64,000 nt of DNA. Source: Balanoglossus misakiensis. Its lineage: Eukaryota; Animalia; Hemichordata. Both the position numbers and the translations under genes were made by a program. This document shows positions 1 through 64,000 of this stretch, piece by piece (the first letter of the stretch is position 1; the number at the start of each line of letters is the position of its first letter). The notes below the pieces were generated by a model. The model worked only from the letters and a program-made list of their open reading frames with translations. It had not been told where the DNA came from and searched no databases. Where the stretch lies: positions 10,441,846-10,505,845 of the forward strand of contig CM082577.2 in the NCBI GenBank assembly GCA_040954595.2, in the 5' to 3' direction.

Positions 1-3000
1 ACTTTCTGTTTTCGACATCATATGGGTTATATATTCAGCAAATCGTGAAAAAATTGAATTGCATTTTTGTGGTTGCTATCATGGAATTCCAGTACTCCAA
101 AAATCACACACATTCTTCTTTGTGTGAACATTTTGCATTCACTTTCTTTTCTCTAGCCCTTTTTTGGAAATTTGATATTTTATGAATAAATAGAACTGCA
201 GACAGCTTTCATGTTTATGATGTTTTAGGACAACAGAAATTGGATAGTTTTAAGCCTTCACCTTACTCCTGACACACAGCAAATATGGGGCACTACCCTG
301 TGGTTGTGTAGGACTGGAATCTTGTCCGATATCCATGAGAATGGCAAAAAATATATGGTCGGCTCATATAGTCATATGTATATCATGATTGATGTGGTTG
401 TTTAGCAACTCCTGCCTCGTGGCTATTTTCATCTCCCTTTGTTTTAATACGTTCGACTCAAACCTTCCAGTATTTTTTGATGGCTGGATGACGCAGGGCG
501 TAATTGTAATCTCGGGCTGTCGACACTGACAGTTGAATTTTGTATTTAAAAAAAAAATAGTGGTTTCACGGTGATTGATAGTGGCCATGGCAACCTCTGA
601 TATTAATAATGTGTCAAGTGCAAGTGGTGCTGTCATTGACATTGGCGTTTATGATATCCATACATCATGATATGCAGCGTCGTTATTTGAGAGTGGCCAT
701 GCGTTGGTTCATCCTCCAGGGGTTTTTAGTTCATGAATTGTTTTCAGCAAGTGTGGTTGCATGTTAATTGTAAACTTTTCTGGGAAAATGTGAATGGACT
801 CAAATGTTTCAGAGTATCGCAACCAGATTGTTTTAAGTGCCTTTTTTCATGTATTCTATATCTGCCGCTATCATCTTTTGTTATTGAGACCTAAAAACAT
901 ATGTGCACATCTCTGGACAAAAAAAACGCAATGGCCACACTTTCATTGATTTTTTCTGCATAGAATTTGAAGGGTATCCATTCATGTTTTGTAACTTTAT
1001 GTACCAGTATCACTTCTCAGGTCCTTCACGACGAAATCAATAAAATCGGTATTTTTAAAATTTCATCTGCTGGTTTCTCTGTGACCTACGTGATTTTAAA
1101 ACCTGGGACCACGAAACTACAAGATCATGAGGTTCAGGTGAAAAAATAATATGTTAGATAACTCAAGTAGCAAGTCTCAATTACATCAGCAAACATTTCA
1201 GAAATACAATTTTTCGACTGCCTGTTTGTCTGTCCTTGGTAGATTTTTCAACAATGGTGGTGGAAGGATAAAAGTGCACTTTCACCCGATTCTCATAACT
1301 AGCTCAGTTCCTGCACCGCCGCCGTCGGTTGTGTGTCCAAAATTAGCTAGACGTCGAGAATCGTTTGTGGACGTTTCCTGATTGTACGTGGTCGTGACAT
1401 CCAACACTTTTGTGGTTTGCCTGTCGTACATCGTAATAAAAGCCTTGTCAATTCCTGACGCCTGTAATCACTATCTCATCAAGTCAATGTGAAGGTCAAC
1501 GCGGGAAGGCTTAGATGCAGATGTTCCGCATACTTTGTTTATCAAATCATGTCAGACAGAAATTCGAGTGACACATTTCACAAAGTGCTGGTAAAATTAT
1601 ATTCCCGGCTCAAAGGGGGGCATGCAAATTCTCAACCTTGCACACAGCCTCTGACAAATTACAGGCGTTTCTGCTGATTTTTTTTTTCGTGTGTTCCAAT
1701 TCACCTGAAAGATTAAAAACAAGTCATCGTCAATGACATAGTCCCCGCTTTATCATTAGAGTATTACATTGAAGGAGACCTCGGTGGATTGAAATGGAGT
1801 CAAAGCATGTTTGCCTATTTGGCATACCCATATACATCATGATACACTACTTATACTGAGTTCGAATGAAATCAGTTGATGGAATATAGTTCCAGGCTGT
1901 AAAGAAATCTTAACGAAATGACTGACAAGTGGCCATATTTGATCTTGAATCATTACATGAATTGACAAGTAAATAGTCGTTTCAAGAAATGTTAAGGCAT
2001 ATATGTGAATAAGGTCTTTAGGACATGAGAAAATCGTAATAAAATGGATATTTGACCATACAACACATCCTAAAACCTCTTGATGTGAATATATATACGT
2101 CAGTACATTGTCGTTATATCAAGGTTGAGTATAATATATGCCCCCATCGGACTTTGTCTAAGGGGACTAAAAACATCTTTTGGGGGGATGAGGGTCACTG
2201 ATGCATGGCAGTGATGCTAGTCACAGTAATTGCTTCATTTAAACTGAGGACTGGGACAGGGTTCAAGGCGTCACCTTGACTTCGCCTGCTGATTGTTGGA
2301 TGGACGTCCATCCGATGTTTACCATGTGTTTGGATTATTTCGTTGATCGGCCAAAACTCTATATCCTGTGTTTAGTCTGTCACTTTTTTACAGTTTGTGT
2401 AATTGTTCATGTATAAGTTCCTGTATTTATGTGTTTTTATGAGCGTCTGTATTGTCCTAGTGCGGGGAAGGAACAAGATACATCTGGTCCACTTCATGTC
2501 TCATTCTGGCTGTCTGTCTGGCTACATACATGTATGTCCTTCTTCTTGACTGCCTGTAATGTGTCTCCTTGGTAGATTTTTCAACAAAACAAGTCTCAAG
2601 TTTAATTCCAGATTCACTCTCCCTGTCTGTGCATCCACCGTCTGTTCACACATGCATTTTCCCTTCACTGTAAATTTCCAATATTCCCAATCCTGTGTGT
2701 TTTTTTTCTGTCTGTCCGTCTGTTTGTTTGTTTGTCTGTCTGTCTGTGTACCCAGTTCAAATTTCTGAGATGTTTTGTACACTCTATTTCTCATTCCGTC
2801 GGTCGGTGTCGTCTGTCAAATGACCCTCTTTTCACCCCGCCTCCATGTCCCTCAATCCACTTTAATGTACAAACTGGAGGACAACATATGGAACGTCTGC
2901 TCACATATAATCACCTTAATACTCTCTTCTCAAATCTCCACCCCCACCTGATCAAGTTTTGTTATTGTGGCCACAAATTGGTAGATTAAACAGAGTGGGT

Positions 3001-6000
3001 AGATTTGGGGTAGAATTCTAGTATTAATATAATAAATCACCTTTTTTTCAGCAAGAAAGTCAAATTTAATAACCAAATTTAATTTGGATGATGACCTGAT
3101 TCACAAGCCCTGGAGGCTACTTATAAGTGTGGAGGCAACCTGAACAATACTACTTTCAGTGTCTTTAGTCTTCCTCTCAAGTTAACAAAGTAATCTCTGA
3201 GATTATTAACACACCTGGTGTGTGTTACACTTGAGGGTTGGTGATTTCTGTCACAGCAGGTCATGTGATTTACAGATGGCCAATCAGCAACCTTTGCTCA
3301 GCCGAACAGGATGATGTCCCTTTGAAAACAGAGCGTTATAATTGTGAATGCACTTGAATTACAATTACAACTTTGAGTGCATTGAGGTGGGAGGGCGAGC
3401 TAAACATTTAGAATGAATACATTTCAAATGTATTATTAAAAATTCAGAAGAATCATGCAGGGACTGTATTAGGACTTTGAATATAAACCACGCGGAAAAT
3501 AGAAATTAAAATAATAATAATGTCAACTAGTTGGATTTTATGGACAGCAAAGAAATGAAATTAGCTGCGAATTAGTCACAGCCAGCCATAAAATAGTGAT
3601 AACATCTTTGATGGTCTGGAAACAACAGTGAGTTCGACTGGGGAGGCAGTTAAAAACCGACACCAAGCCAGGTGCAATTGTAAAATTACATGTCACGTGA
3701 CGGATAGCCTGTAGATTAGTTGTTACTTATCAACGTCATTGGTGTAGATGCCGGAAATACGGCAGGCCTACTAAAAATTGTCTTTCAGCCACACCGGTAG
3801 TGTGTTTCGAAGACGGAAATCATGCTAACATATCGCTTAATATTTAAAAAAAACAGACGTCAGACATAAATAATTTTTGCTGGCACAAGTTAAAATATTT
3901 ACAATATCTGACAGACAAGGTTTACTGTTACTGGAAATATGTCCATTCCTCTATCCCATATACTAACAGTCTAACAAATGAATGTAATTGTTTCCGGTAA
4001 AACCTAATGGAATATTTTAATGGGTCCTCCATATTGCAAGTCTAGAAATATATTTACCATTAATACCCCAAGGGATGGCTTGTGATGGTGGTATTATGTG
4101 AAAGGAATGATACGGGTACCCTGCAAAAATATTAAATGTATCCAGAAATTCTCTGTTACGTTGGTGCATGTTTTAAATATTAATCAGGTGACATGAAAAT
4201 ATACCACCTTTGAGTATTGTGAGCTTTTGAACATCAGACAGAACTGCATATTTTCATGCTTGAAATGTTCTGAATTGTGAAAAGATACTACATGTAATTA
4301 TGCTCTGTAGGGAACTATTTAAATTTGGAAAAGGCAGTTGATGGAAAAATGACTTTTCTAACCTTTTTAAAATTTCAAATGATCTATAACTTGGGTCATC
4401 ATGGCCGCATTAGTCAAAATATTTTATGTGCCATACATACATGTATATAGTAAAACAATATTAATATTTCTATCTCAGATCTCATTAGCACTGGGAATAA
4501 ATGCCAATTTGGGTCAGTGTGATGTTAGTCAACTTTTAAACCTCACACAGCTGTCTGAAAAGGTACATGTTTGTGTGGGTCCCATTTTGGAACATGTGTA
4601 ATTGCCTCTTTAATATTGTCAGAGTTGCCATGATGCTAAGATCTGTAATTGGTTTTGAGAATTTTCTACCTTAAGTGACTGCTTTGATGTATGAAATCTG
4701 ATGCTGCTTCCCATATCGCAACGAGTTCAGGGAGATTGTTTTATAACCGATGGCACATTTGCTGGCCATGTGACTGTTTTTATGTTGTTCACACCCACAC
4801 AAACAGGATGCTGCAATGCCCCGTATTCAGCTTGCCCTCGCTCATGCAGTTGTCTCCGTGGCAACACGGGGTGTCGGTTGAGTGACTTGAAATCCGGCAT
4901 CAAATCATCCGTCAGAGCTTTGTTTCCACAGCAACGCAAATGAGTGACATTTAGGGTCGTTAGAGCAATGTCAAAATGCAACTTGTCTGCTTCATGTCAG
5001 ACTAGCTCTCTGCTGCACTAGGATTTTTGCGTGTCATCGTTTTTGGGTGCATCTGCAGTTTTCGCTACATGTACATGGGCTTATGCTATGTCCAGTATAC
5101 TGACTGATAACACTTCATTCTCTGTGTGTGTCCATGCAGCTGTCCTCACTCAGAATTAAATTTGAGGAAATTGTCAGTGAAGATAATTCAAGGAGGGGGT
5201 ACACATGCACAGACGACAGCTTTCAAGTGCTGTACACACAAAAATGCAGCATGTTGTCCAGACAGGACCATTCTATCGACTCTGCTAGCTTCTTCTGTTG
5301 ATTGAAAATGCACACAAAGCCAGTTTGTACATGTATGTGTCAAACGTAGCATACGTGATTAAAAATACAACATTCAAGGCAGATGGATATTTTTATCAGT
5401 CAATCGATACTCGAACCTCGTCCGTGTTTTGGCTGGTAGCTGGTTTCTTTTCTGGCGGATTTCAATTGTGCACTGACAAACATGTCATCAATACTGCGCC
5501 AGAATGCCGCTATTGAATTTGGTTAAAATGTCCTTTCTAGTGTCTGCGTGCTGATGTTTAAAAGGGCTGTCAGCTGGGGAGGGTTTTATCGGCTTGCGAT
5601 AAATGCTGCATTTATATGTGATGCTTTTATTAGCACCCATCGACACACATCCACTCATCAAGTATTGGACGTCCGTGAGGTTGTAGTTCTGGTCTTAATC
5701 AATAAAGCGAACTGTCCGTCATTTTAGTACCCACAGACAAAGTCCAAGGGGGGGGGGGGGGGGGGGGGGGTCTTACAGATTTGGCTCTTGACCGTATGTA
5801 TGTATATATGTAAATGTATGTTAAAAACTTAGAAATACCTTGATTGATTTATGACTATCAAACTGCAGTGAGAAAATTGATGATGATCAAAAAAATGCAC
5901 TACCTTGATGTACATTGTACCTTGCAATTTTTGTGGCTTGGGGCGTGTTTTCTGTAATGTATTTAACGTCTGAAACAGTTGCCTTGATTTAAAAAAAAAA

Positions 6001-6853
6001 AAACTAGTACACAGGTGAAAAATTTCTAGGATGGGTTGACAAACAAGCAGACGACCGGAATTTTATGAGAAACTGACCGACAATGTGTCTCTGTCAGCAG
6101 TGTGCTGGCATCAGTCGCAACATCCCCTGAATGACAACTTGCAATCAGACGAACAAATATTCACGATTACTGCCAAGTAATTATTTCGAAGAAAAAAATT
6201 GTGAAAAATGCCTCTGCATGTCAGACTCACTTTGACATGAGTTCAACATGTCTGGCAGCGACCACAATACCGACGGCCATTCATATAAAACGGCTTCTTT
6301 GTAAAAATTTAATCATGCGATGTCTAAAAATGAATTCCAACATGTCCATCACATATCACAATTTCAATACATTGTAATTCTTCGATTACCTCGCGTAAAA
6401 AGCAGACATAATGTTCAAATGTAAATTTTTAATTGCTGCGTTTAAAAACCACATTTGAGGTGTCGTGTGTTTAGATTTTTAATGACCGTGTTTGTGCTGT
6501 GTCCTTGTAAAATAAGAAGGGATGATATCGTCTGTTTTCTCAGACTCTGATACTATGATAGTTCACGAAGTTGAAACTAAGTCGGTCATTCCCACATCAG
6601 ATTTTTGATTGGCAGCCCTGAAGCGAATTTGTTACAGTAAAAATTTTCTGAAGTGGACACCATAGGGACTTTGGAAATCTGATGGATTAACGTTCGCAGA
6701 GGGTATGGTGTATAGAATGTCTCTTCTATATCCTAGTATCTTATGAGAAGTGAATTGGAAGAGGTGGCCAGTATCTGGTTTTCAGGTTAGATGGGACTTG
6801 GTTTCGACAGGTTTGACTGCAAAAATTATACATCTCATTTTCTTATCCATGTA

Positions 6854-7029
6854 CAGTAAAACCTGTCTAAACCAGACACCAAAGGGACTGAAGAAATTGT
6901 TCAGTTGGCAGAGGCGTCTGGTTTATGGAAATGCCTTTAACTAAGGTTCTATGTCACAGGGTCTAGAAAGGGTGATCGGTATAGACAGTTTTCCAGATTA
7001 GACAGGGTTCGGTTTAGGCAGGTTCACTG
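6854..7029. mobile_element. MITE, TA-flanked, CAGT...ACTG termini (Tc1/mariner-pogo type)
   Basis: TA|CAGTAAAACCTGTCTAAACC ... GGTTTAGGCAGGTTCACTG|TA imperfect terminal inverted repeats; related pieces at about 28770-28951, 37840-37866 and 42931-43090. Confidence 0.75.
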
Positions 7030-10000
7030 TAGGTGTACATTGTAACTATGCACATACCGGTAAATGCTGATCAAGAAGTTACTGAAAAAGCATATGTGAG
7101 CTAAAAATTAGACTGCACACACTGGGGGAAAATATCATTTGATGAGACTTTGAAAAGCGCATTGTGTATCAGAAACCTGTGACGCCAGCTCAAATCAAAA
7201 AGTCCTGTGTTACTCTTTTTCAAATTAAAAGTGAAACTTTATTTTTGCACCCTGACAGATGCCTTCAGTGGCGAGCAACACATTGTCAGAAAATTGCTAT
7301 TCATAATTCTATTGACAAAAACTGTCAGACAGATCATTTCTCAGTGGCCATATTGTGTAACATTCTTGCCATATGGGAATTTTTTACCCCTTTTGAAAGT
7401 ATGAAGTTTGCAGAATTCTCGCACAGACTGATTATTTTGACAGGAACCTAATGTAAAATTGGTTGAAAATTATTTTAAAAGAACCAGACGGAACCACCAT
7501 ATTGCAGCGTTGTCGGAAAAAAAAATTGTGCGATAATTTTATCACCAGTAATGTACGTGACACAACACCGGTTTATATGGTGATATATTCTCCCTTTTAA
7601 TGTGTGTGTCGCATATTTTGGCCGGGTGTGAATTGGAACAAACCTGTCTCACAAAAGCCGATGAATGCCGAGCATGTGTTGCCCTTCTCTGAGTGTTTGA
7701 GAAAAATAAAACTGTGACGCAGGACTCTCGAGTGGAGGAGATGATGTGCTCTTTTATGAAACTCGTCGAGTTGAATAACCTTTTATATTTATACAGTGTA
7801 TGGATGATGTAAATGCTCTTCATGAATTTCTTTTGAAATCATGGAAAACCGGCATACAGACAATTTGTTCGGAGTTTTGAGGGTATTTTATTTTTGCAAA
7901 TCACATGTTCAAAGCAAATATTTTTTTTGCGATTTCTGTGTTCCAATGACGTACATGTACATTTTGTCTCATGCTTTATAAAAAAAACCCATGCAGTCTC
8001 TTTGAAATGACGATTGTCAGTCTGAGCTAATGATGATGTTTCACTTGATTCAGTGTTTGACTTAGCTTACCACTATCATCCTATTTTTAGCTCTGCTGTC
8101 AGCCAGGCAGAGCGTATCAGATAGGTTGTTTGTCTGTCTGTTTGGCTGTCCGTTTGTCCATCTGCTGGAAGTACACTTTTGAAATTCTGTATGCAGGTTT
8201 ATTCAGGTAAACTGCATCAGGTTTGATCAAATCGTGACATAATCTGCGGTATTGTATTTTGGGGCAATTTTTGCCAATTTTGGTCAAAACAATCTTCAAA
8301 ACTCTTCATAGGATCCATATCTAGACCAAAAGGTGCATGTGGGTGGTGGTGGTTGGAAAGTAATTGGAAAATTTTAAATCCCCGAATGGACAGAAATCCG
8401 CACAGCGGTCATTACCTTCCACTTTAATATTGTATTCTTCGCAGAGGCTTCACTCATTACTTCTTGACAGTCGCCAATTATGGTGGCTGCCGTGCATGTA
8501 TTATTTGCACTTTCCAGGTTTCTAAAAAACAGAACCCACAAAAAATAGACACAGTTTCCTGTGAACTTTAATGCAAATGCGAATATCCTGTAACTTAGAT
8601 TTTAAATGACTTCCATCAAATCTGTTACGTTTATGTAAGTCCAAAAAATGGTGGTACCGAGGTACAATTGTATACATCATTGAGAAATAATAAGACAAAG
8701 TTAAGGCCATGTGTGGTTAGTAACAAAGCCTAAAACATAACTTGCATGCCCCCAAGCTTGTCTAAGCCTAGCAAAGTGGCTGCATTTTGATTATAGTACA
8801 TGATTATAGTACATGTATTATTGCCTACATCTCTTCTTTTTTTCTGGCGATGCCGGAAAACAATGGTGATTTTACTGAAAACATGATCATATCAAACACA
8901 ATGTTGATTGCTTTTGAGCTCAATGGGCAATGAAAAATATGAGGCATTACATCCTTAAATCCATGTGAATACTGTGACTAGATTTTTTGTTATCGTTTTT
9001 CACCATCAAAAGTGCGTATGAATAGCAGAGTTTATAGGACCGTATTTCATGATTAAAAAATATGGTGCGGAAAAATTAATATCGACTGTTCACAGCTGGG
9101 TGATAATCTAGGCATGATTTCATCAAAGCGTCAGAACGATAAGTGGTTTTAATTGAGGAGGTAACATATGATGTATCTTTTTAGATCCAATTTGAATCGC
9201 CCCCCTTTTTTAGTGTAAAGCGTGTACTTAATTTGATTAATGGCTGTCATCCAGAAGCAATGATGTGAGTTTCAGTTTCCGTGCAGTATGTTTTAACTGA
9301 TAAAACGAATCTGTGTTTAGAAGAAACAAAAAATACAAGCTAGCGATTCGTAGAACTCGCACTAGTGCCGCCGATGTGCATAAGGCCCCTATCAGAGCCG
9401 TAATGTGTCTAAACCACAAATGGCACAATAATTGAAATGTCTGGTGGAGATAAAATCTCGGGGAGAGAAAAACAGTGATTTCAGTGTGGCAGGCTGGCCC
9501 CGGCCGTGTGACTGATACAATTATACTCCTGCCCGCATTTCACTGGGTTTGTTAACCAGAACACAAATACTTTTTTTTATCTGTGTGTGTGTGCATTAGA
9601 CTGATGGAAGCACAATGTCATCTTCTCGAGATGTCGGCCATGTTTGGTGATTTTTATCTATTCGTCTTGTACAGTACTAGTGTACATGTATCATTGCCCT
9701 GGCAGTGTCACTTCACTCGACCGCCGTACAGCATGTCGCGGGCAATTTTTCTGTGCCATTTGCAAGAACAGATCTTGCGGAGGACTGAATTGAGAATTGA
9801 AAAAGTATGCTCAATCCTGCGTGCCTGGCAATCTAGGTGATTTAAACGGACATGCATTTTCAGGACAAAATGCCAGCTGCATGCTTCATAGAAATTGAAA
9901 AGGGCTCGTTATCGGCATCTCGCGGTGGCTACGAATTGAATTCTTCTGGCTATCGGCTGTCGCCATGTAGTGCATATATACATGCACCGCTATAACCACA

Positions 10001-13000
10001 AAGAGAACTGTCTTATCTATCAGAGTTTGGACGATTTTCTTCGGGAAACGTGTTTTTTTTGTCTGTCTTTAAAGATTACAGCATCACTTGACAGTGATAA
10101 ATCGGTGACACATATTCAGCGTTTCAAACACAAGACAGGTTTGTCCTGAGGATGTGCAGAATGTTCTCCTTAACGACGGCCATTTTGATTTTACTGCCAA
10201 GCCCATTACGTGATAACGGCATAACCTTGAACCAAAGCATGTCATATTGGTCACATCATTCACCAAATTGCCAACTGTGGATATTTGTTCAAATATGTGA
10301 AACATTTTTAGTCTCTTGATCAGGGAATGCTGTGGTACATAATATTCTGATTGTCGTTCATGTGATACGTGAATCTTGATTTTAAAAAAAGTTCTGGATA
10401 TTCAATAAATGCAACTACAAACATAATTTGTTATTGTTAGCCATCTTGTAGCTTCAGAGTCATTGATTGGTCAGCTTGACATGCTAATTTTCCTGATAAC
10501 TTTTATGGTATCCAAGAATTCATACATCTGCACCTACACTCTGGTTGAGGGATACTACATGTACATGTAGCTCCACCTGTGTGTTCCAGAACACGACATA
10601 GAAACATGATGCTGTAAGAAGCCTGTCCCATGTCGTCTTGCCGGGGCTTGACGACCACAGGAGTTGGGAATATATAATTATGCGTTCCCCGGTCTGAATC
10701 CTGAATGTATCTGATGAATCTCAATAAAGGTCTCTTCTGAGGTGATGAGTTTGTGATCTGGGGGATGGCAGATCTTTCTTTCATTGTTGCCATGGACACA
10801 AAGCAAGTTCAGTCTTCATCAGTGATGTCTCCTCACCCACATGATTTTTTAATTAAAAATTGTTTTGAATTAAGATATTTCTTTGTACAGAAATTTTGAC
10901 ACAACTAAAATTATTTACTGTCGTTCTCGAGATTGTAGTAAAGAAAGAGATTGTTGTTGCAATTGCAGAAAATGTCTTGCTTGTTTTAGATTATAAATTA
11001 GATTGACTGTGTACGTGCTTAATTTGCTGTAAAGTTTAGTCCAATCAGGATTAGGTTTGAGGTGAAATTTTGAGGTGAATCTGCCTTTATGCGGTGATCA
11101 ATAGCATAGAGTCAAAGTGGAACTTGATTATTTCTTAGGAAAACTTTGGTGTAACTTGTATGTGTTTTTCTATGGGATTTATCCAATCCCTTCTTTTGAA
11201 TGGCAGTTATGAGGGAGACAGATCATCATGCACTAGCTGACACTGACAGTCACACATGATTGGACACAGATTGTCTGTTGGCCGAGGTCTTTCACTCTTT
11301 GATGCAGCGCTGGTCGTACTGATTGGATTCTTCAGGATGTTTTATCAGGGCAAGGCACTTGATGGCACCATTACAGAAGTCTGCTGAAAAAAAGATCACA
11401 ACATTATAGTTTGATGTCACTTTTTTAGGTGGAACGTATCAGTCTGTGCGATATTTCTGCGTCGGTTGAGTGAACCTGTCTGTGTTCATGAGATACATGT
11501 AGCTACTAAACAGCAAAAACATTTGACAACATATGATTTAAATTGAATTTGTCACAACATCAGTTCTCGATTTTGAATATATTTAAACATGCAAAAAAAT
11601 ATATTATTGGACTCCTAAACCTGAAAGCACGTGGTGAGACTTTGGTTTGGCTTTTGCAGACAAAGTGAGATCTCTACACATCACTTAGCCATAAAAGCAC
11701 ACATCATGTTTGAAGAAAATTGTGTTTTTTGTAGTCACAACCATTTTGAAATGAGCAACATTAAAAATTGATGGTTATTGCTCTGAGTGTGTTTGTTTCC
11801 TTGTCTGTCCGGGCAGCGAGTGGCATTAAGTGAAAACATAAATATGCTTTCATGAAATATTTGTAGTTCGGAAGTCTATGTGGACTTGGCACAGCCTTGC
11901 CCTCAGCCCACACTCGCACCGGACAGCACAACACCAAGGCAAAAAAAAATAATTAAATAGGACACCGAAGGTTGTTAACGTTGTGCCACTTGTACGTTAA
12001 TTGGCACAACTGTCCACCCGGCGAACTCTTTACAGTTGTAACACACTGGTAAATCATTACTCCAGTGCAGGCAGACATGCATATACACAAGGTGGGGGCA
12101 GCGAGGCCGTCGGGGTCAAATCCGTGACCCCAGGGCGGAAAACCACAGTTGTAAGGAAAGCACACGAAGCTAATAGGTCGAGGTTCCAGACAAAAACAGC
12201 TGGAGACTCTGCCGGTGGAGAGCGGAACTTGTGTGTGTGCTAACAAGCCGAGGAGAAAAAAAAACATGACATGACATGAAATCAAAGCGATTGGGAACAG
12301 TTAGGTTTATTAACCTACTTAATCCAGATACCATAGTCTCCCCCCGAAACATTTGCTTTGCAACAGATGTAACTAACAGCTGGTGCATGCACGCCCCAAA
12401 TTCACAGAGGTGCTAGTGTTACACATTTTCCTTGGTGGAGATTTGAATTTTTGTGAAATCCTGTTCTGCTTTCAGTTCCCATGGAGATTTATATTCTTCT
12501 GTCTGTTGGTGTGTTGTCCAGAACCGTTGCTAAGTCGTATCTGAAACGGTTTCACCCAAAAATGCCACAGTGACACAGTACTATTAGAGTAGCATGCACG
12601 CATACATGGGAATTTTGGATGGTCCATCTTTACAATCAAATGTAACAGTCAGGTTAATGATCACCTGGTACGTAGCTTTTTTTGCATGTCAGGAGCAATC
12701 ACTCCAAAATGCCTCAGCTATATTAATCTCTTTCAATCCTCACTTCCTCTAGCTTTCTTTGCAGTCTGGGCATTATGGTAGAATATCTTCGTACTGTCAG
12801 TTTAGCTATTGTTGTCCAAACACCGTGAACAGAAATGCCTTGGCCATTACATCTGCCACAGGACAGATTACAGTTTCTGTATTTTAAATCAGTTATTGAC
12901 AATTTCAAAAAATTATTGAGGGGGTAATGTTTTTTTGCATGAAGTCTAATATAACATCAGCTGTAAAAACTTGCATATATTAAAGCACAGTATATAGTCA

Positions 13001-16000
13001 GGGAATTCTAATAACATTAATATTCACTTTTGGTTGAAGACACTTATTTGCAATTCTGCACGTGTCATGGCAGCAGTAGTAAATACCCATTTCCATCAGT
13101 CTGAAAAAGCTCACAAAACTGGCTTGTTTAATCAATTTTCTTGCACCACATAAAATGCCGAGCCGATTCTGCCTCGAGGGGGACTGATCAGCATGTGTTC
13201 TGAGAAGGCGTAAGTACTGTATCTTATTGAAAAGAAGAAATATTGTTTCTCTGCGAGTTTAATATAAAATAGGTGGCTCACAGGAATAAAGTAGAAAAGA
13301 GGTGAAACTGTATTTCTTTTTGTTCCTTAATCTGTCGCCTTTGTGATTTTTTGTCACACTGAAACTACATCAGGCAGTAGATGCTGTTATTTTTTGCATT
13401 GAGGAGAGGATTTATATAAGAGCTTAGCCTAGTGTTTGTGTATCGAAATAGCGAGTCAGCGCAACAAAGAACCAGTCATTTCTGTTCCCCCAGAAGACAC
13501 AATTATCATAATCTCATTTATTTTGATTTATGTAATCACAACTAAATTTAATAAGAAATAAAAAGGATTGGCACGAGCCGGTAATGGAGAAGTGCGCCTG
13601 CTGTTTGGCTAACGTCTGCGGTGTAACCGTCGTTGACGTCATTTCCACTGGACCGCAAACAACTTGAACGCAATCTTCCTTTAATGCGGGAATGCACTAA
13701 TTTTTTCTCTCAATCGGCTGAGACATTTTCTGAGCTGGAGACATCAAACAAAATGGCAATTTCCAAGTGACCCTGTATTGTGCATAGAATTCACAGTCAC
13801 ATCTCCCAATAGGCAGATCGCCTCAGCTGCAAACGCAGTCCTGGATTTGCAGTGCTTTGTCAATACAAATATTAGTTAACACTTCTAATCCAAGTATTGA
13901 TCAAGCCACCTTTCAAATTTCACGAAGAAACCCTCTCAAAAAAGAAACACTTCGCAAGAAGCTGTGTGCAGTCTTTTTTATCCCATTTACCGATTACTAA
14001 TTCTCAGCACGTGTTAGACCGAGGGTGATTTCAGCGCTAAGCATAATGGTCGATGTATTCTACTGCAGCAGATCTCGTGGGAGTTGATGACATCAGACTG
14101 AGCGAAAAAAAACATGTTTATAAGTCCAACTCTAGGTGTAAAGGATTTTATCATCAGCTTGTGTAGAACATGTTAGTTCTTGATCAGATGTTTTTTTGAA
14201 AAGACTGAACCCATCAGGACAGGATTAGAGTTGCGCAACAAATAGCTCCTAGTTTAACATTACAATTCAAAGTTTAAGCTGTATGCAATATAGAATAAAA
14301 TGAAAATACATCTTGAAGCAGGAACAGAATGCAATACTGGCAGTGGAACCTAAAAAAATAAATAGTGATAAATGCTCATTGTCCAGAAAAAAAATAGTTT
14401 TTAATATTTTATTTTTGTAAGACTGAATATCGTTTTGTTCAGATTGGATAGGTTACCAGAGCTCTAAATGCGAACGACCTAGATCACGCAAACAGCTAGG
14501 CTCCGCGGTCCCACTGACGTCATTTCATTTCCTATGTCACGCTAATGTATCTGTTGTGCGTCTGGGCAGGACTGGTTCATTCCGACCGAAGGGGGAATAG
14601 CGGGCCGGTCCGAGCTTGTTTTTGAAATGTGGTCAGCATACCATATGGTTTTCCAGTCATTAGCATGATTAGAAGAACAAAACAGCCGCCCGATTTCTTT
14701 GTGCGGAACGCTTTCAGCGCTGATGACGGTGCTTTCAGATGTTGCACCTTTGTGCTGGCATTGTGACGCAAGCGGTCGTGCATCATTATTTTTTGAACTA
14801 GCGGCCTTGTGTTTGCTTTGTAGGTAACGGAGGTGTGGCAAGCACAAAGTAAACCCCCAAATATGTTTTAAAATATTTATAGTGGAATTGTTGACTCTTG
14901 GGTTATTGTGTATTTGAATATTATTTTTTTGTTCAATTTGATGTGGTGACATGTTTTCATTGAGAATCCATCCTGGTTGTGTGACAGATGCAAGATTATT
15001 TTTATGAGTCGCACAAAAAAAGAACGCATGTTGCTATTTGCGGGATAGTAATTGTCAGGGGTCTGTGTGGCAAATGTAACGGTGATGGTCGTCCGGAGAA
15101 TTGTGAATGACGTGTTGCCATCTGTTGGTGGTTTTGAAGGAAGGGGGAGCCCTGTGACGTCGCTGCAGGGGTCATCCTGTTTCTCTCCACACAGTTTGCA
15201 GGGAATGAACAAAAGTGGCCTTAACCTTCACTGATTGAAGGTCAAAAGATATGGTAGAGTATAGTGAACTGAAACAATGACTTTGCAGAGTGTCAATTTA
15301 GATGATTAAGTAATCATGCGCAGGACTTCTATTCTACATGCGCCCAGACATGGTTGGTAATGTCCCATCTGCCTGTCTCGCTGGCTCATTAGATTTTCGT
15401 CAACATACACAGCTGTTTAATCGTGTGACTGAATGCGGAAAAAAATTGGAAGTTCAAGGAATTTGATTAATCCAGCTTAATGAAACGCGCCCGCATGTTG
15501 GACTAAGGTTGGCGGGGGTCTACTTTATTAATAATCCCCCAAACGTTTGGCTTTTAAACCGAGATATTTGGATTGATTTCAGTGATCAGTCCATAAACGC
15601 TCTGTTTTATTGAGTTATTATAGCGTGCAGCCAGATGCAATTGTTTTCACAGTCTGGTAAAACGGTGCAGCGTTCAGTGAGTCAGTCGTGCATAGGTAAT
15701 GTTTCCCATATTGTCTCTTTTGCGTAGTTTTTCTTTCGGCGTTCAATTTTACGGCACCTATCTGGACTTGAAACGAATTCAAAAGCATGTTCATTAAAAC
15801 AGTAAGATGCCTATTCCTCGAGGACTTCCTGGAAAACGTGAAAAGCATTTTTCGGGGTTCAGCTGGCTGCTGTCTATTAATTGAAGATCTGAACAGAAGT
15901 GGGCGATAATGAGTCTCTTTGTCCGTGTGTCTGTTTGTCAGAAGTGTGAAAAAATATCACACCCATATCAGTAGTGGCATTCAAATTTAGTAATTATGGA

Positions 16001-16635
16001 AAGTGTGCTACTATCTGAAGTCTCTTTTTGTCTGATGATAAATACTCTACTGCAATGATATATATACACAAAAATATACTGATGAAATTTTCAGTGCGGT
16101 GGAAAGCACATTATTAAAATGGTTGTTTTCTCAGAATGAGGATGTTTTTGTGAGCGATTGATTGCTGGGGTTAACCAAAGAACACGAGAACTGTATCATT
16201 GCTAATAATTTTAATGTCTGTCCATTTTTTTTTTTTTTTGTGGTTTTTAAAAATGAGGAAATATTAGATTTTCACACCTGTTTATTTGAAAACCAAAATA
16301 GCGCCCTCTGTAGGCAAAATTTAATACCTTGCAGGTATCCAGCTAACGAGTTCAAAAATTTAAACCTGTGTTATGACATTTGTTTATTTTGGGCCAGATA
16401 TTGGGTGAAGACATAATTGTCTTTTTGTTGTGCATGTCCTGGGTGTGTGTGTGACAATGTGTGTGTGCATGTGTCGGTATGTGATTTACAAATATTTCAG
16501 AAATCCTGTTGGGGACACTTTTAGTAATATTCCAGTAAAAATAGCTGGTTGGTATCAAGCGGTTGCTATCAATAATACACGTAAATGAATATCCTTGAAT
16601 GTTTTTTTACTTCATATGATCCCTTGTCTTGAGTT

Positions 16636-16654
16636 TTCCTTAACTCCTGTGCAC
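16636..16654 (+). promoter_or_regulatory. U12 (minor spliceosome) branch site and AC 3' splice site of an AT-AC intron
   Basis: TTCCTTAAC at 16636-16644, then 10 nt ending in AC (16653-16654), no AG acceptor nearby; the exon resumes A|TGG TTC GAA CGA = (P)WFER. Confidence 0.9.
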
Positions 16655-16900
16655 ATGGTTCGAACGAGTCAGCATGTTGATCATCTTGCTCAACTGCATC
16701 ACGCTGGGGATGTACCAGCCGTGCGACGACGAAGTCTGCGACTCCCAACGCTGCAAGATCCTGGAGGGCTTTGACCACTTCATCTTCGCCTTCTTCGCCT
16801 CCGAGATGGTGTTCAAGGTGTTGGCCTTGGGATTTGTGGGCAAGAACGCTTACTTATCAGATACGTGGAATAGACTAGACCTATTTATAGTCATTTCAGG
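16655..16900 (+). CDS. Cav3: Cav3 exon: domain I S1-S3 ([14 protein letters not shown]...[12 protein letters not shown])
   Basis: 246 nt, AC acceptor, GG|gtgagt donor (phase 2). Confidence 0.95.
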
Positions 16901-19900
16901 GTGAGTATTGTCTTTTTTTACCGTTGTCCGGTTTGGTCGCGTGCGGTCGTCTTCTTTCTGTGCGGTAAAAATGGTATCTGCCCCTTTCCTCGTAGTCTCA
17001 TTCTTGTAAGAACACCCCCCACGTAGTCAGTTCCACTAATTTCTTCCACTCATCACACTCACTTGTGCAGTAACGATCTCCACGTGCAAATTCAGTGGTG
17101 ACTTGTGTCTGTGGTTCGGAACATCTAACCCGTCTAACAAGAGTTTCGTTCATTTTCCTTGTGGTGTGACTGTCGGAGTGAACATAGTCTTTCTTCCGAC
17201 TTGTATACGTCTCTCACATTTCAGAGTCAGTGAGCATGCGTTCAGTACATCATGCATTGCCATTGATGTGTTATAGAGAAAGAAAAAAACATATTAAACA
17301 ACATTAGAAGATAACTGTATAGTTTGAAACTGTCCCCTAATATATCCAACGCCTGTGTCCCTGTCTATGCCAGCACATTTTCGTATTTGTTGCAACATCA
17401 GCTGACATTTTGTTTTGGATGTTTGTGTTTGTACATTTGTGTATGTGTTAACCCAAGGAATGATATGATGTACATTTTGCTGCCGATTTTCAAAGTCTAA
17501 TATATGTATATGTGTGTAATTTGCACATGTTAAGTATGTACATATTTTTGAAGGTATGTTTTCATATGGGCACATCTGTGTCTGTGAAAAAGGCAACATC
17601 AATGTATTTTGCCGCCGATTTTGATTATATTTGTCTCAAATTTTAGTCTGTTTGCATTGTTCTGTACATTGAAATGTGCTGGACTAATATCTGCAATAGG
17701 GTCTCTACTTGCAGTTGCCTCTAAGATACGTTAACCCTTCATTCATGTCATAGGTCACCAGGGGGTCGGGGTTCAGCACTTTTCAGAGAGCGCACAACAA
17801 TGTGAATCACTTCCGACATGAACTAAAAATAATCAAAATGCTGACAAAATACATTGAATTTGTCTCTTTTGATGGCTTCGATGTTATAATATTCCCTGCA
17901 TCTTGAACAAAAGAAGTGTGGTCATGTGTCTTGCACGGCATATCTGGCAGCCCTAAAAAACTTTCCAGTGTATGTGAATGAGGGAAAGCATCTGTTTCCA
18001 GCCCCTTTTGTTTGCAAAAATAAAAAAAATGTTAAATTTTTACAATTGGATGTAACATTTTTGGTATTTAAGACATGGCATGCGTAAATGTATCTTTGTC
18101 AATGTCCAATGGCTGCACGTACGTAAAGCCAAACTGTTGGCAATTTTTTAACCCATTAACAAGAGAGAAGGGACTGGGGGGGGGGATACTTTTGCACCAG
18201 CATGTCATATGGCGGGAACTGTTGTCATTTCTGTGCACAAACCTGCACACTTTTCCCGCTTCACGGGGACAAGATAACAAAATGCTAACTACAAGCGCTC
18301 TCACTATCCCCAAACCCTCACATGTAATCATCATTTATGGACAGATTTCTCTGTAATAAATCGCAACGGGGCGTTTTTTCCCCCTCCACTCATCTTGACC
18401 TTTGACCTCTGTTGTGTGACTTCAGTGTTCTAATCTGGGTGCATGCACTTTACCCCCTGTCTGGGGTCAGGTGCGGGTAATTTGCATATTGCATGCGTGA
18501 CTCGCTCACCCCATTAAAACCGTTCTACCCACTCGAAAAACCAGTCTTCCCACAATGCATCAATCCTCCATCTGTCACTAAATGTTCCATCTTCACAATC
18601 TTTGTCCTTCATTAAAACAATTTATTTTGCCAGCTCTCTCATCAACAGCTTTTTATGCCTTCTGTTGCACTCTTCACAAACATTCGTTCGCAAACTAATA
18701 AAAAAACCAGACGTTTTATTTTCACTTTTATTATTATTTTAACTATTTTATTTTTGTTTTATTCATGTTATATTTGAAAATCAGACTTTTCTCTGTATTT
18801 ATGATTCATAATTTATATAACTAATCACTATTGTCACTTTCTTTTTCTTTTCAACCTCAAAAGCGTTGCTGATTATCTTATCGCGTAAGATATCCCACCT
18901 CGTCTTTCCCACGTAATTGCATAGATTATATATGATGTAGTATGCTTTAAGATGAGAGTAAAAAAATAAGCGAATATGCACACTGAGTGATAATGGGTAA
19001 CAACTCAAATATTGAGGTCCACACTGGTGTTTGTGCTAACGATAGTGTGTCATTGCATTCCATGTTCATTCACATTTAAAAAAAATCACATATTAAAATC
19101 TCGCATAGTTTTGTTTGCCTGATGTTGGTTTGCAATGTATCGTGAGTCGTTTGCGATTTGCAATCACAATGAGAAAAAATGGAAACAATAAGCTTTTTAG
19201 AGAAAATTTGTTTGCTATCCCAGAATTCATTTGTGTTTCTTTGAAACCTTGGCCCAATTTCTTATTGTTGTCGTCAAAGAAAAAATTTGGATGTTTTACC
19301 GAAATTCTACAGGTGTTTTTTTTACGCCCTTTATGCCCTTTCTGTCTTTCCATTTTTAAGATTACAAGAATCATTTAGAATCATTACAGAAAAAGTGCAT
19401 TGATTATTTTTAAAGACATCAATAGTTAATAAAGTTTCTACTGATTTTTCATGCGTTAGAAACAAAAATTGATAAATGAATAAAAAAATGTCATGAAAGT
19501 AGTAACTTGTTAAATATGGCTCGTGCAGCTGCCAAATCTAGTTTGTGATATTGAGCAAAAGTTTCTTTTATTCTTATTTTACATCAAGCTTCCTCATTTT
19601 TGGTAATATATGTATCAAATGTCTAGACCCAGCTTTATTTCTGTTTTGTGGCATTTTTTCTCTCGAAATAACAAGACTAATGAAAAGTTGAATTTCCGCT
19701 TGGTCCGAATTCATGATGAGCACAGTAGTGTCGTTTGTTTGTTTGTTTGTATGGCATGGCGATGTTTGCCTGGTCATAATTGTTAAAGCATGTGTGAAGA
19801 TTAAAGATAAGACGTGCACATAGCTCTCTGCATGTAGGTGTCCAAGTGTGCGTATAGTAGGTGTTTGTGCACGTGTACGTGTCGTGCGCTCATTACGTAT

Positions 19901-22900
19901 GCGCAGACACGATGGCAACTACCTCAGTCGCGTACATACACAACCAGTGTTTCTCTGCTGGTTTGCTGCTTATAGCTCCACACGTACGACTGATGTTTTT
20001 GCTTGATGCTCGATAAACGTAGTTCTTGTGTCTGCGTGTGTACAACACCATCTGCATTTCAACAGCTTTTTAATGTTTTTTGCATTTCTGAGAGTGTGTG
20101 GGCCTCAATATGATAGTTTGCATGACGGTGTCTATACCATTATTCTCATGGTGCCTCTCTTCAAAATTTTGATGAAGTCCAGCTTTAGACTTTTTTAATA
20201 ATTCGCAGAAAAATTTAACGGCATTTAAAAAAAATCAATAAGATCGTAATCGTTATTTTTTTAGTTAAAAAAAATCCAACCGTGCCTGCTTTTTTTACCC
20301 AGGCCATCTTAAATTTCAAAGGATCAAGCGGAAAATATCTCAGGCAGATTTTTTTTTCTGTCCTTGTTAAAAGTAGGGCCATACTTTCAAATTATGTAGG
20401 CAACACAGGGGGAAAGAAAAATCAATGAAATGTTTGTTTGACTACTGTTTACAGTAAACGTGATAGGAAGGGGAATTATTCATCAATATTTTTTTATCTC
20501 AAACAATCCCCAACAATGCGTTGGACTTCATTGAACTTATGAAGAAGGCCCATAGAAAAAAAAGAGTTATTTTCGGGGGAAAATAAAATATGGGGGGAAA
20601 ATATATACAGTGTATGTGTCCGGATCAGAAGGGCGGCTCATAAATTCAATGAAGTGCCATCTAGTGAGTATTATGAGTAAAAACACTCTCATGGTACAAT
20701 TCCCCAGAGAGAGAGAACTTGATATCGTACGGAGAAAGCGAGCGAGAAAGATTGCCCTAGTATTTGCCGACTTGAGGCCCTCGCGATAAAATTAATCACA
20801 CCCGAATGGGAAGGACGTACGTGGCCTTTGTATGATTTCTGTTTCTGCCGCGCTTTCGCAAAAAAAATCAAAACTATGTTTACATCTTCAATTGATCGCG
20901 TTGACAGCAAACAATTATTAGCGGGTTTAGGTCTCTGCTTTGCGTAAAAAAAATCAGAAACATCTTGTTATCCGTCTGATGGAGAGAATAAATTGTTCTT
21001 TTGTGTATAATCCCAGCCTACTTCGTTGTATAGTTGTCGAGAGATTTGATTTTTCGCTTCCCTGGCCACTGATAAAACATTCTTGCGTAGATTGTATACC
21101 GGATTGTTGCTTCTTCCGATTGGCGTCCAGGGTCACGCATTACCCTAATTTGATAGCTAGTGTCTCCGGAGTATCGTCAAATTTTCGGCGGCACTCGAGA
21201 ATTGCTAATTGGTCAGAAAGTCAAATACGTTGGAGATTTCAGAATTGAAATAGAAGTGGTGGATGGGGTATTTTTTATGAAACCGCAGCTCAAGTGCGTG
21301 CAAAATGATAAAGGCGATCAGCGTGATAATAACCGTTTCTGGACAGAATTGTTATTACCCAGGAGTATTGAGTTAAAGTGTGTTTTTATGAACTGGACAG
21401 ACGGCCGTGTACGTTAATTCTGTTGTTGTTTTCTGTTACAGTCGTCTCAGAACCGCTACATCATTATCCATTCATATGAAAATCTACTAGTGATGCAATG
21501 TTCACGTACCCCTCATGTCACAGAGCCAAGATCATTAATTGATATCATTCTCAAATGAAATTGAAATGACTTAATTGGTCCAGTATACAATATTACACCT
21601 GTACTAATTCCCCCCCCCTTCAACGTCCGACGTTCACTTTTGCAGATTAAACAAAAAATGCATTGTCAAATGTATGTCATTGATCTCTCCACGTCAGCAA
21701 ATCAACGATTTTATGAGCATGTGACTGTGATATCATTCCATTCATATGTTACTTTTCGAGTGAGAAATCCAACGCAAATTTTCGACCTCACTCAGAAATG
21801 CACACACGCACGTACACACACACATCATTACAACCCCGATTTAGAAATATTTTTCTTTCTTTCAACCGCCATCAAGTTTTATGAGTCTACCGAGCCCAAA
21901 TCCTGACCCATACACATGTATCATTGCAACTCGAAGGGTGATGTGGTTGAAATTGATGTACGATCGTTGTGTGTGTATTATTAAGAGGGTGGATTTAGAA
22001 GAGAATATGCAGATCTGGGTTTGTGTTAGGTACGTGTGAATGCACATGTGATGGTATTGTATACCAGGGTATATATTATTGGTGCATCAACAAAGGATAT
22101 AGTCTGCCTGAAGAAGTTTTATTGGGTGTGCGTTATAGAGTCGTGAAAGTTGATTGTGGATGTTTTATGGAATTCATGCATTTTAGCAGAGTGGAATTTC
22201 ATTTTCACGCTGTATTTTTTTCCTCATTCTCAGTTAAGAAGAGTATCACAATATTTTGTGGGTACGATTTTGAGTCAAATGAGGTACCGTGTGAATTTGA
22301 CGAAAAGGGGAAAATTGACAAATGAATGCACGTCTGATCCTGTCCGGAAACTGTGGTATAGACTTGATAGACCGATCGTATGTGGCACGATTTTAACACG
22401 TGGTTGTGGGAATTCTATCATTTCTTTCCAACCAAGTGCCTCCACCTGCCTGCCAGGGAAAATTGTAAATGGTGGTTTATAAAAAAATATAAAAGGTGTG
22501 GTCACATGTGAAATGGGAGCTCTGGATATTAAAATTCTACCTGGTAGCAATGTGGTCTTCATAGACTGGTATTTGTGGAGTGCGTGTCAGTATGTAGTGA
22601 TTGATTGATGAGATAGAAATAAAAACCTCACATAAAAGTGATATTTATTCTGTCTGACCATTTCTGTTTTTATATTCTGTTTGTATTGCAGAGCATTAGA
22701 GTATAGTTTGAATATGGAGAATGTGACTTTATCAGCGATCCGAACAGTCAGGGTTTTACGACCTCTCCGAGCTATCAATAGGGTTCCAAGTAAGTGACCG
22801 ACATTCTACAATGCTTTAAGTGCACATTTATTTTTCAAACGCATAGAATTTATGCTCTCTTCCAGCCGGTTGATTGCGAGCATGGATTTATCAATAATGT

Positions 22901-25900
22901 GGTAAAAAACAAATAATGGAAGTTCCATGCTGTTTTTTAAAAGGCATGTTCAGTACATTCTTGCAGTAACCTTCCCACCCCTGCACCCAGGTGTGCGGCT
23001 CCAAATTTGCCACTGAAAACCATGACAGTGGATCAAACTATTGAAGTGGTAGGGGTGGAGTTGCAGATTCTTGGAACAGAAAATGTTTTATCCTTGTGAC
23101 TGCATAATATTGATAGTGTAGTATTTACCACTTTGTTCTCAACTTGGGTGCCAACTGCGGTCGAAATTGTCCTTTTAACATTCATTTAGATACAAATAGT
23201 CTTCTGTCATGTACTACGCATATTTTTTCAACCACATCTATCACAACAAACTATGTTCACACTTAAAGCGGCTGTATTTGGCTGTACGTGTACATGTTTG
23301 TTAACCCATTGAGGTTTGAGGGGAAGTTGGCGTTTTGCTAAACAAAGTTAAGTTAATTTGTTTTTCCATTGAGGGTGGAATTTGTTTGATATCCCGGACA
23401 AGAACCACATACCGTGGAAATTGGGGGAAATTAGGAATTTAGGAAACTTGGTTAGGAAACACATAAATGCACGGCGGTGGGACGTTTTACTCATTTCCTA
23501 ATTGGATTTTCAGAGAAGGTGCCACACATCATGCACAAATTGTTTTTGTCAAATCTCCCTCAACTCAACAATGATATATAATGTGCATATTTCGTCAAAG
23601 ACATTAGCATATTAGAGTTGACATTGTACTTTGGGGGGGGGGGGGGGGAGAATTTGGTGGATTTCTTGTGTGTTTAAAGTTGAAAAAATGTGGGCCATTT
23701 CATGAATAACCCAGTAACAGCCCTGACAAGTACAACAAAGATCACACGTCTGTATCACTAGCTGGGGTACATGCAGGGAGCGAATATATTTTTGGACTAG
23801 TTTTAAGTTTCTAGCAAATTCTTTTTAAGTGCAGAAATTTGCATGGCAGTACCACAGTGGAGTTACAGAGCTGTGTTGGCAAATTGCCACCTTTTGGATT
23901 TGCCCGTCAAAAATAGCCACTGCAATTTCCAGCAGCCAAAGAAAAAAGACGAACACTGAGATTCAACATTACATCACTATTTTAGCATATTATATACCGG
24001 TTAAGGATGTACGCGCAGAACATAAACCGGAAAACTGCGCGCCCCGTCTTTTTCCCATAGGATTACATTGAAAATTGCTAGAAAACAAACTTCTACTATT
24101 GTCATTTTCACGAAATTTTACACATAGCTCAGTCCAGCAAATATAAATTCATTGGTCAAATAAAATATAGGGGTCACCGCGCTCTATTTTGAGATAAATT
24201 GCGTCAAAAATTTTGCCCATAGACAAACCATTGGTGAAAAATGCTGAGTCAGCAGTTTTCTTCTATTATCGACTAAATTCATGGCTCTGTATTTCAAAAA
24301 CAAGCGCGGTGACCCCTATATTTTATTACGGATTTTCATTATACATACAAAGGAGAATCCAAAAATCCACAATTAAAAAAAATGACAATACTTTCAATTT
24401 TACTGAACGTACATCCTTAAGTGGAGGAAGCTCCATTTCTTGTATTAAGAGTAGATTTTACCAGGGTTGACATAATCAAGGCTGGGTGGGTTAATGGACA
24501 GTTCACCTCCGTGATTGCCGCAGTATCTATAATGTATATCGAATATGGTGATGTCCCTCTTGCCTTAGTAAACGAAAGTGGTTCGGTTTTAATAATAGCC
24601 ATGCACAGTGCATTTGCTGAGATAACCTTTGAAGTGAAGTTTATAATCTCAGTGGCATTGATTAAACTTGGCAATTCTTGGTGTGCGTACATGTACGTGG
24701 CGACAGATTTCCATTTGGATGTAAAGATGCGCGCGCAGAACGTAAACCGGTAAACGGCATATGTCTGCTACCAGAGGATTACATTGAGATTGCTAGAAAA
24801 CTGACTTCTGTGATTTTCAGGAAATTTTACATATACATGTAGCTCGGGGTATCAAAATAAATCATCGGTCAAATAAAATTGGATGGTCACTGCACTCTAT
24901 TTTGAGATAAACTTCATTAAATGTTTTGTCTATATATGCAAACAACTGGTGGAAAAATGCTGACTCAGCAGTTTTCGTCAATTATCGACTAAATCCACTG
25001 CCTTGTATTTCAAACACAAGTGCGGTGACCCGTGAATTTTATTACAGATTCACGCAAAATGGGACACTGTGTTCTCCCTTGCGTCACTTCCCGTTCTGAG
25101 AATCTAATAAGAACACGTAATCGTAATCTTGAAGTAATATCTTGTTCTTGCCTTTTGCAACGTCTCGTCAGTTGCAAACGTCATCCAGTAAAAAAAGCAG
25201 GTAACTAGGGCGGCGTACTCCTTAATAACCCAGCTCCTTCTCTTCCGTCAGACTTGGAAAAAAATGAGAAACTCCATTTTGAGATTACTTCTAGTGAACG
25301 GGGGTCTCGAACGCCTTCTTTCAATCTGTAAATGTCAAAATTGATTTGCCAGTCCAATTATTTCCAGGCTCCAAGCCCCCTTTTTTGGAGAAAGAAAATT
25401 CCTAGCCAGGGTACAGTAACAATAGCTATACCTCGGCACCAAGACAGAGTAATTTCCCTCGTGCCCGGGGGCCAAATTACGCCTCCCGATCTGATAAAAA
25501 TACACATTTCCTGCCAACCCCACCATGCATGTAATTTATTTTGTGAATTTTGTAGAGTCAATCTGGCATTTTCTTGTTTAAAGGCCATTTGTGAGCGAAA
25601 GTAGATGTCTTTAAACTCAGATGAATGAAATGAATTTTACATTTTGTTGGAAATCACTAATAGATGATATCGTCGTAGACAAAAGTAAAGAACTTAAAAT
25701 GTATGAATTGTCTGCTAACTGCATTGGTCGTGCATAACTTTCTTACATACACATCATACCCTTCAACTTTACCAAAAAATAATACAAACTTCAAGCTCCA
25801 GTAAACTCCAGAGGGAGAGATCTGAGACCGACTGACCATCCTAGTTGTTCTGTCAGAGTTTCTTGAAACGAAACAGCAGGGCGGTCATAAATTTGAAATT

Positions 25901-28900
25901 GTTTTTCTTAATTGCCGGTTATTCTTAGTGATTGGCGAGCAGTATGTGGGGAATGTCAATGGCGGCGACTAAATATAGGTCAGGTCGTATCAGCTGCTTG
26001 CTTTGAAGTGTGCTGCTGTTACACACAGACAGAAATGGAAGTGGATGTGTCCTACATCAAGTACATGTCTAGCTGTATTTGGTATCATGGCTTCCGTATC
26101 TTTAGACTTGCTCACAGGCTGTAAGGTTATGATCTGCAGTCTCTGTCGCTGGCTTTCTTTCTGTTTGACAACTTTTGTGACTTCACAGATTCGCCGATCG
26201 AAAAGAATTGACTTGCCTATATCTCTGTGACAACTGGATCACAGCTTTGAATTGCAACCGCTTATATTTAATGATCGGATTAATTTTGATGAGAAAGTAC
26301 CATCAGTACCCTTCCAGAAAAGAGCATTCTATATATTTTAATGACTGTACAATTCAACAGAAAAATTGTCCAAAACTGCATAGAAATCTGTAGATGTCCA
26401 CGGAAATTCTATAAACATCTATAGAAATTTGATAGGCTATAGAATTCAATACATTTCTATAGAATATTTTTATAAGGGATAGTGAGAAATTGTACCAAAG
26501 TTGCGAGAATTAGAATTGCATTGGTGTGTTAGCGTGCTTTTCATCGAGCCAGCATTGGCATTTATACTCCTTGTGGGAGAGAGTAGTGGAACGAATAGAA
26601 ACTCCCACCACTGTCCAGTGTGCTGGGAACGACAAGAGATGTTTGCACAGAAGCCTCGAATGATAGATTGCACGGACAACTTGAACGGTCCACCTAAGTA
26701 TGTCCAGACTGTAATGAAACAACCATTTAGGCCCGCTCAGACCCATCTTGGCCGGGAAAGGATTCCATTAAAAAATATCAAAGGATCACTGTTAGCTGCC
26801 ATGCCCTCAAGTGCAGTAATTAAGATCGCTATCTAAAATGCTAAAAGCTGAACGTGGCTGATGTCTTCGAAATACGGGAAATGCTCATTGGGATGAGTTC
26901 CGTGACCTGTCATTATGTCAGGAGAATTTACATTCGATTGGAATAATTGTAATTCTTCTTGTGGATTAGACGTAATGAGTGACGCATTGACTGACCTATC
27001 TCAAGTAGAGTGCAGCGACTGTAAATAAACATTTTATTCTCCTGTGATTTTTTTTTCAAAAACATGTTTGATATTGAAATTGGCAAAAAATAGAATGTCT
27101 AAAAGTATACATTTTGATGTGTGAGAGCTTTTACATTATTTTAAAAAAAAGATGGGCAACTTCCTATTAGTCTAAGGAAGTGCTCCCAACCTACATTTTC
27201 TGTGTTGTTTTTGTGCGTGTGCTCTTAAAAGGTATACGGTCACCTCCAATTTACGACCATATATGTCAGAAATGGCGTATTTAAGTGTTCTAAAGAACAT
27301 ATATGGTGGCGCTCTTTTTTTCGCGTATGCCACCCACTGGAAATCTGTGATTGGCTGGATCTCAATTTGCCATGGTAACTGTAGCTATGTTTGCATAGGT
27401 GACCGTATACATTTAATTTCAAAACATTTGAAAATTGGGTGTTCACTGTACATTGTACTTCCAACCATAATAAAAACAGTACCCGGTAATTCATATGTTG
27501 ACGCAGACTTCGGACACCGTTTTGAGGGTCAGAATATTTTCACATTTTAGAGAACATGGTGGTCTGTCTCAAACGTATTATGGTGATTCCTTATTACATG
27601 TACCTTTCTTTGGTGCCATCGTAAAACAAGAAATTGTACTTGGGAAAAATTATGAACCAAACAATACACAAACAGCTGCAGTAATTATCTAGCGTGTGAT
27701 TCTGATTTGCACAATTCATAATTGATCTTGTTCTACGCTGTGACATGATTTGTAGAAAGTCATAAAATGGCTGCTGGGCTCACTGCCTGTAATGAGCATA
27801 TTATCTTACTTGTAAGTCCTCACAGACACGACTAAATTGCATTTGAATTGCTTTTTTTCTTCATCTCGTCATTTTATTTTATGACATTTACATTTTTGGA
27901 TCTTCCAATTAGAGTTTCATCTAGGGTGGATTCACCCCGTGTTAATTGGTTGGAGGGGGGGGGGGGGGGGGGCAGTGCCCCTTAAAATGATGTCACTCAC
28001 ATGTTGGAGATATTACATTCCCCCTTGCCAGAGTAGAATCAACCCAAATTTTCTGGCAGAGGGGGTATACTGTAAAACGTCAATCATTTACGCATGATTA
28101 ATTAATTTTCGCATTCTTGTATTGTATTATATCGTTATCTCCAAAAAAAAAAACAAAAAAAAAATTATACATGAGATTTCATTTTTGCGTTTTTGGGCTC
28201 TCATGTAGTTCGCAAAAAAGTTTATTCACAAAATTTTCCCGTTTTACAGTATACAAGTATCCCTCCCTGTTGATGCAATCCTGGATGGAAATGCCAAGGA
28301 GTCGTAAACTCACATATTTACTCCCTCTCTCTCTCTTCCTTTGCAGGCTTGAGGATACTAGTTATGCTACTCCTAGACACGCTGCCTATGCTAGGAAATG
28401 TTCTACTGCTTTGCTTTTTCGTGTTCTTCATCTTCGGCATCATCGGCGTACAGCTGTGGGCGGGATTGTTGCGCAATAGATGTTTTATCGATATTCCAGA
28501 CAACGCTACCGCAGGACCAGGGTGAGGCAATACTTCACGTCTTTGGGTGTGGTGTCGGGGGGTGGGGGGTTAGGGGATGGGGGGGAAAGTTTTTGAGTCT
28601 GTGTCTTTGATGCTGCGGTTATTAGTGATGCAAGAATGCTGAATGATCAATAAAATCTGCCTGAACTTCCCGCTATCTACCATAAAATCTAAGTGGGCTG
28701 AGATAATTGTTCTAATTGCAGACTGAGGTACATGTAGCTAGAATGTCTTGACTGGATATGTTGTTCAGTATAGACAGGTTTCCAGATTAGACAGGGTTCG
28801 GTTTACACAGGTTTAACTCTATACAGTAAAACATGTCTACACCAAACACAATTTCCAGTCCTTTTCACATAGAGCCCCATGTTAAAAGAACCTCTATAAA

Positions 28901-31900
28901 CCAGACAATTTCTCCAGTTCCTTTGGTGTCCGGTTTAGACAGGTTTCACTGTATATGATTATGATGTATGATGTAGAGATTGTCATCATTTTAATCATTG
29001 TGTCAAAAATGATTACTATTTAGTACACATACATGTATATACTTTTGTTCTTTTGATAATTGCAACATCCGAACCGTCTACTGAGAAAATTCTTATAACC
29101 ATCTCTTTTTGTCTTAACCCCACATCACCTTCCCCCATCCTCTTCCCCCCCCCCCCTCTCAATTCCCCTCCATCCCGCAGGTACGATTTACCAGAGTATT
29201 ACAAGCCTTCGTCCGCCCTGGAACACGAGTGGATATGTAGCCTGCCCAGCGACCCCGGAATGCTGCGATGCGGCGACACCTCTCTGCCGCGCATCCCCTA
29301 CACGATAGGAAACCTCATATGCAATGAAACTGTGGAGCCTAATATGAATTATACCTTGACGGGGACAAACATCAGCTCCTGTGTCAACTGGAACTTGTAT
29401 TACACCGAATGCCGCACGAGCGATTACAATCCTTTCATGGGCGCAATCAACTTTGATAATATTTTGTATGCCTGGGTGGCCATTTTTCAGGTAAAGCACT
29501 ATAGAATTCAGAGAAAACAATAACTTCACAAAAGTAACTTCACGTCATTGCATGGTAGACTTCAAGAGTCAAAAAAAAAGATGACAATTTCTTGATTCAT
29601 TGCCAGAACACAAATTCGTATTCATTCATGATCAGACTGACGTCAACAATCCGTTGAAATCATTTCTGCTGATATCAGCTTCCATTTTTCACAGTCATCT
29701 CAGTCATTGATTTTATTCATCATCAGAAAGTTGAATATTCAATGAGCAACTCTCAACCAAACAAAATTGAATTTCACAACAATAATTAACACACATGTAT
29801 AACACACAAATCTGGAGCATGCACAATTTGGCTATACAGCAACAAATATCTTCTTGTTTCAAAAATATTCTATAAATTTCTATTTTTTCATATCTTGTAT
29901 TTATAAACACACCGTCATAAATGAAATCTCTTCAAGCTCTTTTATCTATTCAGTCACATTAATTCATTATATATTCATACAAAATTTTGCTCTGCATGTT
30001 TTCAGATTTTGTTTCTGTCACATTAAATTACTTCTTCCGTCTTCTCATCACGATCTCCATCCCCCATCTCTCTCTCTCTACATCCCTTTTTATCTCGTTC
30101 TCTCTCTCTCTCTTTTTTTTGCTCTTCTTTATCACATTTCAATTTTTCAGGTTATAAGTTTAGAAAGCTGGGTTGAAATGATGTACTACTTACAGGACAC
30201 CCACTCATTTTGGGACTGGGTTTATTTTGTTACACTTATTGTTGTAAGTACCTCTTTCTACGCGTGCCCCCCTTACCGGAGGGGGGTGGGACGCGACACA
30301 CACACAACACACACGCGTCACATCTGTTGCGTTACACCTGGCTGTCAATGTGCACCTGGCTGTTACCCGGCACTCTGCTCCTTTACTGCTAGCTACTGCT
30401 TCTTCTCTCCCTCCCGCCCGACGGTAGTTTACCGCCATTTTCAGTAATCTGCATGTTAGTGAAGTCACTGTGTAGTCTGTTTCCCGTTTTGTAGGTTATA
30501 TCCCTTGAAGGCTGGGTTAACATCATGTATTTTATGCAAGACGGCCATTCCTTTTGGACGTGGATATATTTTGTGGTTTTGATTACTGTAAGTATTCGTG
30601 GACCCCCCCTATAATATAGCTCTGTCGTGGTGAGCAGTCTTTCTATATAACCTGTCGTTTTGTGGCTTTTTTGTGTGTTTCTGTGGATGTCGACTAACAC
30701 AACATCCCCCCCTGCCCCCCAAAACCAGTTACGAACCTAATTAATCTGGTGTTGCTGTAATAACACTAACGTGTCTCGTACCTGTGCCCAGGTGGACGAT
30801 TAGCACCCACTTTAACTGTGTAGAAACACATTGCTTACGTACCCCCTACAAGGTGCCGAGTTTACTCACCGTAAAAAAAATGGATGTGTTCCGACGCACA
30901 TTGTGGACACTATGAGCCAAAATATACAATCAGTCTTTTACAAAAGCCTTGCTGTGATAATGTGTGTACTCTTCTGCCTGTTCAATTGCTGATTCCATAC
31001 TAAGATATCAATTTGAAATATGCATTTTTGTCCTACTGTGATTTGCGTTTTTGTTTGAACTTTTAATTCCATGAGCCACCCGGGTGGCATTACCGTATCT
31101 TGTCGTAGAAACGAGAAATACACCCCTGATTTTGCCGCTAATTCTCTTCCCTTCTGTTTGCAGATTGGTGCCTTTTTCATGATCAATTTATGTTTAGTTG
31201 TCATAGCGACACAATTCTCAGAGACGAAGCAGCGCGAGAGCAAACTGATGAAGGAGCAGCGTAGGCGACTGCAGAGCTCCACGAGTACTTTGACGAGTTC
31301 GTCGGAGCCCGGCGGATGCTACGACGAGATTCTGAAATACCTGGCGCACCTGGTTCGCAGGGCCCGGCGGCGGATTGGACGCTTGCTGAAGCGGGTCCAG
31401 GGGCGGCGACAGCGGAAGGTCACGCCCGCCATCTCCCTGCGCAAGAAGCGGCGGAGATCCAACAAGTCGGTGCACCTGCACCACCACCACTACCACCACC
31501 ACCACCACCACTATCACTACGGCAACGGCAGCCCCCGGGCGCCGCGGGCCAGCCCGGAGATCAGCGACATCGGCTCCTCGCCCACCCGGCCCAACCGCCT
31601 GGTGCTGCCCTCCGTCAACAACAGCCTGAACCCCAGCAGCGAGTCGCTGCACTCCATCACCTACTGCACCGAGGCGGTCTCCAAGATCGACTCGGTGCTG
31701 CCCAGGATCCCCAGTCGCCGGGCTTCCCCGCACGCCATAGTCACCACCACCGCCACCATCTCCATCCACCGCGCCTCCTCCGTAAACTACCCCACCACCA
31801 GCTCCAAGGACACTAACGAGGCGCTGGCGGTCGCCAACACGAAAGCCGACCCCAAGCTGAACAACCTCTCGGATCTGTCGCCCAATCGGCTGACAGACAG

Positions 31901-34900
31901 GCTCTTGGACTCATGCAATGGGGGAAACACAGTACTTAATAGATATGATAAGCTGCCTCCAATTGATAGGACTAGAAACAATAATCCAGAACAAGAAAAA
32001 GGTGAGTGAGAAAATATAATTCTCTGTCATTTGTTGGTAGTGTATTAAGGTGGCATTGCATGAAACCGTCGAGACTTTTTCAGAGGCCTATTTCTCATCA
32101 AAGACAACGTTAAAACCCCCATAAACCATATATATTTCGGAAGCTGAGATTTTGAACTTTTGTTTGAGTTGCAAATATTATTGATCCCCGGAAATGTTGG
32201 CGATTTTGGGTGAAAAAACCCATTTTTTGATATTATGTCATGAAATTTAAAATAGGTAAAAAAGTTGACCATGCATCATGCATCTTAATATGTCATTCGA
32301 AACTAGAGTACACGTGCAAAAAAAACGGTAATTTTGTTTTGCGTTATCTGCTTCCATTGAGGAGTAACAGCGTTTGAAAGTTAGATTTCTAGTAAAATTT
32401 GATCAAATTCACGGTGAGTTGTATTGAATCAGAGTTTATTCCCGCCAGGGACACTTTATCGACTAACAAAAATACCGTTTTGTTGGATGGGTCATACACA
32501 ATCCCCAGAATTTGAGCAAATTCGGCCAACGCAGAGCGAAGCTATTTTCGTCTGAAGTTGTCAAGAGCAGCGAAAATGCAAACTGAGAAAAACGGCTATT
32601 TGCATTGTTGACACCTATTTGTTAAGCTGTGAACTCATTCAGAAAAGTGCTATTTTGGGGTGATTATGCACCATTTCCGCCAAGACGTATTAGTCAGGGT
32701 GTGGGTCAGTATTAGGCCTACCGATTTATGTAAAAAAGTAAAATTTGGCAAAAATCACAACTTTTCATGCAATGCCACCTTAAAGATCAACGACCTAAAC
32801 GCTGATGTGGCAATCCAGGTCAATGACCTTGAAATGAAAATGTAAAGCAAATTCAACCGTTGTGATTCTTATCGTTTCTTTCTTAAAAATTGTATTTATG
32901 AGAGAATTGATGGAGAGCAGCTCTGAGTGTAGGCAGGTATCCTTCGAGTTGTGAATTTGCAATCTCTTGTTCCAAAGTGTGCAAGTAAAGCAAAGTTTCA
33001 GTGTGTGAGACCATCAAGACATACGTGTATTATGTCCACTCCACACCTAAAAAGATGTGATACTATGTGTGAATATAACAGTGGCTCTGACTCTGTGTCA
33101 GACCATCGATGGATATTGCTAATCGAATGTCAAATGCTACTCAACTTCAAACAATCAAACACACATTCTGGCATGCAAGTGTGCATGCACACTCAGACAT
33201 ACTAGGATACAGTATACACATTTTAAAAATTGTAGATTGAATGATACTGAATCCTTAATTACATCAGCTATAAGTCTGTCAATGCAACTTAGAGAGAAAA
33301 ATGTAAATTTATGAAAAAAACCTGGAGAAAAATGTAAATTCATTGCAGCCATCTTTAGTTTACCAGTATACTTAGTGTGTGCCATTTTCCATTTTCAGGA
33401 ATGTTTGATCCGTCTTGTATGTCCACAGCGACTTGGCACTCATTCAAAATATACTCTGCAACTCTAGAGTAGATGGATGTAGGGGAAGGAAAAAAAACAA
33501 GCTGATTCTAAAAACTGACTTGTGATTTGTAATTTTGCACAGTCTAATTATTGAATAGTTTTGATAGCCACTGGGGTGCTGGCGATCACGCAAAAATTCA
33601 AACTATCCTGGGACTGGGAGGGAAACAGACAAATGGATTGTGTGTCAGTTGTAGTTGTATATACACATTCATGAAAAAATTGCAACTATGGCTCTGATTG
33701 AGTGTGTGAAGGAGTGGACTGAAATTGGAAAAAGTAGTTTTGGAATTTCAAGTATTTTGTATTTAAAGATCACTGCAGAGTTGAAGGAATTTAACCTCAG
33801 TGTAGTTGAGGGCAGGTGTCGTGTGGCCATTTCATGTGATGGAAGGTGAAAATGAGAGAATTTTGGTGCTGGAAAATTAAGACGTCAAAATTAGCTGAAT
33901 TTTTCTGTAGGGAGTGAAAAGGGTCTTGACACATACTAGTTGGAAAGTTAGCATCAAAATGTCTCTTGGAAGTGAATTACAAGTTTTGACCTGGAAGAAA
34001 ATGCAAATCTAACATCAGTTGTTTTCTTCTGAAAATCAAAGTGATTATCCCTCTATTGTGTGGTATGCTGACAATGTGTAACCTTAAAGGTATACGTTCA
34101 CCTATGGAAATTTACAGTTTCCATGGCAAACTGATATCTAGCCAATCACAGATTTTCATTGGGTGGCACAAGTGAAAGAAGAGTGCCACCCTTTGTTCTT
34201 CAGATCATTCAGATATGCAATTTTTGCCATTTATGGACATACATGTATGTACCGGTAAATTGGGGATGACCATGTACATGTACCTTTAAACATATGCTAA
34301 GTTATGTATGGTGAAAAGGATGTGTCTAATTCTTACGTGTGCCACTCATTGAAAATCTGTGATTGGCTATGTTTCAGTTTCTAATGGTAGCAGTGATTAA
34401 ATTTGCATACTAGGTGACTGTGTATCTTTAACACCAAAACGCAAGATCCAGCATGTAAAAGTGAGCCTCATGCAATCTTTCATTCTCTGTTCTCTTCTTT
34501 TTTTCTGTTCCACAGAGCGCATAACTCCGGCCCACACGCCCGTGGGTCAAAGGTTATCAGCACCAGTGTTATCAACAACTCCATCACCTTGTCCGTCCCA
34601 ATACTCACATTCCCCGTGTCCGTCGGCGCACGTCGAGTCGTCGTGTCACCTGCACACGTCCAGGTACGCCGTGCGCAGCGCGTGCCCGACCCACGGCTCC
34701 TGCCAGCACTGCCTGGAGTGCATGGAAAGCCAGGAGGCGGACTACGATTGGACCGACTCCGAGTCGGACACGGAGTCGGACTCCGATTCCGACTACGACT
34801 GGGACAAGAGCATGGTGAACTTGCCCAAGCAGCCGGTCGGAATCTTCGGGAGGTTCCGGAGGTTTCTGCGGAAGATAGTGGACAGTAAATATTTCATGAG

Positions 34901-37900
34901 GGGAATTTTGCTCTCGATTTTAGTCAACACGCTTAGTATGGGGATAGAATTTCACAATCAGGTGAGTGCAGCATACATGTACCAGTACTTGAAACGTGTT
35001 TTCTGCGGCGTACATTTGAACTTGAAAATATTGTGACTCAAAATTCTTATATGAGACTATGGACTGTGATAACCATGCACTGCGACTGGATAGCATCAAA
35101 AGTGTTGATATTTGTAACATGACTTTTTCCCCCTTCTTATTTTTGCTTCCACAGCCTGAGGAACTGACACTGGTCTTGGAAATCAGTAATTTGGTATTTA
35201 CAAGTTTATTTGCATTAGAAATGGTCTTGAAGGTTTTAGCGTATGGACCACTGAATTACATTAAAAATGGGTTCAACGTGTTTGATGGACTCATAGTTAT
35301 ACTAAGGTGAGAGATTTCTCAAAATTATTGCTTTAGAGCTACCATATAGAGTGAAAGCATGCAAGAATCACAGTGACCACACAGGAACAGAGAACCTTGT
35401 TGATTGGCTTATCTCTACATACGTGTTGACTGCCAACCAATCAGCAATCAGGTTTCAACGATTCAGTCTGGTTCTGCATTCTTAACTTTTTAAAGAGAAT
35501 GTGTCATACTCTCTTGGCCACAAATATATGTGAATGGTGGACGGTTTCACAATTAACTGCTGACAACACAGTACTACCAGTTCACACTAAAATCCCTTTT
35601 CTGTTGACAATTTATAACATACATGTATTTGGTCCAGAAAACAATTTTCAGTGGTGTCCCCAGTCCCTGGATTAACAGCTGACTGTTTTCATCCAGGATT
35701 CTATCTGTGCTGTCACCCCCAGTTCCACGTCACCATTTTTCACTCAATTTTGGTATTTTGTTGGGTCAATATTAACACTCAGAAGTACATGTACATGTAT
35801 AGTACACGTGGCGCGTAATATACCAACATTACCCAGGACAGCTTTCAGGGACAGGGTATCAATCAAAACCTTAGGTCAAAACACAACAGCCATAAAACGT
35901 TTTTTATGAAAACAATATCAAAAAAAGCCAATATGCACAATGTAAACATATGTGTAGTAATTATGTTGTTATTGCATTGTTAATATGATATACCCTGTCA
36001 TCTGACCTAAAATATGTTTACTGAGCCATCCATATGTCTTAATTAATTCAAGACAATATTGTCGATTGTTTTTTTTGCGGTGCCCGTCAGGCCTGTAATT
36101 GAAACACAGGATTGTAGTCATTTGCGGTTGTGCGCTCACTCTGTGGCCGTAATTTTTGATATCAATGGATAGAAAACAAAGTTGAACTCCAGTTTCGAGG
36201 TTCATGATGACTGAAAGTGGCAACTCTGACAGCAGTGTGTCGCGGAATACTGATGAAGCCATCAGATTCAAACATTGATGTTTTATTTTTTATCCAAATG
36301 GAGTAGTGCCAGGAAGTGTATTTCCACCGCTGATCGACATGCAAGTGGCGAATCTGGACTGCAAAACGTTGTCAGAATGCGTATTATGGAGTAATGAAAG
36401 TTTAGCGATAACCTCCAAGCTCTACTTTTTTGTTCGTACTTTGTGAAAGGGTAACATGCACTTTTCGCTTAGTCGTGCTGTGTACATGTTAAAAGGCAAT
36501 ATGGTGTTGGAAATTAAAAGTACACAGCAAATACATGTACACACACATCTACAAAAAGCCCATGAACTACAACTGCAGTGCATGTACCAGAGATGACCTA
36601 AAACTTTCATCATATTTTTTCAGATACATGTACATCTGTAGATAATATACATGTATATTGTCACAAAAGCATTCATATGTGACTGAATAAGCATTGGGAA
36701 TTAAACAGATTTTCAGCTCATTTTAAATTTCCCACCATTTTCAAAAAAATTGCCACGTCTCAAGGAAGTTCAATTCATTTCCAGTCTTTTTGCGTATTTG
36801 CATGGAGGTGGCCATATTTTGAGTGCAACACCCATTTATTAGCTATCTTGTTCACATTTGCACGTCCAGTTTTGAGTACACATCCCTCTCATAGGTCTTC
36901 AGTGACGTGAACCCCTATGTTACCGTAGCACAGTCCAATCAGGCATATATTGCAGATAGGAGGGGGGATTGTACCATTCAGAAAATGGGGAACGATGTGT
37001 GGATGACCAAGAGTAAAGGTTCACTCTGATTTTATATATAATTAAATTTTCCAATATGATTTTTTATTTCTTCCAGCATTGTGGAGATTGTCCAAGATGG
37101 CACGGGAGGTCTTTCAGTACTACGAACTTTTCGTTTGCTACGAATTTTGAAGCTAGTACGCTTTATGCCTGCACTGCGGAGGCAGCTTATGGTCATGCTC
37201 AAGACTATGGACAATGTGGCAACCTTTTTTTCTCTGCTGGTCTTATTTATTTTCATATTCAGGTAAGTGTACAAATTCTGATCTGTAAATTGCTAAAATA
37301 CTCCAGTCTTTGTAAAAAATTCCCCTCACTGATCTTCACTGACAAAGTACCCCTGAACTGATTCTATAAAAGCAATCATCAAATTGTCATTCTAGCCAGA
37401 ACTTGATAACGGTAAAAATTGATATTGGACAAATTGACTGAAGACCCTGGCCTTATGTACTTCTTGTCTGTGGGGAATTAAGAGCTCGGGGCTAATTGAT
37501 TTGGGGTTGAACTTGTCTCTGATTTTAATCTGCTCTGAAGGTACTTAACGCTTTGCTGGAGACATTATGAACAATCAAAGCCTGACAGTTGCTTTTAGAG
37601 AGATGTGTTGCCCTCTGTGAAAGGGCATGTTGGCCGGTGTGTCTGTTCTCAGTCGGTTGGCCGTGCTCCAGATTTGTTCAGCTGTGGTTAGATTAGCATT
37701 AGCGTACAAAGCTGTGGAACATATTAAAAGAATAGTAAATACAGATTTCATAATTTTGGTGTCAGGAATAGACAAAAGTCACAGTTTAAATAGAATATTA
37801 CCTGATGTCTATTAAGGACACATTTTCCAGTCCCAGAGGTGTCCTTAATAGACAGGTTTCACTGTACTTTTTAAAGAAAATTGTAAAAGTGTCCATTTCG

Positions 37901-40900
37901 AAAATGTGACCATATTGTGACTATAATTTTATTAAACTTTTTTGTATCTTTTCTCTCTTTCCAACAGCATTCTGGGAATGCATCTCTTCGGGTGTAAATT
38001 TTGTGAATATCTAAATGATGAAGAGAAGATCTGTGATCGAAAGAATTTTGATTCGTTGCTCTGGGCTATCGTGACAGTGTTCCAAGTAGGTGCCACAAAT
38101 GTGAAGTTCATGTCTCCCGTCAACAAAACTGTTCCCTTGGCTGTGTCCGTGTTATTCGTGGATTTCATTTCTTCCAATTATTAAATGGGGTTATTGCCTT
38201 CTGTAAAAGACTTTACTCCAGTGCCTGTGGTTATGACCGCTAATAACTCGTCCCATTGCTGTTAATGACATTGCTTTATATAAATGCCATGAAATTTTGT
38301 TGTCGCTTTTGCAGTGTGGCAGAGAAATTTGCTTTTTATTGTGTGCATGTGGTTGCTTGGATTTCAAAATTGCTGGTTTCAGCCACCCTAGTTCTGGAAA
38401 TGAATGACTTAATTGGGTCAAAGACTTTAAAGGGGCAAAAACGTTTTCTGAAGCATCAAATTTTCAATGTACATGCATGTCGGTTCTTCTGGCATTAAGG
38501 TGTATCATTCATGTTTCTGATCCAATTTTGAACTTTGTGGGAAAACAGTGACATTTATACAGTGATGGAATTTTCAGTTTGTTTTGTGATTCAATCCAAT
38601 ATGGCCACCAGTCGGCCATCTTAAAATGTCTGCAGGGGTGTACAGGTGCACATAAGTACATTCATTTTGCATCAGTCCAAAATGATGTCTTTTGAAATCC
38701 ACGCAAGGACTACATCATTCACAATCATTGTCTTCATGCGTCCTACACACTCGCGACATCCAGGTTCCCCATATCATTCATCTGGACTGTCACACCAAAG
38801 ATCACTCACTGTTTTACAGATGATGATGATAATGCCAACGTCATGTCATGTGGAGTATTTTTTTTACTGTCTCCACGGCCTCCTGAAGTCGAGAAATGAA
38901 ACGGGCAGCCATAAAAACTTTGTGATTAACTTTTAATGTTCTTGAATTGCAGATTCTAACGCAGGAAGATTGGAACATCGTGCTGTATAACGGCATGTCG
39001 AAGACATCCTCCTGGGCGGCGTTGTACTTTATCGCATTAATGACCTTTGGAAATTACGTGCTGTTTAATTTACTGGTGGCCATCTTGGTCGAGGGCTTCT
39101 CGTCGGAGGTGAGTCGTCTGATATGCAAGCAAACGCCAGGAAACGTTTGTCACGGTTGCCTTGATATTACCCACTTTGCAGACATCATTACCGACATTAA
39201 ATTCGACGCCAGGGATAATTAAAAGATGACTCACTTTCTGCAGACAATGTTTTTTCCCCCCGAAGTCAGGGGGAGACAACAAGGCTAGTACATTTGCTGG
39301 AGTCATATTTTATGGATAATTTGTTTTAAGCGATCAGTGTTTGGTACCTTAGTATGAAATATTGAATTTTGTCATTTTGAACAAAGATGTCTAAAACTCA
39401 CTGTAATATCTCTGGCAAGTGCAAACATTTCCATGCCTCTTGGTTTTTGTTATTTTTCAATCATTATGAACCTCGTGTAAAGGTTAATTGTTGGTAAACC
39501 GATCTCCGGGCTGTTTTGACTTTAAAATATTACAAAAATGCCATTTCATAACCTTGTCTCTACTCTTTAAACTCTCTTTCTCCCCCAAAATTGAGGAAGT
39601 GATTAGTTTCAGGGGCAGAGTTGTCTAATCCATTATTGTCACAGAAAATCTGAATGAACAATTTAAATCATCACTTTCTGGTATTCTGGTGGTGAAGTTT
39701 ACCTTTGGGCTGATTTCAGCTGCAAAAAAATACTCATTTTGACAGGTCTGTCGGATTGAACTGAGCACGTCCAGATCAACTTTTTCCTTCACATATTGTA
39801 CATTTCCCGGTGATCTCGGTCAGTTCTGATCTGTAATGACATGTTTTTCATTCACACCATTGTTTGCATGCACCGAAAACCAAAACCAATACTATCTACT
39901 TTTTTCTCTCTTTTTTCCTGTATCTCCATACACTCTACCACCACAAACTATGTATATATATATTTCTTATGTATATATATATATATATATACCCCTCCTT
40001 TTCTACCCCATCCACTCACGATGTTCACATTATTACATTTGGCTGCATGTGCTACGTTGTAAATATGCTTGGTAAGTACCACTCATCATCTCTTTCAGAT
40101 GTTTTTAAACTTTTTTTCCTTTACAGTTTTTTTTCTTTCATCTTAAATGTTACTTACAGCTTGGTGTGTTTTGAAGTATCTGTGTTGTATATTACCCTTT
40201 GTGACTGCATACATTTGCTTCTTGTGCCTAAAGTTGCCATTCGTGATGTTTATTAGTCCCCGCTGGGCAAAGTCCAAAAGGGGCTTAGAGCTTCTGTCTG
40301 TCCGTCTGTCTGTCTGTCTGTCTTGGCCACAAATGTTTCTTTATTAGTGAAAGCTGGCACAGAAAGCAGTGATCTTAGATCTGTGATGCACTGGTAATTT
40401 TTACCATCAACAGTGGACAACTGAGTATCTCTTTTCAAATATATCGAAATCAAAAATACATTTATCTTCAGTTGAATACACAGACTAGTTTACTAGGTCC
40501 TCACCAGGCATTTGTATTCTTGATATCGCCATAATTTATGATCATCCTGATATTCATGTGAAATTTTTTTTCTCACAAATCTTCACAAGACTTGGATATG
40601 TAGCCTTTGTCATTGGCTTGCTGGGTGTTGTATTTCATGTGGCATCCATTTTGTTGTACGTAATATGCCATTTTATGTTTGGCAACCAATATGCAGTTCA
40701 CACTTCAATGTGTTTTTGCCACTCCCCTGCTCTGTGAAGATTTTTTAACTGCTTTATGGAAACTATATCATCAACATTGATTGTGTTTTTTGCATTTTGT
40801 GTGATTTGTCATACGGCTTCTACATGTATCTTGCGATTTTTTTCTCTCAATATTCTTAACAGTGTGTGTCTCACAATTTGTGTGTTTTTGCCTACGCTCT

Positions 40901-43900
40901 GTCATTAATGGTAAAAGACTTGAATGCATAATTTTTTTGCTGTTTATGCTTAATAACCGAAATACGACACAGGCAATCCGCCGAATACGTCATCTAAACG
41001 TGTCTCCCTCTTTCAGGACGAAAAAAAGAAAGACGTAGATGCGGAGAGTTCCGACGACAGCTCCGAAGACGGCTCGCAGAAAAACAACAACTCGAAAGAC
41101 GCAAAGTTAGTAGAAGACGGGTCCCTGGATGAAGGTTGGTTTATATTTTGTGTGGTCTCCTATCATTTATACCAGTGACTTTATGTGTTAATGATATTTT
41201 AATTGCTGTATGCCTTGTCATGCAGTGAAACACTGTGTAGCATTTATTGCCGTGAGAAATATGTCGGACCGCGGTCATCGGTAATTGTGACAGTTCGATG
41301 TCTTTTCTGAACTTGTTCGTTTGATGTTATTACACAGTAAAAAAATTAAAGCTCACTTCTAAATCTTTTCTGAACTTGTTCGTTTGATGTTATTACACAG
41401 TAAAAAAATTAAAGCTCAGTTCTAAATCTTTTCTGAACTTGTTCGTTTGATGTTATTACGCTAGTAAAAATTTAAAGCGCAGTTTGGTAGCTGATATAGA
41501 ACTCGGTTTGACATTCATTGGTGATGTGAACATGGGGCTGGGAGCTCGCAAAAGTTCTTACACTCGGTTTGACCTAATTGTGGTGAGGGGTTAAAGATAG
41601 GGCAGCTGGGGTGTTACTGTCTCCACCCTACATGAAATTGGAGTTTATGATTTGAAGTTCTTGAGTGATGCTGCACAGTTGTGAATGTGTCTAGGACAGA
41701 CACCCCCTGGGCATTTGCCCACCAGACACTCACCCGAACCATCTCCCTAACCCTGTGCGCTAACTGGTGGATGGGAAATGGTTGGGTGTCCCGTTACAGA
41801 TCACCACACATTTTTAATCATCACACTAGCGCAGAAATATCAAATTGAGTATATATGAATCTTTAATTACCCCAGAAATTATTGCAGAGAGAAAAATGGT
41901 AGAAAATGGGTTTGACAGTGGTACATGTAGTAGGTATTATGATAGTGGTAGGTATGATGTTTGAAATAATAATCAGGACAAACATGACTGTGGCAGAGAG
42001 GGCCAGCTGTCATCTCAGATAGGTTTGGCATAATCTTTGGTAGAGCAGTGGCTATAGCCAGCAGATAGGCATCTGCTTGTCATCTGCACCGCCAAGGGCC
42101 AGAGATGCAGAAACAGCCGCAGGTGCTCTGTAACGTCTCAGACACGGTGTGTAGTAGGAGCCTATTCATTGCACCCAATGTTGCCTGTTTTTCTAGAAGG
42201 GAAGACGGCAGCTGACAGCAGCGATCCACACAGTTCTCACAGAGCGTATCACGGCAGTCATTTACGTGGCCCTCCTATCATTACTCATACAGCGGCCACT
42301 CCTCAGGGTTCGCCCAATGCAGACAACCCTAGTAGTAAGAGTAGCGCCCGGCACAACCACGACGCCACGCTGTTCGATTCCGACAGTAGATCAGTGGTGA
42401 GTACAAGTGTATGTGTGTTTTCCGCACTCTTAGTAAAACTGAGGCATTATTCACTTGTGTTTGGTGGGACATTTTAAAACAAAAATATGGTGCTTTGTTA
42501 TATTTTATGAAGAAAATTTTTTTTTGTCAAATAACTTTTAAATTGTCATTGCCTGTCATCTTTGAAGTTTAATCCTTCCACCCCCATTTCCACAATGCAT
42601 GGGTCCAAATACTTCATTGAAAATATTGAATTGACCCAAAAAGTAACAAAAAGAAGGATGTACAATGTATTTATTATTACCACAAGTTCAAAATTACAAG
42701 AAAACAGCCTTCATGGATTTGATGTACACATAAATGTGACCTGATAATTCTAATTTTGCTTCCGATAGTCCACGCTTAGTATTCGTGCATCGCCGCAGTT
42801 GCGCCGAAGGGGAAGTCGCAGTAGTGACTCGAGCTTTGCTGACAACAGCAATGGAAGACATTCCGAAAATGGCAGAGAGCGCAGGCCAATCAGACAACAC
42901 AACAGTCATCACAAGAAGAGGAGGTAGGTATACAGTGAAAATGTCTAAAATGGAACCCTGTCTAATCTTGAAACCTGTCTATACTGATCACATTTTCCAT
43001 TGCCTTGCTCATAAAACCACATGTTAAAAGAACCTATAGTATTAACTGGAAACCTTTGCAAATCGAACTTACATAGTAAACAGGGTTTACTAAAAAGTTA
43101 CTTGAAAAAATGGAAGAAAGAAACCACATGCTCTGTCTGTATTTATCAAGATTTTGTTTGTGTTATTTAATAAACAGACCTTCCATCGATAATAGAGAAG
43201 AGTCATCTGACAACAGCAACCTAGCGGCACCGGCCATGTCCGCGGAAAGCAGACGAGCGTCGTTCGCCTCCTGCAATGGGGGCTCGGTCACCGCCAGCAC
43301 CTGCAACGGCAAACGACCGTCCATCTGCAGCCAGACGCCCGACGACGACGACAAAACCGACGTCCACAAAGTCCCGTCGGTCGAGGTGGTTGAAGACGCA
43401 GACGCCAAAGACGAAGTGGTAAGCAGACCTAATTTGAATATGTCTGCATCTGTTTATGTTAAGCGGTTAAATTTAAATATGCAAATTACCGTACCCGAAT
43501 TAACACTTTTTTTCGCTTCTGTATTATTTAGGACGTGTGTGCATATAACATGTATGGCTATTTTATTTTAGATGTGTATAGAGGTTGTTCCTGGTGTGGT
43601 ATTTTTTTCCACGATAGAGTCGTTGATTTTTTCTAGAATTTATCATACCATATAGTATAGACAAAAATAGGACCCTTATTTGCCCTAAATGGAAAGTTAG
43701 TCCACATCTCCCTATGGGTCGACTGTTGATTTTTTGTTGTTTTCTTGTTTCATATAAAAACAGAAAAATATTTTCTGTGCACTTTAGTATGATGATAACT
43801 GCACACACCACCACCCGTATAAATATAATGCAACTCTCTTAGCTTGCACATTGAAAAATCATAAATGCCTGGTCTGTGTCGATCGAGTCAACTTCCGTCT

Positions 43901-46900
43901 CACAAATCACGTCAGCTGATTTACTCTAAACTATTTCTCCTGTTATCTTTGCTATTTCTCTTCTCTCTCTCTCTGTCCTTCTTTCCATCTTTCTCATTCT
44001 CTGCACGGCAATATACAGGCCAAGAAGAAGTCCTGTTTTCTTTGCAGATTCTTGTTCTGCAATTGCAGGGTAACTCAAGCTTCCTGACTTCCACCCCCAC
44101 CCCCCACTCTTCTCCATGTGTATAATAACAATTACAGCACATTCTATATACATGTATAAAGAGTCCCCTACAATGTCTCAACCTTAAGATTTCATATTTT
44201 AGTAATTTCCTATACTCAATGGCACTGTGGCTCATAAACTTTCCACAGTCATTTATTTCCTTTGTCTTTCTGTTTTTCCAATCTTCTCCCTGCCTATCAC
44301 AGCACAATGTAATTAAAATGAACAAGCAGCTGCATACACAACTATATAGCTAACCGCATATAAAACAAGCTGACACTTATTAAAGTAGCATTGTCATCTC
44401 TCCAACATGCACAGCAGTGGGATGTATATAACAATAACCACTTGCATTACCTGGTAGATTAATCTCTCAAAACAATTAAGTTCTGAGTAAAATACTGGCA
44501 ACATCACTATACACAGACAGTGATTTCAGTCATGTTCACTAGTGATGACTTTAATCAGAGACTTTCCTCTGCCTTGGATGATGTTGACTTTAACCTTTGA
44601 ACCCTGACCCAGATAACCTATGACATCATACAGGGTATCCTCCCCATGGGGTTTAAAGGGTTAACTTGGCTGTGATGGCACCCAACATTAGTTTCTGTGT
44701 GAACAAGGATGTTTCATATAATATATTGACATGCTCCAATCTCCCTCCCACTTCGTGATTGATTGTGCACAAATCGAGTTCAAAGTAATGATATGCGATT
44801 TGACCAGGTCACCCACCATCTTCACCCCCAAACCCAACCCATTACCGTACCCCCCCCCCCCCCCCACCTTGGAATTGTGCAAATAACATCAACCCCATCC
44901 TAACATTTGTATCATGGTTTTCTCCCCCTACCTTTCCTGTATTGAAGCTGCGAAATGATTGTACATGTTGCTGCTATGACCTTTGTACGGTAAATCTCAA
45001 CAAACAAAAGCGATGCTGCATAATCTCCTTCGTTAAATACATTCTCACGTCACTTATATTTTTTACGCACATTCCCAGAACAGTTCCATATTGTGTCACT
45101 CAAATTTTGCTGATTAGCATAAAGAAGGTTGAGACTTTAGCATAAAGAAGGTTGAGACTGACTGGTTTGGTATAAAAGTCACCCCTTACAAGAAACATTC
45201 TATAGATATTTATAGATTTCTATAGCCTTTTGAATTTCTATAGAAGTTAATAGAATTTCTATGGGCATCTATAGAATTTCTATGGAATTCTATGGAAGCG
45301 TCAACATTTATAGAATGCTATAAAACTTTATAGAAAATTTTTCGTAAGGGACAGCTCTTGTGAACACAAGGATTAGAATGATGCATTTTTGTGACCGACA
45401 CTGAACGAACTTGACACACACTGCCATCAAGCTTGTCCGCACGAACTTGCTGTCAAGTTTGAGGTTTCCTGGCGAAGGACACAATGCGAACTGGCACTCA
45501 TTTCATAAAATATCTTGATTGCTGGTCACCAGCTCTTCTCACACCTAATGCATGTTTCACACTTTTTTTAATAACAACCTCTCTCGAAGGAACGATATGA
45601 TAGTGTTTCAGCTGCTTGAGTTTCTCCCATTTGGGAAGTGTCCTTTTTTGTGTCTGTGTGCCAAACTTTATTTGGAAGTTTGTGCTCTTAAGACAGTAAA
45701 TGCTTTTTTTGTTTTCGAAACCCACAACTACTGGATGTTTTTGCAAAATTGTGAACCGTAAAGCATCAATTTTGCAAGGTTTTTATCTTGGATTGCCATT
45801 GCACAGAAAGCATTGATCATTTTTTTGACTGCCTACATGCAAGCATGGGATGATTTTTGTCCTTCCTTTTTTCCACTCCATGTGTGTGTCAGTATTGTTG
45901 CTTTTGGACTGAATTCGTGCATTTTTTTCGCTCTATGTCACGTGGTGGTATTTTTTGTGATATTAATTGCAGTCTCTCTACCTTTTCATATTTTTTTTGT
46001 TACAAACAAATTGTCGTCAATGTCATCATCTTTCATCTTGTATAATTGGTGAGTGCGCATTCATGCTGTTGTCAGTGTCAACATTGATGTTTTTATCTGC
46101 AGAAACTTTTTGTTACATACCTTAGATAATCATTAGATGACATAATTTTCAAGTTTAGAAACTTGTGTTTATGTCAGATGTACCCTGAGAAAGATTTTTT
46201 CTGAACATTTTTGCATTTCTCCATGCGTTCTAGTATATTGTAGCGAACTGTGTACTTTTGCACCCCTGTGCTCAGTCGGAGTTTGGTACAACCGATTTTG
46301 GTCAATCTGACTGCTACACGGGGGTGGAAGGGTGGACACATTATCTTGATAATTGCATGGAGTTGAAATAAGAGCAGTCAACCATGACACAAGCCGGGTA
46401 GTTTTGTAGTCTAGACATTGCACTGCCACATTGCAAAATCTTTAGAACCATCAAGATGTAACTGAACAGGTTTCACACGCTCAAGGAAGCTTGTCGAAAA
46501 ATCTTGGGGGGAAATTACAGTTTCTGAATAATCCAGAACTTTATTCAGTTGTGCATGTCTTGTTCACTATGCAAAATTTTGAACACTATCATATTACCCT
46601 CTTCACCCCCATTTCCAAGTACATGGTTTCATCCACTCTATTGAAGACAATAGGTGAAACTATGTATTAATTGGGGTGAATGGGTTAGAAACTTAACCAC
46701 ATACAAAACAATGAAAACATTACACACAGTTGTGTGTTCTGAGTCTCATAAGTTTATGACCCGCTAAATGATCTTAAAGTCTAGTATTTTTGACGGTGTG
46801 TGATGTTCAAATGGAAACATTTTGCTGTGAGAGAAAAAAAATTAAGATTTCTACTTGCGAACAGGTTAAAACCGCAATTTAATACAGATTTCAGTAAATT

Positions 46901-49900
46901 TCAATCAAAATGGTGGATTCACACCAACAAAAATACCAGGATGTAAAGGTCACGTGGGGTCATAAAAAATAGCCAGTTCTGATTGCGTACTTTAAACCTG
47001 TGACTGATCTCTCTCTTCCTCTCTAGCAGATACTCTGTGCTGATTGGCTGATGGCCGTAGTCTACACGTTAGATTTAGTTTTACACTTTGCATGTCACCA
47101 CCGTGCTGCAAAGTGATGTTCAGATTTTCTGGTAGATTCCCTCTCTTTAGTTCAGTAGCCGCATAGACGATAGAATAGACACTACAGCGCACAGTTTCTG
47201 AGAGTACAGCGCCCCCTTGTCTGTGTGTCGTTTGGTCCCAGTTTGTAGAAGTTATATTCATTTGAAAATTATGCAAAAAAAAGTTGTGAAATTTTTGCGC
47301 AAAATTGTTAAAGCGCATTGAGATGTATTATTTAATGCGCTATATAAGAAATCAATATTATTATAATTATTATCATAATGCTAAGTGGTTAGATTTGTTG
47401 CAGTTTATGTCTCATTCTTGAGGCAGCCTACAGGTCAAAGGTCATGATCACACAGGCAAGGAAGCTGTACGTCCTCTCTATATAATGTCACCTTTATTGC
47501 TTTAGTTGCAATAATGATACAGCAGCATTTATAAATTACATATTAATCTCCCCTTTTTTTACCAATTATTGTTTGTGAGTAGATTTTTGTACCGGAATAA
47601 TAATTCCGTGCGTGCCTTCATTCCTTAGGAATGTCCTGAAATCTTATTCAAGTGCTGTCCGGAGCCGAAAGGTTGCTTCAAGACGAGGGAGGAGTATTCG
47701 TTGTATTTGATTTCACCAGAAAATAAGTAAGTATGAGTAAATGTGAATGTATGACGATCTTTTTTTTTGAAATTTTTTTTTACAAAATAGATGCAACATT
47801 CTTGCAACATTCTCCTGACTGGGAGACATTTGACCCCAGTATCTGTTTAAGGGGACATTTTGCCTTTTTAAATTCAAGATGGAAACATCGACTTAAATGC
47901 ACGTTTTTTCAGCCCACTTTTTGTAAATGTTTACACACATGATAAGTGTTGATTTAAAAAAAAAATACTTCCACTTTTTCAGAATTTTTTATTCATCCAT
48001 GTAAAAAATGTCTGTTTTGTACTTTCTTCTTGTGGATTGTATTTTTAATACATTTTTAATGTATTAAACTCTTGAAGTAGTAACTTTTTTAATCAACTGC
48101 TTTCATCTTTTTTTCCTCAACATTTTGTAACGAGGGAAAGTACACATTTTTTAACACTGTAGTCTAAAACACTTTTATTATTATCTATTTTTTCCTTTTT
48201 TTTCTTTCACATAATTTTTGTCATCTATCACTCCCACTTCTTTTTTTGGGGTGAGTAAAAAAAATCAAACTCTTGGAGTGAACTAACACCACCAAAAAAA
48301 GCCCGGAGTGTTTTTTGCCAGCGCTTTTTAGAGAGCTGCATGAGATTTTGTTTTTAGTGATTTTTTCAGGCGTTGCTGAAACGCCACTCACATTATTAAG
48401 GATACTTTTTTATTGAAAAAAAAAACAAGAGAAATTAGTCGTGTGTATTTTTAACCTTTTTGATTTTTTAATGGCATGAAGTAAGGACCTGAGCAATCTC
48501 GCTTCAACTTCCCGTATTTTTCCCCCGACCATGCTTCTTTTTCCCGAAGCCTTGCCGAATCCCTGCAGAGTGGTGAACACACAACGTAATGTCATTCTAT
48601 CGTAACTCCCCCGCTCTATGTTACAGGCTTAGGAAGAAAGTATCAGCAATAATCGCCACCAAGTGGTTCGATTACGGAGTCCTGGGTGTTATTTTCTTGA
48701 ACTGCATCACCTTGGGGATGGAGCGACCCAGCATCAAAGACGACAGCATGGTAAGTTTGTCTCTGGTGCTGTGGGGTCAAGGGTCAAAGCTGTGGTGTCA
48801 GAGGTCACAGTGTGGCCAATCTGTGCACTCTTGGAACCATAGTCCTTATTGTGTGTTCGCTAATAAGTATCTCTCACACACAGACAACTTGACAATGTGA
48901 CCATGAGGTCATCTGCAATTACTTTTAAACCAGCACGCTCCCTGTAGCCATGGCAATATTTACAGAAGTTACTGTTTCTTCCAGGATATGTACGCTACGA
49001 AGAAGTAACACCCTAGATGTTTTTATTAATTCACTAATATTTTTTATCAACAAATGTGAAAAATACTGAATTCTCCTTGCTTTATACAGGAGCGAAAGTT
49101 TCTCATGATCACAAACTATCTGTTCACCGTCATCTTCGCCTTGGAGATGATGGTGAAAGTGTTTGCGAAAGGCTTCCTCTTTGGCAAGCATGCGTACTGC
49201 AGAAGTGGTTGGAACTTGATGGACGGACTTCTGGTGGTCATATCACTCGTCGACATCGTCATATCCTTGGCAGCTTCTTCCAGTCCGGACATCTTCGGTG
49301 TCCTGCGTGTTTTGAGGTTACTGAGGACCCTTAGGCCCCTTAGGTGAGTGGAGGAAGTGGCCAATCACAGCCAATCACTGAAGCTGTATGGTTGCATCAG
49401 TAGCCAATCAACTGCATTCTTTCTGCATATTTAAATTACTGCGTAAACTCAAATAGCTGCCTGTTATTACAGATATTAGATCTTCAAATAATATATTTTA
49501 TGTTCATTTTTTTTGTTGTTGCAAAAATCGCGAACTTTTTTATGTTACAAAATAAAAATCCTGGTATCATTGTGTTTCTGCAAAAGACATTACACCTCGA
49601 TTTATTCAATGACATAAGTTTTTTGTCAATAAATAGTTATTCAAGTGGGAACTGTTATGACATTAACAAACTCCATTATGTCACAGAAAGTTTTCACTTC
49701 TTTTTCTGTCTTCTCCGTTTGCAGGGTGATTAGCCGAGCGCCCGGTTTAAAGCTAGTTGTACAAACCCTGCTATCGTCGCTGCGTCCCATTGGCAACATT
49801 GTGCTTATATGTTGTACATTCTTTGTCATTTTCGGTATCCTTGGTGTACAGGTGAGTCGAGATCGATATTTTTCATGTTTTCTGTAGATTTTCCCAAGGT

Positions 49901-52900
49901 TTTAGGTCAAAATTGAAAAATGTGACCCAGTCTGCTCAAAATAGAAATTCAACCTCAACCCATCCTTTTATAACTTCCTGAATTGGGACTTTTAATTGAA
50001 CTTTGACCTTGCGCTTGTCTCTCTGACCTTTGACCTTGTCTTGCAGTTGTTCAAGGGTAAGTTCCACTACTGCAAAGGCTACGACGTCAGACATATCAAG
50101 AACAAAACGCAGTGTCTAGATGACCCTGATAACCAGTGGTTGAACCAGCGCTACAACTTCGATAATCTGGGACAGGTAAACAAATCGGGCTTTGATATTT
50201 AATTATATATGGACATCATGTACACATGTAAACAAATGAAACTGATAAACGGTTTAGAAATTTTGTATTTTGATTAAACCTTTATTTTGAGAGCGTGTTC
50301 ATAAAAAATAAAACAGTTAAAAACAGACCAAGAAAAAAATCTTTCCAGACACAATAAAAACCTTTATCATGATTACAGTAAACAGTTAGTCTAAAAACAG
50401 TCAGAAAATGTTTTGCGCCAAAAGATGCTGTTCCTATTACATCCAAAGATTTAAAAGTTGCTTTGATCAAGTCTTTCTGGAATGAGATGTCCGATTGAGT
50501 GATGTCACAAACTAAGATCTGACCTATGTGTATATGTCAACTCCTTGTCAGTGTCTGTATTTTCACCACACTGACACCCTCCGCAGTCACCAGTGTGCTG
50601 TTCGATTTTGAAGTATTTCACTGATTATATCGAGAACCTAAGAACTGAAGACAGGTTTATGTGTTTCCTTCTCTAGGCTCTGATGGCACTGTTTGTGTTG
50701 GCATCCAAAGATGGCTGGGTGGAGATCATGTACAATGGTTTAGATGCTGTTGGAATAGACCTTCAGGTTAGTTGTCCATACTTTGAACTCTGACCCCCCT
50801 CCTGGTGACCTATGACATCATGGCGACACTACATTTGACCAGGCTTTAAAGGGTGAAGGCAGTAATGGACAGCTATTATCCTTACCCAAGTTGAAATATT
50901 TTGTATGTGGCATTTAGTGCATTTGGTGTATAGCAATATATACTCCTTCCCTCCCCAAAAGGCTAATAAATAACTTTCATTGATGTGAATAACTGAGAAT
51001 TGAATATTTCTTACATGGGATGGCCTAATGAAAATTTGATCTCATGTGACAGTGCATTGAAGGCTAATTCACAGAGAGACATGTCTATGGCAAGAGTTAT
51101 GCTGATGAAGATAATTGTTAAAAAAATTTGTTCCTTTGAAAGACATTTGACATATTCTCTTGCCTTGTGAATTTTGCATCCACTTGATTTCATTGTGAAT
51201 TTCTTTTATTTGAATGCACCAATTAAAACATTTCTTTTATATGAATGCACCAATTAAAACGTTTCTTTTATTTGAATCCACCAATTTAAACATTTCTTTT
51301 ATTTGAATCCACCAATTAAAACGTGCCTTTCTTCCCTCTTTTCCTCCAACAGCCAATCAGAAACTACAACGAGTGGTTAATCCTTTACTTCATCTCATTC
51401 CTTCTGATCGTGGGGTTCTTCGTGCTGAACATGTTCGTGGGCGTGGTGGTGGAAAACTTCCACAAGTGCCGGGAAGAGCAGGCGGCGGAGGAGATGAGAC
51501 GGAAGATGGAGAAGCGGCAGCGCAAACTGGAAAAGGCCAGACAGAGTATGGCAGCTGAGCTTTCTAACGGTTCGCCCGGTCGGTAATGGTGGTGCTGTTT
51601 TGCTACTTGATATACATTGCAAGGCTCTGCCCCGATCAAAAGATTTTTCAGTTATCAGAAACTGTTGTTTATTAAAATTTCGGCATCCGAAACGGAACAA
51701 GATAAACGACACGCAGGATGAAAAAAACAAAACCCCGGGAATCCAAGAAGACTTGCAATGTATCATGTGTGGTCTAGTTCACAGAAAGCTCGCACAGTTT
51801 AATGCATGAAAAAATAACGATGAAAGAAAAGCTATAGACGTTAAAATGCATGAGACTTTGCTGTGGCATTTCTGGAATAACTTATCTAGCTTCTTAATTA
51901 GTTTGTGCCACTGATTGCAATAATAACTGTAAATTCCCTTTAAATAAATTCACTTTAAAACACCCCTTAACTTTTAATGCCATCTTTTTAATGCCCATTT
52001 CCTATTCTCATTGTTTATATTGATCTCTTCATGATCAAATACAAAGAGCTTTGTTGGAGATGAGAAATTATTAATGGTATATATTTTTCTTCTATAAACC
52101 GTGTATGCCATATTGGCTCAGTTATATATGTCTTTCTTCCTTGACTTTCGCCTTTAATTTATGTTACTCAGTCTTGACCCTGTAAACAAACAACTCTGTA
52201 AACAAATAAAAACATTTCTTGCATCATTTCTTGACTTTCTCCTTGAAATTAATGTTTTTCCAAAGTGAAGGTAGCATGCTCAAAATTGACCACAATCAGA
52301 GCCCCGTCATTTGTTTTTGTTAGTTGGTAGATATTTGAAATAATGCAAGCGCAGAGTTTTGGGGGACATTTTGAATATTGCATTTTGGGAAATTTGAGAT
52401 AATTTTATTTCTCTAATTCAAATTTGGTCAGGGACCTTTCAGAATATTTCGTTTGTTTTGAGCACTTCAAAAAGAGGCAGCTCTTGTGAAAAATTCCAGG
52501 AAACCTTATGCTTGCTTTTCCCAGAAAGAACCCTCTTTAATAGAAACAGGGCTGCTTATCACATCTCCTTAGCGCTTGTCATTTGGGTTGTAGGGTTTCT
52601 TGTCACTTTTTGCTGGGATGCGTCACATACAAATTGCTAGTTGCTACTAACACAGGGTTGATAAAACAGTCCTTACTGGTGTAAGCATGCTTTTCTGCAA
52701 ATGCAATAAAGTGTTCATAACTGTCTTGAATTCATACTAAAAATTATGTGGAAAAAAATAACCAATTGCCTGCTTAGGAATGTCGGTGCGTAGATAACAT
52801 GCATTGGTGTTGTTGGTAAAGTCACATCGAATTGTTAAACACATTAACATAATTAACACTCAAAGGTTCATCTCCCAGCATGCTTTGTGACTCCCGGCAT

Positions 52901-55900
52901 GCATCAGCTAAGTGATGCATGAGTGTAATGTCGTTCAGATTAACATTAAACGCCAAATTTTGTGAATGAATGGAGACACATGAAGTAGCCCAACATCATG
53001 CCGTGTGCATTTCGTAGAATGAAATGCTCGAATGTGATGTCATGGGTTTTTTCTTTTCCAACATCTAATCTTGAGTTGGTATCTTTTCCGTTCTGTTTTC
53101 ATTGTGTTCTCTTTCATTTTTCATTACCCATTTGTGTGTGTGTCTTCAGCATTAATCCAATGCATCTTGTTGTGTTTATTTTATCAGTTTTCTATCTATT
53201 TTAACATCCTGAGACCACATCTTATTTTTCATTGCACGGGGTCAAACAATGGAAGAGACGATGGCTGACTACAGTACACAGCCTCCCTCTCTCCATTTTT
53301 GAGCCTAGCAGTGTCATCTTATCTATCTTTTCATGTTCCTTTGAAGACTTTTCATCTGATCATTTCATTTACTTCACCTTTGCTCTCGTCAGTATCATTT
53401 ACAAGTTCTACACCATCCTTATCCTATGATATTTTGGGGGGAGGAGGGTCTGCATTGATCGTTCCTATATTAATTTTAGAATTGTGAAAATCTGCAGCCA
53501 TATTTGATACATTCAGTAACTCTCAGTTTGTGTGAGACTCATATAGTTCGATGTGAATTTAATTGTAGATTATGTGATTGCGGTTAATGCACCAAATTGC
53601 TGAGAAAAAAATTTATATAAACATTTAATTTAGTTTTATTGTGCTGTAAAACACAATTTCTGCCCTACCGATTAGGAAATACATGTAGTTGAGAATGAAA
53701 GCCAATCCAGACATAAAAGTCTCCTGAGTCTAATACTGAAATTCATTTGTGGTCATTACCAGTGTTGTAGATTGCATCCAGACAAATTAAATATTGGATA
53801 GTGTAGACTGTAGCTATTTGCGAATGTAACCATGATTTCCCCAGTCTCTTTGCACTCCCTCAGGTCTGCACAACAGGCAAATTTCAGAGAAAAGTCCCAA
53901 GTATTCCAACTAAAAGATGTCGTCATACCCTACATTTGATTTTAGTCAGATTGCACATAGGGTTGTCAGAATTCTAGGTCATCATCATCATCATCATCAT
54001 TTTAAGAGTTTATAGTTTTCATGACATTGTGTTCAAGCATTCTTCCTGTGAATTATTTTATTGTGTAATTATGATTAGATGCGACATTTCTTCCTCTGCT
54101 GTTTCTTTGTAGTCCCCGCTGGGCAAGGTCGGGAGCAGAGAGGTTCACAGAATGTCTCTGTCTGCATGCAAGATTCATTTTCCTTTTGAGTCAGCAGAAG
54201 GATAATACCTCTCTTGCACACATATTTACTACTGTTTATTTACAAAACATAATCCAATGGCTTTACTGAGAGCCATTTCTTTTTTTCATATTCAAACCTA
54301 TTTCTCAGACATTCTTTTATCAAAATTAGCAGAGAGAAGTGTAATACACTGCTTTGCTATTTTGTTTTGTAGTATAATCCAATATGGCTGCCGTTTGGCT
54401 TTGTAACTTTTTAACACAAACTGTCGTTAGCCAGACGTGTCTGAACTCTTTTCTTTCAGTGTTGACACAAGGAAATAAAAAATCATTAAATTTGTTTTGT
54501 GTTACAATCCAATATGGCTGCCAAACAGCCATTTTGTTTTAATGTCCAGAGTCATAACTCGGACATGTCCGGAATGGTTTCTTTGAACGGATTTTGGACA
54601 AAGCTACATCTTTCTTTTACAAATCAATTAATTTTTGAATCCGACATGAATTCAATATGTCTGGTAATTTTTTTGCATGTCTTGAACCATTGCCCAGCCA
54701 TACCTTAGCTGACTTTTTTGGGGGTTACAAAACAGGACAAGACTTATTTATGCATGGAAATAAGGTCTCTTGTCCCAAGTACCCTACGTTCATCTGAATC
54801 GAGTACCAGCGGGGGACTACTGTATCATCTTCAATGACTTGATTTATTTGTTGTGTCTTTCTTGTAACTTTCTAGGAGCTCAAGAGACACCCTATTACAT
54901 GAACTATTGCCGACCCCGTAGAGTCATACATGATTTGATAATGAACAAATATTTTGATCTGATAATTGCTGCAATTATAGGCCTCAATGTCATTAGCATG
55001 GCCATGGAGTTTTACGATATGCCCCAGGTGAGTGCCAGTAGTTTATGTTTAAAGGTCAAGATCGTCTTGTGTGCATGTGCCGAACCAGAGACTCTGGTTA
55101 CAAAATGTGCTGTCCTAACAACAGACAAGATGGCGGCGACCATAGTCTGTGTCGGAGATCCACTATTTTAATGTGTTGAACGCAAAATTTGCAGAACATT
55201 TGGATTGGATGTAATCATGCGCATAAGATGATCATTGGCCTTTAATTCATTCTGTCCAATTTTAATTTTGTTTGACATCGTTTTGAAAAGTAGACAGTGC
55301 TACAGGACAATGTGTTAGAACGAACAACTTGAGTTTCCACATTCTACAAATTGTAACAAACCTGGAATGCATGTTACTTTTTTTATACTTGGCTAATAAA
55401 TATTCAGTTGTACTTCGAGAAGAACTCATTTTTCAAATGGCCTCTTCTTGTCTCTTGCAGAAACTGATCGACGTTTTACAAATCGTAAACTACGTATTCA
55501 CTGCGGTCTTCATCGTGGAAGCAATATTAAAAAATATAGCTCTAGGCATCGTGAGGTATTTCAAAGACAGGTGAGTCTTATCTCTGCGTTTCTGTTCCCT
55601 CTTGTCGTGCTCACATACAAAGACGTTGATTGCAATATAACTTGGGCATGAATGCCGTTTCCAAGAAGACTAAATGGGCAGTTCCATTTGCATGATAGGG
55701 GTGGAAGAACAAATGAGATTTGAGCAACAAGAAAAAAGGGTATGACGTAAATGAGGACTGTGGGGCTTCATGTGATTATCTCCGTCCTTGGAAAAAGTGA
55801 AAGTAATAACCAATTATGAAATGAGGAAACTTGTTCTCATTCTTCTCTATTACCTATCATAAAAAAGACAGAAACCTCACCCTATTTTTCTTTGCTCGCT

Positions 55901-58900
55901 GAATGTAATCTGATGTTTATGGCTGAAAGGGAATTTGTAAAAAAGGGCGTTGACCCCGCCAGCCGCTTTCCAAACGCTTGACGTCCAACACTGCCCTCTA
56001 TAGATCAGCCGGAGCGGAGCCCGTACCTTACACTGTACAGTTATCCTTTGAGTATTGCAATAAAACATGAACTAGAATCATTAAGCGTCACAGCTTACTA
56101 AACATGATAAGGTGATTTGTATGTTGACATTTTGCTCTCACCAGGTGGAACCAGTTAGATATGTTAATTGTAGTGCTCTCGATACTCGGCATAGTTCTAG
56201 AAGAGCTGGCAGGGTCCGAACTCCCCATCAATCCGACCATCATTAGGGTTATGAGGGTTCTTAGGATAGCAAGAGGTAAGTTCTTTTGTGTCATTGTGCC
56301 ATGTACATATCTATGTGCACTAGATTCATGTGCACATGTTTGGACATACATGTAGCTATGAACACATACTGGCCTTCACATGACATGAAAATATTTAATG
56401 TACATGCGGTCAGATTTTAAGCCTACCTGTAGATACATGTTACACACTTTGATATCTATATGTACACATGATTGAACATCATATCTGTACATCATACAAT
56501 ACTTTGATATACTCAAATACAATACTTCACAAACAAGAACTATCTATGTACACATAATTGAATACACATTGATATGAATGTATGTACCTGTTTTGAAACA
56601 CTTGTTTGATTCTTGAACATATTTATGTGCTACATGAACATGATATAGTTTGGGTAGTCTGATGCATGCAACATGCTTTCATGTTTTTGTGGGATGTTAT
56701 AAACAGTAGAAAACTGAACATATTTACAGATGTGCATGTTTCTTTTAGAGAGTTGGCCATGAGACGAAAATCGGCTGTCTGATCAAAGACAGCTTATTTT
56801 AAAATCTCATACCCAGCTCTCTCTCATTGAAACAGACTCACCAACAAAAGCAAAGTTAAAGTAAACATAGCTTCTATTTTTGATACTAGAAGTGCTGTGT
56901 TGAATTCTTTTGCAGATTGGTAGTTTTTCAATGCATGATACGAATATATACTAACCTTAGAACTTTTTTCAGCGATGGCTGTTGCACATGAAAATGCTCT
57001 TCTGCTTTTATACATCAAAAGTTTTTGACCATACAAACATTCTCAGAAACCACTCACATCAATTACACAACAGACTACGTGTTTACAAACAAACATTTTG
57101 CACAAAAATTGAGTGATCGTGATTGGTTTCATTTTTTTTTTCAAACAATCATTTAAAAAAAATAATTTTTGTTTTTTAAAAACCTGTGTTTCAAAAAATC
57201 AGATGAAAAAAAAATTGTTTTTGTTATCTTTGTACAGATAAGTGTCTAATGATGATTTGTTTGGCAGACTTTGACAATTCGAAAACAAAATTATTGGAAA
57301 AAACATTGAACCAAACTGAATATGAAGCATGTCGTGATTATGCATGTTTTTTTTAATTATTTCAGTGAAGAGTGTGGGCTTTTAGTTTGTTTGTTTTTCT
57401 ATGCAATGAAATTCTACGTTTTAACATGTTTATTTTTACAACTTTATTTTTCATTTTATTTTCTCCAAGTATGATTTCTGGGTGCATTATCCATACCAAT
57501 GAAACTAACACCAATATACAACAACACCCTATCCCCATTCTCCTCTGGCACATTTATTCTCAGAACCTTTTTACACTAGACACAAGTAATCTATGCACTT
57601 TTATTTCAATGATGTCAACACTGTGCTGGGTGTATCCTCTTTTCATCGGACACCTCGTAAACTGTTCTAATTCTTCTTCTGTGACATATTACTCTCTCCT
57701 TCTACATTGCTTACACCACCTCGGGGCAGTCTTAAAACTGATGCGGACAATGACAGGCTTACGGTCACTGCTAAGTGTTCTCATGATAGCAATACCAGAG
57801 GTAACATTGCCAACGTCTGCATGCTGTCGTCAACCAGTGGTGACATCGCTCTCTCCTCTCGAACCCCCGGTCGTCAGGAAACGAGAGAGAAAGGGAGAGC
57901 GAGAGCGAGAAACAGTAGCATTCATAATACAGAGATGCAGCGTGGAGCGCGTGCGTGCGTGCGTCTGGTCGGAGATGTTCTCAGAAATTCGACCCCCCCC
58001 CCCCAAAAAAAAAAAAAAAAAAAAAAAAAAATTATCGGCAATTCAGAGTTTTCTGGGCAATAGACAAAAAAGAATAATTTTGCACGCAAGTAGTCCAGAA
58101 CAGTTGGGCTTGTTAATGCCAAAATTTTGCAAATCACGTCAGACGACACGGCGCGTACGACACGCTGCGTCTCGCGACACAACCGATAGGCCTTGCTTAT
58201 TACAGTCACCTCTCATCCATTAGCACCCGCTCACAAAAACCTCCTGGCTAACCACCACCACCACCACCAACCACCACTGCCACACCAACCGTCGTGCTTG
58301 GGGAAAGCTGTATGTTTGATGTTTGTCCCTGATTTTACTTCTTCCCCCCTTTTTAGTTCTCAAGTTGCTGAAAATGGCCAAGGGTATTCGTCAGCTCCTT
58401 GATACGGTCCTTCAGGCTTTGCCACAGGTAAAATCTCAGACACATCAACCACCAAACAAAAAAATATAGGAACAAACAAAAAGAAGTTATAAGGGCAGAA
58501 ATACCACCGAGAGTGGAGGAATTGATGTCCCCGTCATCAGTTTAATCATTGCTTTTGGAAATTGGTTGTGAGAGTGTGTGTGAGAGTGAGATCATCATCA
58601 TTACCATCATCACCATCATCATCTATAGTGTAAAGTTAAACTGCTATGTAGACATCTTCTAGAGCGCCCACATAGCCATCGTCCTACCCTTACTGAATAA
58701 GACTGATGCGAAACCAGGAAAATTCCACAAAAGTAGGAAAAAAAATGTCTGTGCGCTTTCTGGTGAAGGGAACTTGCGGCTTCCTCGTCCTTTACGAGAT
58801 TATTACTCAGAAATAAAAACAAAGGCAAAAAAACTTGAACAAAATTTGAAAAAAAATGTGTGCTGTCTGGTGGAGGGAACGTGCCTCTTTCTCTGTCCGT

Positions 58901-61900
58901 CTTTATCTTCCTTCATCTCATTTGGTGAAATTCGTCCTAAATATCGCCTTCATCATCGTGTGCTTGTGATCATTCTGTGACGTGGCTGCTCTCATCAGAT
59001 ATTTCCAGATGAATTTGATGCATTCATGGTCATTTTTACATTTTATTTATCGTTTGGAGGGTCACAAAATTCAATTAGATACTCGGGGCATTTACCCAGT
59101 CGCTGTACGTCCTATCCTCTCCAAAATCACCAGCCAAATTTTTCTAAAAAAAGACCCCTTTTTTGCATTTTTTTCCACCAAGTGATAATTTTGCTGAGTA
59201 AGAGATTTATTGAGTCTGTGACACCGTCGCTTATAAAGCATCTACTTCTTCAGTTTTGCTTAGAATTAGAGAGGCACTCATTTGCTTGTTAGATTTTTAG
59301 ATACCCTCGTAGAATCACTGTCACTATAGTATCGCTTGGTGCTTTTTTTTGGTCACGTCATCTTTTTGACAGGTAAAATTGTCGCAGAAACAGATTTGAA
59401 TTTTTGATAGGAAATGTTGCTTTCCTTTGTTGCCATGTGAACTAACTGTGCATCTTGCCTTTTGTTCGCCGTGTTAGGTTGGAAATCTGGGGCTGTTGTT
59501 TTTCCTTTTGTTCTTCATATTTGCTGCCTTAGGGGTGGAGCTGTTCGGAAGGCTCGGTGAGTAGCTTGACTTTATGACCTTTGACTCCCCGCAGCAAGTG
59601 CCCTTTGACCCATGACCTCAGCAACAGGTAGTGTCACACTAGTGAACTTCAATTATAACATACTGGTACTCTTGGACTTGTCAGGAGAAATACGCAAGGT
59701 AAAACTCACTGATGAGTTTTGGCAGAACTGCTCGAAATAACTTTCTAAAGCTCATGTTTACTAATCTTTGATGTTTCGTTGTGTGGGGTGTGTTGACATT
59801 TTTCTCTCTATTTTTCCTCCCGTGCAGATTGCACAGACAGTAATCCGTGTGCAGGCTTGGGAAGACATGCCTCATTCCGTAATTTTGGCATGGCGTTCCT
59901 GACTCTGTTTCGGATTTCTACTGGTGACAACTGGAACGGGATCATGAAGGTATACTCTGCCGTGCTTTTGTTTTTTCCTTTATAGTTTCTTCTTCTCTCA
60001 GGAATTCAAGAATTGTCGGTTGTAAGTGGTGTAATTACCGGCATGCATCAGGATTGTTGCTGTCGTCGTTTCCCCCCATCCAATAAAATCAATCAATTTT
60101 ATGCCCCTTTCAATTTTCAGGACACCTTGCGCACGGCGCCCATGTGCGACAATTCCTCCAACTGCGAGTACAACTGCTGCGCCAGCCCCATCCTCTCGCC
60201 CATCTACTTTGTGAGCTTCGTGCTGATGGCCCAGTTCGTGCTGGTCAACGTGGTTGTGGCCGTGCTGATGAAACACCTTGAGGAGTCGCACAAGATGGAC
60301 CAAGACGATGACGAGGAGGATCAGGAGATCGCCGCCGAGATCAAGAAGGAGATCGAGGAGGAGGAGGCTCGCAAGCGCAAAGAAGATGAGGTGGGTCAAG
60401 TTTTCTTTTTATTTGTTTTCTTACGAATAACTTGTGTTATAGTTCACTTTGTTGTTTTAGCTAGCGTTTGACACGATCAAAAGTAGACGTCGTCCAAACT
60501 GTGAATGTTGTATTGTGGAGCAAAAGAAACTGTACACCGGTATCGCCCCGCCCTAATTTTATCCAATCCAAAATTGTATTAATTGATTATAACCCATCTC
60601 TCTCTCCTTACTGTCTTTACTCAACCAGAACACTTCATTTGTTGTCTGTCACTGTGTGTAACAGTAACATTTGCTGTTTCCTCACGCACTGTCATGTTGT
60701 GTCCTCTTCTCCCCTGCCAGCATTAACCAACACAAAACCCATATAATAACATGTACAACTTTATAAGATGTTAGTAAAGCTTTGGACAGGCACTGACGTA
60801 GCATTACGGGGCTGTGATTGGTTATTGGCCATAGGTGTCATAAAGACCTGAATGGAATTGACCAATCAGAACTGCACTACCATAAACTTGCTCTTACCGC
60901 AGACTCCCTAGTTCACTCACTTGGTGTAACGTTCTCCTGAGACAAATCCACTACCTCAGCACTTCATGCTTTAGTTGTTTTACTCATCGATGTCCATTTA
61001 TGTTTTGCCTTTTTTATTAAATTTACCATCATTTTTCTACAACCCATCCCATCATTTTTCTACAACTCATCCCATGATCTTCTCAGGAACTGGGACCAAC
61101 ATGTGGTCTGCTGCAGGTATTTATTTACTTCTGCTTGCCTGTTTAATTTTACTACATAGCTTTTTTTTGTTGTCATGCTCTCTTTCTAATGTCCATCACC
61201 TTTTAAGCATGTGCAATATGCAAAACATCATCATGAATATGCAAAAAACAAACATAAATATGCAAATCACTATGATGATCAATCCCCCTGTGGCCATCCT
61301 CGCAACTGAATGTGTATTTTTAGGATTTCCACACCACCACCAAATTTGTTAGCATTGACCCCACTCCATCTTTTGTTCTATTTAATTGTGTAGAATTTAG
61401 AGTACAAGTACAAGGCACGAGTTTGAATTAAAAAATTCAGCAAGTTTTAACCAACTTGTATTTTATTATTTTTATGTACAATTTTGTCAGATGACTGATT
61501 CATACTGTAATTCTGTAATCCAAGAAAAACTCAAACATGAGTTAAATGTGAAGGTAAAATTTTTACCTCAAATCTCAAGAAGGTAAAATATTGACACAAA
61601 AACAATTTTGTGTGACCTTACTTACTTACTTTACTACAAAATTTCATTTTTTTATTCACCACAGAATTTTTGCTTGTCAAAATTCTTATTTTGTCTCGTT
61701 GCCTATGGATACAGTAATCTCTTTGAACTCAAGTTTCAATTTTGTAATTCTCCGATCACATTTGCTGTGCAAAGAACTGGAGGTGTTCTCAACTGTCTAT
61801 TCTCAAAATCGTTACTGTCCATTCAATATCAAAGTGCGACTCTGCTGAGCTGTTGTTGCCGATTTTCTCCACATTGCCATGGCAACCTGTCGTCAGATGT

Positions 61901-63599
61901 CGAAATTTCTCATTCGCTTACACGTGCTCTCATTCATTTCATTGTTTCCATGGACACCGCTTCATCAGCATGATATGACATACATGGAGGATGACGACGA
62001 CAGTTACTGCGGTAACAATGATCTTGACGGTCGTAGTGATGACGAACACGCTAACACTGCGCGTGGGGTTTTTCAAGAGGTATTCTTTTGTGTTTTTGCA
62101 AGAACTATATGTCGCACATTTCAACAGTAGCCCCTTTTTCTGGCATTGGTTTTGTCGTCTTCTCCATCTCTACCATTCGCAAAATACACATACGAACATC
62201 TACATGTATGTACTATGTGAATGGTTCCGAAACAAATACTGTAAAACGGGTTATTTTCGCGAGCAATAAATTTTCGCGAAATACGCGAGAGCCAACAAAA
62301 CGTGAAAATAAAAAGTCGCGTAAAAATGTTTTACGGAGATAACGATGCAGTTAGTGAAATACGAGAACGCGAAAATTAATCCTCGCGTAACAGTTGCATC
62401 TTTTGATATCGCGAAAATTTCCTGTCTTGAAAATAACCCGTTTTACAGTGTAAGCCTGGTTTTTCCTTGCTGTGAAAGTCTGACAGTTCCTCAGTTCAGC
62501 ACATATCCCTTTGTGAACTTTCAAGCGATCTGTGAGTGTCAGGTTAACAGTACTGCACAACACACTTGTGAAAGTGTTCCAGTATTGAGCAGTTGTTTGT
62601 TAAAATTTTTACCGTCCAAATTATTTATCCCAAAAATGTTGAATTACCAGCTAACTGAGGTGTCATTGTACTCCCAAAGATAATTGTTTTTATTGAATTC
62701 TTGTACAGATTTGAAACCTGGCATAATGTATTTAACGGGACAAAGTCGTTCAATTTGAATCATTTAATTTGTGGTCAACCCCAAAAATTGAGTTGTGACA
62801 ACCAGTCATTGAACATATTTCAGTGCACAGACGCAAGAAAATAACTGAGTGACTTTGTCCCTTTAATGATACGTTGACATATATTTATCACCCAGCTGGG
62901 GAGTGCAATATACTCTCCAAGATTGTTTGCTGTTGTCGCGGTAACCCTCACATGCCATGGAGGTGTGTCTGGCTCTAGGGAAATGCCTCTAACATCAATT
63001 TCACACCCAACTGTCCTGTTTGTACAAGTGCACACATAACAAATTACCACAGTTGGGCAAATACAATAATTGGATTTGATAAAATTACCACAGTTCAAGC
63101 ATCATGTCCACAGAACATTTCTGTGGCAAATACATTTTAGTAAATTTTTGCTTAAAATTTTAAAGACCTAAAATTTCTCACCGCCTACATGAAGCAAACC
63201 TGATATTCTGATACTCTTGGTCGAAATTAATTTTTGAAAGGAATGAAAAAAGGCAGGCAAACAAAGTTTGAATTACCAGTAATTTCAGAACCAGTACAGC
63301 TGTTGAACTTTGACTCAATAAAATGAAATCTCATTGAAGTCGAAATTTCCGTGAGATGCCAAACTGTGGTGAATTGATTTGTAACTTTCATTCTGTTTGC
63401 CCATCGTGTGTGTTTTCAGTTATTGAGATAATTTCTCAGTGTTATGTTGACAAACATTACATAACTCTCAGTTGTATGTGCTCACTTTTTTTTTCCATTT
63501 TATTTGTACAAACTTCATAAACCCCTTGAACCACAGTTCACACCACCACCAGTACAGATAAACGTCTACTCCGATGGGTCAGCCGTGACTCCGGACCGA
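16655..63599 (+). CDS. Cav3: T-type voltage-gated calcium channel alpha-1 subunit (Cav3; co-ortholog of CACNA1G/H/I), multi-exon, partial at both ends
   Basis: Spliced translation gives four 6-TM repeats with S4 motifs ([15 protein letters not shown]; [14 protein letters not shown]; [14 protein letters not shown]; [11 protein letters not shown]) and pore signatures SLE(S/G)W, TQEDW, SKDGW, TGDNW (EEDD filter, diagnostic of Cav3), plus gating brake and APRASPE motif. Exon junctions are phase-compatible. Confidence 0.98.
22692..22789 (+). CDS. Cav3: Cav3 exon: domain I S3-S4 ([32 protein letters not shown])
   Basis: 98 nt, ttgcag| acceptor, A|gtaagt donor; not in the ORF track on + strand. Confidence 0.95.
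24005..24416. mobile_element. Non-autonomous TIR element with TTAA target duplication (Kolobok-like, RR...YY ends)
   Basis: TTAA|GGATGTACGCGCAG ... CTGAACGTACATCC|TTAA. Confidence 0.75.
24722..25050. mobile_element. Degraded second copy of the 24005-24416 element, same orientation
   Basis: Collinear matches: cgcgcagaac.taaaccgg, gattacattga, ggtcaaataaaat, ctctattttgagataaa, cagcagttttc, ttatcgactaaat, gcggtgaccc. End coordinate approximate. Confidence 0.75.
26309..26478. mobile_element. Small TIR element with internal TTCTATAGA-type repeats (copy 1)
   Basis: CCCTT...AAGGG ends and ctatagaa-rich interior shared with 45183-45350. Confidence 0.5.
27229..27412. mobile_element. Short TTAA-flanked TIR element (Kolobok-like MITE)
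   Basis: GTATACGGTCACCT / AGGTGACCGTATAC inverted termini next to TTAA; relatives at about 34084-34289 (inverted) and 34330-34431. Confidence 0.7.
28069..28250. mobile_element. MITE with ACTGTAAAACG termini
   Basis: gtatACTGTAAAACG ... CGTTTTACAGTatac inverted ends; same termini as 62238-62449. Confidence 0.7.
28347..28521 (+). CDS. Cav3: Cav3 exon: domain I S4-S5 linker and S5 ([18 protein letters not shown]...[18 protein letters not shown])
   Basis: 175 nt, ttgcag| acceptor, GG|gtgagg donor. Confidence 0.95.
28824..28951. mobile_element. MITE, TA-flanked CAGT...ACTG family (relative of 6854-7029)
   Basis: TA|CAGTAAAACATGTCTACACC ... GGTTTAGACAGGTTTCACTG|TA, directly preceded by a right-end fragment of the same family. 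Confidence 0.72.
29181..29490 (+). CDS. Cav3: Cav3 exon: domain I extracellular turret and P1 helix (YDLPEYY...[14 protein letters not shown])
   Basis: 310 nt, ccgcag| acceptor, CAG|gtaaag donor. Confidence 0.95.
30151..30243 (+). CDS. Cav3: Cav3 domain I pore exon, variant A ([31 protein letters not shown]); putative mutually exclusive exon
   Basis: 93 nt, long pyrimidine tract, tttcag| acceptor, GTT|gtaagt donor, phase 0/0. Confidence 0.93.
30495..30587 (+). CDS. Cav3: Cav3 domain I pore exon, variant B ([31 protein letters not shown]); putative mutually exclusive exon
   Basis: 93 nt, ttgtag| acceptor, ACT|gtaagt donor, phase 0/0; 21/31 aa identical to variant A by manual alignment; absent from the ORF track. 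Confidence 0.9.
31164..32001 (+). CDS. Cav3: Cav3 exon: IS6, gating brake, poly-His/[10 protein letters not shown] linker
   Basis: 838 nt; [25 protein letters not shown]...[23 protein letters not shown]...[27 protein letters not shown]; G|gtgagt donor. Confidence 0.95.
32049..32779. mobile_element. 731-bp non-autonomous DNA transposon, perfect 17-bp TIR, TTAA TSD (Kolobok-like)
   Basis: TTAA|GGTGGCATTGCATGAAA ... TTTCATGCAATGCCACC|TTAA; no transposase ORF. Confidence 0.88.
34084..34431. mobile_element. Two copies or fragments of the 27229-27412 element family
   Basis: ttaaaggtatacgttcacct terminus, agccaatcacagatttt / aaaatctgtgattggct cores, taggtgactgtgtatctttaa terminus. Confidence 0.6.
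34516..34961 (+). CDS. Cav3: Cav3 exon: distal I-II linker and IIS1 (...[30 protein letters not shown])
   Basis: 446 nt, ccacag| acceptor (phase 1), CAG|gtgagt donor. Confidence 0.93.
35155..35306 (+). CDS. Cav3: Cav3 exon: IIS2-S3 ([12 protein letters not shown]...[10 protein letters not shown])
   Basis: 152 nt, ccacag| acceptor, AG|gtgaga donor. Confidence 0.95.
37077..37262 (+). CDS. Cav3: Cav3 exon: IIS4-S5 ([28 protein letters not shown]...FIFIF)
   Basis: 186 nt, ttccag| acceptor, AG|gtaagt donor. Confidence 0.95.
37968..38085 (+). CDS. Cav3: Cav3 exon 12-equivalent: domain II turret, tri-cysteine 12a-like ([39 protein letters not shown])
   Basis: 118 nt, caacag| acceptor, CAA|gtaggt donor; CxxC...C pattern. 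Confidence 0.95.
38953..39108 (+). CDS. Cav3: Cav3 exon: domain II filter and S6 (ILTQEDWN...[10 protein letters not shown])
   Basis: 156 nt, ttgcag| acceptor, GAG|gtgagt donor. Confidence 0.96.
41017..41134 (+). CDS. Cav3: Cav3 exon: II-III linker ([39 protein letters not shown])
   Basis: 118 nt open frame, tttcag| acceptor, G|gttggt donor; phases join both neighbours. Confidence 0.85.
41301..41484. repeat. Tandem repeat, 63-bp unit, about 2.9 copies
   Basis: tcttttctgaacttgttcgtttgatgttattac... starts at 41301, 41364 and 41427. Confidence 0.92.
42197..42396 (+). CDS. Cav3: Cav3 exon: II-III linker with [15 protein letters not shown] motif
   Basis: 200 nt, ttctag| acceptor (TAGAAG tandem), GTG|gtgagt donor; motif resembles the vertebrate Cav3 IIHTAATP segment. 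Confidence 0.9.
42769..42923 (+). CDS. Cav3: Cav3 exon: II-III linker ([22 protein letters not shown]...HHKKR)
   Basis: 155 nt open frame, cgatag| acceptor, AG|gtaggt donor; its phase 0 to 2 shift is needed to join the next exon. Confidence 0.82.
43178..43418 (+). CDS. Cav3: Cav3 exon: II-III linker ([10 protein letters not shown]...SCNGG...TCNGK...DAKDEV)
   Basis: 241 nt, aaacag| acceptor, GTG|gtaagc donor; CNG motifs typical of the Cav3 II-III linker. Confidence 0.88.
44019..44069 (+). CDS. Candidate cassette exon, Cys-rich ([17 protein letters not shown])
   Basis: 51 nt, phase 0/0, preceded by about 100 nt AG-free pyrimidine tract, atacag| acceptor, AGG|gtaact donor. Confidence 0.55.
44948..44989 (+). 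CDS. Candidate cassette exon, Cys-rich ([14 protein letters not shown])
   Basis: 42 nt, phase 0/0, cctaac branch-like site near 44900, pyrimidine tract, ttgaag| acceptor, ACG|gtaaat donor. Confidence 0.5.
45183..45350. mobile_element. Small TIR element with internal TTCTATAG repeats (copy 2)
   Basis: CCCTTACAAGAAA ... TTTTTCGTAAGGG imperfect inverted termini. Confidence 0.6.
47629..47726 (+). CDS. Cav3: Cav3 exon: pre-IIIS1 ([32 protein letters not shown])
   Basis: 98 nt, ccttag| acceptor, AA|gtaagt donor; R-x-x-Y/W-SLY-x-x-x-P-x-N motif of Cav3. Confidence 0.92.
48627..48750 (+). CDS. Cav3: Cav3 exon: IIIS1 ([41 protein letters not shown])
   Basis: 124 nt, ttacag| acceptor, ATG|gtaagt donor. 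Confidence 0.96.
49090..49343 (+). CDS. Cav3: Cav3 exon: IIIS2-S4 ([10 protein letters not shown]...[13 protein letters not shown])
   Basis: 254 nt, atacag| acceptor, AG|gtgagt donor. Confidence 0.96.
49725..49851 (+). CDS. Cav3: Cav3 exon: III S4-S5 linker and S5 ([16 protein letters not shown]...GILGVQ)
   Basis: 127 nt, ttgcag| acceptor, CAG|gtgagt donor. Confidence 0.96.
50047..50175 (+). CDS. Cav3: Cav3 exon: domain III turret ([11 protein letters not shown]...YNFDNLGQ)
   Basis: 129 nt, ttgcag| acceptor, CAG|gtaaac donor. Confidence 0.96.
50677..50766 (+). CDS. Cav3: Cav3 exon: domain III filter ([30 protein letters not shown])
   Basis: 90 nt, ctctag| acceptor, CAG|gttagt donor; not in the ORF track. 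Confidence 0.96.
51200..51323. repeat. Tandem repeat, 31-bp unit, 4 copies
   Basis: tttcttttatttgaat(g/c)caccaattaaaac(a/g) at 51200, 51231, 51262 and 51293. Confidence 0.92.
51353..51545 (+). CDS. Cav3: Cav3 exon 25-equivalent: IIIS6 and III-IV linker (PIRNYNEW...[18 protein letters not shown]...KARQ); possible 25c-type extension to 51569 or 51578
   Basis: 193 nt, caacag| acceptor, A|gtatgg donor (phase 1); further phase-1 donors at 51570 and 51579. Confidence 0.93.
54876..55027 (+). CDS. Cav3: Cav3 exon: III-IV linker end and IVS1 (AQETPYY...[10 protein letters not shown])
   Basis: 152 nt, ttctag| acceptor, CAG|gtgagt donor. Confidence 0.96.
55461..55570 (+). CDS. Cav3: Cav3 exon: IVS2 ([14 protein letters not shown]...RYFKD)
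   Basis: 110 nt, ttgcag| acceptor, AG|gtgagt donor. Confidence 0.96.
56145..56275 (+). CDS. Cav3: Cav3 exon: IVS3-S4 (WNQLDMLIV...[18 protein letters not shown])
   Basis: 131 nt, caccag| acceptor, G|gtaagt donor. Confidence 0.96.
57730..57800 (+). CDS. Cav3: Cav3 domain IV S4 end/S4-S5 linker exon, divergent variant A ([24 protein letters not shown]); putative mutually exclusive exon
   Basis: 71 nt, same length and phases (1/0) as the canonical copy, gggcag| acceptor after about 140 nt without AG, GAG|gtaaca donor; 10/24 aa identical to variant B. Confidence 0.82.
57932..58173 (+). other. Long-range intronic RNA duplex between the domain IV alternative exons
   Basis: GAGATGCAGCGTG (57932-57944) pairs with CACGCTGCGTCTC (58161-58173); 57950-57967 pairs with 58140-58159 with two single-nt bulges and G-U pairs. 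Confidence 0.7.
58357..58427 (+). CDS. Cav3: Cav3 domain IV S4 end/S4-S5 linker exon, canonical variant B ([24 protein letters not shown])
   Basis: 71 nt, ttttag| acceptor, CAG|gtaaaa donor; matches the conserved Cav3 [20 protein letters not shown] pattern. Confidence 0.95.
59478..59556 (+). CDS. Cav3: Cav3 exon: IVS5 ([26 protein letters not shown])
   Basis: 79 nt, tgttag| acceptor, G|gtgagt donor. Confidence 0.96.
59828..59949 (+). CDS. Cav3: Cav3 exon: domain IV turret and filter ([16 protein letters not shown]...[14 protein letters not shown])
   Basis: 122 nt, gtgcag| acceptor, AAG|gtatac donor. Confidence 0.96.
60121..60390 (+). CDS. Cav3: Cav3 exon: D4L6 loop (4 Cys), IVS6 and proximal C-terminus ([20 protein letters not shown]...[13 protein letters not shown]...KEDE)
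   Basis: 270 nt, tttcag| acceptor, GAG|gtgggt donor. Confidence 0.95.
61087..61116 (+). CDS. Candidate C-terminal microexon ([10 protein letters not shown])
   Basis: 30 nt, phase 0/0, tctcag| acceptor after about 110 nt AG-free YCAY-rich tract, CAG|gtattt donor. Confidence 0.55.
61969..62079 (+). CDS. Cav3: Probable Cav3 C-terminal exon ([37 protein letters not shown])
   Basis: 111 nt, phase 0/0, catcag| acceptor, GAG|gtattc donor, coding-like composition; no conserved motif recognised. Confidence 0.7.
62238..62449. mobile_element. MITE with perfect 21-bp TIR
   Basis: ACTGTAAAACGGGTTATTTTC (62238-62258) / GAAAATAACCCGTTTTACAGT (62429-62449); interior rich in (t)tcgcg(a). Confidence 0.85.
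63537..63599 (+). CDS. Cav3: Probable Cav3 C-terminal exon ([21 protein letters not shown])
   Basis: 63 nt, phase 0/0, ccacag| acceptor, CGA|gtgagt donor. Confidence 0.65.
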
Positions 63600-64000
63600 G
63601 TGAGTAGAAACAAGGGAGGGTGGGGGTGTTGGCAGAATGCAAATCATATATCTGTACACTGTGTTGTTAACCCTTTCAACCCTTCTCAGCATATTGGGCC
63701 ACCCACCCACCATAGGCTGGATCCAAAGTTTGGTGCAGTGATGGAAAGGGTTGAAACCCTGGTTGGTGTATTTTTGTGTGTGTGTGGTCGTACCACTGAA
63801 TAAATGGGTCTCGGTGTTGCGCTTTATTTCCCTGAAATTCCAATCAATCAATCACTTCCCCTTTAATGACAGGCTGTGTTGGTGTAACCTTTGGCGTTTC
63901 CGTGTCAACAGTGTCAGCTGTTCCGCCACATTGTGTTTTTATACACGCATCCACACTTATTACGTATGCACCATACCGTCGTTGTGTAAAAGTGCTCGTT

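Follow-up and report, generated by a model that had tools for sequence, protein, structure and literature searches.

In Cav1.2 the P2-S6 region of domain I is covered by two duplicate exons, 8 and 8a, that are mutually exclusive, as the exon pair considered here likely is; unlike that pair, they begin after the filter Glu and act mainly on drug sensitivity. In NALCN, as described in passages of PMC3557258, mutually exclusive exons 15a/15b and 31a/31b switch the filter between EEEE and EKEE or EEKE. Exons 15a/15b resemble the present pair in being a tandem duplicate of an exon that spans the filter, P2 and the start of S6, whereas the NALCN switches belong to another channel, lie in domain II or III and replace Glu with Lys. 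Within Cav3, exons 12a and 12b of Lymnaea are likewise mutually exclusive, form part of the pore module of invertebrate Cav3 and alter ion preference, but they encode the domain II turret before the filter and are of unequal length and cysteine content (passages of PMC9694082, PMC5379919 and PMC7382465). The text passages covered from PMC4436565, PMC5379919, PMC7382465, PMC9694082, PMC10120453 and PMC6259924 mention exon 12 as the only splice site in the Cav3 pore, and the last two, in the same passages, call the EEDD filter universal in Cav3.

In the 64,000 nucleotides of Balanoglossus misakiensis DNA analyzed here (the window), it is the domain I filter exon of a Cav3 gene that is duplicated, while the turret exon is single and 12a-like. 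The two copies differ by Glu or Asn at the domain I position of the DCS locus, which varies between genes in Cav1-Cav3 and in the window would vary between splice forms of one gene (PMC2151654, in part). In titles, abstracts and text passages, together with supplements of PMC5379919, PMC7456537 and PMC7382465 searched by term and seen in part in their long rows, an alternative Cav3 domain I filter exon is undescribed, as the preliminary description of this DNA had supposed; figures, Senatore et al. 2014 (JBC) and some supplements lay outside the scope of this search and may show the exon. The domain I filter exon is a real and conserved site of splicing in the Cav3 pore, and apparently one not described before.

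Most of a single Cav3 gene lies within the window, on the + strand; its reading frames are open in three joined exon blocks that leave out the II-III linker exons. The pore exons outside domain I are as follows.

37968..38085, + strand: single, 12a-like domain II turret exon; agrees with the Saccoglossus row of the PMC7382465 supplement at 35 of 39 residues
38953..39108, + strand: domain II filter exon with Glu, Asp at +1 and Ile at +4
50677..50766, + strand: domain III filter exon with Asp and Glu at +4
59828..59949, + strand: domain IV filter exon with Asp, Asn at +1 and Gly at +4, which completes EEDD

Judged from these exons and those of domain I, the gene is an EEDD Cav3 channel gene: the filter reads EEDD with Asp at domain II +1, and its closest solved and annotated relatives are Cav3 channels. 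In a tree of 25 proteins and 1176 columns, built from Cav3 rows only and without a hemichordate or crinoid row, its sister group consists of six rows from sea stars, urchins and sea cucumbers (UFBoot 99). Its I-II linker is 62.5% identical to that of Patiria over 272 aa, 45.2% to that of a snail and 43.9% to that of amphioxus. By hand count against the PMC7382465 supplement, seen in part, the turret exon equals the Saccoglossus row in length and exceeds the urchin row by one residue. A translated self-scan of the window at E 1e-3 found one turret copy and no exon 12b; because the same scan missed a domain IV exon pair described below, other diverged duplicates could also escape it. Just 5′ of an intron end in AC and of the first domain I exon found, positions 16631-16657 read TTCCTTAAC, with a branch motif that we take to be U12-type; the arrangement is in keeping with the U12 AT-AC intron that four-domain channels are said to have. 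At 24002-25050, 41291-41484 and 51198-51330 the introns contain repeats: a duplicate of about 340 nt (77% identity), short copies in tandem, and scattered inverted elements.

The duplicated exon and its neighbors lie as follows, with residues numbered from the filter position (0).

29181..29490, + strand: upstream exon for the domain I turret and P1 helix; its phase-0 donor is common to A and B
30151..30243, + strand: copy A, the upstream domain I filter/P2/S6-start exon; Glu 0 (codon 30163), Ser +1, Glu +4 (30175), Asp +17
30495..30587, + strand: copy B, the downstream domain I filter/P2/S6-start exon; Glu 0 (codon 30507), Gly +1, Asn +4 (30519), Thr +17
31164..32001, + strand: downstream exon for the remaining IS6, the gating-brake region and the I-II linker, in which the 272 aa compared with Patiria lie

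The domain I filter/P2/S6-start exon of this Cav3 gene thus exists in two intact copies, A and B, that diverged long ago. They are adjacent and homologous, each is 93 nt long and in phase 0, and each has an AG acceptor and a GTAAGT donor; the introns around and between them measure 660, 251 and 576 nt. The spliced frame through domains I-II is open with A and likewise with B. The best four PDB sequence matches for each copy are the domain I filter segments of Cav3.1-3.3, and a homologue search with copy A among proteins of 73-2000 aa returned one match among two candidates. The peptides are identical at 21/31 residues and the DNA at 61/93 positions; of the codons, 13 are the same in both, 8 show synonymous differences and 10 encode another residue, giving pN 0.26 and pS 0.71 with a saturated NG86 dS of about 2.25. 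A carries four acidic residues and B two. When neutral copies were simulated with substitutions only and no indels, AG/GT sites, freedom from stops and at least 21/31 identity survived together in 3% of runs at 0.25 substitutions per site, in 1 of 100,000 at 0.5 and in 0 of 100,000 at 1.0. The pN/pS values and this simulation point to purifying selection on both copies. The exon coordinates and splice sites of the preliminary description, its flanking junctions at 29490 and 31164, and its counts of identity, acidic residues and differences at +1, +4 and +17 around a shared filter Glu all agree with our recount.

Named relatives carry counterparts of both versions. RefSeq isoforms, which are usually based on RNA reads, include the echinoderm alternatives already, unremarked; the counts that follow are of annotation models, not of reads. 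Patiria has an A-like segment (ESWVE and YYLQD) in 3/12 models and EGWTD in 9/12, Acanthaster has the A-like version in 1/11 and the other in 10/11, and Lytechinus divides 1/12 and 11/12 among models reaching domain I (15/17 members listed). Strongylocentrotus has the first type in all six models that reach domain I (15/17 listed; nine without domain I), and the second version occurs in Diadema (3/3) and in the Holothuria cluster (2/2). Exactly one 31-aa segment is present in 46/46 echinoderm models reaching domain I, among the models listed. More broadly, among 326 fetched proteins longer than 500 aa, 31 residues occupy the slot in 309, the anchors went unmatched in 15, and one protein has 0 residues and one has 118. 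A single version is found in Branchiostoma (16/16 seen, of 62 members), Biomphalaria (13/13 reaching domain I) and Physella (10/10). At +4 each of the two echinoderm versions has an acidic residue, and their steady differences fall at +6 (Gln/Met), +15 (Pro or Gln/Phe) and +17. In a tree of the 31-aa exon each of the two forms a clade across sea stars and urchins (support 97 each), with A placed beside the sea-star alternative (48) and B beside the other clade (44), supports too low to assign orthology. Ser at +1 was considered as a novelty of A and rejected: the molluscan Cav3 seen, from snails (Lymnaea among them) and oyster, showed no other residue at this position, with 12a and 12b alike, and the urchin counterpart of A has Gly there.

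Because echinoderm gene models carry either version and never both, A and B are likely spliced mutually exclusively in the window species. Mutually exclusive isoforms had been proposed from the B. misakiensis sequence; the annotated isoforms of two sea stars and one urchin bear this out for the relatives, and its extension to the acorn worm follows from them. Inclusion of A and B together would stay in frame, and since both exons keep the frame, it is splicing control, not message decay, that has to account for exclusion. Two stretches of the locus are candidates for such control.

30006..30150, + strand: A acceptor region and putative regulatory tract, AG-free over 143 nt, with CT repeats and a final 48 nt that are 88% pyrimidine
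30244..30494, + strand: A-B intron of 251 nt, with a G/C hairpin within 30256-30300 and one TGCATG at 30450

The AG-free run of A is the longest of 12 acceptors measured (17-140 nt in the others); that of B is short, at 17 nt, with 60% pyrimidine. The long pyrimidine tract of A and the weak acceptor of B may thus serve as control sites for exclusion. Pyrimidine tracts and TGCATG, which occurs at 0.8 per kb in the window, are presumably sites for PTB- or Rbfox-type proteins. The 251-nt intron folds no more strongly than its shuffles (z +0.88), the inverted repeats are short and mostly AT-rich, and a duplex scan, run without a control, found no clear docking/selector RNA pairing. At 30441-30447, 48 nt 5′ of the B acceptor, TTTTCAG is followed by an in-frame TAA and is a possible poison acceptor.

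With respect to permeation, the charge change at the filter position that marks the NALCN exons is absent from the window pair, which is not a NALCN-type switch because the filter residue is Glu in both copies. What changes is the +4 ring of the channel, EIEG with A (two acids) and NIEG with B (one). Passages of PMC2151654 identify this ring as the DCS locus, which in Cav3.1-3.3 reads DKDG, DVNG and EVNG. There, conversion of Cav3.2 DVNG to DKDG shifts the Ca/Ba ratio and mole-fraction behavior with reversal potential and gating unchanged, a domain I Asp to Glu exchange at the DCS has little effect, and DCS mutants of high-voltage channels keep divalent/monovalent selection; the same passages hold that the DCS is not the sole determinant in Cav3, and the mutants they describe include no domain I acid-to-Asn test. 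In simulations of Cav1.3, the domain I +4 Asp (D368) is the sole ligand of the outer Ca2+ site (PMC12146731, in part). The A/B switch would put one negative charge on the outer Ca2+ loading site or take it off, with the EEDD filter constant. A would favor Ca2+ capture, and B would bind Ca2+ more weakly at the outer site, with a shifted Ca/Ba and block profile and little change in Na/Ca reversal potential. Because +4 belongs to the DCS ring, whose mutants shift Ca/Ba preference without a change in reversal potential, we predict a modest change in divalent handling for the window pair. Of the earlier proposal that the isoforms differ in permeation or block, this retains a modest divalent shift; a Na/Ca effect is disfavored by the frequency of Ser +1 in molluscs and by the unchanged reversal potential of DCS mutants. 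On balance, we lean towards reading A and B as a long-diverged pair, likely spliced one at a time, that would retune one outer-site charge with EEDD kept.

In likely annelid relatives the same exon slot appears to be further changed: the downstream copy there carries Asn at +4 and Ala instead of the filter Glu. When metagenomes were scanned with the exon that follows A and B, at least 54 loci were recovered; the filter exon was reached in 17 of them, with 19 copies, and among the matches listed Ala replaces the filter Glu in 13 copies while Glu is kept in 6. A profile-free search gave 329 hits and 154 exon copies among 150 of them, 27 with Ala, and all 27 with Asn at +4. Tandem pairs in which a Glu copy precedes an Ala copy with Asn +4 occur in five records. 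In L038 and L051 the two are 133 and 109 nt apart with splice sites intact, and P0004, P0005 and P0006 read through the Glu copy and then the Ala copy over spacers of 15, 20 and 14 residues, 42-60 nt of DNA that would suit steric exclusion. Among the matches listed, the eight loci that span exon 6 to exon 8 have the Ala exon only (five) or the Glu exon only (three), and a profile search found no further filter-exon copy in them. All four Ala codons occur among the 12 distinct Ala-exon DNAs, for which pN averages 0.058 and pS 0.739, and Ala is thus neither an error nor a product of decay. Against this reading stand frame breaks in the next exon of L048 and L054 and a Cys at a conserved Trp in L011.

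An annelid origin of the Ala-exon records is likely, given that the Ala copies form a clade with the copy of Owenia fusiformis (support 95) and that the turret of P0426, which has the Ala exon, is close to the Capitella 12b row. The Owenia model CAH1794430.1 itself has the Ala exon with E, D and D in the other domains, or AEDD. Owenia also leads narrowly in best-match scores of the Ala loci against named proteins, except for L018 and L038. Cav3 genes or models with only the Ala exon are L007, L011, L012, L024, L054, P0331 and P0426; with L018 and L038 added, the exon-8 sequences of this set form about four classes, which suggests several Cav3 paralogues in the likely annelids. Two Cav3 pore versions per genome, comparable to these Ala-only and Glu-only genes, are described for anthozoan Cav3a and Cav3b, but what differs there is domain II +1 (Asp to Asn), not the domain I filter residue (PMC9694082 and PMC10120453, in part). 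In the literature searched, AEDD appeared together with T-type in no paper and together with Cav3 in no ranked paper.

The likely annelid pairs do change charge at the filter position in the manner of NALCN 15a/15b, to neutral Ala and not Lys. They also share with NALCN an upstream Glu copy, a downstream altered copy and lineages with only the altered copy (PMC3557258, in part), and the likely annelid Cav3 pair may work like the NALCN switch with Ala in place of Lys. Replacing a single Glu by Ala in Cav1.2 makes Ca2+ block about 10-50-fold weaker (passages of PMC2233694), and a table in PMC12146731 gives a domain I mutant that keeps about 0.73 of the Ba2+ conductance; AEDD channels are accordingly predicted to conduct but to be less selective, with weaker Ca2+ block of monovalent current. 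In the likely annelids, where the second copy exchanges Glu for Ala, sequence gives good support to the idea that selectivity is tuned through a domain I filter exon. The independent tuning route first proposed for B. misakiensis finds its better example there, and the effect predicted for the window pair is smaller than envisaged.

An acidic first copy and a second copy with Asn +4, in the window and in the likely annelid pairs alike, would fit one old duplication. A single ancestral duplication for ambulacrarians and annelids could not be established, with supports of 44-48, deep nodes of the 31-aa exon tree below 50 and echinoderms that break the pattern. Independent duplications are about as likely as one old event.

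The gene has a second pair of alternative exons, in the domain IV S4-S5 linker.

57730..57800, + strand: alternative domain IV S4-S5 linker exon, 71 nt; its counterpart is used in Patiria, Acanthaster and Lytechinus models
58357..58427, + strand: canonical domain IV S4-S5 linker exon, 71 nt, partner of 57730-57800

The two are identical at 31/71 positions, and their co-inclusion would shift the frame. The alternative exon is used in 1/12 Patiria, 9/11 Acanthaster and 2/13 Lytechinus models (Lytechinus among members listed), and its peptide is identical in sea stars and urchin. This pair is likely a gating switch. In Branchiostoma, P0284 and P0296 differ from other models in two near-identical versions of the linker, with Ser or Phe at one site, which could be a young duplicate or allelic.

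The domain I pair might itself be mutually exclusive but selected for its P2-S6 loop and S6 start, so that the isoforms would differ less in permeation than in gating, surface delivery or the binding of drugs and toxins. Exons 8/8a of Cav1.2 change IS6 pharmacology, and the gene studied here has the second alternative pair in a gating element. Seven of the ten residue changes between A and B lie at +8 or beyond, and chimeras take their voltage sensitivity from the domain I pore module (PMC4436565, in part). The steady differences between sea-star and urchin versions also fall away from +4, where both are acidic; this missing acid/neutral contrast runs counter to our reading of the +4 position and leaves a gating or pharmacology role open. 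We nevertheless think it unlikely that such selection dominates, as most of the changes are conservative (Y/F, L/M, V/I) and the fixed differences of the likely annelid pairs sit at the pore-facing positions 0 and +4. A true Na/Ca switch like that of snail 12a/12b, with Ser +1 making a NavAb-like LESW filter or with fewer outer charges letting Na+ pass, is decidedly improbable. It draws on one-domain channels, in which Ser +1 favors Na+, and on Gly as the stated rule at domain I +1 (passages of PMC10120453), on the failure to find exon 12b in the window gene and on the reported absence of Nav1 from echinoderms and hemichordates (passages of PMC6259924). The reading is weak for the window because Glu is present in both copies and Ser +1 is the sole state seen in molluscs, including Biomphalaria (13/13) and Physella (10/10), both among models reaching domain I and with 12a and 12b alike, as well as Lymnaea. 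In addition, the urchin counterpart has Gly, Ser sits on the more acidic copy so that the two changes would oppose each other, and high-voltage DCS mutants leave divalent/monovalent selection unchanged (PMC2151654, in part).

Even less probable is near-equivalence of A and B, both kept for efficient splicing in different cells. The retention of every core filter residue in A and B, their very different acceptors and the single version in amphioxus and snail models would suit it, but the echinoderm versions have stayed distinct across sea stars and urchins, and the annelid-like copies differ at the filter itself. It is hardly credible that one copy is a dead pseudo-exon or that the pair is an assembly artefact: the acceptor of B is weak and use is judged from models of other species, yet neutral decay is rejected by the simulation, both versions are annotated in three echinoderm genera, and two copies with 61/93 identity between unrelated introns are not two alleles of one exon. 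With these alternatives weighed, the retuning of one outer-site charge remains our preferred reading of the window pair.

More tentatively, and just short of where we would call it probable, we propose that the Cav3 domain I filter exon is an undescribed splice switch of bilaterian invertebrates that would retune the outer pore in acorn worms and echinoderms and, in annelids, would yield natural AEDD channels with much weaker Ca2+ block and more Na+ current. The predicted effect is modest in the window pair and larger in the likely annelids. If true, annelid AEDD, made by splicing or fixed in paralogues and without the domain I filter Glu and the outer-ring acid, would be a route that does not depend on exon 12a. 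What decides the preference of T-type channels for Ca2+ or Na+ is an open question, for which these genes offer natural matched pairs differing in one 31-residue segment: the window pair is a test of the outer ring with the filter fixed, and the likely annelid pair is one of losing the domain I Glu while purifying selection acts. The question also bears on excitability in echinoderms and hemichordates, the groups reported without Nav1 (PMC6259924, in part).

Three minor features of related Cav3 sequences were also seen. Rotifer Cav3 paralogues (P0040, P0155-P0176) have Ser, Asn or Gly at domain I +1 and often lack the +4 acid. The sea-star models P0240 and P0326 have TADNW, not TGDNW, at the domain IV filter. 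In the chordate-like Cav3 loci L004 and L023, the filter exon is fused with the next by loss of the intron, and L004 also lacks the upstream intron.

What the first reader, a model, noticed from the sequence alone, without database searches (positions are those of the whole stretch)
57730..58427. Duplicated domain IV S4/S4-S5 linker exon: candidate splice switch of voltage-sensor coupling
Seen: two 71-nt exons with identical phases, a divergent [24 protein letters not shown] and a canonical [24 protein letters not shown]. The divergent copy keeps VLKL, a basic residue at the last S4 position, G-x-R-x-LL and A-x-P, despite only 10/24 identity. It loses the linker Lys and the conserved Asp and ends in Glu. 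Including both or neither shifts the frame, so functional mRNAs must use exactly one. Known: the S4-S5 linker couples sensor movement to the gate. I know of no described alternative exon here in Cav3. Inference: isoforms with distinct activation/inactivation; with the domain I pair this gives a 2x2 pore-by-gating combinatorial channel from a single gene.
Basis: partly seen in the sequence, partly recalled or inferred. Interest (0 to 1): 0.85.

Follow-up and report, generated by a model that had tools for sequence, protein, structure and literature searches.

The report
Ancient swappable T-type channel gating exon
This acorn-worm-like T-type calcium channel gene carries two alternative versions of the short exon that links its fourth voltage sensor to the gate; the unusual version also occurs in sea star and sea urchin gene models, and choosing it likely changes the voltage and timing at which the channel opens and shuts.

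Summary
Confirmed and strengthened. The window holds a Cav3 (T-type) gene closest to the hemichordate Saccoglossus. Exons A (57730-57800) and B (58357-58427) are both 71 nt, AG..GT and same-phase. Either keeps domain IV open; both or neither gives an early stop. B is the universal form. A is not a decayed copy: an orthologue (17/24 identical to A, 12/24 to B) appears as same-length RefSeq isoforms in Acanthaster, Patiria and Lytechinus. It is letter-identical between sea stars and sea urchins, where B is only 18-20/24. It was found in 12 of 55 echinoderm proteins and 0 of 178 others. So the pair likely dates from the echinoderm-hemichordate ancestor. A keeps both S4 basic residues but remodels the S4-linker hinge and makes the linker's polar face apolar. 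No RNA run was listed for this species, and 2x2 coupling with the domain I pair is untested. I found no description in ten literature searches.

The parts
57730..57800 (+). Exon A: divergent alternative exon for the end of IVS4 and the IV S4-S5 linker
   Evidence: AG..GT, 71 nt, open in phase; 17/24 to the echinoderm A isoform peptide; weak acceptor and donor
58357..58427 (+). Exon B: canonical exon for the same segment
   Evidence: 18-22/24 to other Cav3 B forms; hits all four human Cav3 PDB sequences
56145..56275 (+). Constitutive upstream exon (IVS3 and the four S4 arginines), phase-1 donor
59478..59556 (+). Constitutive downstream exon (IVS5), phase-0 acceptor
57667..57671 (+). Only branch-point-like motif within 150 nt of the exon A acceptor, 60 nt upstream, inside a 141-nt AG-free zone (putative)
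57818..57823 (+). Rbfox-type hexamer 18 nt after the exon A donor (weak lead; 38 such hexamers in the gene)
   Evidence: motif meaning recalled
58230..58290 (+). YCAY-rich repeat upstream of exon B, one of the two densest intronic clusters in the gene (possible Nova site, or a plain microsatellite)
   Evidence: motif meaning recalled
58590..58625 (+). YCAY-rich repeat downstream of exon B, the other densest intronic cluster
16644..60390 (+). Host Cav3 alpha-1 gene, domain I S1 to past IVS6 as traced here (both ends of the gene not traced)
   Evidence: tblastn of echinoderm Cav3 along the window; EEDD filter; best hit Saccoglossus Cav3

Best explanation
Exons A and B are same-length, same-phase tandem copies of the exon for the end of the domain IV S4 helix and the S4-S5 linker of a Cav3 channel, only one at a time keeps the reading frame, an A orthologue occurs in sea star and sea urchin isoform models, and splicing in A likely gives a channel with changed gating. 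Shown: anatomy, frame logic, orthology and extreme conservation of A. Inferred (about 0.9): the duplication arose once in the ambulacrarian ancestor and A is used in this animal; B is the default because A has weak splice sites; double or null inclusion is removed by nonsense-mediated decay. Inferred (about 0.75): A alters coupling of voltage sensor IV to the gate without changing gating charge. It would do so by repacking the S4-linker hinge (positions 5, 7, 8, 11) and by replacing the polar or acidic positions 16, 17 and 20 with small or apolar residues, on the linker face that in Nav channels meets the III-IV linker and in Cav3 would lie near the polybasic S6cyto helix. Direction, my weakest step (about 0.45): activation shifted to more positive voltage, with changed inactivation or recovery.
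For: Frame test. Same-length isoform pairs differ only inside this exon: A. planci X1/X2, 14 differences at 1838-1856 of 2435 aa; P. miniata X1/X2, 14 differences; L. variegatus X1/X3, 13 differences. A is 24/24 identical among four echinoderm species, while B is 18-20/24 between sea stars and urchins and the upstream exon 34/43. Seven columns are shared by window A and echinoderm A and absent from all 21 distinct B forms plus window B; two more differ from all B in both. Tree: the A rows group at 98/88. One further unnamed A exon, 22/24, has intron-like flanks (1 of 150 listed). A is closer to domain IV linkers (mean BLOSUM 57-60) than to domains I-III (19-35). The A acceptor ranks 23 of 24 and its donor 21 of 24. 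Function by analogy, passages read: a Cav3.3 IVS4 chimera that includes linker residues shifts activation by +16 mV (PMC5825144); S6cyto lies nearest VSD-IV and neutralising it perturbs VSD-IV most and shifts opening positive (PMC13377093; PMC9019099); five natural substitutions in the Nav domain IV S4-S5 linker cause persistent current (PMC5870949), and three of those five sites map to exon positions 12, 15 and 19.
Against: No junction read for this species was seen. RefSeq isoforms are computed models and I could not see their support. No electrophysiology of either form exists in what I read. Window A differs from the invariant echinoderm A at 7 of 24 positions and sits on a long branch (1.24); the tree has only 24 columns and its bootstrap had not settled. 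A is absent from the 15 listed S. purpuratus models and from the Diadema and Holothuria models. At Nav-mapped positions 12 and 15, A and B do not differ. The apolar shift is not unique: Diadema B overlaps echinoderm A in hydropathy and moment. Contact of position 16 with S6cyto is not shown by any search; the Cav3 structure papers had no passage on this linker. In Cav3.3 the linker effect was shown directly only for domain II.
Confidence: 0.72

Rival explanations
1. The pair is live and selected, but A changes something other than gating: surface expression, lipid or partner binding, or modulation.
For: Gating charges are unchanged. Cacophony IS4A/IS4B also controls localisation, and a reviewer there found the voltage effect less convincing (PMC11828482 passages).
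Against: The segment is a membrane-embedded core helix with nine fixed A-versus-B differences; changes in IVS4 and its linker alter gating in Cav3 and Nav.
Confidence: 0.14
2. A is an old orthologue that is now rarely used or decaying in this lineage.
For: Weak acceptor and donor; 7 differences from the invariant echinoderm A and a long branch.
Against: The frame, length and splice dinucleotides are intact. All 7 diagnostic columns are kept, and the 7 differences fall outside them, mostly at positions that also vary among B forms.
Confidence: 0.06
3. A makes a non-conducting or dominant-negative subunit, so the splice choice is an on/off switch.
For: A replaces residues at columns 5, 17 and 22 that are invariant in all B forms.
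Against: A has no stop. It is used in 9 of 11 A. planci models and in the only L. pictus model that covers domain IV, and 24/24 conservation suggests a working fold.
Confidence: 0.05
4. Independent duplications in hemichordates and echinoderms converged on similar sequences.
For: Exon order in echinoderm genomes was not seen; the alignment is only 24 columns.
Against: Seven shared derived residues and identical exon limits; A rows group in the tree.
Confidence: 0.03

Closest known systems
Drosophila cacophony (Cav2) exons IS4A/IS4B (PMC11828482, passages)
   Same: Equal-length mutually exclusive exons in the voltage-sensor region of a single-copy invertebrate Cav gene; a second pair elsewhere in the gene; reported effect on activation voltage.
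   Different: Cav2, domain I, 33 aa of S4 with one extra positive charge. Here Cav3, domain IV, 24 aa of S4 end plus linker, with the S4 basic positions unchanged.
Cav3 exons 12a/12b of protostomes (PMC4436565, PMC5379919, PMC10120453)
   Same: The described mutually exclusive pair in Cav3; one gene yields two channel types.
   Different: Domain II extracellular turret, unequal length, sets Na/Ca selectivity. The window shows one copy of that exon.
NALCN exons 15a/15b (PMC4436565, PMC6259924)
   Same: Duplicated core exon of a four-domain channel kept in echinoderms and hemichordates.
   Different: Swaps the selectivity filter of another channel family, and is shared with lophotrochozoans.
Electric-fish Nav1.4 duplicate scn4ab1 (PMC5870949, passages)
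   Same: Natural remodelling of the domain IV S4-S5 linker after duplication; three of its five sites fall inside this exon's span.
   Different: Whole-gene duplication in a Nav with an IFM particle; Cav3 has no such particle, and the residues changed are mostly different.
Vertebrate Nav exons 5N/5A and 18N/18A, insect para K/L, Cav1.2 exons 8/8a, 21/22, 31/32 (recalled, no call)
   Same: Tandem mutually exclusive exons in channel cores.
   Different: They cover S2, S3, S3-S4 or S6, and 18N is a stop-bearing exon; none is a linker swap in Cav3 domain IV.

Membership tests
Cav3 (T-type) alpha-1 subunit | Four homologous 6-TM repeats, collinear with Cav3 proteins | tested here: met
   tblastn of four Cav3 proteins along 16644-60399; Ion_trans in both window exons tested and four stretches in the echinoderm isoforms
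Cav3 (T-type) alpha-1 subunit | EEDD selectivity filter | tested here: met
Cav3 (T-type) alpha-1 subunit | APRASPE motif in the I-II linker and polybasic S6cyto after IIIS6 | tested here: met
   motifs named in PMC3376122 and PMC9019099
Cav3 (T-type) alpha-1 subunit | Low-voltage-activated, transient current | not testable with these tools
   needs voltage clamp
Tandem-duplicated mutually exclusive exons | Adjacent homologous exons with equal length, equal phases and canonical splice sites | tested here: met
Tandem-duplicated mutually exclusive exons | Exactly one keeps the frame | tested here: met
Tandem-duplicated mutually exclusive exons | Each form occurs alone in transcripts | tested here: inconclusive
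   Met in gene models of three echinoderm species; no reads seen for this species
Tandem-duplicated mutually exclusive exons | Built-in exclusion by steric hindrance or competing RNA pairing | tested here: inconclusive
   556-nt intron with B branch-like motifs 25-106 nt before B argues against steric exclusion; best duplexes -15.8 to -19.8 kcal/mol against a background of -18.0 +/- 3.4
Voltage-sensor splice switch of the cacophony IS4A/IS4B type | Alternative exons differ in S4 positive charge | tested here: not met
   Four S4 arginines are in the constitutive exon; basic residues at positions 3 and 6 are kept in A
Voltage-sensor splice switch of the cacophony IS4A/IS4B type | Isoforms differ in activation voltage | not testable with these tools
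   needs voltage clamp
Poison (stop-bearing) alternative exon | In-frame stop or frameshift when included alone | tested here: not met
   The A form is open over 311 aa
Cav3 exon 12a/12b | Domain II turret exon pair with distinct cysteine patterns | tested here: not met
   The pair lies in domain IV

The most novel reading that the evidence does not exclude
Echinoderms and hemichordates lack Nav1 channels (PMC6259924). Exon A lets their single Cav3 gene make a second, differently gated channel by moving the domain IV linker towards the apolar Nav-like pattern at positions 16-20, chosen in neurons or muscle through Nova/Rbfox-type splicing and combined with the conserved domain I P2-S6 pair: a splice-built stand-in for the missing spike or pacemaker channel, and a natural probe of how T-type channels inactivate.
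Probability: 0.15. Interest if true: 0.85.

Novelty: new variant of a known kind. Interest (0 to 1): 0.64.

Why it matters
How T-type channels open at low voltage and inactivate without an IFM particle is still open, and recent work points to voltage sensor IV and the III-IV linker (PMC13377093). Here evolution has kept two fixed versions of the linker that couples that sensor to the gate, with gating charge held constant. One version is unchanged between sea stars and sea urchins (split some 450-480 million years ago, recalled). That is a ready-made one-exon swap for voltage clamp, testable in Patiria or Lytechinus, where starfish-egg T-type current is a classic preparation (cited in PMC5379919). 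It also extends Cav3 core-exon splicing, described as protostome-only for 12a/12b, to a second and independent deuterostome solution.

Tried and rejected
Own genome: none held. RNA: no RNA holder listed, so no reads were laid; this is no evidence either way. Direct protein search with exon A plus intron flanks: 9 candidates, none scored, limited to 71-2000 aa. PDB with exon A alone: 0 hits. Metagenome scan with A patterns: 346 pattern matches, none confirmed. Second copy outside Ambulacraria: none in 80 of 80 metagenome loci kept (of 180 confirmed). In 77 of them the segment runs straight into the next coding exon, so it is not a free 71-nt module; 3 loci with the vertebrate-type motif have the 3' intron and one copy, and only 1 of those holds both introns whole. 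Origin from domain II: A shares up to 11/24 with domain II linkers but scores far higher on domain IV, and the phases fit B; rejected. RNA pairing over the A acceptor (57726-57743 with 58535-58552) is within background; rejected as chance. One search's downstream frame test used a wrong acceptor (59829) and was redone with 59828; its splice-site ranks include two or three wrongly snapped sites (47653 unverified, 54879, 49855). One search's linker comparison used a wrong frame and was redone. No structure was predicted, because no stored A-form protein fits the length limit. Earlier scan notes: nothing by sequence or place; one parallel case by words.

Full report
Observation. Exon A (57730-57800) and exon B (58357-58427) are each 71 nt and bounded by AG and GT. 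They share 10 of 24 residues and 31 of 71 nt. Placed between the constitutive exons 56145-56275 and 59478-59556, either gives an open 311-aa domain IV; neither gives a stop at 59841 (108 nt before that exon's end) and both give a stop at 58369. Both stops lie far upstream of later junctions, so decay of such mRNAs is expected (established knowledge). Chance is excluded: among 136 open AG-71 nt-GT stretches on both strands the two exons score 81 and 65 against the echinoderm A peptide, and the next scores 7.

Host gene. Echinoderm Cav3 proteins align collinearly from 16644 to about 60390. The filter is EEDD and the polybasic helix after IIIS6 is present. The best of 1133 hits for a domain IV exon is Saccoglossus kowalevskii Cav3 at 93% identity; the other 119 listed hits are at 78% or less. 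The Saccoglossus model differs from exon B, so the window is hemichordate-like but not that model. Exon B hits all four human Cav3 sequences in the PDB; exon A alone hits none.

Exon A is conserved and used in relatives. None of the 120 first hits carried A, but cluster members of echinoderm Cav3 did. Of 289 stored proteins, 233 hold the whole segment and 56 (fragments or faulty models) were dropped. A-type: 12 of 55 echinoderm rows and 0 of 178 others. By species: 9 of 11 Acanthaster planci models, 1 of 12 Patiria miniata, 1 of 12 full-length Lytechinus variegatus, and the one L. pictus model covering domain IV. Same-length isoform pairs differ only inside this exon (13-14 differences in 2304-2435 aa), and no model holds both. 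That RefSeq builds such variants from aligned transcripts is recalled; I could not see the support. The echinoderm A peptide is identical in all four species. B is 18-20/24 between sea stars and urchins, and the flanking exons are 34/43 and 26/26. Window A is 17/24 to it and window B 12/24. Seven columns (5, 7, 8, 11, 17, 18, 22) are shared by both A forms and absent from every B form; columns 16 and 20 differ from all B in both. A 13-row tree (three identical A rows left out) groups the A rows at 98/88, with a long window-A branch and an unsettled bootstrap. A profile search of 1.84 billion representatives gave 172 hits; 1 of the 150 listed is a further A exon (P0297, unnamed, 22/24, intron-like flanks).

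Range. A was not in the 15 listed S. purpuratus models or in the Diadema and Holothuria models; annotation gap and loss cannot be told apart here. The non-echinoderm set is mostly arthropods and nematodes, with few mollusc, annelid or amphioxus rows, so absence there is weak. In 80 metagenome loci no second copy was seen; 77 lack the intron after the segment, and 3 with the vertebrate-type motif have it with one copy. The simplest reading is one duplication in the ambulacrarian ancestor (Cambrian or earlier, recalled; one search gave no date for this split).

How the choice may be made. The A acceptor ranks 23 of 24 and its donor 21 of 24 on matrices built from this gene; B ranks 10 and 13 (two or three sites were mis-snapped). 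A has a 141-nt AG-free zone and one branch-like motif 60 nt upstream. The 556-nt intron argues against steric exclusion, and no duplex stands above background. The two densest intronic YCAY clusters of the gene flank B (11 YCAY in the 150 nt before B, against 1-6 for 22 other acceptors), and an Rbfox-type hexamer lies 18 nt after the A donor (4 of 24 donors have one within 150 nt). These are leads only, since the clusters are simple repeats. Inferred: B is the default, A is regulated, and errors are cleared by decay.

What A would do. The four S4 arginines lie in the upstream exon, and the basic residues at positions 3 and 6 are kept, so gating charge is unchanged. Linker hydrophobic moment is 1.17 and 1.46 for the A forms, 2.21 for window B and 1.32-2.08 for 22 B forms, so one B form overlaps. 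In the printed Nav1.7 alignment positions 16-20 are apolar, as in A. The Nav1.5 row maps exon positions 12, 15 and 19 to R1644, L1647 and M1651, three of the five sites whose natural substitution gives persistent current (PMC5870949); A and B do not differ at 12 and 15. In Cav3.3, swapping IVS4 with some linker residues shifts activation by +16 mV (PMC5825144). IVS4 R1715H shifts it positive (PMC7351805). S6cyto lies nearest VSD-IV and supports low-voltage opening (PMC13377093; PMC9019099). Hence the inference of changed sensor-IV coupling, most likely a positive shift with altered inactivation. No call shows the contact or the effect.

Domain I pair. Two forms of the P2-S6 exon also occur in all three echinoderm species with isoform sets. 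Each species' models show 3 of 4 combinations with the domain IV pair; this does not show free combination.

Literature. Ten full-text searches returned no paper describing this pair. I read passages of PMC4436565, PMC5825144, PMC6259924, PMC3376122, PMC9019099, PMC5870949, PMC11828482, PMC11143251, PMC7382465, PMC10120453, PMC13377093, PMC7351805 and PMC11175523, passages and section 16 of PMC5379919, and only listings for the rest. PMC5379919 lists Cav3 splicing as 8b, 25c, 26 and protostome-only 12a/12b. Subscription papers are outside the library, and I read no supplements; the 76-channel alignment in the supplement of PMC7382465, which includes hemichordates, may bear on novelty. The isoforms are already in RefSeq, without comment.

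Verdict. A real, old and strongly selected mutually exclusive pair at a site of Cav3 where I found none described. It works like cacophony IS4A/IS4B but fails that type's charge-difference test. Real exon pair 0.9; gating effect 0.75; overall explanation 0.72; interest 0.64.

Noticed in passing
window 30151-30243 and 30495-30587: Duplicated domain I exon (filter glutamate, P2 helix, start of S6). Two forms also occur in A. planci, P. miniata and L. variegatus isoform models; which window copy matches which echinoderm form is only weakly resolved (17-22 of 31 identities).
   Followed up: partly
window 51545, 51569, 51578: Tandem in-frame donors after the IIIS6 exon. The first gives the short III-IV linker seen in echinoderm models; the others add 8 or 11 aa, like exon 25c. 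Echinoderm models show linker forms of 33-72 aa; no further cassette exon was found in the window intron.
   Followed up: partly
window 37968-38085: Only one copy of the domain II turret exon (exon 12) was found, so no 12a/12b pair.
   Followed up: partly
P0163, P0167, P0124, P0169 (sea star B forms): In sea stars exon B has drifted from the near-universal Cav3 sequence (18/24 to window B) while A is invariant, which hints that A took over part of the ancestral role there.
   Followed up: no
L049, L056-L059, L062-L065, L067-L080: A set of metagenome loci carries a Cav3 linker with Ser in place of Gly10 and Glu at position 24, the same final residue as window exon A.
   Followed up: no
window 51198-51330 and 41292-41447: Short tandem intronic repeats of about 60 nt; they look ordinary.
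   Followed up: no
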